Below, piece by piece: positions 1 through 64,000 of a stretch of 64,000 nucleotides of DNA. How positions within the stretch are numbered: position 1 is the first letter of the stretch; every line of letters starts with the position of its first letter. The DNA lies in NCBI GenBank assembly GCA_032718475.1, contig JAUCBJ010000933.1, positions 1 to 64,000 on the forward strand, read 5' to 3'. The translations under genes and the position numbers were made by a program. Source of the stretch: Nemertoderma westbladi (lineage: Eukaryota; Animalia; Xenacoelomorpha). Below the pieces are notes generated by a model, which saw only the letters and a list, made by a program, of their open reading frames with translations, did no database searches and was not told where the DNA came from.

Positions 1-164
1 AATGTTAAATTATAAATTACTAGAAAGGAGCAGGTACAGTGGCACTGGCACGTTATTCTAACCAAAACAATAAACTAAAAAAGTCCATAGAACAGATTTT
101 TGTAAGTATATGAATATGGTTATGCATTTCAATATAAAAATGGTGTGTAAACGCTACGCGGACA

Positions 165-3100
165 GCAGACAACCGCGACAACGTTAAGATAAAGGAACGG
201 TGCAGGTTACAATGGCACGGGTACGACATTCTACAGACAACCGACAACGTTAAGATAAAGGAACGGTGCAGGTTACTATGGCACGGGTACGACATTCTAC
301 AGACAACCGACAATGTTAAGATAAAGGAACGGTGCAGGTTACATTGGCACGGGTACGACATTCTACAGACAACCGACAACGTTAAGATAAAGGAACGGTG
401 CAGGTTACTATGGCACGGGTACGACATTCTACAGACAACCGACAACGTTAAGATAAAGGAACGGTGCAGGTTACATTGGCACGGGTACGACATTCTACAG
501 ACAACCGACAACGTTAAGATAAAGGAACGGTGCAGGTTACAATGGCACGGGTACAACATTCTACAGACAACCGACAACGTTAAGATAAAGGAACGGTGCA
601 GGTTACATTGGCACGGGTACGACATTCTACAGACAACCGACAACGTTAAGATAAAGGAACGGTGCAGGTTACTATGGCACGGGTACGACATTCTACAGAC
701 AACCGACAACGTTAAGATAAAGGAACGGTGCAGGTTACATTGGCACGGGTACGACATTCTACAGACAACCGACAATGTTAAGATAAAGGAACGGTGCAGG
801 TTACAATGGCACGGGTACGACATTCTACAGACAACCGACAACGTTAAGATAAAGGAACGGTGCAGGTTACATTGGCACGGGTACGACATTCTACAGACAA
901 CCGACAACGTTAAGATAAAGGAACGGTGCAGGTTACAATGGCACGGGTACGACATTCTACAGACAACCGACAACGTTAAGATAAAGGAACGGTGCAGGTT
1001 ACATTGGCACGGGTACGACATTCTACAGACAACCGACAACGTTAAGATAAAGGAACGGTGCAGGTTACAATGGCACGGGTACAACATTCTACAGACAACC
1101 GACAACGTTAAGATAAAGGAACGGTGCAGGTTACATTGGCACGGGTACGACATTCTACAGACAACCGACAACGTTAAGATAAAGGAACGGTGCAGGTTAC
1201 ATTGGCACGGGTACGACATTCTACAGACAACCGACAATGTTAAGATAAAGGAACGGTGCAGGTTACAATGGCACGGGTACGACATTCTACAGACAACCGA
1301 CAACGTTAAGATAAAGGAACGGTGCAGGTTACTATGGCACGGGTACGACATTCTACAGACAACCGACAACGTTAAGATAAAGGAACGGTGCAGGTTACTA
1401 TGGCACGGGTACAACATTCTACAGACAACCGACAACGTTAAGATAAAGGAACGGTGCAGGTTACATTGGCACGGGTACGACATTCTACAGACAACCGACA
1501 ACGTTAAGATAAAGGAACGGTGCAGGTTACAATGGCACGGGTACGACATTCTACAGACAACCGACAACGTTAAGATAAAGGAACGGTGCAGGTTACTATG
1601 GCACGGGTACGACATTCTACAGACAACCGACAACGTTAAGATAAAGGAACGGTGCAGGTTACTATGGCACGGGTACGACATTCTACAGACAACCGACAAC
1701 GTTAAGATAAAGGAACGGTGCAGGTTACATTGGCACGGGTACGACATTCTACAGACAACCGACAACGTTAAGATAAAGGAACGGTGCAGGTTACAATGGC
1801 ACGGGTACGACATTCTACAGACAACCGACAACGTTAAGATAAAGGAACGGTGCAGGTTACATTGGCACGGGTACGACATTCTACAGACAACCGACAACGT
1901 TAAGATAAAGGAACGGTGCAGGTTACAATGGCACGGGTACGACATTCTACAGACAACCGACAACGTTAAGATAAAGGAACGGTGCAGGTTACTATGGCAC
2001 GGGTACGACACTCTACAGACAACCGACAACGTTAAGATAAAGGAACGGTGCAGGTTACTATGGCACGGGTACGACATTCTACAGACAACCGACAACGTTA
2101 AGATAAAGGAACGGTGCAGGTTACTATGGCACGGGTACGACATTCTACAGACAACCGACAACGTTAAGATAAAGGAACGGTGCAGGTTACTATGGCACGG
2201 GTACGACATTCTACAGACAACCGACAATGTTAAGATAAAGGAACGGTGCAGGTTACTATGGCACGGGTACGACATTCTACAGACAACCGACAACGTTAAG
2301 ATAAAGGAACGGTGCAGGTTACTATGGCACGGGTACGACATTCTACAGACAACCGACAACGTTAAGATAAAGGAACGGTGCAGGTTACTATGGCACGGGT
2401 ACGACATTCTACAGACAACCGACAACGTTAAGATAAAGGAACGGTGCAGGTTACTATGGCACGGGTACGACATTCTACAGACAACCGACAACGTTAAGAT
2501 AAAGGAACGGTGCAGGTTACTATGGCACGGGTACGACATTCTACAGACAACCGACAATGTTAAGATAAAGGAACGGTGCAGGTTACTATGGCACGGGTAC
2601 GACATTCTACAGACAACCGACAATGTTAAGATAAAGGAACGGTGCAGGTTACAATGGCACGGGTACGACATTCTACAGACAACCGACAACGTTAAGATAA
2701 AGGAACGGTGCAGGTTACTATGGCACGGGTACGACATTCTACAGACAACCGACAATGTTAAGATAAAGGAACGGTGCAGGTTACAATGGCACGGGTACGA
2801 CATTCTACAGACAACCGACAACGTTAAGATAAAGGAACGGTGCAGGTTACATTGGCACGGGTACGACATTCTACAGACAACCGACAACGTTAAGATAAAG
2901 GAACGGTGCAGGTTACTATGGCACGGGTACGACATTCTACAGACAACCGACAATGTTAAGATAAAGGAACGGTGCAGGTTACAATGGCACGGGTACAACA
3001 TTCTACAGACAACCGACAACGTTAAGATAAAGGAACGGTGCAGGTTACATTGGCACGGGTACGACATTCTACAGACAACCGACAACGTTAAGATAAAGGA

Positions 3101-3666
3101 ACGGTGCAGGTTACAATGGCACGGGTACGACATTCTACAGACAACCGACAACGTTAAGATAAAGGAACGGTGCAGGTTACTATGGCACGGGTACGACATT
3201 CTACAGACAACCGACAACGTTAAGATAAAGGAACGGTGCAGGTTACATTGGCACGGGTACGACATTCTACAGACAACCGACAACGTTAAGATAAAGGAAC
3301 GGTGCAGGTTACATTGGCACGGGTACGACATTCTACAGACAACCGACAACGTTAAGATAAAGGAACGGTGCAGGTTACTATGGCACGGGTACGACATTCT
3401 ACAGACAACCGACAACGTTAAGATAAAGGAACGGTGCAGGTTACAATGGCACGGGTACGACATTCTACAGACAACCGACAACGTTAAGATAAAGGAACGG
3501 TGCTAGGTTACAATGGCACGGGTTCGACATTCTACAGACAACCGACAACGTTAAGATAAAGGAACGGTGCAGGTTACAATGGCACGGGTACGACATTCTA
3601 CAGACAACCGACAACGTTAAGATAAAGGAACGGTGCAGGTTACAATGGCACGGGTACGACATTCTA
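165..3666. repeat. Tandem array of a 60-bp unit, about 58 near-identical copies
   Basis: Unit GACAACGTTAAGATAAAGGAACGGTGCAGGTTAC[AA/TA/AT]TGGCACGGGTACGACATTCTACAGACAACC repeats with 60-bp period and no spacers. The flank at 1-85 matches the TIR interior of the element at 61005-62011. Confidence 0.97.
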
Positions 3667-4049
3667 ACAAAAATATTTATCGAGCGTAAATAGCGCAGAT
3701 ACAGTTTCATTCTTTTTCGTAATAATTGTCCGCTATGGCTGTCTGTGTACAGTAAGCGTAGGGTTACTTTATTTACATTTTGGGAACCTTTTAGGTTTGC
3801 CATACAGCCTACCCTTGTACATTACGTTTATGAATTTGTTTGATACGGTACCGGTAGGCCTACCGGTAAGCTACATGAAAAAAAATTAAAATAGTATCAC
3901 TACCGTACCGTATCTGGCTTTCCACTTCCCTGCTATCTACCAGTCTACTGATATATGTACCAGCCTACAGTCCTAGGCTTACTGCCTACCGACTCCCTCT
4001 TGCTGTCTTGCTACTTGCTTACTGCCCTACTTTATAACCGATAAACGCC

Positions 4050-4691
4050 ATGATGACGGATGAGTTGAAACTCGAGCAGGATGTAACTCGCGCTATCGAA
4101 CTGCTGGACAGTCTCCAGAAGAGCGGGGACCTACCGGTACAGAAACTCGCCGCACTCCAGAAAGTCCTACAAAGCGAATTCTTTACCGCAGTTCGCGAAG
4201 TGTACGAACACGTCTACCAAACGGTTGAAATATCCGGTAGTCCGGAGATCCGCGCTAACGCCACCGCGAAAGCGACGGTCGCCGCGTTCGCAGCATCCGA
4301 AGGCCACGCCCATCCGCGTGTAGTCGAGTTACCCAAAACGGAAGAGGGATTGGGATTCAACGTGATGGGCGGCAGCGAGCAGAACTCTCCTATTTATATC
4401 TCTCGAATCATCCCGAATGGAGTAGCCGCCCGAGAGGGTGGGTTGAAGCGGGGCGATCAGTTGCTTAGCGTCAACGGAGAAAATGTCGAAGGTGAGTCGC
4501 ATGAGAACGCGGTTGAGTTGCTTAAGAAGGCGGTTAGTACAGTTAAACTGGTGGTTAGGTACACTCCCAAGGTGTTGGACGACATGGAGTCGCGTTTCGA
4601 GCAGCAGAGGGTCTCTCGTCGTCGGGCCCAGAGCGGTGGTACCGGTCCCGGGAGCAACGCGGGATCGTTACCGAGACCGGGAAACCCGTAG
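4050..4691 (+). CDS. LIN7: LIN-7/Veli/MALS homolog (L27 + PDZ domain), single-exon CDS
   Basis: 213-aa ORF with L27 region ([12 protein letters not shown]...[17 protein letters not shown]), linker [26 protein letters not shown] and PDZ (GLGFNVMGG...IYISRIIP...[13 protein letters not shown]...VKLVVRYTP), recognised as LIN7 family. Confidence 0.97.
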
Positions 4692-5944
4692 CTGCGTAGG
4701 ACAGTAGGAGAAGGATAGCTTGTAATGGAATGGCTGAGGGGGGAATCGGGAGAGTAGTACCGTATGGGGGGAGGTGTGTGAAGGGGGAAGTTATGGGGAA
4801 CTCAGAATTTGGGGGTGAGGGGGCACTGAAAGTGGGATTATTTTGAGGCTCGTGTCAGTCGTGTCACGCAAAACAGCAAAACCGTAAATATACTGCAAGA
4901 CCTATTCTTATTACCTCTAGGCCTATTGATTTTATTGTTTTCTATGTCTGATTTTCGCCTTTTAAATACTGAAATATAACTAAATGTTCAAAATCAACTC
5001 AAATCGAATTTCTAGAATTAGAACTTCGGCAACAGAAAGTTAGTAATTGGAAACCAATGCGCAATACGTAATCTCGTTTAGACAACCATAAGAAACATTA
5101 TGTTGATCATGTTTGCTTTAAAGAATATTGCAGTTTCACAGCATCAGACTGTCAGAGCTTATAATAATCGACAATGACCTCGAAAATATATATACCGGTA
5201 TTTCTTAAAGATGACGGGTTGTCGATTAAATTTTTTATTATTATTATTCTTATTTTCCGATTGTCGCTACTCTGTGCGGTTTCCCGGTTTTAATTTAGCT
5301 TGCATTTTTTTCTCCAAAATATTCGGGTTTCAGGATATTTCTGAGGGATTGAAAATAATAAAGTCGTGTTTATTTATTTTTAAAAATATATATTTACACA
5401 ATGTTCATGCTGCTTTTCGCGATCCTACCAAACATTAGAAATCCCCCCCCCCCCCCCCCCCCCCCCGGTTAAACCTACTCAGTGAGTAGTACTCACCACC
5501 GCCGTTTCATTTCGAAGCCTGTTGAGTTTTAGTTGATGCTACAATTTCTTCATTTATCTCGGGACTTTTGATTTGTTTTCTTTAACTATTTCTCTCTGAT
5601 GCCATTTAGTATTTATTTGTATTTGGTACCAACGCTTTTAGCTATTGGAACTTTAATGTTATAAAACATTAACTGCTATTTAGTTAGATGGTGAGTGGTT
5701 TGGTTACTATAATTTCAAGTCGCGGTTGAAGGTTATATGAAAAATAAATGTTTTGTAGATAGTTTTTTTTTTACATATTTGTAATAATTATTATTGTGTT
5801 TAGTATCCTTATGCTTATATTGTTTAGGTAGACTATAGTTGTATTTATGTTGAGTTTTTATTGAATTTCTGTATCTATTGCTTAAACATTTACTAGAATT
5901 TATTGATTTATAACGTCCATCATGTTCACTTACATAATTTCTGC

Positions 5945-7830
5945 GCTTGTAAATGTCGGCATTTCTTTCTGGTTAAATGCCGACATTTCTGGGTGCTTAA
6001 ATGCCGACATTTCTGGGTGCTTATATGCCGACATTTCTGGGTGCTTAAATGCCGACATTTCTGGGTGCTTAAATGCCGACATTTCTGGGTGCTTAAATGC
6101 CGACATTTCTGGGTGCTTAAATGCCGACATTTCTGGGTGCTTAAATGCCGACATTTCTGGGTGCTTAAATGCCGACATTTCTGGGTGCTTAAATGCCGAC
6201 ATTTCTGGGTGCTTAAATGCCGATATTTCTGGGTGCTTAAATGCCGATATTTCTAGGTGCAAAAGCTCCGACATTTCTGGGTGCTTAAATGCCGAAATTT
6301 CTGGTTGCAAAAGCTCCGACATTTCTGGGTGCTTTAATCCCGACATTTCTGAGTGCTTAAATGCCGACATTTCTGGGTGCTTAAATGCCGACATTTCTGG
6401 GTGCAAAAGCTCCGACATTTCTGGGTGCTTAAATCCCGACATTTCTGAGTGCTTAAATGCCGACATTTCTGGGTGTGAAATGCTCCGACATTTCTGGGTG
6501 CTTAAATGCCGACATTTCTGGTTGCTTAAAGCTGCCGACATTTCTGGGTGCTTAAATGCCGACATTTCTGGGTGCTTAAATCCCGACATTTCTGAGTGCT
6601 TAAATGCCGACATTTAAGGGTGCGAAAATGCCGAGATTTGTGGGTGCTTAAATGCCGACATTTCTGGGTGCTTAAATGCCGACATTTCTGGGTTCAAGAG
6701 CTCCGACTTTTAAGGGTGCTTAAATGCCGACATTTCTGGGTGCAATGCCGACATTTAAGGGTGCCGACATTTCTGGGTGCTTAAATGCCGACATTTCTGG
6801 GTGCTTAAATGCCGACATTTCTGGGTTCAAGAGCTCCGACTTTTAAGGGTGCTTAAATGCCGACATTTCTGGGTGCAATGTCCGACATTTCAGGGTGCCG
6901 ACATTTCTGGGTGCTTAAATGTCGACATTTCTGGGTGCTTTAATGCCGACATTTCTGGGTGCTTAAATGCCGACATTTCTGGGTGCTTAAATGCCGACAT
7001 TTCTGGGTGCTTAAATGCCGACATTTCTGGGTGCTTAAATGCCGACATTTCTGGGTGCTTAAATGCCGACATTTCTGGGTGCTTAAATGCCGACATTTCT
7101 GGGTGCTTAAATGCCGACATTTCTGGGTGCTTAAATGCCGACATTTCTGGGTGCTTTAATGCCGACATTTCTGGGTGCTTAAATGCCGACATTTCTGGGT
7201 GCTTAAATCCCGACATTTCTGAGTGCTTAAATGCCGACATTTCTGAGTGCTTAAATGCCGACATTTCTGGGTGCTTAAATGCCGACATTTCTGGGTGCTT
7301 AAATGCCGACATTTCTGGGTGCTTAAATGCCGACATTTCTGGGTGCTTAAATGCCGACATTTCTGGGTGCTTAAATGCCGACATTTCTGGGTGCTTAAAT
7401 GCCGACATTTCTGGGTGCTTAAATGCCGACATTTCTGGGTGCTTAAATGCCGACATTTCTGGGTGCTTAAATGCCGACATTTCTGGGTGCTTAAAGCTGC
7501 CGACATTTCTGGGTGCTTATATGCCGATATGTCTGGGTGCTTAAATGCCGATATTTGTGGGTGCTTAAATGCCGACATTTCTGGGTGCTTAAATGCCGAC
7601 ATTTCTGGGTGCTTAAATGCCGACATTTCTGGGTGCTTAAATGCCGACATTTCTGGGTGCTTAAATGCCGACATTTCTGGGTGCTTAAATGCCGACATTT
7701 CTGGGTGCTTAAATGCCGATATTTCTCGGTGCTTAAATGCCGATATGTCTGGGTGCTTAAATGCCGACATTTCTGGGTGCTTAAATGCCGACATTACTTG
7801 GTGCTTAAATGCCGTGATTTCTGGGTTTGA
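5945..7830. repeat. Tandem array of a 24-bp unit (GGTGCTTAAATGCCGACATTTCTG), roughly 75-80 copies
   Basis: Visible 24-bp periodicity, more degenerate around 6250-6900. It explains the repetitive ORFs on both strands. Confidence 0.97.
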
Positions 7831-9882
7831 AGTTTGAACTAACAAATTGTTGTATAACTTCATATGGATGACTATATTTTTATTGTGCATAACGTCTGCA
7901 AGTTCTGAAAAAAATATTAAAAGAATTTAGAATTTAGGCCTAAAGTTTTATATTGTCATCCGAAATCCGCATTGCTCAACCAAAATTCATTTAACGTACG
8001 TCCAGTCCGTCAAGTAATAATTCTAATTGTGGTAATTTATATGTTATCGGCTCATCTTTCCTTTGTTTAAACTCCATATTTTTGTTTATTTCATATTTTA
8101 GCCATATTTATTTATACAATATGTTATAAAAGTAAAACCAAACTTATTTACAGAGTAAAATTAATTTATCGTTTGATATTCAATGTTAAACGTCTTTAAA
8201 TTATAACACCGGCGTCTAATAATAACGCGTGAACTTTCTCCTCCACTTCTCTTCCAGGATTTAATTATTTACCATTTAACATGTTTAGTAGTTTGACAGC
8301 TCGTTTCAGCTTAGCATAATTAGTCAAAAACGGCACGTTTGTATTTCAATCCATTAAAAAAACTAGTAAATGGGATAGGGGTAATCTTCCTATGCCAATT
8401 TTATTTAATTTTAAATAAATATTACAAAGCTATTCCTATAGTGAGTAAAAGCAAAGGGAAATCCACAACATCAACAACAACAAGAAACATGTGGCTATAT
8501 AATTATATACTAGAGGTCACGGCTACGCGGACTTAACCGGTTATGTTAGCAATTATTACATTGTTCGCCATCTACCGGTAAATAGCTGATATTGCTAATA
8601 TCGTACAGGTTGTAGTTGTAAGCTGTAGGCCTACTACACATGAGACGTGATTATAATCTTATCTTTCGTACACTAGCTCAGCAGAGTTGTTTTATTGTTT
8701 TATCATAAATTAACGGCTGATTTTTGTTGAAATCGTTGAATCAACATCTACAACTATTTTAAATCAGGGTTGTGTAAAAAATGGAGAATTCAGGGAAAAC
8801 TCAGGGAATTTGATATAGAGGCCAAACGGCTATTCGAGTGCTGGTCTAAGCAGCGTATAGACTTGCGATGGCTGGGTGATGCCATCCAGGTATATAAACT
8901 CATTATTTAATTGAACTGTATCCTGTTAATTTGAGTTCATGTGCGACGCGCGAATCTCTTACTGCCTTTTATGTGCAATGTTTACAACCTTTTTCATAAT
9001 ATTATAAATGGATCTTGTCATCAGAGAAAATGTGTCAAATATTATCTGCTATCTTGCCATTCTATCTATCTCGCCATTCCATTTCCTAACATCACCAAAT
9101 ATATATATACATAATATAATATACTATGTAATAATATAATAATAATATAATATGTATATATATACAGGTGCACTCTATTCGCTCTTTTGTCAGTAATTGG
9201 TGTTTGAAATATGTTTTGGGTTTTATAAAGATGGTTTGCCCGGGGCTACTTTTTGTGGTCAATTTATATACGCTGATTCAAAATATCAAAACTGTTTTTG
9301 ATCGATCAACCGTTAAAAATGAGCAGGACTTTTAAATTATTGTCAAATTGTATTTGTGTCTTTTTTATGTAAATTTCTGTAGTGACCACACTGCCAGCTA
9401 GCTGATGGAGTGGTCACCGCTTTACTTCTAATGGGTGGTCCCGGCTTCATTCCCATGCCGAGCCAGCTACAATTCTTTACGTAATGTAAATTTGGTAAAA
9501 AAATAATCGAGGCCAAGTTAACCTTTATAGCTTCTTTGGCACAGGTAAATTGCCCCTATTACGGATATTTTGCCAATAAGGAATTTCTTCAGGAAATACA
9601 ATTTCTCCATCAGCATATAGAAGAAACGAGATTACAGATTTTCCTATTGTCATTCCAAAAATGAAATTCACTTACTTATATCTACAACATAACGGTTTGT
9701 CTGTCTCAGAGGTAGCCTTGAGATGGACCCGTTTCTATATAGTATATTTTCTATATTGCAACCCACTTTGTGGAATAAAATCGCAAACCAGAATAAGTGC
9801 CGCTCATTATATTAAAGTCATTGTTCAAAACTTTTTTATTTGATAAAATATTTTTATAACTCATTAGTTAATTCACTATATA

Positions 9883-9965
9883 AGCAGCAGCTTGGTCTAG
9901 TGGTGACATTCCTGGGCGCTGGGCTCCAATCAGGAGGCAGTGGTTCGATCCGTGGTGGTGACCAG
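9883..9965 (+). mobile_element. tRNA-derived SINE head or tRNA pseudogene
   Basis: A-box-like TGGTCTAGTGG and B-box GGTTCGATCC at tRNA-like spacing; no clean cloverleaf. Confidence 0.5.
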
Positions 9966-12900
9966 GAATTCCTTGGTTTAACGAGCCTAAAAGATTCCCC
10001 TATTCATAATTAACTATTTAAGATATGGGTGAGAGAACTCATTACATTAACTGTTTAACCAATCATTTATCTGTTAAATGTTCTATTGAACTGCTCTTTT
10101 CCCTAAAATTGGTAATTTATTAATTCGCTGAGATGAGATATTTGTTCTCCGAATTGAGATTTAAGTCTATAGCCCATCTCCGCAGGAGAAAGTAAACAAC
10201 GAAATGTAGGATCGCATTGTGCCAATGCGTTGCAAGAAATTGTAATCCATAAATCAATATACCACACTCATAGAGAGTCGCTTTGTTCGAGGAGGGGAAT
10301 GGGGGTCATTGATTTATACTCTTTCGATATTTATTCTCTCGAAATGTTTTGTCCTCAAGTAGTAGTACGCGGCCTTCACCTTTTCATTTAATCTTTCCAT
10401 ATCGATCCATTATAACTACTACCATTTAAGTAGTTATTTAAATGTACATGGCAACGCAACCGAATCAACAGCAATTAATGCATGGGTGTGACCTTGGATA
10501 CTCTTATGTGCTCCGTTTCTGGGGTATGCCACGATTCTATAATAAATTAACAATGTTAAGGTTAAAACTATGATTTTATTGTGAGAAACATAAGAGGTCC
10601 TCTTGAGAAGCACGGCACGTGCGCCATATGATAATAATAACAGAATAAATCAACATTACCTATTCTATTCCATTATCAAGATTTATGGTGATTGCCCTTC
10701 GTAGCAAATTACGCCTTGGCACGTGTACATACGTTCCCTCGCAAAAACATTTGACAAAATCGATAGAAATCCTTTGTGTTTACAACCGTTGCCTTTCTTC
10801 TTGAGTGAAGTTAGGCATCCGAATACAAGTTAACGCTATCTTATTAAAAGCTTCTCAGATTGGCGCTGTAACTAACTGGGTGTAATTGCCATGATGCTTA
10901 TACTAATTCTATTCAGCTCACGTGCCAATGCAATGTGGCCATGGTATGATTTAAGATGGGGAAGTTACCGCATTGACAGGTTAAAGCTTCTTATCAAAGG
11001 ACAGGAGTAAAAAGAATGAAGGGATTAAGAATTGATTATCAGTACAAGAGAGGGCAAGGGGAGAGAGAGGCTCAATTCGCCTCAGGCATTATACTGTATG
11101 CCAAGTTCTAGAGTCGGTGCGTTGAAACACATTAAAATCCTTTACCCCTACGGGGATTATGTAAAGTTACCAATCACTCAAATAGTCACATTCGTTCTCG
11201 TTCAAGAAGTAATAATACCACATGCTTTGTCCTCGCTGATGATCCTATCAGCACGCCACAGAGTAAAGGCAAGCGCTGAGAATCCTTTGCCTGTGTTTAG
11301 TTGTTTGTCACATTTCAATGATAGGTGATTAGAAGCCATGCTTTTTACTTGATGGCCTCCTGATGGCTTACTGATAAAATGAAGCAAAGTAATCCGTTGA
11401 CCGTAAATAATTCGGATGCTAGTGAATATGGAATGGCCTGCTTCCATGCCCCATTCTCTTTGTGCCCTGAGGGCATTGCTAGCTGCCTCATTTCGAATGT
11501 AATTTCCGGTCAGCATTTTATCCTGGGATTTTGTTAATTGGCACCATCACCACAGGGGACGCATTGCGGCTTCTGCTTTACCTTAATGAACCTACTAACC
11601 ATAACGAATTATCTCACATTAATAACACTGATAAATTTTCTTCCAACAATTTCTTTAGGAATAAATTTTCATAAAGTCATTGACAGGTAATCGGAAATGA
11701 AAAGAACCTTTTGAAAAGGTTTCACTATATTGTTAGGCATCAACGTAATTCCCTTCGGGATATTATTTGTAGGTCAATGACTCCTACGATGAAGCGTGCT
11801 CGAATAAGAAACAAACTCATTATTTCGATTAATCGAAATAATGTTGATTCATCATCAACACATTAAGGTTTTCCCCGTTAATTGTTAAAATCCCCGCTCT
11901 GAGCTCGCTCTGCAGGAAGCATCGTTTGAACTAGATTACACAATATATAATTATAGAAATTACTGAATTGTTGACAATATTGTGATTGGAAGAAATAAGA
12001 TGAAACTCGCTTGGCCTATAGATTATATTTGGTGCCTGTGTCCCAAGGACTTTATATTATGGCGAAAGCTATTAGTTGACACCCCACAATCCGATCTATC
12101 TCACGGTGCGGACCGCAGATATCCTTTTATACTGAGAGGTGAGAACGACCTCCCGATAGGCGGGTGGTAACTTTTAATAATCTAAATAACTAACTAATTG
12201 GTACCCCACCCTGAAACCGCAACGACACGTTTACTCCTTCATTTCGGTAACAAACAATATAAGTGAAAAATAATATTAAGATTTTAATTTGTTTGCATTT
12301 TTATTTTAGAATGGAAAGATGCCTAATTTAATTAACGCAAATATTGTTTTTTAATTGGAAATATCCTCTTATTTGAAAAATTAAATTTTTCTCACAAATA
12401 TTTTTAAAAATTAGTGAATTAATGAAACTTTTTTTTCACTAATTTTCCAAAAAATGAGTTAAATAAAATATTTTTTCACTAATTTTTCTATCATGATCGA
12501 TCTGGATGAATTTAAACATCTGGACGTATTCCACAATTTTAATGAGGATGACGCTTCGTGTTTTGGGAGCTTCGGGTCCTACGAATTACCTTAAAACAGT
12601 TCAAAAATACCTTATTTAAGGTAAGGGAACGGAGCAGGTTACAATGACTACGTTTTTTCTAATCAAAACAATAAACGAGAGACAGGACCACATTTTGTGG
12701 TGTTTTTAGATACAGTAATTGGTCATTTTACAATGTTTTTCGGTAAACAGAGTGGTTTAATTAATAATAATGCAATGCAGTATATATTTAATTAATGATA
12801 AATGCAAAATGAAAATTATATTTCGGCATTAATTATATTACAGCATTTTCAACATCACTTTTAATGGAAATTAATTATTTTATAGTATAAGATATAAATA

Positions 12901-13139
12901 ATTATACTTTAAGATTATACAGCTGTAATCCCCATACCTCATTCCATTATAGTTTTTAATTAGTTCAATTAGATTTGCTTTACGAAATGTGTTTTTAATG
13001 GATCTAAACGTAATTAAGTTATCAAAATGCATTCCATCACTCTATACTTCCAGCTCCATCATTCCTTGGCATACTTGCTATTGCCTATTTAGTTCGGAAC
13101 CAGTCCAATCATTTCACCATTACTTGGCAACGGGTAATT

Positions 13140-13881
13140 TTTTTTTTTTTTTTTTAATGTACACCCCCTTTCGGGGTAAAATTGAAATGCACAGATAATA
13201 TTTATAAATTTGCACTACGTTGCACGATATTAATAAATCTCCACAGATATTTAAACCAAACATTGTTCTGGAATACCGATTGTTCAGGCGCGAACGGGAG
13301 GATAACTTTATTGCGGAGGGCTTCAGTAACGGACCAGGATTCACTAGCTCTACATGGAAGGCACCCGGTCAGAAATACCATTCGTTAGTCATGCGCACAA
13401 CGGCCCATGGTTTCCACCACAAGTTGTGTTGCAACCGCCAGCCCTTCCACACACGATCGCCACAGTGTGTGTGTAGTTTCTGTGCGCTCTCCTGCGAGGA
13501 CCGCTACCATTTACTCACGTGTACTTCGACCCCACCCTTGTCCCAGCGAGCCAATCTGCCATAACATAATTTTCATATTTTATCTCGAAGTTTACTGACC
13601 GGCCTTTTAATAAATAAATAAACTCATTATTAAGTCACAAACTCGTTGCCTTTTATAGAAATACCATGTCCTCCCCGCCAGCACACGCCCATTTTATTTG
13701 TAGTAATTTTAATTTCATTGACCGCCCTTTTAATAAACAAATAAAGCTCATATTTTGTAGTTAACAGTTATATTTAGGCCTTTTAAAATTACATTCATTC
13801 ATAATATAATTCCAGCATATATATACCGGTAAATTAAATATTCGATAGTTATTAATGTAGTGCAAATTTATAAATATTATC
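13140..13881 (-). mobile_element. Retroposed poly(A)-tailed insertion with 14-bp TSD, containing an oppositely oriented LINE 3' fragment
   Basis: Direct repeat GGCAACGGGTAATT at 13126-13139 and 13882-13895; T-run follows the left copy; internal + strand ORF ends in a CCHC-like motif (CSFCALSCEDRYHLLTC). Confidence 0.65.
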
Positions 13882-14249
13882 GGCAACGGGTAATTAAATC
13901 TATAAGACATGAGGCAGGCACTACTGTGTAACTAATAAGCCAGCTTGCTTTATCTCGCAAAATGATTGGCTGAGTATTTTTTTAATCGTGATTCTGTAGA
14001 ATAATTACTGTAGCTAAATAAATTCGTTGTGGTGTTGACATGGTAAAGTAATATTTCAGTATCAATACTATCGGTATAAGGTAAGTTTTATAATTTTTAC
14101 AAATTGGGTTTCCTCCACATATAAAAATATATTACCTTTAAAACACAAATTTCCTGTTAATACCTGTGCCTTTCATTAATCCTATGTGCTCCTTTGGGTT
14201 GTTGGAGTGGTGCAGATTAAGAGGGCGGTTGAAGCGAGGGGGGAACTTT

Positions 14250-16307
14250 ATACAGTAGAAGTTCAAAACCGCTTTGAAGCACTTCAGTCAATGGATGAAG
14301 ACCAATCCACCGATTCAATATACCAGAATATAATAACAGCCCACAAGGAATCAGCTAAGAGGCATATCCCCCAGAAACCTAAACGAAAACAGTATGTGCC
14401 ATGGCAAAACTCTGAGGTTACTTGTAAGAGAGAAGATCTTAAGATAGCCTACAAAGTTAAAACCGAACAACCAACAACCGAAAACATTAACAAGGTTGAG
14501 AAAGCTAAGCACGATCTTAAATTGGCCTACAACATCAGCCAGGAAAAGTACATACAGGATAAAACTGAAGCAATTACAACTGCTCACATACAGCAACAAT
14601 CAAGACTTACCTGGCAAACTGTAAATGAGGTATCTGGTCGGAAAAGTTGTGCAAAGGGGCGCCTCAAAGCCGATAGTCCTGAAGAACGTGTTGGGAAGTG
14701 GAAAAATCACTTCAGCAACTTGCTTGGGCAGCCACCAAACATCGAGGTCAGACCTACAAGGAAAATATATGACAAGACACTACCTATAGAAACATGGGAC
14801 TTCACACCTGCCGAACTCTAAAGAAGCATTAAAAGCATGTCCAATAATAAAGCGAGTGGATTAGATGAAATCCCAGCGGAGGTATGGAAAACCGGAGTGC
14901 TAAATAGACCATTATTGAATGTTTGCAACCGGATGTTAAAAGGGGAAAAGCCACCACCAATTTGGACTAAAGAGGTCAACTAAAGCCTCTCCCCAAGAAA
15001 GGAGACCTCGGCATACCAACAAACTATCGTGGGATCTGTCTGCTTGTGGTAGCTGCCAAAATATACAATAAAATGATTCTATATAGGATTAGGCCTCACA
15101 TAGAGAAACTACTGCGTAAGAGCCAAAACGGATTTCGACCAAGTAGATCAACAATAGCTCAGATACTTGCACTACGGAGACTGTTTGAAGGAATCAAGTC
15201 AAAGAATCTCCCCGCAGTCATGACTTTTGTGGACTTCAAGAAGGCATTCGACTCCATCCATAGAGGTAAAATGCTTGAAATCCTAAGAGCTTATGGAATA
15301 CCAGAAGTAATTGTTGCTGGCATTGGATTGCTATATTGTGACACAGAAGCGCAGGTACTCTCACCAGATGGTGAAACTGAGTTTTTCTCAATCCTGGCTG
15401 GCGTACTGCAAGGTGACACATTAGCACCATTACTATTTGTAATTGTGCTGGATTACGCAATGAGGACGGCCACAAAGGGTGAAGATCTGGGATTCACACT
15501 TCAAGAACGCAGAAGTAGTAGATATCCGGCAACTACAGTCACAGACACCGACTTTGCGGATGACATCGCCCTGCTCTCTAATACGCTAGCAGATGCACAG
15601 CTTCTACTAAATAAAGTGGAGAGGGCTGCTAAGGAGGTTGGATTGCATATAAATGCTACCAAGACCGAATTCATGACCTTTAATGTTGATGGACACTTGA
15701 CAACCATTGATAATAATCAACTAAGGCAGGTTGATGACTTCCAGTACCTTGGATCATGGATAGAGAGTAGCAAAAAGGACATAGAAGTTAGGAAAGCAAA
15801 GGCTAGGGTAGCTCTATCAAAAATGGATACCATCTGGAAATCAGATCTCTCCAGGCACCTGAAGAGCAAGTTCATTCGAGCCACAGTGGAAAGTGTATTT
15901 TTATACGGGGGTGAGACCTGGACACTGACTAAATCACTTGAACAACGAATTGATGGTTGCTACACAAGACTACTAAGGGCAGCCCTAAACATCAGCTGGA
16001 GACAACACATGACAAACGCCGAGCTTTATGGTACAATACCACCTGTATCAACCACCCTCCGTGAACGCAGATTAAGATTCAGTGGGCACTGCTGGCGAAG
16101 TAAAGACGAGGTCATACCAGATCTACTTCTCTGGCAACCAACTCATGGAAAGCGTAGTCGTGGACGACCTGCCATAATATATCAACTTGAAAGGGATACT
16201 GAGCTTGGGAGAAACGAAATTGCGACAACTATGGAGAATCGGGAAGCCTGGAAGGATCTCATTTCCACTGTCCGAGTTCGCTCGACCTAGTAGTACTGTA
16301 GTAGTAG
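14250..16307 (+). mobile_element. 5'-truncated RTE-like non-LTR retrotransposon, frameshifted RT ORF
   Basis: RT motifs (QNGFR, FVDFKKAFDSI, GVLQGDTLAPLLF, FADDIALL, FQYLGS) and RTE-type C-terminus (RLRFSGHCWR...RSRGRP). ORF pieces 14186-14821 and 15046-16290. (TAG)n-like tail. 20-bp TSD TGAAGCGAGGGGGGAACTTT at 14230-14249 and 16308-16327. Confidence 0.92.
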
Positions 16308-16680
16308 TGAAGCGAGGGGGGAACTTTCCTCTCTTATTTTATTTATTCTTTTTGGCGGTTTGGTTAAGTTTCTTATTTATTTATTTAAATTTCGTAAGTA
16401 CCGATTTTGGGATAGAATTGCTAAATTTTAATCTGTATCTGATAACTGAGCCTCTTCCTGCGCGAAGGCCCCACGAACGTATCAATTAACGCCTATTACA
16501 GAAGTAGATATAATATGATGATTGATACCTGATTTACGATACCGGAGCAGTGTATAGGCCTACTGTATATGCTATCCTAATGCAAATCCATGCAACTCAA
16601 AAATTATAGTTTTGAGAAAAATCAATCTAAAATTAACGGATCTGCACGAAAACATGTGAATGTCTGTGTGATCATTTTCA

Positions 16681-16887
16681 ACTACTGCTGCTACTACTAC
16701 TAGGTCGAGCTAACTCGGACAGTGGAAATGAGATCCTTCCAGGCTTCCCGATTCTCCATAGTTGTCGCAATTTCGTTTCTCCCAAGTTCAGTATCCCTTT
16801 CAAGTTGATTTATATATGTTATGGCCGGTCGTCCACGACTACGCTTTCCATGAGTTGGTTGCCAGAGAAGTAGATCTGGTATGACCT
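16681..16887 (-). mobile_element. Short inverted 3' fragment of the same RTE family
   Basis: Reverse complement of ~16109-16305, including the (TAG)n tail. Confidence 0.9.
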
Positions 16888-17741
16888 GATATCATCATAC
16901 CAATGATACCAATTACCAATATCTCATTTTCGTCAATTTTCGAGTTACATGAATTTGCCTAAGCCTAATGTCTTTAAGGACGCCAGTGTACAGCCTGTAC
17001 AGTAGTTAAAGTACAATAATACAGTAACTGTGGTTATCGAAATATGATATCTTGCTTTATATGTAATTAGGACCAGAGTGTCCTAAAAGAGTGGCTCCAA
17101 AACAAGTACCGCTATTTCACTATGAATTTACAAGTTTTTGGGGTTTTTTGCTGTAATTCGTAGGATCGATCGGGGAGGTTCTGCATATAAATCCAAGGAT
17201 ACAATTTTTCACGCCCATGTGAAGAATTTCACTTTTCGGTCGACTTTTTATTGGAATTTATATATGACGATTTTTTATTTTTTTTAATTTATCCTTATTA
17301 AGTGTTTTATAGCGCTTATTTATGTCTTATAACCTGTACATATACTAATTTGTTTATTGTTTTGGTTAGATTCAGCCCTTCTGTAACCTGTTTTTTTTGG
17401 TGAATACGTGGTATTCTTTACTTGGGGGTAACTGCAAAATGAAATATAACGGCACGGGAGAAAGTTGGAGAAGAAAATAACAAAGTTGGAGAAGATGTTC
17501 ACTTTCAGATATTTAGACATCTAGTGACACCTACACTGGGGAGCTGTAGACGACTCTGCGACTCCATACAGATACATCCCATGCTGTAGTAGATACCTAC
17601 CAAGTATCAGTCTAAACGGGTTGTAAATACTGAAATAACAAAGTTGGAGAAGATGTTCTCTTTCCGACATTTCGCCCCCTAGCGGCAGCAATTCTTTTAG
17701 GTAAGCTAGTAGAATTAGGATTTCATAGCACTTCAATTAAT

Positions 17742-17943
17742 ATGATTAATAGTTTTCTCTATCCACGATATCAACGCACTAAAGCAAATGGTGTTTTCTC
17801 CACTTGGCAACTCGTACCTAGAGGAATTTCACAGGGGACCATTCTAGGGCCAATATTGTTTGTAATTTATGTAAATTCCATAGCAAATATACCGGATATA
17901 CACTTGATACAGTACGCAGATGATACACTTATATACTGTACAA
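17742..17943 (+). pseudogene. CR1/L2-like LINE RT fragment, part 1
   Basis: GISQGTILGPILFVIYVN...YADDTLIYC. It joins part 2 in frame (IYCTNKDPL) once the solo LTR and one TSD copy are removed. Confidence 0.85.
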
Positions 17944-19178
17944 TGTTCGCGCTTTCAGACCTTTAGCAGTTTAACCTGCCAATTTTAGGTGTCCTCTTGT
18001 TTATAAATCGACTTTAGCCTATAACAATTATTTAATGCACATGAAGTAACATTAGCCGAAGCCAGTCTATGCGCGATCATTCACCCACAGTTAAGGGAGA
18101 CTGGATTCGGATGCTTTGACCTTATTGCGTTGCAGACCTACTGTATTATTCGATTGATTGTTACTATATAATCTCTGACAATATTATTCACTTTCAGGGA
18201 AATATTAACAGTTCCTTTAGGACGTGGCGCTTTAAGTATAAAACAGAGTTATGACTTATACTAAACACAACGAGATGGCTAATGATTTTCGTAAATAGCG
18301 CATTCTTTAGGAGATGCTTTATTATCTGTCACACTACTGCACACGACTTCACACTGCTGCACACTGATCTGCCGACCGTCACTGAATTTAACCATATATA
18401 AGGAGGATAGCAACTGACACATGTAGGGATTATGAAATAGCATTTAATTCACACTAAAACCACTGTAATGTAAGTCGCAATTGCTACCGGTAACCGGTCC
18501 CTCTAACCTTTAGTAGTCAAGAAGATTGGGGGTTTTATGATTATTTATCGATATTCTCCAAATATAACATATCCATCAACATATAACCATTAATAACAGA
18601 CAGTAAACATAAGTAAAACAATGCGGTGATAGTCAGCCAGTATCGGTAATACAGGTACCGCAGGTGCCAAGTGACCAGTTGTTATGGTTAGTTGCACAGT
18701 GCAGTAGGGCCAGGTGTTATTCAGACAGTCCAGTAGTATCATCAGGCCAGTCAGATAATAGATTTACGTTCTTGTAATCAAAGCCGTCTAATGTTGGCCA
18801 AAGTCTGAAACTTCTAACACAGAAGTACAGAAGAATTTCCAAGCAGTTGTTCTCGCTCAGAAAGGTAAACAAAGACCGTAGTGCATTGCGCGGTTTCCCG
18901 TAGGTCTCTGTGCAAGATAAAATGAAAATCGCTCTGATTGGTCGAGCGAGCCGAACAAAGAAAGTTCCACATCGACAGTAAATCAGTTGACAGATTTCGT
19001 CATCTGAACTACACTCTATTTAGAGTATTTGGCGTATTGCGGCATAAAATGGCTTGTTATGTCCGCTAAAACACCTACAGGGTACATTGCGGAGAAAATG
19101 GCTTGTTATGTCCGCTAAAACAACTAAACAGTTCATTGCGGAGAAAAATGACTGGTTATATCCGCAAAAGCTTTTACA
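17944..19178 (-). mobile_element. Solo LTR (1235 bp) related to the BEL/Pao LTR at 19938
   Basis: Minus strand starts TGTAAAAGCTTTTG and ends GGTCTGAAAGCGCGAACA like the neighbouring LTR; 17944-18260 aligns with 20830-21147; exact 6-bp TSD GTACAA at 17938-17943 and 19179-19184. Confidence 0.93.
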
Positions 19179-19184
19179 GTACAA

Positions 19185-19937
19185 ATAAGGATCCTCTAAA
19201 AGCATCACAAACCTTAGAAAAACACATTCTCACACTTGAAGAAATATTTTCAGACCTAAAACTAAAATTGAACAATAAAAAAACCGAATTCATGCTTATA
19301 AGCCCGCATTCTAGAACGCCTGATATAGAGGAGATTGTCTTAAAAATTAATCCGAATACGATAATTAACCAATCCAAATCAATTAAATATTTAGGTATAC
19401 TAATAGACAACAGAATGGAATGGAGGGAACACATCAACGATATAAAACATAAAATGACACATGCAATCTCCGGACTACGACAGATAAAAGGACATTTACC
19501 ACTCAAATCTAAACTTACTATATACAAGGCGACAGTCCTACCTTATCATAACTATTGCTGCGAGGTCCTAATTTCAATACAAAACAGTTACGGTGCAAAG
19601 GGAATACTTTACGGGTTAGAAAAAATACAAAATTACGGCTTAAGGGTAGTGTATAGCAAGAAAAACAAGGACATGACAGGAACCGAAATACGAAAGAAAG
19701 CAAAACTTCCTACACTGACAGCTCTACGAGAATACTTTGTATTAAAATTTTACTACAAATATATATTTAATCTAAGTACACCATTTAAGAAACTACAACT
19801 ACCATTTCTTTAATACTATAAGAACAAACGCATACTTAATAAATCCCAGAACACATAATATTAAAATACCAACTACTAGGAACAACTACGGATTTAAAAG
19901 TTTAATTGTCAGTGCTACAAAAATCTGGAACGCATCT
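19185..19937 (+). pseudogene. CR1/L2-like LINE RT C-terminal fragment, part 2 (resumes at ~36789-36860)
   Basis: LKLNNKKTEFM, SIKYLGILIDNRMEW and KLTIYKATVLPYHNYC motifs, then YGFKSLIVSATKIWNAS up to the BEL insertion site. Confidence 0.85.
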
Positions 19938-21147
19938 TGTAAAAGCTTTTGTGGGATAACTGATTCGTTTGCCTTGCTAACCAGTTCCCCCCCAGTCGCT
20001 GAATACTCTAAAAGGGGATCTATAACTCGAATAGCGCAAGCTACCAGCTTATTGGCTGATTTGCTGTACGCAGGTATCTGGGCTCTGTTTAATCGGCCAA
20101 CCAGCCTAGAAAGGTTGCGTCATAGCCTTGTTTTTGTATCTCCCAATAGAATTTGAGTTAGCCTTGATTTTGACCTATCACAGAGCTACTGAACTGAAAT
20201 TTTCCTATCTCACTGCTCTTTCTCTGTGTTGAACGGGAGCTTCGTGGAATAAGGGTAGTTGGTATCCTCGTATAGAGTAGTAGTCACGAGTTTTTCAAAG
20301 CCACGAAAGAACGGCTTTGTAGTGTTTTGTGCTTTCTGCTTTTTAGCTCAACACTAGTAGGTTTAATTATAAGGACATATATCCTTTAACTGCAACTGTA
20401 CACGGCTTTTAATAACTGCTGACACACGGCTTTTAATAACTGCTGAAACTGCTAAAAATTACCTGCTCAATCAATACTGTATACTGCTATTTGTTGTCGG
20501 TTATTCATTATATTGGTTGATGAATTATTATATTGGAATAACGAGAAATAACCCCGAAAACCCAATATTCTTGATATACCGAAGGTAAGAGAGAAAAGTT
20601 ACCTATAACGATTGTGACTTATGTTAAAGTGGTTTGAAGTGAATCTAATGTTATTTGATAGACCCTACATGAGTCAGTCTGTGTTCCTTTTATATGTGAC
20701 TAAAATCAGTGAAGATTGGCAGATTAGTGTGCAGTATTGTGCAGCATTGTGTACGAGTGAGTCTGTTAAAGAAGCATTTCCTAAAGAATGCGCCATATAT
20801 GTGAATTATAATTAAGCCATATCGTTGTGAGTAGTTTAAGTCATAACTCTGTTTATATAAATAAAGCGCCACGTCCTAAAGGAACTGTTAATATTCCCTA
20901 AGGTGAATAATATTGTCAGAGATTATATAATACTGTCAGTCGAATAATACATTAGGCTTACATAGCAATAAAATTAAACCGTCAAACCCAATCTCCCGGG
21001 AATATCCAGCGGGTGAATGATCGCGCACAGATTGGTTTCGACTAGTGTAGTGAATCAAATACTTGTCATAGGCTAAAAAGCGATTTAATATCTAGAAGAC
21101 ATCTTAATTTGGCGGATTAAACTGCCAAAGGTCTGAAAGCGCGAACA
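19938..21147 (+). repeat. 5' LTR
   Basis: TGTAAAAGC...GCGCGAACA; direct repeat of 35574-36783 with only two substitutions seen by eye. Confidence 0.97.
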
Positions 21148-21159
21148 TTAAAGGATATA
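21148..21159 (+). promoter_or_regulatory. Non-canonical primer-binding-site position (TTAAAGGATATA), complementary to LTR 20378-20389
   Basis: No TGG-initiated tRNA complement follows the LTR; the exact reverse complement TATATCCTTTAA is in both LTRs. Confidence 0.55.
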
Positions 21160-21214
21160 GCTTCTTTATTGCAGTAAGCAATAAAGTTGAAAGTACCGGT
21201 CAACCAGTAAACCT

Positions 21215-22090
21215 GAACCGGTACATCTGTAGGTCAGTAGGCCCAACTGCCAGAACCGGTACTGCCGTAGGTCCGTAGGTCCAACTGCCAGAACCGGTAC
21301 TTCTGTAGGTCCGTAGGCCTAGCTGTCCTAACCGGTACTTCCGTATAAGTACACTAGTATTATTCGATTTGATTGTTGCATACCGGTAGGCTGTTAAGGG
21401 ATTAGGGATTGATCACCCCTTATTCCTTTATATGGTTTACTTATTTCTGTCAAGTTTTATTTATTTGTAAGCCAGTATTGAACAGAAGGCGTGTAAACCT
21501 GATCAGATTGTACAGACGATTTGTAGGCTGAGCTGTTGTCTGATTGCTGTTAAGTCCGAACGAATTGCAGTGTGTGTAGATCACCTGTCCGATTAAGTAC
21601 GGTTAGGAAGTAGGGGCAGCGAATGCTGTAAGGTAAACCCCCAACTAAAGAATAAGTCGTACTACTGGGTTAGAACGCATACTCCCTAATCATTTCGGAG
21701 TCTGCATGTCCTGTAGTTTATTTAGGCTTGAGAGTAGTCTGCCATCGTTTAGTCTGTACTTTGTTTGTGTAAGTCTGTACGGGTAGCGTATAATTTTATT
21801 TAGATAATTTGTAGGCTGGATAGTTGTCTGGCTGTTGTTAGGTCTGAACGGATTGCAGCGTGTGTAGATCACTTGTCCGATAAAGAACGGTTAGGAAGTA
21901 GGGGCAGCGAATGCTGTAAGGTAAACCCCCAATTAAAGAATAAGTCGTACTACTGGGATAGAACGCATACTACCTAATTATTTCGGAGTCTGCATATACC
22001 GTAGTTTGTTTAGGCTTGATAGTAGTCTGTCAGTGTTCGGTCTGCATTTTGTTTGAGTAGTTTGTACGCGTAGCGTAATATTTATTATTC
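21215..22090. repeat. Repeats in the BEL 5' leader: about three 38-bp units and a ~290-bp tandem duplication
   Basis: AACCGGTAC...GTAGGTCCGTAGG units at ~21215-21345; ~21515-21805 repeated at ~21805-22090. Confidence 0.85.
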
Positions 22091-23399
22091 AGAGTTTATG
22101 CGATTATTCGCAACATTCATATTCCCCAAGTTTGTTCCTACAGTAATTGTGTTTGTTATACATACCGCTATAGTTAAATTAACCCCGGTACTACACGGGC
22201 TGCTTGGCGTAGGTAAAGACTGGTGATTTTGTGCATCGGTCACTCCAGCAGATGCCGTGGTTCTTTTAGCTGTTCAAGTATATTTAACTACTGATTATCT
22301 GTTGTACAAGTACTCGTACCTAATTTAGGGTTTAGTGTACAGTGCTTTCCGAGAGTAATTAGTGTAGGCATTATATTTGTGTTGTAAAGTGGTTGATAGG
22401 CACGTTCGATTAGCTCTATTAACTTCTAGGTAGGAACACTCCGTGATACATAACGTAGAACCTATAGCGATACGGCTATAGGTCGTCAGGCGGTGGTATT
22501 TTTCTATCTGGACAACGCAGTGTATTTACTACTACGTATTATTTTCAAATACCGTAGAACCCTGTCCGTTGTAATAACCAGATTTCTAACCCTTTGTTAG
22601 GCTGGTTTGTAGACTTCTTGTAAAATTACCCTAAAAATTCGTATTTTTGTGTTTTTTGTAAATTTTTGTGTTTATTTAGAGATTGTAATCTCACCCGAAT
22701 TGTACGTAATTTGTAGTATTAAGTAACTTAGGTAAATTAGAATTATTTGTTTTAGTGTCCTATAAGTAACACTTCACTGAAAGCGCACCGCTTTGTGTAG
22801 TGATTACTCCCCAGAAATAATAACATTTATTTCAAACATTGACAAAACCCATTAAAGGGTATATATATATTATAAATCAATTCAAAAGATTTATAAATAG
22901 TAGGCCTACCATACAACCATTAGGTCTCCATATCAGTTGGTCTACTGCTCAAATAGCGGTAATAAAGTAAGTAAAGTAACCAAGTAACCCTAAAAATTCA
23001 GAAATTCAATTATTTAAAATAATTGATATACCGGTATTTACGATAGGCCTATTATCTTTATTTCTATAAATTTAGGCTGAAATTATACCGGTACTTGTAA
23101 TTAATTCTAGTCCAGAATTATATACTACAAAACTGTAAGCTGTATACTGGTATTCCCGATAGGCCTATTATATATTTATATATATTTGTGCTAAAATTAT
23201 ACCGGTATTCTGTGATAAACCTAGTCTGTAATAATCGTTATATATACTATAAGCATACCGGTATTCTAATATATTATATATATCACGCTACACTGAGTAG
23301 CAGTATCGGTAATTAATTACTAGGCTAGCAGTTAATACTGAATTACTAGACTTGCTCAGACTGTAATACAGCAGTAGACATTCAACTGTATACATAAAC

Positions 23400-25598
23400 A
23401 TGTCTGATACTAAGCAGAACCTGTCAGACAGTTTATTAGATGTAACTATCTGCGACTCAGACAGAGATGTAGAACTGTCTAGTCGTAAGTTCAGTTCACC
23501 TCCCACTGTGAGGAAAGTCATCCCTCCAGTAGTAATAAAAGAACCTAGGGTGGTTCAACATCGTAGGTCTATCATAGGCACTCGAGCTCAGGTCAAACGG
23601 GACCAAGAAGCAGCGGAACAGCAACAACCCGCGAGCCAAGAACTTACTTCTCAACGGCCCGATAGCTCCAGTAGTGAAGATACGGTAGAACTGACACCCG
23701 AACGCGGAGCAAGGATGACGGATGAGGTTTATTCGGATCCCCTTCTCATCCTTCCTGCAGCCGTACTCACTAGATTATTGATCGCTGTGGAAGAACACCA
23801 GATCGATTGGGCGAGAAGCCAGCGTTCCACTAGAGATAGTTATGCTGGATACACAAGGGAAGAACTGAAGTCCATGGTTGAGTCGCAATGGAACTTTCCC
23901 GGACCCGGACTCCCGTTTGATTTATCAGAAGCTGCCTGGGAAGACATACACCGGATGGGAGTAGCCAAGGAAACCATCGATCCAGCTGTGTGGAAGAGGT
24001 CCGCAGCCGGATACGCACAGGGATTCTTCAGCTCTATAGAGCGATTAAAAGAACAACTGTTTCATCAACCTCAAGGACCTCAAGAGCAGGGATTGCTGCT
24101 TTATCAAGTTAGAGAAAGAATTCTACGAATCAGGCTAATCTTATCAGCCTTTGAGGAGGCTTCTAAACAAAGACAAGACACGTCGTTGCAAGTCGCCGTA
24201 AAGACTTGGTTTCAAAGGGTGAATCTCCAGGTTCAAGGAACAGCTCAGTTGAAAGCTCAGCTAGAGGAGCGATCAACCCATGGAGAATCAACAGACGCTA
24301 CTTTTTCCCAAGTGGAAAGTGAAGCGACGGCAGAGAAACCGCATAAGAGGGATGCCATTGACATCTATCTGTCGGACTATCAACGTTTTTTAGGTAATGA
24401 CGAGTTGAGGAGAAGGTTAGAGGGACTTAGCCCTAATAGTGAAGGAACCAAGCTTGTGTTGGATGCCATCGATGTGGAAATGAGAGCTGCGAATCAGGCT
24501 AAATTCGATGAACAACTCCGCATCGCTAGAGACCAAGAGGAAAGGGTTAAGAAAAAACGTATAGAAGACAGAAAGGCAGCGGCAGTAGCAGCAGCAGTGG
24601 CATCGGCAGAAGCGGAAAGAAAGGCGGCAGTGGCAGAGGCAGAAGCGGGAAGAAAGGCGGCAGCGGCAGAAGCCGAAGCGGAAAGAAAGGCGGCAGCGGC
24701 AGAGGCCGAAGCGGAAAGAAAGGCGACAGCGGCAGAGGCCGAAGTGGAAAGAAAAGTGGCAGAGGCAGTAGCAGAAGCAGAACGGAGAGCGACTGAAGAA
24801 ATCACCCAGTTAGAATTGGAAAACATTCAGGAGAATCAAGACTGCATAAATAAACAGTTAACAGCTAGCAATATGCAGATGATGAATCGATCTACTCCCA
24901 AACGACAGGGATATACATCATCTGAGGAAGGTGATACCACCGATACTGAAGGCAAAGGAAATAGATCTCGTTTAAGCAGACGTAAAAGAACATTCCACCG
25001 TCAGAAATTGCCTGATTTGCCTCCAGCTGTTAGAAGGCAACTAAATAACACCAACTTAGGTAGTACAGAGCCCACAGACCAAATAATTAAAATAGAAAGA
25101 CTCCCTACTATAGTAGATGAGCCTGAAATAATTAGGCCTGTTCTTGAAATCACCCCTTTGGTGATAGACATACCTGTGCTCCCTGAGACTACCTCTAAAT
25201 TCCCTTTGCATAGCACTAAGCTACCTGTGCCCCGTAGAACTGCCCCGGATACAGTTCAGGTCCTGGACCCCGAGCGAATTATTCATAATTTGTCGCCCGT
25301 TGTCCCTCGTCCGCCCGCTACAACGTTGGCGACTCCCGCTTCGGCGGTCGAATGGGTGGACGAGAGACGGCGGGGGATGGATATCCTGCTCGGGCAGATG
25401 CAGGAGACTGTCCAGCAATTCAAGGGCACAGTAAGGGAAAGTAGGCTAGAGTTGCAAGAAGTGCAGCAAAGTATCGCGCTCGAACGCGATACCCAAAGAG
25501 GTGAGGTCTCTATAGGGGTGTCGCGAACAGGCGGCGGCGGGCTCGTGAGGGTCTGGGGGCACGTTAAATATTCGAGTATAGTGCAAGGGAGTTACTGA
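23400..25598 (+). CDS. BEL element ORF1, probable N-terminal gag extension with Ala/Glu-rich coiled-coil repeats; last ~26 codons come from an insertion
   Basis: 732-aa ATG-initiated ORF inside the element, same frame as the downstream polyprotein; 11-aa AEAEAERKAAA repeats at ~24580-24790. Confidence 0.75.
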   Translation: MSDTKQNLSDSLLDVTICDSDRDVELSSRKFSSPPTVRKVIPPVVIKEPRVVQHRRSIIGTRAQVKRDQEAAEQQQPASQELTSQRPDSSSSEDTVELTPERGARMTDEVYSDPLLILPAAVLTRLLIAVEEHQIDWARSQRSTRDSYAGYTREELKSMVESQWNFPGPGLPFDLSEAAWEDIHRMGVAKETIDPAVWKRSAAGYAQGFFSSIERLKEQLFHQPQGPQEQGLLLYQVRERILRIRLILSAFEEASKQRQDTSLQVAVKTWFQRVNLQVQGTAQLKAQLEERSTHGESTDATFSQVESEATAEKPHKRDAIDIYLSDYQRFLGNDELRRRLEGLSPNSEGTKLVLDAIDVEMRAANQAKFDEQLRIARDQEERVKKKRIEDRKAAAVAAAVASAEAERKAAVAEAEAGRKAAAAEAEAERKAAAAEAEAERKATAAEAEVERKVAEAVAEAERRATEEITQLELENIQENQDCINKQLTASNMQMMNRSTPKRQGYTSSEEGDTTDTEGKGNRSRLSRRKRTFHRQKLPDLPPAVRRQLNNTNLGSTEPTDQIIKIERLPTIVDEPEIIRPVLEITPLVIDIPVLPETTSKFPLHSTKLPVPRRTAPDTVQVLDPERIIHNLSPVVPRPPATTLATPASAVEWVDERRRGMDILLGQMQETVQQFKGTVRESRLELQEVQQSIALERDTQRGEVSIGVSRTGGGGLVRVWGHVKYSSIVQGSY

Positions 25599-26531
25599 AG
25601 GCCCTCGTGTCTTGCGAACCATGAATTGACATGGTGCCGTGGTACCGTCTAGTCGGCCTGTTGCCGTACTGCCAGTCCTGTACACAGCAGGGGTGGTGGC
25701 ATAGTGTGATCTGTGGTTTGTGTGTGTACGTAGTATACGTGAGTGTGTGTATGGCCACTGCGAGTGAGTGTGGGAAACCTTGCCGGTTGGTTCAGTCACC
25801 ACCGGTTATTAGTAGGACCATATCTTTACTGCGCCCCAGCATACTTTGTGCACACAAAGTTATTTTGCCCTGACGGCAAAATAAGATACTCTCGACTCTT
25901 TAACAGTCGATACAATTTTGTCCCCTCTGATTTTGTCCCCGATTTGGTCTATTCCCGATTATGTCTTCTGTGTGTGCATGGTATGTGTCCGATTTTGTGT
26001 CTACCGTAGTGTACTCGATTTCGTGAGCATCTATTGAGTACACGTGTACAGTGACTGGTAAGTGGTGACTTGTTCTTAGCTTAGCTTTTAAGCTAGTCAG
26101 TATTGTTGGTGGAACCGACTTCCCCTCAATACTGCCGGCGAGGCGGGTGAAAACGGTCAATATTCCATGCTGGGTAGCGCAAGCCCACATGGGACAAGAC
26201 CGTCGGTTTGGCTCAAGGGCGACCTTGATGCTCGATCGCTATCGACTGGTCCACCCGCCGGTTGACTCTCTGAGTTGGCTCAATGTACAGTCAGGCCACA
26301 GTAAGTTGACAGTAGGCGAACTTTGAGTCGCCGTTCGGCTACACACGACGAGCTGTGCCGGTGTGATCGGGGGATTGAAAATTGAACCCGGGAAGCATCG
26401 GGCTACCCTCCGGCCCGGTCTGATAAAAACGGAGTCGGACTGGCCCCAAGGGTAGTGGGACAGCGTCCGCCTCATGGGTGCGCCTCGGGGAGGAGCCCAG
26501 AAGGACGCAAGCGAAATTAGTAAACACACAA
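25519..26531. mobile_element. Probable solo LTR of an unrelated family inserted between ORF1 and gag-pol
   Basis: GC-richer ~1-kb block with stops in the polyprotein frame; starts TGTCGCG, ends ...ACACACA(A); flanked by AGGGG at 25514-25518 and 26532-26536. Confidence 0.6.
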
Positions 26532-29500
26532 AGGGGTATACCACCACCCTCAGTAACAATGTGTCAACCTGTTAGGTCTGAAGTATCTCATGCGCAAGGT
26601 GTGGAGCCTACACGCATATATACTGCTAGCGAAGTCGAAACTCCTATAGTGAACCCTATTAAGGGTAATTATATGCCTGTTGATAATGACATTCCCTATA
26701 GAGTTGATCATAATCCGAGAAATTTATATACCGATAACTCGATATTAAATAACACGATGGCCCAAGAAAGTTTTACGCGTCAAATGGCTAGAACCGAAGC
26801 CCGGCAAGCGGTGAAGGTGGGAGAGATAGTCAAATTCAATGGAGATGAGATGAAATGGTTACCTTTTAATGAATATTACAAAGATAACATACAGAACTCT
26901 GTACTATCTAATGGAGAAAAACTTAGATACCTCATCGAGTGCTTGGAAGGATCTCCCAAGTTAATGGCGTTAAAGTTTATTGGACATCCAGATGGATTAA
27001 GACAAGTTTGGGACACACTAAACATCAGGTATGGTAATAGGAATAATATCGCTAAGTATTTATATGCAAAATTAGTAGCGCCCAGAAAGTTCATCAGCAG
27101 TGGGATAATAGAGTTTTCCGATGAGATTCAAGAGATCTGTAGACAATTAGATTGGTTAGGTAAGTCTCATGAATACCAAAGTTCTATGGTCATTGGAGCT
27201 GTGGCTTCTACTTTACCGAAAGGTGGGGTAGGCACACGCTGGGATAAGAAAGTACTATATATGATGGAACAACAACGACGAGACCCTACCATGGCTGATC
27301 TCATGTCATTCTTGGATGGAGAAGTGAAATTGCAACTCCTCAAGCAGTCCCGAGAGAAGACACCGGAAAACAAGGTAAGTGAAAAACCCGTCTCTAGGAG
27401 AAAGGTAACACCAGTGTGTTATACAGACGACGGCGAAAGCCAGACTTCTCAAGGAGAAGATAGCGGGAAAGACACTGATAGATCTTATTATGTCAATAAA
27501 ATGCCTAAAGATCAGGTAAGTAAATTCAAGTCTCGAGCAAATGACAGGAGAGAACCGATAAGAAAAACTCCTCCCACGTCTCCCAAGAGAATTCAGGTGA
27601 GAAAGCCCGAAGAAAAGGCAAGTGTACACAATGTGACTCAGAATAAGGTAAGTAACATCAAACCGAAATGTGCGCTGTGTGACGGGACCCACCATTTGAA
27701 TAGGTGTGATGAATTTCTAAAGAAATCATTAACGGAGAGACGCGAAGTCATGTGGGATAAGCGGTTATGTTATAATTGCCTCAGACAAGGACACCAACGG
27801 CGAACCTGTTTCTCTGACATAAGGTGTGCAAAGTGTGGTTCGAAACATCATATCTTGTTGCACGCTGAATTCGATCGAAATAGTCCGAATCAGGTAAGTG
27901 ATTCCGAGCTACATGTTCAATTCAGTGATGTGAACGACACTGATCAATCTGAGATGGAAGGATTCTATACAGACGAGTTCTCCGACGAAAACGAATCCTG
28001 TTACATGATAAATACCGCAGTGTATCGAGCACTCACATATGAAAAAGATACAGACAACGACTTTACTCTAACTACTTCTGAGCGACAACCATCTTGGAAA
28101 GAGCCATCTTCCAATGTAGGGATCCGAGAGTTTCCTGTGGTGCAGGTAAGGGTTCACGGACCTAAACGGAGTTATGTAGTGAACGCCCTCCTGGACTCCG
28201 GCAGCACAGGAACATTCATCGACAAAGAGCTAGCCGAAGATATATTTGCTGGACAACCCAAGTTCCAAACTAAGCTCAACATGTCCGGCATTATGCAAGT
28301 TTGGAAATCTACAATCACAGCGGATTATTATGTAGGAGCGTTGTCCACCCCCCAGGACGAACTAGGAGAACATAGCATAAGGTCAGTGAAAATGGTGGCT
28401 ATAAAGAACTTCGCTACTACTCAAGCAGACCTTTATAATTGGGACGAGGATGAGAGCATCCAACATCTTAACATACCTCGATTCCAGACTGATTATCCTG
28501 GAGTACAAATACTCATCGGCCAAAACGCGCATGAGGCGCTGGAGACATTGGAGAAACGGCCTGCTCAACCACAGCCACTACAGACCTATGCGGTAAGAAC
28601 TAGAGTAGGTTGGTACTTTACTGGCCCTTCCCGTAGAACACTCAAAGAAAGACTACCGCAAGAGCGCGTCTGCCAGGTGAGTGAATGGGAAGATGATACT
28701 AGTGAAGGAGACGATTCACCTGAGGGAATTCCATACTCCTCAGATAACGACGATGTTCACCAGCTTTTTGATGAGGAGAATACCATCGATCTTCTTAAGG
28801 AAAACGAGGCTTGGCAAAACCAAGTTAACTTATGTCAACTTCTCTATCCATCTGAACGAGAAGCTTATAACGACGAATTAAATGACGTCATTGAGCGTTG
28901 CAATGCCAAGACTCGAGATGAACATGCCGTAAGATTCTTTACGCAAGAGGCGGTAGAGCCCAATTCCTACGATAAAGCCTTGTCGGTGGAAGAGGAAAGG
29001 GCCAAGCAGATCCAAGAGACAACCACACGTTTCCTCAAAGATCAAGGTAGGTATGAAGTCGGTCTACCTTTCCGCAAGAAAGAACCGAAGTTCATCAATA
29101 ATAGACCCTTAGCGGAAAAAAGAATCGCGCAACTCCATCGACGCCTTACGGCTAATTCTTCAGCTAAAGCAATGTATCAAACACAGCTGGAGAAATTTAT
29201 TAGTAAGGGATACGCGGAGAGAGTACCGGAAGAAACATCTGTGACTGAAAGAACGTATTACTTAACTCACCATTACGTTCCTAAACCCGGTAAGCCACAC
29301 GAAGTGAGAGTAGTGTTTGATGGCTCCGCTCTTTACATGGGTCAATCCCTTAACTCTGAATTGTTACCCGGACCCAACTTGCTTCAATCTTTGTTGGGAA
29401 TTCTTTTAAGATTGAGACAATATTCGATTGCTTTCGCCTCCGATATAGAAGGCATGTTCTTACAAGTCAAGGTGTTAGATAGAGATCGAGATAGTCTACG

Positions 29501-32500
29501 ATTTCTGTGGTGGCCCGAAGGAGACCTCAACCAGAAACCGGTGGAGTACTGGATGACCATCCAGGCCTTTGGGATAATCTCAAGCCCTTCCAACGCCTGT
29601 TCGGTAGTGCGTACTACTGCAGAGGACAACCGAGAGGCATTCTCTAAGGAAGTGATCGACAACATCAAGAGAGACATATACATGGACGACAATCTGAAGT
29701 CCCTCCCATCAGTTGAGGAAGCCATTGATGTCGCTAAGGGAACGGTAGAGTGCTTAAAAAGAGGTGGATTTCGATTAACCAAATTCACCAGCAACTCCCG
29801 TGAGTTTCTGGAGTCGATCCCTGCGGAAGATCGAGGAGCGAAAGATCTCGATTTGATCAAAGATGATCTGCCAGAGACCAAGACACTCGGCTTGAAATGG
29901 GACACAGAGCGAGATATCCTGTTTTTCCAGCTAAAACAGCGAGATAATCCAGTTCGAACCAAACGGATTTGCTTAAGTATACTGAGCACTTATTTCGATC
30001 CATTGGGATTTATTAGCCCAGTTATATTGATTGCTCGAAGTTTGGTACAACAAATGTGGCTTGAAAACCACTCATGGGACGATCCACTTAAGGGAGAATT
30101 ATTGAAGAAGTGGATGGAATGGGAAGATTCTCTGCCGGCTATCGAAGATTTTATAATTTCCCGTTCATATTTTGGTCATGTTCTCCCTACGTATTCCTAT
30201 CAACTCCATGTGTTTGGAGACGCCAGCGATATGGGAATAGGTATAGTAGCCTATCTAAGAGTGGAAACTCCGGAGGGAATCAAAGTCGCCCTGGTTACTT
30301 CTAAGGCATTAATCAACAACAAGTTGAAAGTTCCTCGAGCGGAGTTAAAAGCGGCTCTATACGCTACAGCCATCGGCCGGAATGTAACCGAACAGATTGA
30401 CTATCCATTAGAGAAGACTGTCTATTGGACCGACGCTTTACTCGTGTTAGAGTATATAACCAATGAAGTCTGTCAGTTCAGCGTCTTCGTTACCAACAGG
30501 GTAGCCATCATACTTAGTCGCACGACGATGGACCAATGGAGACATTGCCCCGGAACGATTAATCCAGCAGACATCGCGTCCCGAGGAGCGACTCCAAAGG
30601 AATTGGTAAATACTCCCGAATGGTTAGGAGGACCCGACTTTCTCTACAGAGAAGAAGAAGAATGGCCTCCCCATCTCACAACAGCAGAGATCAGACAGGC
30701 CAAGGGAGCGGATAAAGTTAAACCCAAAACTCGAGCGAGTAAATCGAAGTTGTTTAAACCTGCGGTTCATCTATCTGTATTATTTACTTCCGGAGAGGAT
30801 GCTTTGGATCAGAAACCCACCGCCACGGATAAAGAAGTCTTGGAAATCCGTGACAAGGATTGGAAATCTGGAATACCAGATATCGCACAAGGACTCTCAC
30901 CTCTCTTGCAGAGAGCGATACGTCACTACAGCTCCTGGAATCGGCTCTGTAAAGCCGTCACCTATTTAAAACGATGTTTTCATCATCGTTACTCCGGAAC
31001 AAAGACCAATAGTGATGATGCTCCATCAACATCTGCACGAGTCCATGTTGTTAAAGATCTTCCTAAATACAAGATATCCGACAGGTTTCTAAAGGAGAAG
31101 ATCAGTTACCAGGAGCATGATGAAACCAACAAACAGATGCTGAGACTCCTACAATGCTATGAGGATTCCGATAAGTATTTCCTGTTGTTAAGAAATCCAC
31201 AGATGCGCTTAAGGGATCGCTTCTCTAGTACCATGATAGATGGGTTAATACGTGTTGGAGGCCGGCTCACCAACGCCCCATTATCCTTTGACACTAAGTT
31301 TCCCATACTCATTAGAAATCTTGACATACAAATCAAGATGATTGTAGATGTTCATAGCAAACTGTACCATGCTGGTAGAGAACGAGTTCTGAGCGAAATC
31401 CGAACTCGCTACTATTTTTATAAACCCCATAGGGCTCTGAACCAAGTTCTTAGGAACTGCATACCCTGTAGGAAAGCATTCAGTTTTCCTTTAACACAGC
31501 GAGAGGCAGAATTACCTAGGGAAAGAGTAAGCTTCTATGAACCACCCTTTACTAATACCGGTGTGGATTTATTTGGCCCTATTGAAGTATATCGTGCCCG
31601 GACTATAGTCAAGAGATGGTGTGTCATCTTCGTTTGTATGACTTGTAGAGCTATCCATCTCGATATGGTAAACGATCTATCCACCAACAGCTTCGTGTTG
31701 AGTTTACGACCACAGATCGCTCGCTTCGGAACCAGTAACACGATGAGATCGGATAAGGGAACGAACTTCATTGGCGCCAACAACGAAATTCAAGCTTACG
31801 TAAAGGACTGGAACAAAAGACAGGTGGACGATCAGCTAAGGATAACAGCGTCTAGCTGGACCTTCAACGCCGCCGACGCCCCTTGGTGGGGAGGAAGTTG
31901 GGAGAGATTGATTAGGAGCGTGAAGACTGCGTTCCACTTTATTGTACCTTGTCGCGCTTATCTCACCGACGAACTATTGCGGACGTTACTGGAGGAAATC
32001 GCCGCCTATCTCAACGAAAGACCGCTTATGCCAGTCTCTTCAAATCCTGATTCCCTGGAAGCGCTAACACCCGCGCACTTTCTACTGAAGAAACCCGTAG
32101 CCATGCTCCCACGATCGGAGATCACAGATGGAGACGAGTACTGCCGTCGAACCTGGCAACTTATGCAGTTGCTATCCCGTCGTTTCGCTGACCATTTCGA
32201 GAAACATTACCTGCCCACTCTACAACTTCGAACTAAGTGGTTTGCGCAGCAAGAAAACGTCAGCGCTGGAGACATGGTGCTTATTGTGGACCCCGATCTC
32301 CCACGTAAGCGATGGCAAACAGGACGTATCATCGAGACTTATATCTCGAGCGATGGTTTGGTGCGATCAGTAGAACTCGTCGTCATGCGGCGGAACTTTA
32401 AGAAACCAGGGATAGTCTTTGAGACTCAACAGCTCAATCGCCCAGTGGGTCGTTTATGTTTACTGGAAAGAGACAGAGAGCTCTCCGGAAACTATGGAAG

Positions 32501-32564
32501 GCAAGAAACTCTTCCCACGACCACTTCCCTAATCCAACCGACATCTAGGGACTCCCCAACTTAA
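26478..32564 (+). CDS. BEL/Pao gag-pol polyprotein; true start uncertain
   Basis: Gag core (KFNGDEMKWLPF); triple zinc knuckle (CALCDGTHHLNRC, CYNCLRQGHQRRTC, CAKCGSKHHILLH); protease LLDSGS; RT SDIEGMFLQV and YMDD; RNase H (VFGDAS, PRAEL, WTD, NPADIASRG); integrase HHCC and GVDLFGP...SDKGTNF...GGSWERLI. No internal stops over 2028 codons. Confidence 0.96.
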   Translation: MRLGEEPRRTQAKLVNTQRGIPPPSVTMCQPVRSEVSHAQGVEPTRIYTASEVETPIVNPIKGNYMPVDNDIPYRVDHNPRNLYTDNSILNNTMAQESFTRQMARTEARQAVKVGEIVKFNGDEMKWLPFNEYYKDNIQNSVLSNGEKLRYLIECLEGSPKLMALKFIGHPDGLRQVWDTLNIRYGNRNNIAKYLYAKLVAPRKFISSGIIEFSDEIQEICRQLDWLGKSHEYQSSMVIGAVASTLPKGGVGTRWDKKVLYMMEQQRRDPTMADLMSFLDGEVKLQLLKQSREKTPENKVSEKPVSRRKVTPVCYTDDGESQTSQGEDSGKDTDRSYYVNKMPKDQVSKFKSRANDRREPIRKTPPTSPKRIQVRKPEEKASVHNVTQNKVSNIKPKCALCDGTHHLNRCDEFLKKSLTERREVMWDKRLCYNCLRQGHQRRTCFSDIRCAKCGSKHHILLHAEFDRNSPNQVSDSELHVQFSDVNDTDQSEMEGFYTDEFSDENESCYMINTAVYRALTYEKDTDNDFTLTTSERQPSWKEPSSNVGIREFPVVQVRVHGPKRSYVVNALLDSGSTGTFIDKELAEDIFAGQPKFQTKLNMSGIMQVWKSTITADYYVGALSTPQDELGEHSIRSVKMVAIKNFATTQADLYNWDEDESIQHLNIPRFQTDYPGVQILIGQNAHEALETLEKRPAQPQPLQTYAVRTRVGWYFTGPSRRTLKERLPQERVCQVSEWEDDTSEGDDSPEGIPYSSDNDDVHQLFDEENTIDLLKENEAWQNQVNLCQLLYPSEREAYNDELNDVIERCNAKTRDEHAVRFFTQEAVEPNSYDKALSVEEERAKQIQETTTRFLKDQGRYEVGLPFRKKEPKFINNRPLAEKRIAQLHRRLTANSSAKAMYQTQLEKFISKGYAERVPEETSVTERTYYLTHHYVPKPGKPHEVRVVFDGSALYMGQSLNSELLPGPNLLQSLLGILLRLRQYSIAFASDIEGMFLQVKVLDRDRDSLRFLWWPEGDLNQKPVEYWMTIQAFGIISSPSNACSVVRTTAEDNREAFSKEVIDNIKRDIYMDDNLKSLPSVEEAIDVAKGTVECLKRGGFRLTKFTSNSREFLESIPAEDRGAKDLDLIKDDLPETKTLGLKWDTERDILFFQLKQRDNPVRTKRICLSILSTYFDPLGFISPVILIARSLVQQMWLENHSWDDPLKGELLKKWMEWEDSLPAIEDFIISRSYFGHVLPTYSYQLHVFGDASDMGIGIVAYLRVETPEGIKVALVTSKALINNKLKVPRAELKAALYATAIGRNVTEQIDYPLEKTVYWTDALLVLEYITNEVCQFSVFVTNRVAIILSRTTMDQWRHCPGTINPADIASRGATPKELVNTPEWLGGPDFLYREEEEWPPHLTTAEIRQAKGADKVKPKTRASKSKLFKPAVHLSVLFTSGEDALDQKPTATDKEVLEIRDKDWKSGIPDIAQGLSPLLQRAIRHYSSWNRLCKAVTYLKRCFHHRYSGTKTNSDDAPSTSARVHVVKDLPKYKISDRFLKEKISYQEHDETNKQMLRLLQCYEDSDKYFLLLRNPQMRLRDRFSSTMIDGLIRVGGRLTNAPLSFDTKFPILIRNLDIQIKMIVDVHSKLYHAGRERVLSEIRTRYYFYKPHRALNQVLRNCIPCRKAFSFPLTQREAELPRERVSFYEPPFTNTGVDLFGPIEVYRARTIVKRWCVIFVCMTCRAIHLDMVNDLSTNSFVLSLRPQIARFGTSNTMRSDKGTNFIGANNEIQAYVKDWNKRQVDDQLRITASSWTFNAADAPWWGGSWERLIRSVKTAFHFIVPCRAYLTDELLRTLLEEIAAYLNERPLMPVSSNPDSLEALTPAHFLLKKPVAMLPRSEITDGDEYCRRTWQLMQLLSRRFADHFEKHYLPTLQLRTKWFAQQENVSAGDMVLIVDPDLPRKRWQTGRIIETYISSDGLVRSVELVVMRRNFKKPGIVFETQQLNRPVGRLCLLERDRELSGNYGRQETLPTTTSLIQPTSRDSPT

Positions 32565-33079
32565 TATCGTTCGGAGTGGGCGTGTGACTCGATTATTTTA
32601 TATTATATTATTATTTTTATATTTATGTATGTATTACTATGTAATTTTATTTTAATCGTTTTATTTAATTTAGTAGAATATTATTTAGCGATTATTTTGT
32701 AGAATAGTGCAATATGTTCGTGTTTATTACGTACGTAATTACTTATATTATATTTAGTGAGACGGCGAAGAAATAATTATTTTTCTTTTTCCTTACTGCC
32801 CGTATTCTATTATAAATACGTAACTACAGTAAGATGAAATGTCCGTACTTATTAATGTACAATAAAGCCACTACTATATTTAAGTATTATTGGTAGGCAG
32901 AGTATTAGGAATGCAAAGTTCAGATCCTCGTGTCTCGGCTAAACCAAGCTCTGGGTAGACCTTGGAAACGACTTGCCTCTTCACACTGACATTGCTTCGT
33001 GCGATATTGCTCTCATACCGTATATTAAATAATACATATAGTAGCGTGATGTCCCTTTAACAGTAGCGTATAACGCAAA

Positions 33080-33405
33080 ATAAATCTGTTAAACCCTTTG
33101 ACCATCTGTAATTCTAGTCGATTAAGATATCGCGGCACCCACCGATATACTTGAAAGACAAATTCTAGAATCAGTGGTTAACGTCCCCAGACAAGTTCTG
33201 GAATAAATCGGTGCCCATCTCAAATATTAATTATTTAATATTTACAAATCTAATAAATCAAAATCTGTAAAATTCAGATCCTTCAACAATTCTAGTCAAT
33301 TAAGATATCGTAGCATTTACCGATATTCTTAAAAAAGACAATTGTCATAGAATTAAGGATCTTGTGTCCCTAGACATGTTCTAGAATCAAAATATGTCCA
33401 TTTAA
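33080..33405 (+). other. Two diverged ~180-bp repeats with conserved predicted hairpins in the BEL 3' region
   Basis: ATTCTAGTC..TTAAGATATCG-loop-CGATAT..CTT..GAC..TAGAAT at 33111-33171 and 33288-33354, each followed by a short stem (33187-33201, 33370-33384). Confidence 0.7.
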
Positions 33406-34212
33406 TTATCAAATAATAAAATTTCAGGGAATAAATTTAAATTCATGCCTTTTAATGAATTTAATAAATTGCCATTTTTACGCAATTTATAAAGTTCCCA
33501 AAATTCCATTAATTAATAGATCAAGGGAGCGGAGATTTATCTTATCATGCGTATGAGTGTGTGAAAGTCTCCCAAACATAGTCAATAGCCGATAAAATTC
33601 ATAAAGTCATGTATAAAACAGAACATTGACTATTAAAGAATACTATTAAATAACATCCCAGATCTGTATGCATTGGAATTACCCTAATTCTACCGCTAGC
33701 TTTGCATAATGTCACCATAGCAACAACCACGCTAGAATTAGAATTGAGTTAAGAGAACAATAGAAAGCTTGTCCCATTGAATAGCATAAGGAATAAATAG
33801 TGCACTGATAGTATCCAAGGATACATAATAATACAGTGACATTCTGGAAGGCATTGACTAACGGACAAATGGCCCGAATGTGTGTAGTTGTGACCAGTTG
33901 TGTGGTATTTGTGAGTTTATAGGTGAATGTTACTGCTAAAGTGTGTTTACAGTAGCTAGTCACAATCGTGAAAGTAACCTAACTCTCCAAGGAAAACCTG
34001 AAGTACATCTAAGCCTTTGGGACGGACAGTTGAGTGACTTGTGCCGGTTGTCGTTGTCTTTGTACGGCTACGTCGTTGGCGAAAGTACAGCGGCGACAAC
34101 ACATCGGCGCTGAGGATCTCGCACTGTCCGGGGGTTGATTGGGGTAGGCAGCGACGTCCGCTCGCCTAAATATAAACTCCTTATAATATGGATAAACTCA
34201 TATATAGCAGAT

Positions 34213-35495
34213 ATGACGGAGTTGATAGAAGATGGTCTTGGTATCAGGGAGCGATATACTCTACTTTTACAAGCGTTTGTTGATAGCTTAATACGCGGCG
34301 ACGTTAGTCCAACTGCTGCGGAGGACGATGGTCGTTATATCGAACCGACAATGTCCCAAGTGCAGCTCTCGCGTGAGTTGGACTATAGAAAATTCGCTGC
34401 TCGATATACGCAGCGTAATGGTACGTATACGGGCTTCTTAACTACTGGTCATCCTATCGATTTACACAATACAGACTATGTCGACTATATATCCTGCCCA
34501 GCGGAGTCGGAACCATAAACTGAAATTCGAATGCGAAAATTCTATTCGAAATCGACTCGAAAGAAAAGACACTAAAGAAACAAATGGACGCGGTAACTCC
34601 AACGTATATTTGGAATTCTTGATAGAAGCATTGTAACAACAAATAAATATCACCCGCGTTTACCCTACCAGACGTGCGTCTTTGGTATTATTACGATAAA
34701 TGCCCTAGACCCAACTAATAAACGGAAAGACATAAACATCCACGTAAACCGAAACTTGTTGACGTATCACCTATGCTCACTCGGCTCGAACGATCCTGGA
34801 GTAAACCTACGATCAGAGTCCCGGAATACTCGGTCAAACCTCCTCATTCCTTAGTTGGACCTCAGACCTGCGATCCTGGTGGTGTCGCGGATCCTCGCGG
34901 ACGGTATTCACTGTTCAAGATCTAGTGCTACCCTAACAATTAATCGGTAACACTCCGACAGTGATTTCTAGCTAGCCGCCCATCTTACCTAGCCGGATTA
35001 TGACGCAGACACCTAATATCACTATCCAACCGTATGGTCGTCCCGTTTAACGCGATACAACCCTTCATCAAGGTGAAGGAGAGCGTTGTACGAAACGAGT
35101 TAAACCCTATTCTATAAAGATCAAAAAAGAAACCTGCGTTTGTTCAGATAAACGTAAGTTATAACAGTAAGTCCAATCGATAAACGAATTGGCCTTATCT
35201 CAATTCGATTGGGAAATCCAGAATCTCTAAGAAGTTATCGAACTTGGACGATCCTATTCTCTGCGAGAGTTTTGGACGAACGTATCCCATGACAAGCGGA
35301 GGAAAATCAGCTCGAGGAGAAGCATATCGAAATGGACGAGACACCGACCGTAAACCCAAACCTTGTAATGCAATCATATTGCACCCTTCACCCAGGAGTT
35401 ATGGCCCTCCTAGTAAAGTGGCTTCCCCCAAAGAGAAAATGACTCTGGCTAGCTTTAAAAAACTGCATAAACGCCGTCCGCGCAAGAAAGACTAA
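34213..35495 (+). pseudogene. Fragmented accessory ORF of unknown function in the BEL 3' region
   Basis: ATG at 34213 opens 101 codons; further open stretches (34597-34854, 35244-35495) end in a basic tail KKLHKRRPRKKD; coding-like composition relative to AT-rich flanks. No homology recognised. Confidence 0.45.
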
Positions 35496-35573
35496 CTGTT
35501 TAGAGTATTTATGTATATTAGAAATTGTGATTTTGTATATTTTATAGACTTAAATCCCATTTTCTGGGAGCGG

Positions 35574-36783
35574 TGTAAAAGCTTTTGTGGGATAACTGAT
35601 TCGTTTGCCTTGCTAACCAGTTCCCCCCCAGTCGCTGAATACTCTAAAAGGGGATCTATAACTCGAATAGCGCAAGCTACCAGCTTATTGGCTGATTTGC
35701 TGTACGCAGGTATCTGGGCTCTGTTTAATCGGCCAACCAGCCTAGAAAGGTTGCGTCATAGCCTTGTTTTTGTATCTCCCAATAGAATTTGAGTTAGCCT
35801 TGATTTTGACCTATCACAGAGCTACTGAACTGAAATTTTCCTATCTCACTGCTCTTTCTCTGTGTTGAACGGGAGCTTCGTGGAATAAGGGTAGTTGGTA
35901 TCCTCGTATAGAGTAGTAGTCACGAGTTTTTCAAAGCCACGAAAGAACGGCTTTGTAGTGTTTTGTGCTTTCTGCTTTTTAGCTCAACACTAGTAGGTTT
36001 AATTATAAGGACATATATCCTTTAACTGCAACTGTACACGGCTTTTAATAACTGCTGACACACGGCTTTTAATAACTGCTGAAACTGCTAAAAATTACCT
36101 GCTCAATCAATACTGTATACTGCTATTTGTTGTCGGTTATTCATTATATTGGTTGATGAATTATTATATTGGAATAACGAGAAATAACCCCGAAAACCCA
36201 ATATTCTTGATATACCGAAGGTAAGAGAGAAAGGTTACCTATAACGATTGTGACTTATGTTAAAGTGGTTTGAAGTGAATCTAATGTTATTTGATAGACC
36301 CTACATGAGTCAGTCTGTGTTCCTTTTATATGTGACTAAAATCAGTGAAGATTGGCAGATTAGTGTGCAGTATTGTGCAGCATTGTGTACGAGTGAGTCT
36401 GTTAAAGAAGCATTTCCTAAAGAATGCGCCATATATGTGAATTATAATTAAGCCATATCGTTGTGAGTAGTTTAAGTCATAACTCTGTTTATATAAATAA
36501 AGCGCCACGTCCTAAAGGAACTGTTAATATTCCCTAAGGTGAATAATATTGTCAGAGATTATATAATACTGTCAGTCGAATAATACATTAGGCTTACATA
36601 GCAATAAAATTAAACCGTCGAACCCAATCTCCCGGGAATATCCAGCGGGTGAATGATCGCGCACAGATTGGTTTCGACTAGTGTAGTGAATCAAATACTT
36701 GTCATAGGCTAAAAAGCGATTTAATATCTAGAAGACATCTTAATTTGGCGGATTAAACTGCCAAAGGTCTGAAAGCGCGAACA
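35574..36783 (+). repeat. 3' LTR, preceded by PPT-like GGGAGCGG (35566-35573)
   Basis: Direct repeat of 19938-21147. Confidence 0.97.
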
Positions 36784-37072
36784 CATCTCTCATTACTCTA
36801 AAACAAATACGAAAACTAAAAACTTACATGGATAGCATTAAAAATCACTATTATATACAATATATGACCGTGACTCCATAAAATAGCAACAAGCAACGTT
36901 TGTAATTGTAAGTATGGGGTGTGTGTGTGTCTACGCGCCAATGTATTGGGTATGTATGTACAACATCAATATGACTCCAGTGGATACACAGTAATGTAAT
37001 TTGTGTAGGTCAAGGATTTGTCTGCCATACATGACGATTATTCCCATAAATTATCAGCCGGGGCCACCCTCC

Positions 37073-39170
37073 ATGCTGCCTTCTGACAAAGTGGCCAAAG
37101 GAGTCCTTGATCTGGATTTGGACGAACTGCCGTTGATACATGCATTGGAAGTAAAATGGTGGCCTGAGGAAGATGTATTCACCATCGCACTCAAATCGTA
37201 GATGGTGGTCAACCAAGAATGAGTCGCGAAGAGGACAATTCTTTCCATCATAATGTCCATCTACGATCCACTAGGGATGGTTGCAGAAATTGCGCTATAA
37301 GGAAAGATCATATTACAGAAAAATGTAGGATCAACAAATTGGAATAGGATAAACAACTACCACCAACTTTGTTATCCGACTGTATAAAGTGGACTTCCCA
37401 ACTAGAAATCCTTACAGAGTTACAGATTCCCCGCCTGTACTTCCCTGAAATCCCAGATACTCCAATATAAAAGTTACATCAATTCTGCGATGCCAACAAA
37501 TCCGGTTGTGGCACCGTTTCGTACCTGCGTTATGTGGGTGGGGAGGAGAAGCCTATTCAAACTAGGCTCATATATTATTCTAGAATGAGACCCACACCCA
37601 TATCCACACAGACGGTTTCCAGGATGGAGTTATCAGCAGCGGTACTAGAGCACGCAGAAGTCATCATTGAGTTGGAACTGAAAATCGACCGGAATTACTT
37701 CTATTCGGATTCAGAGGTGGTACTATGTCAACTATCAAATAAATCAAGATGCTTTGTAACCTTAGTAGCAAACTGGATAGAGGAAGTAATAAGGTTCACC
37801 GAAATAAGACAATGGAGATATGTTCCTACAGAACTGAACCCAGTGGACTGTGCAAGCCATGGATTATTCCTGGAAGAGTTTATGACAAGGTTCCACAACT
37901 TCTGGTTCTATGGACCAGACTTCCTTAAACTTCCTGATAGGGAGTGGCCTTTAAAAATTGTCTGTGGTCCCCATACAAGGAAGAAACCGGAAGAGGTGGA
38001 CGACTATAAACCTTACAAAGAGAAGGAAGTTACGGCATATACCGTAATGGTTGGAACGGCGGCAGATAGTGAACATCCTATATATAAAGTTCCAGCCGGA
38101 AATGGTTCCTTCAATATTAATGTGTACAGGCTTGGAAGCCTAATGATCCTACAGGATAAGATACTTTTCAACGCCCGACGCAAATGGAATAACTCTATAA
38201 GATTCCAACTGATTAGAGTGGACTATAAAGAAATAGCGTTTACAATCATAATGAAACATCTGCAAGTCAAGCATTTTGCAGCAACTATAAATGATTTGGA
38301 AAGAAACATCAAACTGGTTAGAAGCAATCCGTTGAGAAAATTGTGCTTGTTTCATGACCCCCTTGGGGTCATTAGATGTTACACAAGATTCCTATATACG
38401 GAACTGGATTACAATGAGAAGTTCCCTATATTGTTGCCAGATGAGTCGCCGATTACAACAGTGATTTTCAGAGGGGCACATCAAGATATATCCCACCAGG
38501 GTTTTGACTACACCTCACATAAGGTGCGACAATGCTTCTGGGTAGTCAAATTAAGTTCCAAAGTAAAACGTGTAATACGCACCTGCGTAAAATGCCAGAG
38601 GAAATGGGGTAAAGCAGGCTCACAGCGAATGGCCTTGCTACCATGGAATAGAATGCAAATGTATGACCCACCATTTACCTATTGTGGAGTAGATTTGTTT
38701 GGACCCATAACTCTAATGCGCGGCATTGTGGAAGTCAAACGCTACTGAGTGATATTTACGTGTTTCGTGCTGTGGCGCTGGATTTAGTGGTGGATTATTC
38801 ATCTGACGTACTGATTCTAGTGCTGAGAAGATTCATCTGTCGATATGGAAATGTTTCAATATTGTATTCGGCCCAAGGAACTCACTTTATGGGCACCCAG
38901 AATCAGCTGCAGGATATGGTGACCATGGCAAAATACATGGGCAGTATGGCTGAATTCCGGCCAGAAGGAACCTAGGAATGGTCAGCACCCAAAGTAAGTC
39001 ACCAAAATGGGATAACCGAATGCCTAATTAGAACTACTCGAAAAACAGATAGAAACTTACACCACCAAGTTATCACTGAAGAAACATTCCGAACTATGTT
39101 GGCGGAAGTTGAACTGTTGATAAACTCGAGACCCCTTTGTCAAATGACCGATGACCTCAAATCACGCCAC
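37073..39170 (+). pseudogene. Degraded pol (RT end, RNase H, integrase) of a second BEL/Pao family
   Basis: LDLDLDELP, SIYDPLG, LHQFCDA, VSRMELSAAV, NPVDCASHG, FTYCGVDLFGP and INSRPL motifs with stops and frameshifts. Confidence 0.9.
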
Positions 39171-39430
39171 CTAATGCTGCTGCCTACGATTATAATAGGC
39201 CTAGAGCCAAATGTACAGGTTCATTCGACATAATCTGGCTATGATAAATGGTTATTTTGTAATGAATGAATGCATGATTCTTTCTAGGCCCCTTTTACGT
39301 TTTTATCACAAAGTGCTGCTGGTTACCTTATTCTCACTTTACCACGCGGGGCCACGCCTGGTACTAGTGGGGTTTAAGGGTATATCTGTCAATCATTGTG
39401 GTATTGCGTTATAAGGGAGGGGCCAATTAT

Positions 39431-39667
39431 AAAAAAAAAAGCAAACAGTCGGCCGAAGCCGGAGGCGACCCGAAGGCTCCTCTTTCGATAGCTGCTACCC
39501 AAGGGTAAGGGTGGGTGCTACTCCTATCCTAAGATTTGCTCCCAGTTATTTAACTGGTACGCATTTTATCGACCCCAGTGGATGAAAGGCTGAGTGGACC
39601 CTGGCGGGGCTGAACCTACAACTATTAGATTGCAGACCCGGCACTCAACCAACTGAGCTACCCCGCC
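39431..39667 (-). mobile_element. tRNA-derived SINE
   Basis: Minus strand: tRNA-like head GGCGGGGTAGCTCAGTTGGTTGAGTGC...GGTTCAGCCCCGCC, then ACTCAGCCTTTCATCC...GGGGTCGATAAAATGCGTACC, which resembles a conserved central domain of widespread animal SINEs (possibly Meta type, unverified), then a T-rich tail. Confidence 0.8.
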
Positions 39668-39700
39668 CTTTCGAGTAAGGCCCGTAATTTCCTGCTCCCA

Positions 39701-42700
39701 ATGCGTATTAGCAGTGCCGATAAGAACGGTCACTTCCATCCCAAAGATTTAAAAACTGTGGGTTTACCAGAGAGTGAAAAGGGTGTCACCTGTATCGCCA
39801 AGAAAGGGGAGGATAAATCTCTCTGGCAGTTCTTAGTCGATGAAGTCCTCCGGTATGGGATGTTTATTTATGATAATGAAAACCATCTGGACAGACCGAT
39901 TAGCAATAAGGTTAAAAAGCAAATCCTAAAGGACCAGCAACGGGATAAGGAGAAGGAGATAATCAGACAGCTCGACCTATGTGGCGGTCCACTGCAAGCC
40001 GATATGCAGCAACAATATACCGGTACGATAAAGTTTGCTCCCAAGTTCGCTCGGTTGTAGGATTGGTCGAGGAACAAGCAGAGGCCCAGCCATCACTCGT
40101 CCAGAATAGCTCACCAGTAATGGGACGGATGTTGATTTTTGACTTCTTGAAAACTGGGCACGAGGAAAATGCCCACCGGAAACCTTAGTTAGACTGTTAC
40201 TGATAGAACAGGTTATTCAAATCGGTACTGGGAATGGAGCAGACCTCCTTCGAGATTTCAACAGTGGTTTTGTTTCCCCTATAACTCCCGTTGTAGACGT
40301 ACAGAAAATCGTTTATACCTCAATCAGACTCGGTATTTATAGTCAGGAAATGATTGATCTCGTGGCCCCCCGGGATGACGATGTTAACATGGATGACTTT
40401 AAAGTTGGCACAGGGATGATGGCCTACATATTAGGGCAGTGAGTTTTTATTTTTTCGATTTCATTGTTCTTCTACTGGTGTGCAAAAGTTGCCAATTGGT
40501 AAAAAATTAAGGCAAAAAAATTTAAATTTCTCTAAATTTCATCGATATCTTGATGGATCCCAAGGGGGTTGAAATGTTGAGCCTTCGTGATGCACCACAA
40601 TGAAATTTATAACAATATAACACATTAATGAAAGATCAATGACTCAAGAAAGAACTTCCTGCATTCATCAAATGTCATCAAATGGGTCAAAACTTAGTTA
40701 GATATCAAAATTTTAATTTTTGGATTAAGGGAACTAGTGCCACAGGCACCTAATGGCAGAACCTACCATTTGGCGCAAATGATGATTATTCTCAATTTTT
40801 GCAATAGCCAACTTTGAGTTCTCCTACTGCATTAATATTATGCTCATTTGAACCGCAATGACCGATTTTGTGGGGGTAGACACCTTCTTGAGATATCGCA
40901 GAAAATGTGAAGTCCAGGACAAGTCCACATTACCGCCTTGATGCGATATGGACAAAAACACTAAAAATTATAATTTGAATTATCTCAAGGAAGAAAGAAT
41001 TACTTCTTGAGTTATTTTACAAAATGTCAAGACTATGTCCACCAATTAATACTTGATATTTAGTTAACCCATTCCACACATTTTGTACAAAAACTATAGT
41101 GAATTAATCACTACTCTTTAATTTTATAGGTGTCTGTATACACTAAATCAATTCGTTGCAGTGATGTGTATATTTTTGATGCTTTAAGATAATTAGAAGT
41201 AACATGTTTTTTTCATATTTGTATATAAATCATTAAGGCACTCATGTTGACTTATGACATACTTAACATGTTTTGCAATATCTCAAGAACTTTTTGTTCT
41301 GCGCTTGTTTTGATGGTGTCTACCCCCACTAAATAGGTCATTGTGGTTCTAATGAGCATAATATTAATGCAGTAGGAGAACTAAAAGTTGTCCATCGCCA
41401 AATTTGAGAATAAGAGTCACTTGCGCCAAAGAGTAGGTTCTGGCCATGTGCCTGTGGCACTACTTCCCTTGGTCCCAAAATCAAAATTTTGGTATTTAAC
41501 TAAGTTTGGACCCACTTGATGACAACTTTTGTGCACCGGTAGAACATTGGAAAAAAAAAAAGTAAAAAACGCACCGCCCTACTACATACTGAGGGGTGAG
41601 GATATGATAACCCACCATGGGGGTAAGGCTGTCATAGCCCTGCAGAAATACAAGCGCAAATACCATGGCCACAAACCATCTGTCTGGGAGGATGAACTCG
41701 GATCCCTATGGAAGGTGTGCGATATGAATTAGATGCCAAACCGTAAAACTGAGAGTCTCGTTTTGGGCGGCATTGTTTTCCTGTTCATGAAAGACATGAT
41801 TAACCTACACCCCGAGCATTTCGACATCCTGAATAATAAGACAAAGAAATTCCTTGCCTCCTCCACCCTAGATGGCTTCATTGGGTATGAAGCCTTAGCC
41901 CAATGGAAGGTACTGACTGTTGGCGAAAGTAAGAAATCTGTTTGGGAGATAGCTGACAACAAGGTAGCGATCGCACCCCAACTGCTGTACAACATACCGG
42001 CAGTGACAAATGCGGTCAGGCACTTGGTGGCGGGAAGTCAGCCTACCACACCTAGGCCAAAATACCATACCATCAACCCAAATTCAAAGTCATAACGCGA
42101 AGCGGGACAATACATTGTTAAACAGGAGTGCATACAAGGATAGCAGCTATCCGAGCTTCCTGCAGCGAAGAAACTACTGCTACAGAGGCAGGAGGGTGTT
42201 GGAATCTTCTAAGAGACGTTATGACGTCTTGTTAGAAGAGGAAAGCCTCCCCTCCACGAGCCCTGCTCCACCACAATCCAATAAGCAACAGTGGAGGCAT
42301 GAGCCAGTGGCCGAGCCACCTCGCGAGCCTGAAGCGCATCCTGTAACTGCGATATAATGGACTATAACTAGAGAGCAACCTTGGAAGGCTCCGGATGTCG
42401 AGATACCGTTTGACTTAGACTGCTCCGACCTGGAACGAGTGAGTGCATTGCCAGAACTCAATATAAACTTTCATATATTCCCGAACATTCCAGTTTTTCA
42501 GTTTTAAACTTCCCTCTCCCTGGTTAAATACCTACAGTACCAGACCAATATAAACCAGAGATCAGCAAGGATCATACTTTGATTCCCCCCGCCGTGTTTG
42601 TTGACAACTTCGTCTATCCGCAGCCAGAGAAGTATGCCAACGTTAAAGGGATGAATGAAGACTATACTGAGTCAATGGACCCCATCGACATCAGGACAAC

Positions 42701-43529
42701 CTTTAACAAGTTCCAGGTCGAGTGGGAGGAGGATGTTGTTAACCTCCAACTCCCGGAAGAACCAAACGCCTCCAAGGATCTAAACTACACCAAACGATAC
42801 AGGGCAAGGTTGAAAAAGTCTACTCAACAAAATCTAATCAAATGACTGTAAGAGTTGCGCAGTAACAATCTTATGGGGTACGATGGACTTTCTGCAAATT
42901 AAATAAGTTGGTCCCTCTTCCACTCCGAAACTACTGCGTTGTTAGCAGAAATGGCGAAAACTTCTGGAAACCCCCTGGTATGGAACCCAATAAGAGGGGA
43001 GTAACCAAAGTAAAGATTGAGGGACAATGCACCAAAAGCTGGGAGTGTTGGGCCGACTTAACCAACGTGGAACAGATAGCTGGTTATGAAGAGCTCGTGT
43101 ACCTCGCTAGTCACCACTCGGAATTGAAATGGAGGTTAGAGAAAGCGGGAACAAATGAGCGATATGATCTACGAGCAAGCGTCTTCACCTTCCCCTTCAT
43201 CCCTTTGGGTTAGAGATACCTCCAACCAATATCGATTCATATACAAAGCACTTATGCACACGGCGACTTACCCCAAGGTCGGACCAATAGCTGTGCAAAC
43301 CTGGCTGCTCCAGTATATCCCCGGAACACCTTGGGTTTGGTTGACAGATGGAATGGGTATGGATTGGGAGATGAACTACGTCCCCCACCCTGAGGTCGTA
43401 CTTCCTTCAAATCTCAGAGGCCGGGACTGGGATCGACTCTTGCTCCTTGACAGTATCCTGAGAAAAACCAATACGCTGGTTCTAGAATGGGCCGATCTAC
43501 TCGAGTCGGACGGCATGGAGGAGGGATAG
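39701..43529 (+). pseudogene. Fragmented unknown ORF(s), probably the 3' accessory region of the degraded BEL element, split by a foldback insertion
   Basis: Chain of same-strand 70-125 aa ORF pieces (39701-40440, 41540-43529) downstream of the degraded integrase. No domain recognised. Confidence 0.4.
40673..41524. mobile_element. Foldback/MITE-like element with ~230-bp diverged inverted arms
   Basis: 40673-~40905 is the reverse complement of ~41277-41524 (e.g. TTCTCCTACTGCATTAATATTATGCTCATT versus AATGAGCATAATATTAATGCAGTAGGAGAA). Confidence 0.85.
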
Positions 43530-45940
43530 AGGCTTGCTTCCCAACTTTTTCTGGGGCCTTTTTCTTCCCCTGGAATTTATTCCTTGGGAGGAGCTTAGGT
43601 CTTGTTATGCTCGGAGCGAGGAAGAGAGTGGGCTACGGTGGTGGTGATTCCCTCGAGCGAATGACAGCCAACGATCGATATGACATCATTGATGAAAGAA
43701 CAATGAAAAAGAACCCGCAGTGATAGTTTCAGATTAACATTGGTAAATGTCTACCACTCCATCCCCCTCAAACTCGATATAATGATGGGAGTAAAGATCA
43801 GCCCCAACTTGACATTTCTGAAATCATTCTGCATAATACAAACTCGATAATGAGTAGGAATCCGATGGCTAGAACTAGATTGAACTCTAGGCCGTGTCAT
43901 AATATTTAGGACCATATATATATATATATATATATATATAATCGATTGCATCTATAGTTCCCTTCGTGGAACAAGGCAGTAACGTTGTCTCGTTTGTGTG
44001 GTAAAGGAAATTTCATTTTAATGTTGATTTATGAATTACCTCTGGGAGAGAACCATAATTATTTGTGCTGTGTATTTAGATAATCTCAAACAGAAACCAC
44101 GTATATTTTTTGGTCAGTTTTTTTGCAAACACCAGGCACTCACGCAGTGCAGTTTATTTTTTTTAGGACAAAAACTATTTTTCAAAATCTTGGCCCAAAA
44201 TCTTTTCCTTTTTATCCCAATTTTTTCACATTTTTTCCAAATTTGCCATGGGGGGGTAGTGTAATCGATTTTTCACACCTCCGTAGGCAACAATACAAAA
44301 ATACTCTCCCTCAAGATTCTAATTTAGAAATGCAATAATCTCAACATAATTATTCCCTCCCCTTCCCTAACCGCAATACCCCATTGCCATTGCCATCTGC
44401 AGTACTAAAATCAGCCTGCCAACGCTTTTTACGACTAGAATACGACTGAAAACGACCAGATTACAGCTGACACATAGCTTGCCAATGGTGGTTGTAAAGG
44501 TTGTAATTATATTTTACAACCAAATTGTCTAGTTGTAAAAGTTGTAATCATAGTCGTAATGAGTTGTAAATGGGTAGTTGGAAGCCAGGTGTAAACGGAA
44601 GTAAACGGTCGTAATCCACCTCTCTGTTTGTCTGTTGTTTAGGTGGCCTTGGTGTGTGGAAACCATTATTTGAGAAACCCCTCCAAGCAGCAACGAAATC
44701 TTCAGACTGGTGTTGCTTGCAGTAATGCCCCCCCCCCCCCCCCCCCCTGTCCCGCCATTTAATATCTCTCTCTGTCAAGGGGAAATGAAAGGGGAAATGC
44801 CACCACCAATTTGGACTAAAGGTCAACTAAAGCCTCTCCCTAAGAAAGGAGACCTCGGTGTACCTACTGTACAACCTATCGTGGGATCTGTCTGCTTGTG
44901 GTGGCTGCCAAAATATACAATAAAATGATCCAATAGAGAATTATACCTCACATGGAGAAACTGCTGCGTAAGGGCCAAAACGGATTTCGACCAAGTAGAT
45001 CAACAATAGCTCAGATACTGTACTTGCGCTACGTAGACTGATTGAGGGAATTAAGTCATAGAATCTCCCCGCAGTCATGACTTTTGTGGACATCAAGAAA
45101 CATTCGACTCAATCCATAGAGGTAAAATGCTGGAAATCCTAAGAGCTTATGGAATACTAGAGGTAATTGTGGCTGGCATTGGATTATTATATTGTGACAC
45201 AGAACCTCAGGTACTCTCACAAGATGGTGAAACTGAGTTCTTTTCAACCCTGGCTGGCGTACTGCAAGGTAACACATTGGCGCCATTACTATTCGTTATT
45301 GTACTGGATTATGCAATGAGGACGGCCACAAAGTGTGAAGATCTGGGATTCACACTACAAGAACGCAGAAGTAGTAGATATCCGGCAATTACAGTCACAG
45401 ACACCGACTTTGCGGATGACATCGCCCTGCTCTCTAATATGCTAGCAGATGCACATCTTATAATGAATAAGTAGATAGGGCTGCTAAGGAGGTTGGATTG
45501 CATATAAATGCTACCAAGACCGAATTCATGACTTTTAATGTTAATGGAAACTTGACAACAATTGATAATATTCAACTAAGGAAGGTTGACGACTTCCAGT
45601 ACCTTGGGCCATGGATAGAGAGTAGCAAGAACGACATAGAAGTTAGTAAAGCAAAGGCTTGGGCAGCTCTATCAAAAATGGATACCATCTGGAAATCAGA
45701 TCTCTCCAGGCACCTGAAGACTAAGTTCTTTCGAGCCACAGTGGAAAGTGTACTTTTCTAAGGGGGTATGACCTGGACACTGACGAAATCACTTGAATGG
45801 ACACCGAATAATTGATGGTTTGCTACACAATGACTACTAAGGGCAGATGAGAAACCACTCTCCCTGAACACAGATTAAGATTCAGTGGGCACTGCTGGAG
45901 ACGTAAAGACGAGGTCATACCAGGTCATACGAGGTAAGAC

Positions 45941-46162
45941 CAAGGCGACCTCTATACAAACAGCAGAATACACTTGCTGAAGTCAGGCAGTGCGGAGTTG
46001 TTGGTTGTTGCTGTACATTCCTGCAGTCTAGTACTGTAGTACAGTAGTACCGGTACCATACTCGAATGAACCAGTACTGCATTCAGACTGTAAGTATAAA
46101 TTTCAGCCTAAGCAAATTTCTGCCTTTATTGGGCTGCATGGCCTTGTATTTAGGTCGCCTTG
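45941..46162. mobile_element. 222-bp MITE with CAAGG termini and 8-bp TSD (P-superfamily-like)
   Basis: TIR CAAGGCGACCT / AGGTCGCCTTG; TSD GGTAAGAC at 45933-45940 and 46163-46170. Confidence 0.85.
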
Positions 46163-46169
46163 GGTAAGA

Positions 46170-47619
46170 CCCAGTGAAAAATGCGCATGCGCATCGCAAG
46201 TGATTTTAAAGCGTCATGCGTTTTTATTGCGGCTCAATAAATAGCGATAAAACTCTTGTGATTCGCATGTGATTCACATGTAAAATACAGACGCGATTCC
46301 ACACATGCGATTCGCCTGCGATTCACACCTTATTATACACAAGTGATTCTGCGCTTGAGATTCACAACTTATTACGCATATTTTAGGCATGTTTTACACC
46401 ATGAGAACCGCATGAGTTAATTCCCATGTGAATCGCATGTTTTTAATCGCACTAAAAAAGAATATTAATTAACGTAAAGTTGCATATTAAGAAATAAATT
46501 GTTTTAAAATATAAAATTGATGAATATGAATTATCTAATATGTCTGACAAATACAAATATTATATTAATATGTTGTATAGAATTGAAAATTATATAGTTA
46601 AAAGTGCATCATGGTTATTCTAATATGTTTCTATTATCCTCTATATAATCAACCATTTTTAGTATTGATTCATATAGCTGTATAGTAAGTATGCATAATG
46701 TTCTAGGTCTTGGCTATAGAGTGTAATGTATGATAAGTAAGTAGGCAGATGGTATAGTAGCCCATAATACAGTAATGGAATAATCAACTACTGTACTGTA
46801 CAATATCATATTTTCAGTCACTACATAGACCGTTTTAGTATATTATAAAATTACACGAAAATCACAACCGGTTGTGATGAACGCATAAATATCGCAAAAA
46901 TCTGCTGGTTAACGAGCAGATTTTTGCGATATTTATGCGTCATGACTCATGAAAGTCGCAAGTGAATCACATGCGAGCTTTATGCGCCATAACGCATGTT
47001 GTTGCGATATATATGCGACTGAACGCAAGTTGTTGCGATATATATGCGACTATGACTACAGTAAACGCAAGTAAGTCACAGGTGAATCTCAAGTGAATCG
47101 CATGTGAGTTTTATGCGATTGAACGCAAGTTGTTACGATATTTATGTGATATAACTCAAGTAGGTCGCTTGCGTAAAGGTCGGGCCATAACGCTTGGGAA
47201 TCACATCAGATACGCCTGCTTTGCACGCTTGGTTATATGGCAAATATGTCTCGTAGGATAGCCCCATGAGGCATAGCCTCATCTCCCTGGGGGTCCTCTA
47301 AAAAATAATGGGGTAAGTACGAAATGTGCAAATGGATCTACTGCACGTACGATAGCAGATTGCAACAGGTCTAGGGTTAATTTCAGACACCATCAACTAA
47401 AAATAATCATTAAAAATAAATATTTGGAATTGCATGCAATGTCACAATTAATTGTAGCCAATGATTGGCTAATTACGTACAAGTAAAAGGTTGGCAAAAT
47501 TAAAAATAAGGATAAGTAAAAGTAAAAGTAAAATAAATTAAAATTAGGTAAGTAAAGTGGGTTAATTAAGATTCAAATTAAATTAAAACTTGCGATACGC
47601 TTGCGCACTTTTCATTGGG
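46170..47619. mobile_element. Non-autonomous TIR element with CCC termini and subterminal repeats (CACTA/CMC-like)
   Basis: CCCAGTGAAAAATGCGCATGCGCATCGCAAGT versus ACTTGCGATACGCTTGCGCACTTTTCATTGGG; many GCGATTC/GAATCGC-type subterminal repeats. Confidence 0.75.
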
Positions 47620-48329
47620 CAGATCTACTTTTCTGGTAACTACAGTAACACAAAGGAACGTGTAGCCGTGGACGACCGGCTATAACATATATAGGGCCTA
47701 CCGGGTTGAGAGGGATATTGAACTTGAGAGAAACGCAACTGCGACAACTATGGAGAATCGGGAAGCCTGGAAGGATCTCATTTCCACTGTCCGAGTTTGC
47801 TCGACCTTGTAGTAGTATATATTTTTATTATAAAAGATATAACAGCACCGGTACCAGTAATAGTTTCAATTTCAACTTATGTTAACCGGTAACGGATCAT
47901 AGCATAGCGACCTTTATTAAAGGTCGCTATGGATCATAGCCATATAATACATTCAGACACCCACCGCTTCCACTTGTGACTTTCCAGTTAGTTAAAAGGC
48001 ATATCACCTTGCAGCCTTGACTCCACCATTCACCAGCGGTATACAGGCTGACAGGTATAACAGTACTGCAGTAGGCCTATACAGCGCTATAGGCCATTTT
48101 AGGCCTACCGTCAGACCGTACTGCCGTACAGCCGTAACGTTAAACATTAGGCCTATATACTGATATACTGACTGACTGACAGACTGATATACTATACTAC
48201 CGCTGTACCGGTACCTGACTCCTGGACTCTACCACCGGCTGACCGGTACGGGCTGACGGGACGGGGTTATACATAATTTTGTGTTAATAAAGGCTGACTG
48301 GCTGAAAGGTAGGCCTATTGCCTATACTG

Positions 48330-48980
48330 CAGTCCAGACTGGAATCCATACACTTTGCGCCGCATTAATCCGGCGCACTTTGCAATAAAAGCGCGCCAAT
48401 GTGGCGCGTGGCGCGCTCGTAAAGCGCGCCGACTTTGGCGCGTGGCGCGCTTGAAAATCGTAAAGCGCGCCGGCTTTCAGCTTTGGCGCGTGGCGCTCCC
48501 AAAAATAAAAACCGGCGCCGATTTGTTAGTTTACAGGTTTAACAATTATGGATAAGTGCCTTAAAAATAGCATTAGCTGTTTAAAAATTTCGGCTCGCTT
48601 CGCTCGCCTTTCTTTTTCTGTTGTATGGTTCAGTGGTTAGGCTACTGTTGTATACTATACACAGATACAGATACTGAGATAGGGCAGCAGGGACTGGTAC
48701 AGCAGTAGTCAGTACCTACTGACTGACATTGTGCATTGACAGATTGGTTACACTCCCTCAAAATTGAATTTGCATTGGCGTGGCGCTCTTCAAAATTGTT
48801 TCAATGTGTGGCGCGCTTAAAAATTTAGTTGGCGCGGGGTTTCTTCGAAATTGCATCGGCGTGCTTAAAAATTTAGTTGGCGCGGGGTTTTTCTTCGAAA
48901 TGGCATCGGCGCGCGGCGCGCATAAAAATTGGTCGGCGCGCTATCCGGCGCACTTTTTGGATGGATTCCATACAGGACTG
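48330..48980. mobile_element. MITE with imperfect CAGTCC...TGGAATCCAT TIRs and GGCGCG-rich internal repeats
   Basis: Imperfect ~20-bp inverted termini; no clean TSD found. Confidence 0.65.
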
Positions 48981-49827
48981 GCAGTACTGCTATAGGTACA
49001 ATGGCCAAATCTGGCAACCTCCTGACCTCTAAAGTTGCCACATATGGCAATGTTTATTGCCAAACACCAAATCTGACAACTTTTGGGTTTTCTAATTTTC
49101 GCACACCCAGAAGCAAAATCGCATTTTGGTAAATAGGTACAGAAATAGGTAAGTGAAAAGAGCGCGAAATTTAAATGTAATTGGGCGTTATAAGAAAAAA
49201 AATCATCGTCTGAATTTATCTTAACAATCTGACAATAGGCCGAAATGCAGAAATGTGCCTATAATAATTATTGCCATTTTTGGCAACCGTTAAATTAAAG
49301 TGAAATAATGCAGTAATGGTTGCCATTTTTGGCAACCATTATTAATTACTTTAAAATTGCTTACTGCTTCAGTGCTTGCTTACACTAGGCCTACACTACC
49401 GGTGATACATAATACGGTACCCGGGTACCGCGATACAGGGGATTAGATAACGTGTTTGGGGGCCTCCACATAATACAGTTGGCCTTATACTGTAATAGTA
49501 ATATAGGCCTACTGATATAAGTAACGACTTCATAAACCAATTGAAGGAAAGGACTGACAGACTGAAGGAGCACTGGAGCAGGCTGACAGGTTACAGAGGC
49601 ATACTTTTCTAACCAAAACAATAAACGGTCACTTTACCAATTGAGGGAAAGGAGCAGGTTACAGAACACTGCACCAGTACTGTACCTACTACTGTACAAC
49701 TACCGGTACTGAACTACCTACAGTACCGGTACAGTACAGATGGAGGCCCTGAAACACGCTAGTCCTCGATACAGGTACCAGGTACCGTACCTTAACCAGT
49801 ACACCAATAGGCCTAACTGCAGTACTG

Positions 49828-50241
49828 CAGTTAGGAACACTGGTCACTTTCTGGCTGAAGCTCAGCCAAAAATTGTCCACATATTTACAGCCAGAAAGTG
49901 TCCGTGCAGCCACTATTTGTCCTTCACAGGCTGCGATTATCTTTCCGGACATATTTTGGCTGTAACTCCAATAGTACTCAAAGCAGAAGCTGGGCACATT
50001 TTTATTTTTAATATTATGATAGTTATCCCAACGATGAGATTCTAATTCTCAAATTAATTTACACAGAATTTTATGGCGATTCTAATGGCATAATTTTTAG
50101 AATGCCAATGTTAAAATTTCACTGCCGGTTTTCAAATGAAATTTAGCATTGTTTTCTATGGAGAAATTTCACTCTGAGAGCGTTTTCCGCGGACACATTC
50201 TGGCTGTAAATTGGACATATTGTGACCAGTGTTCCTGACTG
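49828..50241. mobile_element. MITE ending ~190 bp upstream of the ARFRP1 start codon
   Basis: 20-bp TIR CAGTTAGGAACACTGGTCAC / GTGACCAGTGTTCCTGACTG with 1 mismatch; TACTG on both sides. Confidence 0.8.
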
Positions 50242-50427
50242 TACTGGTACAGTCAGACAGTAGGCAGGTAGGTCAAACTGTCCAAGTGTCCGGTCATATG
50301 TTCGCTATCGCTAAGATCAAAGGCAAAAGGATACCGAAGAAAGAAGTAAAATATTGAATACCGTCGTATCTCATATCGCACCGTATCGGTACCGCAGTAC
50401 CGGTACTACCGGTACCTAAATGCAATA

Positions 50428-51033
50428 ATGTACTCGTTAGTGTCTGGATTTGTCAGGTATGTTTTTCAAAAAGGCGAATATGCTGTTTTGATTCTCGGCC
50501 TAGACAATGCTGGAAAGACAACATTTCTGGAGCAATGCAAAATCCAATTTACCAAGGGCTACAACAAACACAGCCTTGAAAAGATAACGGCCACTGTTGG
50601 AATGAACATAGGAAAACTGCACGCTGCTGGGGTAAAACTCGTGTTCTGGGATTTAGGGGGGCAGGAAGAACTGCAAACATTGTGGGATAAATATTACGAT
50701 GAAAGTCATGCAGTTATATTTATGGTTGACTCGAGTGATATCGAAAGAATAGAGGAATCTAAAACCGCTTTTGAAATTATGATAGGGAATTCGTTGCTCG
50801 ATGGAGTTCCTTTACTTCTCCTCATAAACAAACAGGATCTGCCGGGGTGTTTGACGGTAGATCAAGTTAAAGACACTTTTAATACGGTGGCGCGAGGACT
50901 AGGCGCACGTGATGTTATGGTGGCTGGCGTTAGTGCGTTGACTGGGGCTGGAGTTTCCGACAATATTGACTGGTTAGCCGAGGCAGTAAAGCGCAACGAT
51001 ATTCGTCGCCCCGCTCGTCAACCTAAAATATGA
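50428..51033 (+). CDS. ARFRP1: ADP-ribosylation factor-related protein 1, single-exon CDS
   Basis: 201 aa; MYSLVSG N-terminus without myristoylation Gly2, GLDNAGKTTFLE, TVGMNIG, WDLGGQEELQTLWDKYY, NKQD, SALTG. Confidence 0.95.
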   Translation: MYSLVSGFVRYVFQKGEYAVLILGLDNAGKTTFLEQCKIQFTKGYNKHSLEKITATVGMNIGKLHAAGVKLVFWDLGGQEELQTLWDKYYDESHAVIFMVDSSDIERIEESKTAFEIMIGNSLLDGVPLLLLINKQDLPGCLTVDQVKDTFNTVARGLGARDVMVAGVSALTGAGVSDNIDWLAEAVKRNDIRRPARQPKI

Positions 51034-52123
51034 AATACATTTATATGAAGTTTGCATTTATTTTTCTTCATCGCCCCTGTCTTCTAAGTACAGCGGTTTG
51101 TTTAAAAGCGTCAATTATTGTGCTATAGTATCGTCTGTCTGTCAGACTGCTTGTTTTCAGCATTTATTGACCTGTCAGTACCGGTAGGGTCTGCTATGTA
51201 ATTTTGGGGAATTTCACATTTCGGTATCAGTGATTTTTATTCCTCTCAGGTTCCATTAGTGGCGGTCTTACGAATAACTGACATCGTCATGTATCGCTAA
51301 CCATAAGATGTCTTAAGGGTTAGGTTTTCATGATTTGTTTGTTTGGAGTTTAATTAATTGAATTAACAAAAAAAATTTTAATAATCGGTTAAATAATTAA
51401 TTGATATATAAATATTTTGTATATTATAATTAATATATTTTTTGGGGTCGGGTGTGTAATGGGAGGGAATTAATAATTTATTATATTGTATTATATTAGT
51501 TTATGTGCAGTGCATGATAGTACCGTAGTATGGAAGTATGGCATTAATTGCGGCAGGTTGAGAGTTATTTATATAATAGCCCCGTTATACAATATGTGGT
51601 GCAAAGCTTAAATTTATACAGAGATCGAGAGATCAGAGATATTATTTAATGTCTCTGTGGTTTAAATAGTCCCGCAAAATTTGATACTATTTAATTTTGG
51701 AATATTATATTAACGAAAATACGATTTCTGGGTATCTAACATTAATGATGGTTAGTTAGTTAGTTATTTCATCCACCCGACTTGCGTATTTCATCTATAT
51801 TTTATTTATTACTATTAAATGTTGTAGATGGATAAATACAATAACAAATAACTTAACTGTAGTTAATCTGATATAAAATTTTCCATTAAAATACATCATT
51901 TAGGTTTTGCAACTCCAACTAATTATTCATTACATTGTTTACTAATTAATTGTTAGTCAAAGAAATAACAGGATGGTGTTGTGAGTTTTTTACAAAAGTC
52001 TTTCGGTTTATTGAATACTTATAATTTGGGTTCAGTTCTATTTTAATTACTAAAGATAAATTTTCTCGTTGGGTGCCTTGCCTTGCGCTACTGGAAGAAG
52101 CTGAATATATCCGCAAACAAAGA

Positions 52124-52378
52124 ATGCCTCAGGGTTCCAAAAAACTCAAACCGCCGGCAAGTTTAAAACCGAGAAGTGGAGATCGCAAAGCTAAAAAAAC
52201 TATCGCCTTAAAGAAAGGAGCTAAATTTATCGCCCCAAAAAAGCAGAAAGCTGTGCACAGAAAAAAGATAGAGAAAACTATATCGAAGGTGATAAACAAG
52301 AAAATTAATGAAGAGATTGTTGGCCAAGCAGTCGCGTCGAAATCATCACTGACTATGGTTGGAAAGAAGGGTCGATAA
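52124..52378 (+). CDS. Small basic protein, Leydig cell tumor 10 kDa / C19orf53-like
   Basis: MPQG start, KKGAKFIAPKK core and INKKINEEI motif resemble this family; ATG at 52124 lies within the listed 52073 ORF. Confidence 0.75.
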   Translation: MPQGSKKLKPPASLKPRSGDRKAKKTIALKKGAKFIAPKKQKAVHRKKIEKTISKVINKKINEEIVGQAVASKSSLTMVGKKGR

Positions 52379-53689
52379 GATGGGGGGAGTGTCAAAGATA
52401 TATGGTGGTAGATTTGGAGAACGAAGCCACGATGGTTGTGGAATACCATTAGCGCCATAATGTTACTACCAACTACTCCATCTACTGGGATATAATTCGT
52501 AATTCTTGAAAAAGGGCTCCTTTTCCTAGATTGTACGACCATGACTCCTTAGTCGTTGAGCCAGAATTTTTATTTTCGATTTCAGTGTTTAGTTTATAAG
52601 CGTTCGTAAAAGCTCGATTTTCCTCCCTTGATTTACACCAGATATATATACCCCAGTTTTTCTTCAACTTTACTGTTATTATCTGATACTGATAGAAGGC
52701 TGGCTATGCTACAGTATGCAATGATTACAAACATGTAACACAATCTGAATCTCGTTGTAAAATAGCTGATAAAGTTGCATGGTTATGAATCTGCTCCAGG
52801 CTGTTTATTTGACATTCTGTCTTGAACACTTAAATATTTAATATTAGAAAAATGTTATTCCAGGTTGTTTGGCAATTGATCATTAAAAATAGCCTCACGA
52901 AATGCTAAAATAATCAACTTCATTCAACATTTCAGAATAATTGCAGTACGACTGGTGCAATATCAACGAAATCCTTCTTCATTGAAAGTAAAATAGAATC
53001 TCTACCATCTATATAGTTCGAAGCCAATAGTTATGTTACCATTTGGCTAAAAAATTATTTTGTCTTTTCTATTGATTTATGTAGAATCTCTAGAACGTAT
53101 TAACTTTTATTCCTAAAAATGGCCTCTATATTACCGACATCTGTAATCCATCAAAATTCAGCTACTCTAGAACGTCATAAATACAGGTACGGGAATTGGG
53201 TTCTACACTAAAAACACCGACATCCAGCACAGCATGAGACCAGGCGCCGGTGCAACTTACTCAGCCAACCAACCAATCGCAACTCAGTCTGAACTATATC
53301 CGATTAGCGATACGAGAGTCGACGCGTAGCCAGGTTCCATAAACCTGGAACTTCTTTTTTACGATTTCTCGATTTCCCTGACTTTCATGACGCAGCAATC
53401 CTTGCAGAACGTCGACTCGTTGCCGTTTTCCTTGACGAAGTCAGTCCGCCGTGCTCCCATCTCGATACACTCTACTCTTCTTGGGTTCTTATGTTGCTCT
53501 GATCAGCTATTTTGCGCCATGCGTTGGTTTTACCGGTTTCCCATGGGTTTGCGTGGTTATAGGTTTTGTATAGGTATAGGTATATTATAGGTATAGGTTT
53601 TGCGTGGTATAGCTCTGCAACCCGTGTGTATTGTTATGTAAAAGTAAAGTAAATTTTCTTCGGCCGTTAGGCCAGGGATTACGCACAAA

Positions 53690-53850
53690 GTCTGACGACT
53701 TTATTTCCAGTGCGGTCCCCCCAGAACTATACTCCCCAGAGGAAAGTCAGTACTCATTTAGGTACCATTTAAGGATGTAAGCCAGAGATGCTGGTCCTTC
53801 CAAAGCATTCGTGCCGAAACGAAAACTTCCCTGGCCCCCATGGTTGAACC
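53690..53850 (-). mobile_element. Degraded SINE-like fragment
   Basis: Minus strand B-box-like GTGGGTTCAACC followed by AAATGAGTAC...CTGGGG, similar in style to the SINE at 39431. Confidence 0.35.
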
Positions 53851-55634
53851 CACGAGCTCCGATCTTAATTTCCCTCTTGCACAAGCCCAGTTGTAAATCT
53901 CGGGGTTAGCGGGATATAAAGTTCTCGTATTATTTCCTTGATGTGAGAAGTTCTTTATATTTTCCTATTGGCTAAATAGTTAGTAATGGTAGCTGGTAGG
54001 TACTTTATACGTGTTCCATTATTCATTATAGGAGAGTAAGAATATACCAAACTTAAAGTCGGTAGTAACATTATGGCGCTAAAGGCATCCATTAACTATG
54101 GAATTAACAACTATTTAATTTTGGTATTGACGCCAGGGACAGGATACGGGTCGATACGAAAACGCATTTTGGTATTTCGTATCACAGTATTGAATTCGTA
54201 TCGAATTTCGTATTGTATCATAAAATTTGACTTCGTATCATAAAATACGAATAAATATTTTCTCATATTTTGTATTGTATTTTCGTATCTTAATATTTCG
54301 TAAATATTAATGTTATTAACAGTCAAATCAGAGATCATACCATTTATCGGCTACTAATCGCGCCTACAAGGAATTGATGTTATGATAAGGAATTCTAGTG
54401 AGATAATAATAGAAATACAACATTTATTTTGAAACAAAACATAGTGTTATATACTAGAATAAAACTTTTATTATTTTTCATAGTATTATTTTGACTTGGA
54501 AATTGAAGTTTTGAATTTTTTTCCATATTGGTCCATCAAATTCAAATTATTCCTTGACTAACATTTGTACATTATGCATAAAGTGGCATGGTATGGCAAC
54601 GCCTACTATTATTGGACCGTGTTTCATTACGTCCTTATGGATATTGTAGCCAGTAGACGTAAGGATAGGTATTTTTATTTACGTTTGTCCGCGACACCCT
54701 ATTTGGTATACCATTATGAATTTCAGCCCCGAAAAGTATTCAGCCCCGAAAGGTATTCAGATCCGAAAATTTAGAATTTTCGTTGCTTTTTTTTGTCATG
54801 CATTTCCCGTGCTCTAAAATGTACTACAGTATATTTAATCCCGCGTAACATTTCAAACGACAAATATTTGAAAAAACTGTTTCGATATTCAGAAAGCCCA
54901 GAAAATTCTGTATGCCATAGATACTACCCAAAAATCGACCATTCTGCAACTAACAAGACCCTTTCTCGCAAATAGTCACAAATTTTATTTGAAAATAAAA
55001 TGTGAAAATATTATTGAATTTTAGTTACTATTTTGAAGGAATGAAGCATACAACATCAGTAGGCCTACGCAGTTTGTGTAGTTGCTTACTGCTAGGCCTA
55101 CAAAGTAAATCACTTTTTTTATGCGTATTGTTATTGCTTATATTTGTTGCTATGGTAACATCAGCTGGTGGTGGGTAATTAACTATTTAGTTGTATATTA
55201 ATTATGTGCAATTCATGTTAAATAGAGTTTAATAATTATTAAGAAATTCTATTGGGGGTTGGTAGAGAATTCCATAACGTAGTAGAATGAATATAGAACG
55301 TGCCCTTGTCACCACGTTAATCATAATAAACTAGTTTCGGAATAATTTTTGTTACTATTGGTCAATCTTTTAAGATTTATTTCCTGAAAACCTATTTGCT
55401 GTTACCATAAAGGACACTAAGGTAGCCTACTGTATCAAAGTAGCCCCAATGGGTGGTGGGGCGAGTTAGATAATCAATTTTGGGTGAACTGAATATCTCA
55501 GAATTAATAGCATCGATGGATTCTTAAGATATGAAATAACCGGCATTCCAAGGTGTTAATGGGATTTTCAAATTACGTAAGACCACAAAAACGCTTGACG
55601 GCAACATTCTAATCCGGAGAAAAAAAACAATTCT

Positions 55635-55812
55635 AATAATAAGGCGAGTAGGTTAGAAGAAATCCCTCCAGCAGAGGAATAGAAAATAGCAACGCCGAAT
55701 AGTGAACAGATGTTTGCAATAGCAACCGGATGCTGAAAGGGAAAAGCCCATCAATTTGGACTAAATGTCAACTAAATCCCCTCACACCAAGGATACCTCG
55801 GTGTCAACAAAC
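55635..55812 (+). pseudogene. Old RTE fragment
   Basis: Diverged match to ~14842-15025 (AATAAGGCGAGT...GAAATCCC...AATTTGGACTAAA..TCAACTAAA). Confidence 0.65.
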
Positions 55813-56834
55813 TAGATCATTCTAGTGTTCGTTCTTAGCGTATTATTTAGTTATTAGCCAAGAACATTTTTCAATCAGACAAAAAGCAGACCGACTGACA
55901 TACCGCACCCCCCCCCCCCCCCCCCTTCCCTGTGTCACGTATGTCACAAAATTATAGGCATCCCCAACTCCTTGAAACATCAGGTCACTAAATTTATTAT
56001 TACATATTTTCAATTACATTATTTTTTAATAGCCCAATTTATTATTGTAAGAGAAAGCAATATATTCGTAGAGTATGAACAATATGAAATAATTATCATA
56101 GTGATATCATTACATATATTTCCTCCACATCTACCTACAGTTAGTAATGTATCTCTCTCTCTATATGAGCTTTACTCTATAGTAATAGCTCTGAAAACAT
56201 CGATATTATGCAGTGAAGGCATATGAAGAATAATATACTGCTTTAATAATATTTATTTATGTAGTTGGGCTAATGGGATATTCATAATAGTTGTTACAAA
56301 ATCGAAGGGTTCTTACACCCTTGGTGCAATTACCCATCGATTTTTTTGAAAATAATTGTCCATTGGCAATCCTTTACACACCACAGTGTAGCATTGCAAA
56401 TAGTAGTCCTAACCTATCATTACTGTCTTGCACTGTACTGTAGGTGCAATTGACAGTAATTTCTGTGCGGAATAATTCTAGGAATTAATGACGTTCAGGG
56501 AAAAATAGTAATCGTATGCAACCAATTTGTTCTTGAGATCATCGACCACAACCCAGCTGAAGAGCTGTTTATTGCCAAATTATTTTCTTATTTACTTATT
56601 TTTCGCTACGTATTTTCAATTTCAAAAATTTCACGAGAGCTACGCTTATCTTACGAAACTTTCAGTTTCTCCAATATATATATATCGTATCATATATATA
56701 GATGGACAATTTGTAGCCGCACTTGATTGTAATAAATTATCGGCGTTGCTTTCTCGCGGGGAAAGTTTGCTGCGTACCGATTCGAACCAGTGTAGGCCTA
56801 CTCTGTATACTTACAGCTCTGTTTCAGTTTTAAG

Positions 56835-58179
56835 CAGGCCCGTAGCCAGGATTTTTTAGTTGGGTAGGCGAGGCAATATCAGGGTAGGCAGGCGTAAATG
56901 TTAATTTGAATAAATTTTATAATAGATTTAATTGTATCAAGTAGGTAGAAAGCAAAACTACAGTAGGGTCTACAGGTCTACATGGAGTCCTCCATCAGTT
57001 CATCATTTGTATACAAAGCACAACATAAACAAGCGCGAAATCGCGCAGGTCCGCCTCTACCAGTCTACTAATCTAACGCATTAACTGTCTCTTTGAATGG
57101 CCTACTACCAATCTTACTACCATAAAAATTCACCGGAAAGTGGGATTGAACTCGATATGTAGGCCTCGAGATTCCAAGTCCAATGCTTTACCAAATTCGC
57201 CACTGCGCCGTATGAAGCTAAAATTATCTAAACTAAACTAAACTTGTATAAGACTCAAACTCTGCTGGAAATTAACAACAAGAACACCATAACACCAACA
57301 ACTGAGTGAATACTAGAGGTCTTGCTACGTGGAACTAAAAAAACGGGGGAGAGTTGCAGATAAACATACCTTTTATTGGTAATACATAACACACTCAACG
57401 GGTACATACAGTGGCTACATCATAAGCAGATTCTATTCTAACTGTCTAAGCAAAATACTGTATGTACCATTACAGGAGGGTTGGGTGCAACCTTCGCCCA
57501 CTTACAACCTTCGCCCGTGGCCAATCTTCGTCCGCGTCCAACCTTCGCCTGGGGGAACCTTCGCCCGCAAGGTAATCTTCGCCTGCGAGCAACCATCGCC
57601 CAATAAGATTTGTGTTAGAAACCATTTTAGTTACAAATTGAGGGAAAGGAGCAGGTTACAGAGACGGTTTTTTCTAAACAAACAAAAAACGATGTTGTTA
57701 CAAATTGAGGGAAAGGAGCAGGTTACAGAGACGACTTTTTCTCACCAAAACAACCATTGTTTAGTGGGCGAAGATTGCCTGTGGGCGAATGTTTCCGCCG
57801 GGCGGTAGTTGCTCATTTTGAGGGCGAAGATTGCCCGGGGCGAAGATTGGACGCGGGAGAAGTTTGCTGCGTACCTTACAGGGACCAGTGTTCGATGAAT
57901 GTAAGGGTGGAGTAGGCACTACTGTACTGTAGTAGTAGTAACAGTTGGCCTATGGAAGATATTATTAAAATGCAAGTAACTTACAATCTGAGCGTAATAT
58001 GTACCGGTGTTTGCTTTTACTACAAGGCTAATGTTTAAAGAAGACGCATGGAACCATAAAATGGTTGTGTAAAAATGTAAAATTATTAATGACGTAAAAT
58101 TTCTTTCAAAAATTGGGTAGGCGAGACCCACGTTTGGATAGGCGGCGCCTACCTTCGCCTTATACTGGCTACGGGCCTG
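56835..58179. mobile_element. hAT-like non-autonomous element with nested inserts
   Basis: TIR CAGGCCCGTAGCCAG / CTGGCTACGGGCCTG; 8-bp TSD GTTTTAAG at 56827-56834 and 58180-58187. Contains a minus-strand tRNA-like SINE head (~57130-57210) and a nested TIR element (~57478-57875). Confidence 0.9.
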
Positions 58180-59255
58180 GTTTTAAGCCTACTACTACAT
58201 GTACGAACACCCAAATACACACTCTGCCTCTATAGTTAGAAATGAGTTCCCTATAATTTTTTTCAATAAGTTACGTTCAAACACCAATATCATACTGTAC
58301 TTAGTGAAACATTTCCTTGATCTTTAGTTGGGCTACTTGTCTTAATCGACATTTACAATTTCTATAAGGAATTGTATGATAGCTATTGTACAATAATAAT
58401 TGAAGAATTGCTGTATCTTAGTAATTCAATGTTATTATCATTTGTTTTATTCCAATAACTAAAACAATAAGAAAATTAATATATATACAGTACAAGAGCA
58501 CACGTTACAATTTTCTATTTATAATTGTTAGATCACCACAATTTATTTACCTTATACTAAGTACAGCCATGTGGTATAATTAATTATTTTATTTCTTATG
58601 ATTTTTATTGAAATACTGAATTGAACACTGAATTTTAACAAGGAATGGATTAATTCAGTTTTTGAATAACAACTCCGTGGCATGGTAGTACGCGTGCTTG
58701 TCCAAGTTTGAATTGACTGAAACTTTGTAGCCATTTACTACAAAATAAGCTTAGCCTTGGATTCGATTTGCTAAACCTAAAGAGTAAATTATGTAGAGGT
58801 AAATAATTGGATTTCCGGTGTATATCAATTCCAGTGTATTTCCAATCAATATAATATTATGCAGAAGTGCAAATATTATAGGCTTACGTTTTTAATGACT
58901 TAATATTTACCGGCAATCAATATAATATGTAAATAAAATCCTAGCAAACAAACGGCAGCTGCAACAGAGGATCCAGTAGCCATATCAAATCATTGCATTT
59001 TATTACCGCATTCGTTGATGCATGAATATGACTTTACATACGATATTATGCACTTGCGCGGATATATCCCGCCCTTATTCCGTTATTGTTGTACTTGTTC
59101 CTTTGTTTCTTAGGGATGCTGCTGTTCAATATTGTATTGACAGTAAAATCTCGGCCACTGATGGCTACTGTACGAGCTGTTCACGCACCCTAATACCGAG
59201 TATTCATTCAACATAATAATGTGGTAGGTAAATAGTGTCTAATATAATACTACTA

Positions 59256-59900
59256 CTAGATAGTAAGTAGGCCTACTGTGGGGCGAGACACGTAGTCGGC
59301 GAGCCTTGGCATACGGTTCATATAGGGCAAATGGGGCATGTCCGTCTGTCTGTCTGTCCGTCCGTCTGTCTGGTAAATGTTTGAACGCGAATTTCTCTGC
59401 ATCGCTGGTTCGGAATTGAACCAAACTTAGTAGGTAAGTAGTAGAGAGAAAGTTTAGAAAGTTTGTAAAGTTTGGTGAAAAATCATGCAGTCTGACGTCA
59501 GCTACGACAGATTATGTAGTTTTTAGAAAATGTTAAATTTCTCGGGAAGGCCTCATTTTCCTGAGCTGAAATTTTGGTGGCCTGTAGAGAATCATAAAGT
59601 CTATCTTTTACGAAATTGAAAAGTTAAGACATTTAATTGGGGATCCGCTAGAGACTCAGAAGTAATGACATAGGCCTACCCGGTACGGTACTGCTGTACA
59701 GTGCTGCACTGGTAAGTACGAAATTGCAGAATAACAATTTGACACCACCTAGCGGATTAACATATGATTGTATATCGAATGAATACATTTATAGCATGGG
59801 ATATTGGGTCCAAACTAGACATGCCCCATTTGCTCTATATGAACCGTATGCCAAGGCTTGCCGACTACGTGCTGCGCGAAGTCCCCACGAACGTGTATAA
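59256..59900. mobile_element. Helentron/DINE-1-like non-autonomous element
   Basis: ~54-bp inverted repeats (59289-59342 and 59818-59871) with a (GTCY)n microsatellite right after the left arm. Confidence 0.65.
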
Positions 59901-61004
59901 TACCGGTACTGTAATAACTTTGTAAAATAGTTAGTAATATGCAGTGGCTGATTGCGGCAAATTATTTCCATTTTTTTATATTTTTCATCCGGATGAAAAA
60001 CATTTAAATGTTTAACTATTGACTTCCGATTACTATTTTGGTTTTAATAACGCTTTGACTTTGATATCATTAATTATGATATTGATATTACGTATATACT
60101 ATAACCTACTCCTTTCCCTTAATTAATAATTGACATGCTAATTATCCGAGACGAGATATTAATTCGCCGATATGGAGTAGCAGGATAATTTGCCCCTTGT
60201 GGAATCTGTCCCCACCGGCATAATCTCCTAGGAGATTATGTGCCCACAGTCTCATTCTCCTAGGATATCCCCCCCCCCCCCCCCCCGGACATAATCTCCT
60301 TTCTCCCTAATTTTTCAGCACACCACTCTGCCAGCTGCCTATACCAGTATTCGCCTATTTTGCAGTATTCTGGTATTGCAGTATTGACTATGCTGTTACT
60401 GTACCGTACTGCCTTTGTGCCTATTGCCTACCGGCTGATTTTGGGGACCGACCTTTTCAACCGTTTCCAATTGTCATTCTACAGCTGCGTACCGGGACCG
60501 GGCTGTTTTTTTGGTTATAGAGTGACTACTGACTGTCTGACCATGTGACTACTGACTGCCTGACCATATGGTTTCCCTCAATTGGTAAAGTGATCGTTTT
60601 TTGTTTTGGTTAGAAAAGCCCGCCTCTGTAACCTGTTCCTTTCCCTCAATTGGTAAAGTTGGCGTTTATTGTTTTGGTTAGAAAAGCCTGCCTTTGTAAC
60701 GTGCTCCTTTCCTTCAATTGGTATATATATATATAGGAATAACATTGAAATAATTTTAGATTTTATATAGGGGCCTAGTCATCTTTGCAATAAAGGCCTA
60801 CATGTATAAATATCCTGAACCAAAGATCATTTCACAGAACAGGGGGGTGGGGGCATAATCTCCTGAGATTTTGCCCGGGTGGGAATAATCTCCTAGGATA
60901 TTCTGGCTGGGTGGTCATCTAGTTTCCTACCCCACACCCCCCCCCCCCCCCCACACTCTGTTTATCTGTTTATGGTGCGGGGGTTGGGGTTGTTCAAACT
61001 TAAG

Positions 61005-62011
61005 GAGACAGGGGGGAAACTCGACGCAAAACCCGCCTTGGCGAATTAATATCCCACCTCAATGTTAAATTCTCAATTTAGGGAAAGGAGCAGGATACAG
61101 TGGCACGTTATTTTAACCAAAACAATAAACTAAACAAAATAGAACAGGTTACTATGAATATTAAAATTGGATTAGGCTACACAAATCGATCGATCATACA
61201 TTATTTAATATTCATAACAATATTAGTAATAATATAATATTAATAATATAATATTAATAATATGATATTAATAATGTAATATTAATAATATAATATAATA
61301 AATTTAATACTTGAATCTAAATCAAAAATCAGCTTTCGATATTTTATATATATAATGAAAATAAATAAATAAATAAAATAAATATAAGGTGTTCTGACGA
61401 TGTTACCCGGGTGATAAATTGGTTTTCACCCGGGTGATAAAATGTTTTTCACCTGGGTGAAAAATATTTAAAAATTGGAAATAATTGGCACTATTGCCAC
61501 CATATGCAAATATTTTATATATTATTATATAGTTATTATTTATATTAATGTTTAATAGTTAAGATACACCTCCATTCGAGGTAAATTATTATTCGAGGTT
61601 ATTCGACTCCATTCCCTGACCTCCATTCGAGGTATTATTTATATTAATAATATATACATATTATATCTAAATTTATTTTTTTATAATAAAACTACATATA
61701 TTCCGCACAAGTTAAATTATATACCGGTATATAATGATGTTTAATAGTACGGTTCTAATAATAGAAGGCCAGATAGGGGGGAAAACTGGACGCAATAAAA
61801 ATTTATCCCTCTCCAGGGGAAATTCGACTCAAATAACAGCTGATTACTCTCAAAAATAAAACTGTAACCTGTTCTATTGTATTTAGTTTATTGTTTTGGT
61901 TAAAATAACGTGTCACTGTAACCTGCTCCTTTCCCTAAATTGAGAATTTAACATTGAGGCGGGATATTAATACGCCAAGGCGGGTTTTGCGTCGAGTTTC
62001 CCCCCTGTCTC
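61005..62011. mobile_element. MITE with ~150-bp TIRs and AT-rich core
   Basis: GAGACAGGGGGGAAACTCGACGCAAAACCCGCCTTGGCG...AGAACAGGTTAC at 61005-61152 is mirrored at ~61864-62011; no TSD found. Confidence 0.9.
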
Positions 62012-64000
62012 TAGAGGTCATATCGTATGTTATGTTTCCCGATTATACGCATATACCTTACACCAGGAATAGGGTCTGTTTCTAATATATTATTTATCTG
62101 TATGAGGTATGTTGCGACAGTTACCAACCCTCGTTAATACCATCAGGATAACGAACCTTAGTTAAAAGCAAAGGGCCTGCCACCCATTAAATAGGTCATT
62201 TCATAAGCACGCGCAACTCAATAAATACTGTGGTTACCTTACAGCCATCCATCACGCTATTGTATACCGGCAGAATAACAGCCTGCCGCCACGTGCTGAG
62301 TACGGCCTCCCCTTGCCACGCGCCCTACTTCAGAAAACACAGCCATCATAGGGCAGCACATTCATTCTGCTGTGATCTTCCATTGACCACAATCGTAGGC
62401 TGTCAGAATAGAAGCCACTGCCTCATTTACAATGGCTTTCACCAATGCTAGTGGCGCCGCACCACCCCCATTAGAAAAAAATCCCACACATTGAACCAAT
62501 TCGTCTATTCTCTGTACTGATAGCGATAGGTAGGCCTAGGCCCAGGCACACATACAATATGTTGTAGCTGGCTTCCTTCCCTTCATTGTAAAGTAAACTG
62601 CATCCAAGCGGAATCCCTTAAATACGAGTTAGCCAGAGGGCTTTAGGTGATTGGTAACCTAGGCTCTAACTAGCGCCAGAAAAACGACAAGGCCATGTGA
62701 CCTGTTATAAAGGACCCATTAAAGCAAAGTCACAGTCACCAGGGAAGCCTTATAAATGAATCCTGCCCACAGCAGCCAGCCCTTCCCAGTGCCGGTGCCA
62801 CATATATACCGATGTGCTGTCTCCCCACCATATCATACAATGAACCCCTCCGGCTCAATTCATAGTAACTCATATCCACTTTGCAAATGAACTTTTCGTG
62901 TTAATCTGACGGTAGAATTACACAGATAATCAAGCAAACCGGAACCGAGCTCTTCTGATCGAAGCCCCCTCCATGCACGGATCTCGATATTCATATTACT
63001 GACAGTTCTGGAGGAAACACAACACTATATAGTTTCTGCTGGCTTCTTTACAAGGGCATCCGATACCATTAACATTGTCGCAGGAATCAGATTACATGCA
63101 TCATTGATATTAGAGCCTCTATCATCGTGCCGCTGATTGCCTTGACCAGTTATGGCCATCCGCACTGTAAACTGACACTGACCATCTTTCAGAATCGGTT
63201 AGATTGCCTATTTTTTTAATTAATGAAGTTAAATTTGGTAATTGACAAAGCAAGGTATGGCACACTTACACGGGCAGAGAAACCTTAGAATGAAAGCCTC
63301 AAAATAGAAATAAATCAAATAAAGTTGAGATAATTGCGTTACTTAGGGCTTGGCGAGCGGAAGCTAGCATGGTTCTCGTTTCGTTAATTATGCTCGGGAT
63401 ATTTTACAAGATTAGAGTTCCGGATGTCGGAATTTATATCCATTAGCTGTAGTATCCAATCCTTTTCGCATAAATCGTTAACAAGATAACTATCTAAGGA
63501 ACGGAATTTATATATGCTGTTTTTTGTAAAACGATAAGTAATCATAATACGAATTAATTATTCAACATCGACTACAAGCAGACCATTCGTCGTGTATTCG
63601 AATTATTCGATATATGATGTAGAAAATAAATTAAAACGAATTGACATTTTCTTGGTGGAGTAGCGTATTTATTTTTGCAGAAATGGAGTATATCTTTTTT
63701 AATGGCGAAAATAATGTATTTATGAATTCACAGTTATTAGTATTGATAAATATAATATCAACGATATACACCAATAACACAGTATGACGCATATACTTAC
63801 CGGTACCGGTACCTAATCCAATCGTATGTAAATCAACAAACTTAAACAGTTCATCAACAGAAACAAACGGTCCTTTCTTTTACGATGTTACTATTTAGTT
63901 GTTGAATAATTATGTTTCGTAAAAATTATAAAAATAACTATAGTACCTGTACTTTAAACTTATATTATAAATATTTAGTACTTAAATTATATTATTTTAC

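Follow-up and report, generated by a model that had tools for sequence, protein, structure and literature searches.

In the Tf1 retrotransposon, the RNA's initial 11 bases pair with the primer-binding site and are then cut off by RNase H, according to the accessible part of one account (PMC7175516). Self-priming of this kind is described for the Tf1/sushi group and for Tj1 in the available portions of two sources (PMC7175516, PMC4600332), and it is predicted for Tcn1 and for the copia elements of the TAR/Houba/Osr-1 group in the open sections of a third (PMC6317226). The Tf1 site is also known to be flanked by two accessory duplexes in a structure called the 'pretzel', as far as the accessible text of the preprint goes (bioRxiv 10.1101/2022.12.06.519325). 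For the Belpaoviridae, the ICTV gives an element size of 4.2-10 kb and an 18-nt site for host tRNA-Arg or tRNA-Gly (PMC8742986), while the replication of BEL/Pao elements is called poorly understood in the same source. In the case of Cer1, a site once said to be lacking was later found, according to the available part of the report (PMC3315495).

Among titles and abstract openings, a scope that left subscription papers and repeat-database reports largely outside, no publication was found on self-priming in BEL/Pao, and none in which 'self-priming', 'splice junction', 'retrotransposon' and 'LTR' occur together. A word search of one BEL/Pao survey (PMC3118150) showed that primer, PBS, tRNA and priming are all absent from it; similarly, PBS and tRNA are absent from another (PMC554778). 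The accessible portions of four further papers (PMC13524379, PMC3601003, PMC3286476 and PMC8220671) yielded no BEL priming data.

The element considered here lies in a stretch of 64,000 nucleotides of Nemertoderma westbladi DNA, hereafter the window. As far as the available parts of the sources describe Tf1 and Tf2 of Schizosaccharomyces pombe, Tj1, Tf1/sushi and Tcn1, the window element resembles them in having a site after the 5' LTR that is complementary to 11-12 nt of its own LTR, in the lack of a tRNA match and in the presence of RNase H. The Tf1 group, however, belongs to the Ty3/gypsy chromoviruses, whereas the window element is BEL/Pao and has no chromodomain match in Pfam. Unlike in Tf1, its loop measures 758 nt, and in most of the BEL relatives the sequence that pairs would arise only by splicing. 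Accessory duplexes like those of the 'pretzel', so far as the open text describes them, are weakly suggested in the window element and not supported in 13 relatives. The likeness to TAR/Houba/Osr-1 of the plant Ty1/copia elements is that self-priming is predicted there from complementarity alone (accessible part of PMC6317226); superfamily, domain order and the plant hosts are different. With the Belpaoviridae of the ICTV, the element shares TG...CA LTRs, a short target duplication, a Gag with CCHC knuckles, the order PR-RT-RH-IN and a purine tract, but it lacks a TGG site, measures 16.8 kb and carries an extra upstream ORF.

Structure and classification of the element

The element, which is 16.8 kb in total, young and of high copy number, is oriented on the forward strand. 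A 5-bp target-site duplication, CATCT, is present at 19933-19937 (left copy) and 36784-36788 (right copy), and it encloses a 5' LTR (19938-21147) and a 3' LTR (35574-36783), each of 1210 nt with TG...CA ends. The two LTRs are 99.8% identical and differ only at 20597 and 20984. The Gag-Pol ORF (26427-32564; 2045 aa), assigned by domain matches and translation, contains DUF1759, three CCHC knuckles, a protease, an RT with YMDD, RNase H, an integrase and DUF5641. In Pfam, Peptidase_A17 (E 1.5e-35), DUF1759, DUF5641 and Integrase_H2C2 were matched. The frame is open through RT and RNase H, the order of Pol is PR-RT-RH-IN, and all four acidic residues of RNase H appear to be present when the translation is read by eye. 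A polypurine-tract-like sequence, GGGAGCGG, at 35566-35573 adjoins the 3' LTR and resembles the tracts of relatives.

Ahead of gag-pol, and separated from it by about 830 nt, lies an extra frame, ORF1 (23367-25598; 743 aa from stop to stop), with alanine/glutamate-rich repeats; searches of Pfam and Atlas gave no family match for it. From pol to the 3' LTR (32564-35573), a stretch of about 3 kb holds short ORFs only, of at most 134 aa, and no env-like frame was seen in it.

Among the matches listed, PF05380 (the Pao domain) was found in all 120 RT-RH homologues, the best of which are 41-44% identical. In a tree that contained no named reference elements (Sinbad, Suzu, Sailor, BEL, Pao, Tas or Dan), the window element forms a long isolated branch without a close relative. 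It is a BEL/Pao element (Belpaoviridae) and no member of Tf1/sushi. The initial annotation had taken it for a recently active BEL element.

A few other features of the window may be mentioned. Just downstream of the element, at 37471-38748, there is a fragment of a second BEL/Pao pol with Peptidase_A17 and an integrase zinc finger. Tandem arrays of 66-bp units (53 copies, about 98% alike) and of 24-bp units occupy 44-3500 and 5793-7900; they have open frames on both strands and flank a Lin-7 gene (4038-4691), a single ORF whose best matches are 80-83% across bilaterians. An Arf-family GTPase is encoded in one uninterrupted ORF at 50350-51033. MITE-like elements with long terminal inverted repeats are present at 16109-16887, 40673-41524, 59289-59871 and 61005-62011.

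The post-LTR sequence and its partner in the LTR

The primer-binding position, 21148-21159, does not begin with TGG. It is the exact reverse complement of a 12-mer inside the 5' LTR (20378-20389, the candidate self-primer) and of the second copy of that 12-mer in the 3' LTR (36014-36025). The match is exactly 12 nt long and begins at the first base past the LTR. This observation, which was the starting point of the initial annotation, was re-computed and holds. The nearest TGG downstream of the 5' LTR is at 21433, with none across 285 nt, and an 18-nt tRNA-Arg or tRNA-Gly site of the ICTV type is absent, there being no TGG before 21433. No tRNA genes were found within the 64-kb window, and a search of 17800-37000 against Rfam gave 0 matches.

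Dinucleotide shuffling of the LTR produced a match of 12 nt at offset 0 in 6 of 20,000 trials, in line with the earlier estimate by hand of less than 1 in 1000. When offsets of 0-5 nt from the LTR were allowed, 16 of 20,000 shuffles reached 12 nt, and against the real LTR the same length was attained at 9 of 52,116 other positions of the window. The A+T content of the post-LTR 12-mer is 83%. A copy of it with one mismatch is located 1.7 kb into the leader, at 22852-22863; it is preceded by CA, has no LTR end ahead of it and is probably due to chance.

Copies of the family in sequencing runs

The family was surveyed in contigs of four (X1, X3, X4 and X5, from four studies) of the seven public sequencing runs listed; X4 is taken as RNA by guess only, and its joints are of the same kinds as those of the DNA run X5. 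In X1 and X3, the depth over the LTR and the leader exceeds that of the flanks by factors of several hundred up to several thousand, and it continues across the 5' LTR boundary. The site is, therefore, a trait of the family and not a local deletion. No TGG form of the site occurs in the variants and loose ends listed for the four runs, a listing short of 24 loose-end rows, and this removes the objection that related copies carry a normal TGG site and that only this one has lost it.

Within 21095-21225, the sole change of at least 1% in X1 and X3 is A>C at 21152, the fifth base of the site, with 26% of the depth in X1 (44 contigs) and 28% in X3 (27 contigs); X5 has 21193 G>A in addition, together with three small indels. 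The change at 21152 would break the fifth pair unless 20385 changes as well, and no variants of 20385 are present among the 40 of 452 rows listed. In single contigs of X1, X3 and X4, the LTR end is slightly altered and a different 14-nt segment comes next, after which the leader sequence resumes at 21162-21164, and X4 holds one further related form of the site. A single unchanging host primer would hardly be expected to leave such variability between steady flanks.

On the side of the partner, contigs break or diverge directly after the 12-mer, at 20388-20394. These joints and loose ends, together with the alignment, mark the beginning of a copy-variable segment (20395-20480) in which family copies differ strongly. 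Two contigs of X4 switch to a different upstream sequence at 20351. The 12-mer may thus sit in a short conserved block, a reading with few contigs behind it. The summed contig depth in X1 is 235,000 over the 12-mer region and about 610,000 over the site; contig depth is not copy number, and the difference is weighed neither way. It could mean that many copies have another 5' half of the LTR. A contig of X3 matches 19697-19937, stops matching where the LTR begins although 35 of its letters remain, and may represent the empty site of the full element.

A solo LTR of a sister subfamily

A solo LTR of a sister subfamily is present on the reverse strand at 17944-19178 (1235 nt). It sits inside a LINE RT fragment and has a target duplication of 6 bp, against 5 bp for the full element. 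Its empty site was found in X1 and X3, and the insertion is, therefore, polymorphic. Over the 3' 670 nt it resembles the LTR of the element at 76%, while the 5' part is diverged.

The solo LTR does not contain the 12-mer, and its best match to the site of the element carries 3 mismatches. The diverged variant with the 14-nt segment, on the other hand, pairs with it over 12 of 12 positions at offset 0 (18032-18021; 11 Watson-Crick pairs and one G-U), 77 nt from the LTR end. This was equalled in 53 of 20,000 shuffles, or about 1.6% when three variants and two LTRs are allowed for. No such match in the solo LTR was obtained with the further form from X4 or with the 21152 variant. The aligned segment of the solo LTR was also considered as partner of the family site and was rejected, as no match to it occurs among the site variants listed. 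If the solo LTR and the variant belong to one subfamily, the pairing partner would appear to move within the LTR between sisters.

Related BEL/Pao loci

Ninety-eight BEL loci, 79 from metagenome and 19 from genome contigs, were compared. They are probably DNA of host animals in those assemblies; the 19 loci L080-L098, which lie within bacterial genome bins, are most likely host-animal contamination. The LTR-end pattern gave no match in metagenome and viral contigs, nor did a protein search of viral contigs for the element. A direct repeat around RT was found in 43 of the 98 loci, and the inner end of the 5' LTR could be fixed by copy divergence in 17. In a first pass with offsets of 0-3, 11 of these 17 reached at least 10 nt (the 3' copy being used for L057). 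Subsequently, L050 was removed, its repeat end not being LTR-like, the end of L097 was shifted by 2 nt, and the offsets were widened to 0-4 after L035 and L083 had been seen.

With these settings, a match of 10-15 nt to the own LTR is present in 14 of the 16 relatives with a defined LTR end, and its letters differ between families. In control cross pairs, at least 10 nt was reached in only 5 of 268, and 11 nt in one. It had been suggested earlier that the post-LTR 12-mer and its partner should be compared for covariation, and between families they do covary. The two misses, L020 and L086, have 8 nt each. A site that begins with TGG occurs in none of the 16, although L087 has TGG from its second base. 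Once the kin pairs L015/L097 and L082/L084 are merged, the matches represent 12 lineages spread over the tree.

Eleven of the 14 (L011, L015, L032, L035, L064, L082, L084, L087, L088, L093 and L097) pair solely across a GT-AG junction. The LTR introns of these split-type relatives measure 76-697 nt and have a pyrimidine-rich acceptor; nine of the 11 donors read GTRAG, where the search demanded GT only. Contiguous matches are those of L017, L083 and the 3' copy of L057. At L057 the 5' copy has the acceptor and the 3' copy the joined form, and the locus may consist of two collapsed copies. Nine further loci, for which only the LTR start is defined, give 10-13 nt as the best of 5-21 candidate ends, without a null; six are split, two contiguous and one tied, and they are supportive only.

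In the window element, the distance from the primer to the LTR end is 758 nt, as against 44-175 nt in the 14. Split pairing is not found there, the match being contiguous and no split match being longer. Since the signal of the relatives is borrowed from families that are 38-44% identical, it sets a prior and is not covariation of the window element itself.

Splice-like words do occur in the window LTR. A strong donor-like GTAAGA lies at 20585, and a TAG at 21069-21071, 76 nt before the LTR end, is kept in both LTR types and occupies the relative position of the acceptors of the relatives. A joint from 20585 to 21069-21071 was rejected as partner of the site, because by eye it does not complement it; a second role or a relic is possible for this pair.

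Promoter clues and predicted folding

A TATA-like word, TATAAG, is present at 20368-20373 and begins 10 nt before the 12-mer. If it functions as such and is used, transcription would therefore start near 20398, downstream of the 12-mer. In the relatives, TATA-like words were noted by eye 22-31 nt before the primer in 4 of 13. There is also a strong acceptor-like site (a pyrimidine-rich AG) at 20346, which hints at a transcript start further upstream. At most 7 nt ahead of the primer, GGA occurs in 6 of 13 relatives; the window element has it too, a post hoc observation made by eye.

The predicted probability of the pair between the 12-mer and the site depends on where the RNA begins: it is up to 1.0 for starts at 20371-20380, 0.27 for 20365 and 0 for 20340 and 20250. 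Fold prediction was discarded as support for the long-range pair, as 33 of 35 shuffled loops also give at least 0.98. The local hairpin of the LTR 12-mer noticed at the outset does exist (20371-20386; arms 20371-20375 and 20382-20386), with 5 bp and a weak -3.4 kcal/mol. Where upstream sequence is attached, as in the 3' LTR copy, this hairpin is predicted to cover the core of the 12-mer. The predicted probability of being unpaired at 36018-36022 is 0.00-0.28 in the context of the 3' LTR versus 0.93-0.98 as a free 5' end.

Two putative accessory duplexes were noted. Nine nt of the LTR (20767-20775) are exactly complementary to 21160-21168 in the leader, a weak and post hoc candidate that was equalled in 32 of 5000 shuffles at offset 0, in 184 of 5000 at offsets 0-2 and in 31 of 200 by energy. 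A further duplex is predicted between the segment 21018-21036 and the LTR end (21130-21148); the solo LTR preserves this fold, but it was equalled in 31 of 300 shuffles and is not significant alone. In the relatives, accessory duplexes were not supported, with 1 of 13 below 5%. A 9-bp hairpin directly after the site (21164-21186) has a 5' arm that can alternatively pair with the LTR at 20965-20972, and the two forms are a possible switch.

Probable priming by LTR-derived RNA

The post-LTR signature is real and exceeds chance; it runs through the family and belongs to a clade-wide pattern. Its best reading is Tf1-like priming, in which minus-strand DNA is primed by the element's own LTR-derived RNA and not by a host tRNA, because the complement lies at the boundary, TGG is missing, the RT-RNase H frame is open and an own-LTR match is present in 14 of 16 relatives. 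We give this reading a probability of roughly 0.7.

In such a scheme, transcription would start at or just before 20378, and the 5' end of the RNA would fold back onto the site over the 758-nt loop. RNase H would then cleave after 20389 and free the primer, which would be extended into U5. During plus-strand synthesis the primer would be recopied, so that site and primer stay matched. The primer of the window element would be contiguous, while most relatives would build theirs by splicing an LTR intron. The small predicted hairpin would hide the 3' LTR copy and reserve priming for the 5' end; it may, in this way, play the part of the unspliced intron of the relatives, with the 3' copy barred from competing.

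Several observations speak against self-priming, namely the spacing of TATAAG, the acceptor at 20346, the 758-nt loop, the A>C change at 21152 and the different location of the site in the solo LTR. What had been proposed in the initial annotation is thus retained in part: self-priming stands as the best-supported reading, given the relatives and the lack of a listed TGG form, but a start at the 12-mer is not what the TATA-like word predicts.

A wider version of the proposal is tentative, and we would sooner doubt it than rely on it. According to this version, a large BEL/Pao branch in marine animals dropped tRNA priming in favour of LTR-derived RNA, for the most part made by splicing out an LTR intron, which would restrict priming to the 5' end. 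The window family would represent a form independent of the intron, with a hairpin-hidden 3' copy; the primer would have been relocated between sister subfamilies, and the site overwritten by the LTR piece that primes.

The strongest competitor, though an unlikely one, is that the pairing is real but structural, or made with the 3' LTR copy, in circularisation, packaging or a switch, while some other piece of the LTR serves as primer, or one supplied by the 3' copy or by the dimer's second RNA. It would be consistent with the predicted start downstream of the 12-mer, with the several pairings possible in the leader and with the fact that a different LTR site pairs with the post-LTR sequence of another subfamily. 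However, the LTR end is exactly where the match begins, which is the register needed by a primer, and the length of the match is primer-like, as in the relatives. The core of the 3' copy is, moreover, predicted to be paired in the hairpin (0.00-0.28 unpaired at 36018-36022), so that pairing of the site with this copy, the other option raised initially, is disfavoured.

It is improbable, to a still greater degree, that a host RNA, either an internal tRNA fragment or another small RNA, acts as primer and that the LTR match is fortuitous. Priming by tRNA-Arg or tRNA-Gly is what the ICTV records for the Belpaoviridae (PMC8742986). Half-tRNA priming exists in some Ty1/copia lineages (accessible part of PMC6317226), and the Cer1 site, once called missing, was eventually found (available part of PMC3315495). 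Against this, a match by chance has a likelihood of about 3 in 10,000, the site differs between subfamilies when its flanks do not, and the 14 matching relatives do so with different letters.

Least probable of all is a by-product, either an inverted LTR copy that became fixed at the boundary through a single copying error or an A+T-rich coincidence, with priming by some other route: the 83% A+T, the near-copy at 22852, which no LTR end precedes, and the choice of this element out of many DNA windows, which favours rare matches, are outweighed by the many copies that carry the site (depth being continuous over the boundary), by LTRs here that are 99.8% identical and by a signature that recurs in 12 separate lineages.

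Significance for BEL/Pao elements

If priming by LTR-derived RNA is true, it extends Tf1-type priming to BEL/Pao. As self-priming is known or predicted in Ty3/gypsy and Ty1/copia, BEL/Pao would, therefore, be the third superfamily. It would also account for the many such elements without a visible tRNA site, and annotation tools that demand a TGG site would undercount them. The 3' fragments of tRNAs act in silencing, and elements primed by their own RNA may escape it. In the relatives, a splice-built primer would link the onset of reverse transcription directly to splicing by the host.
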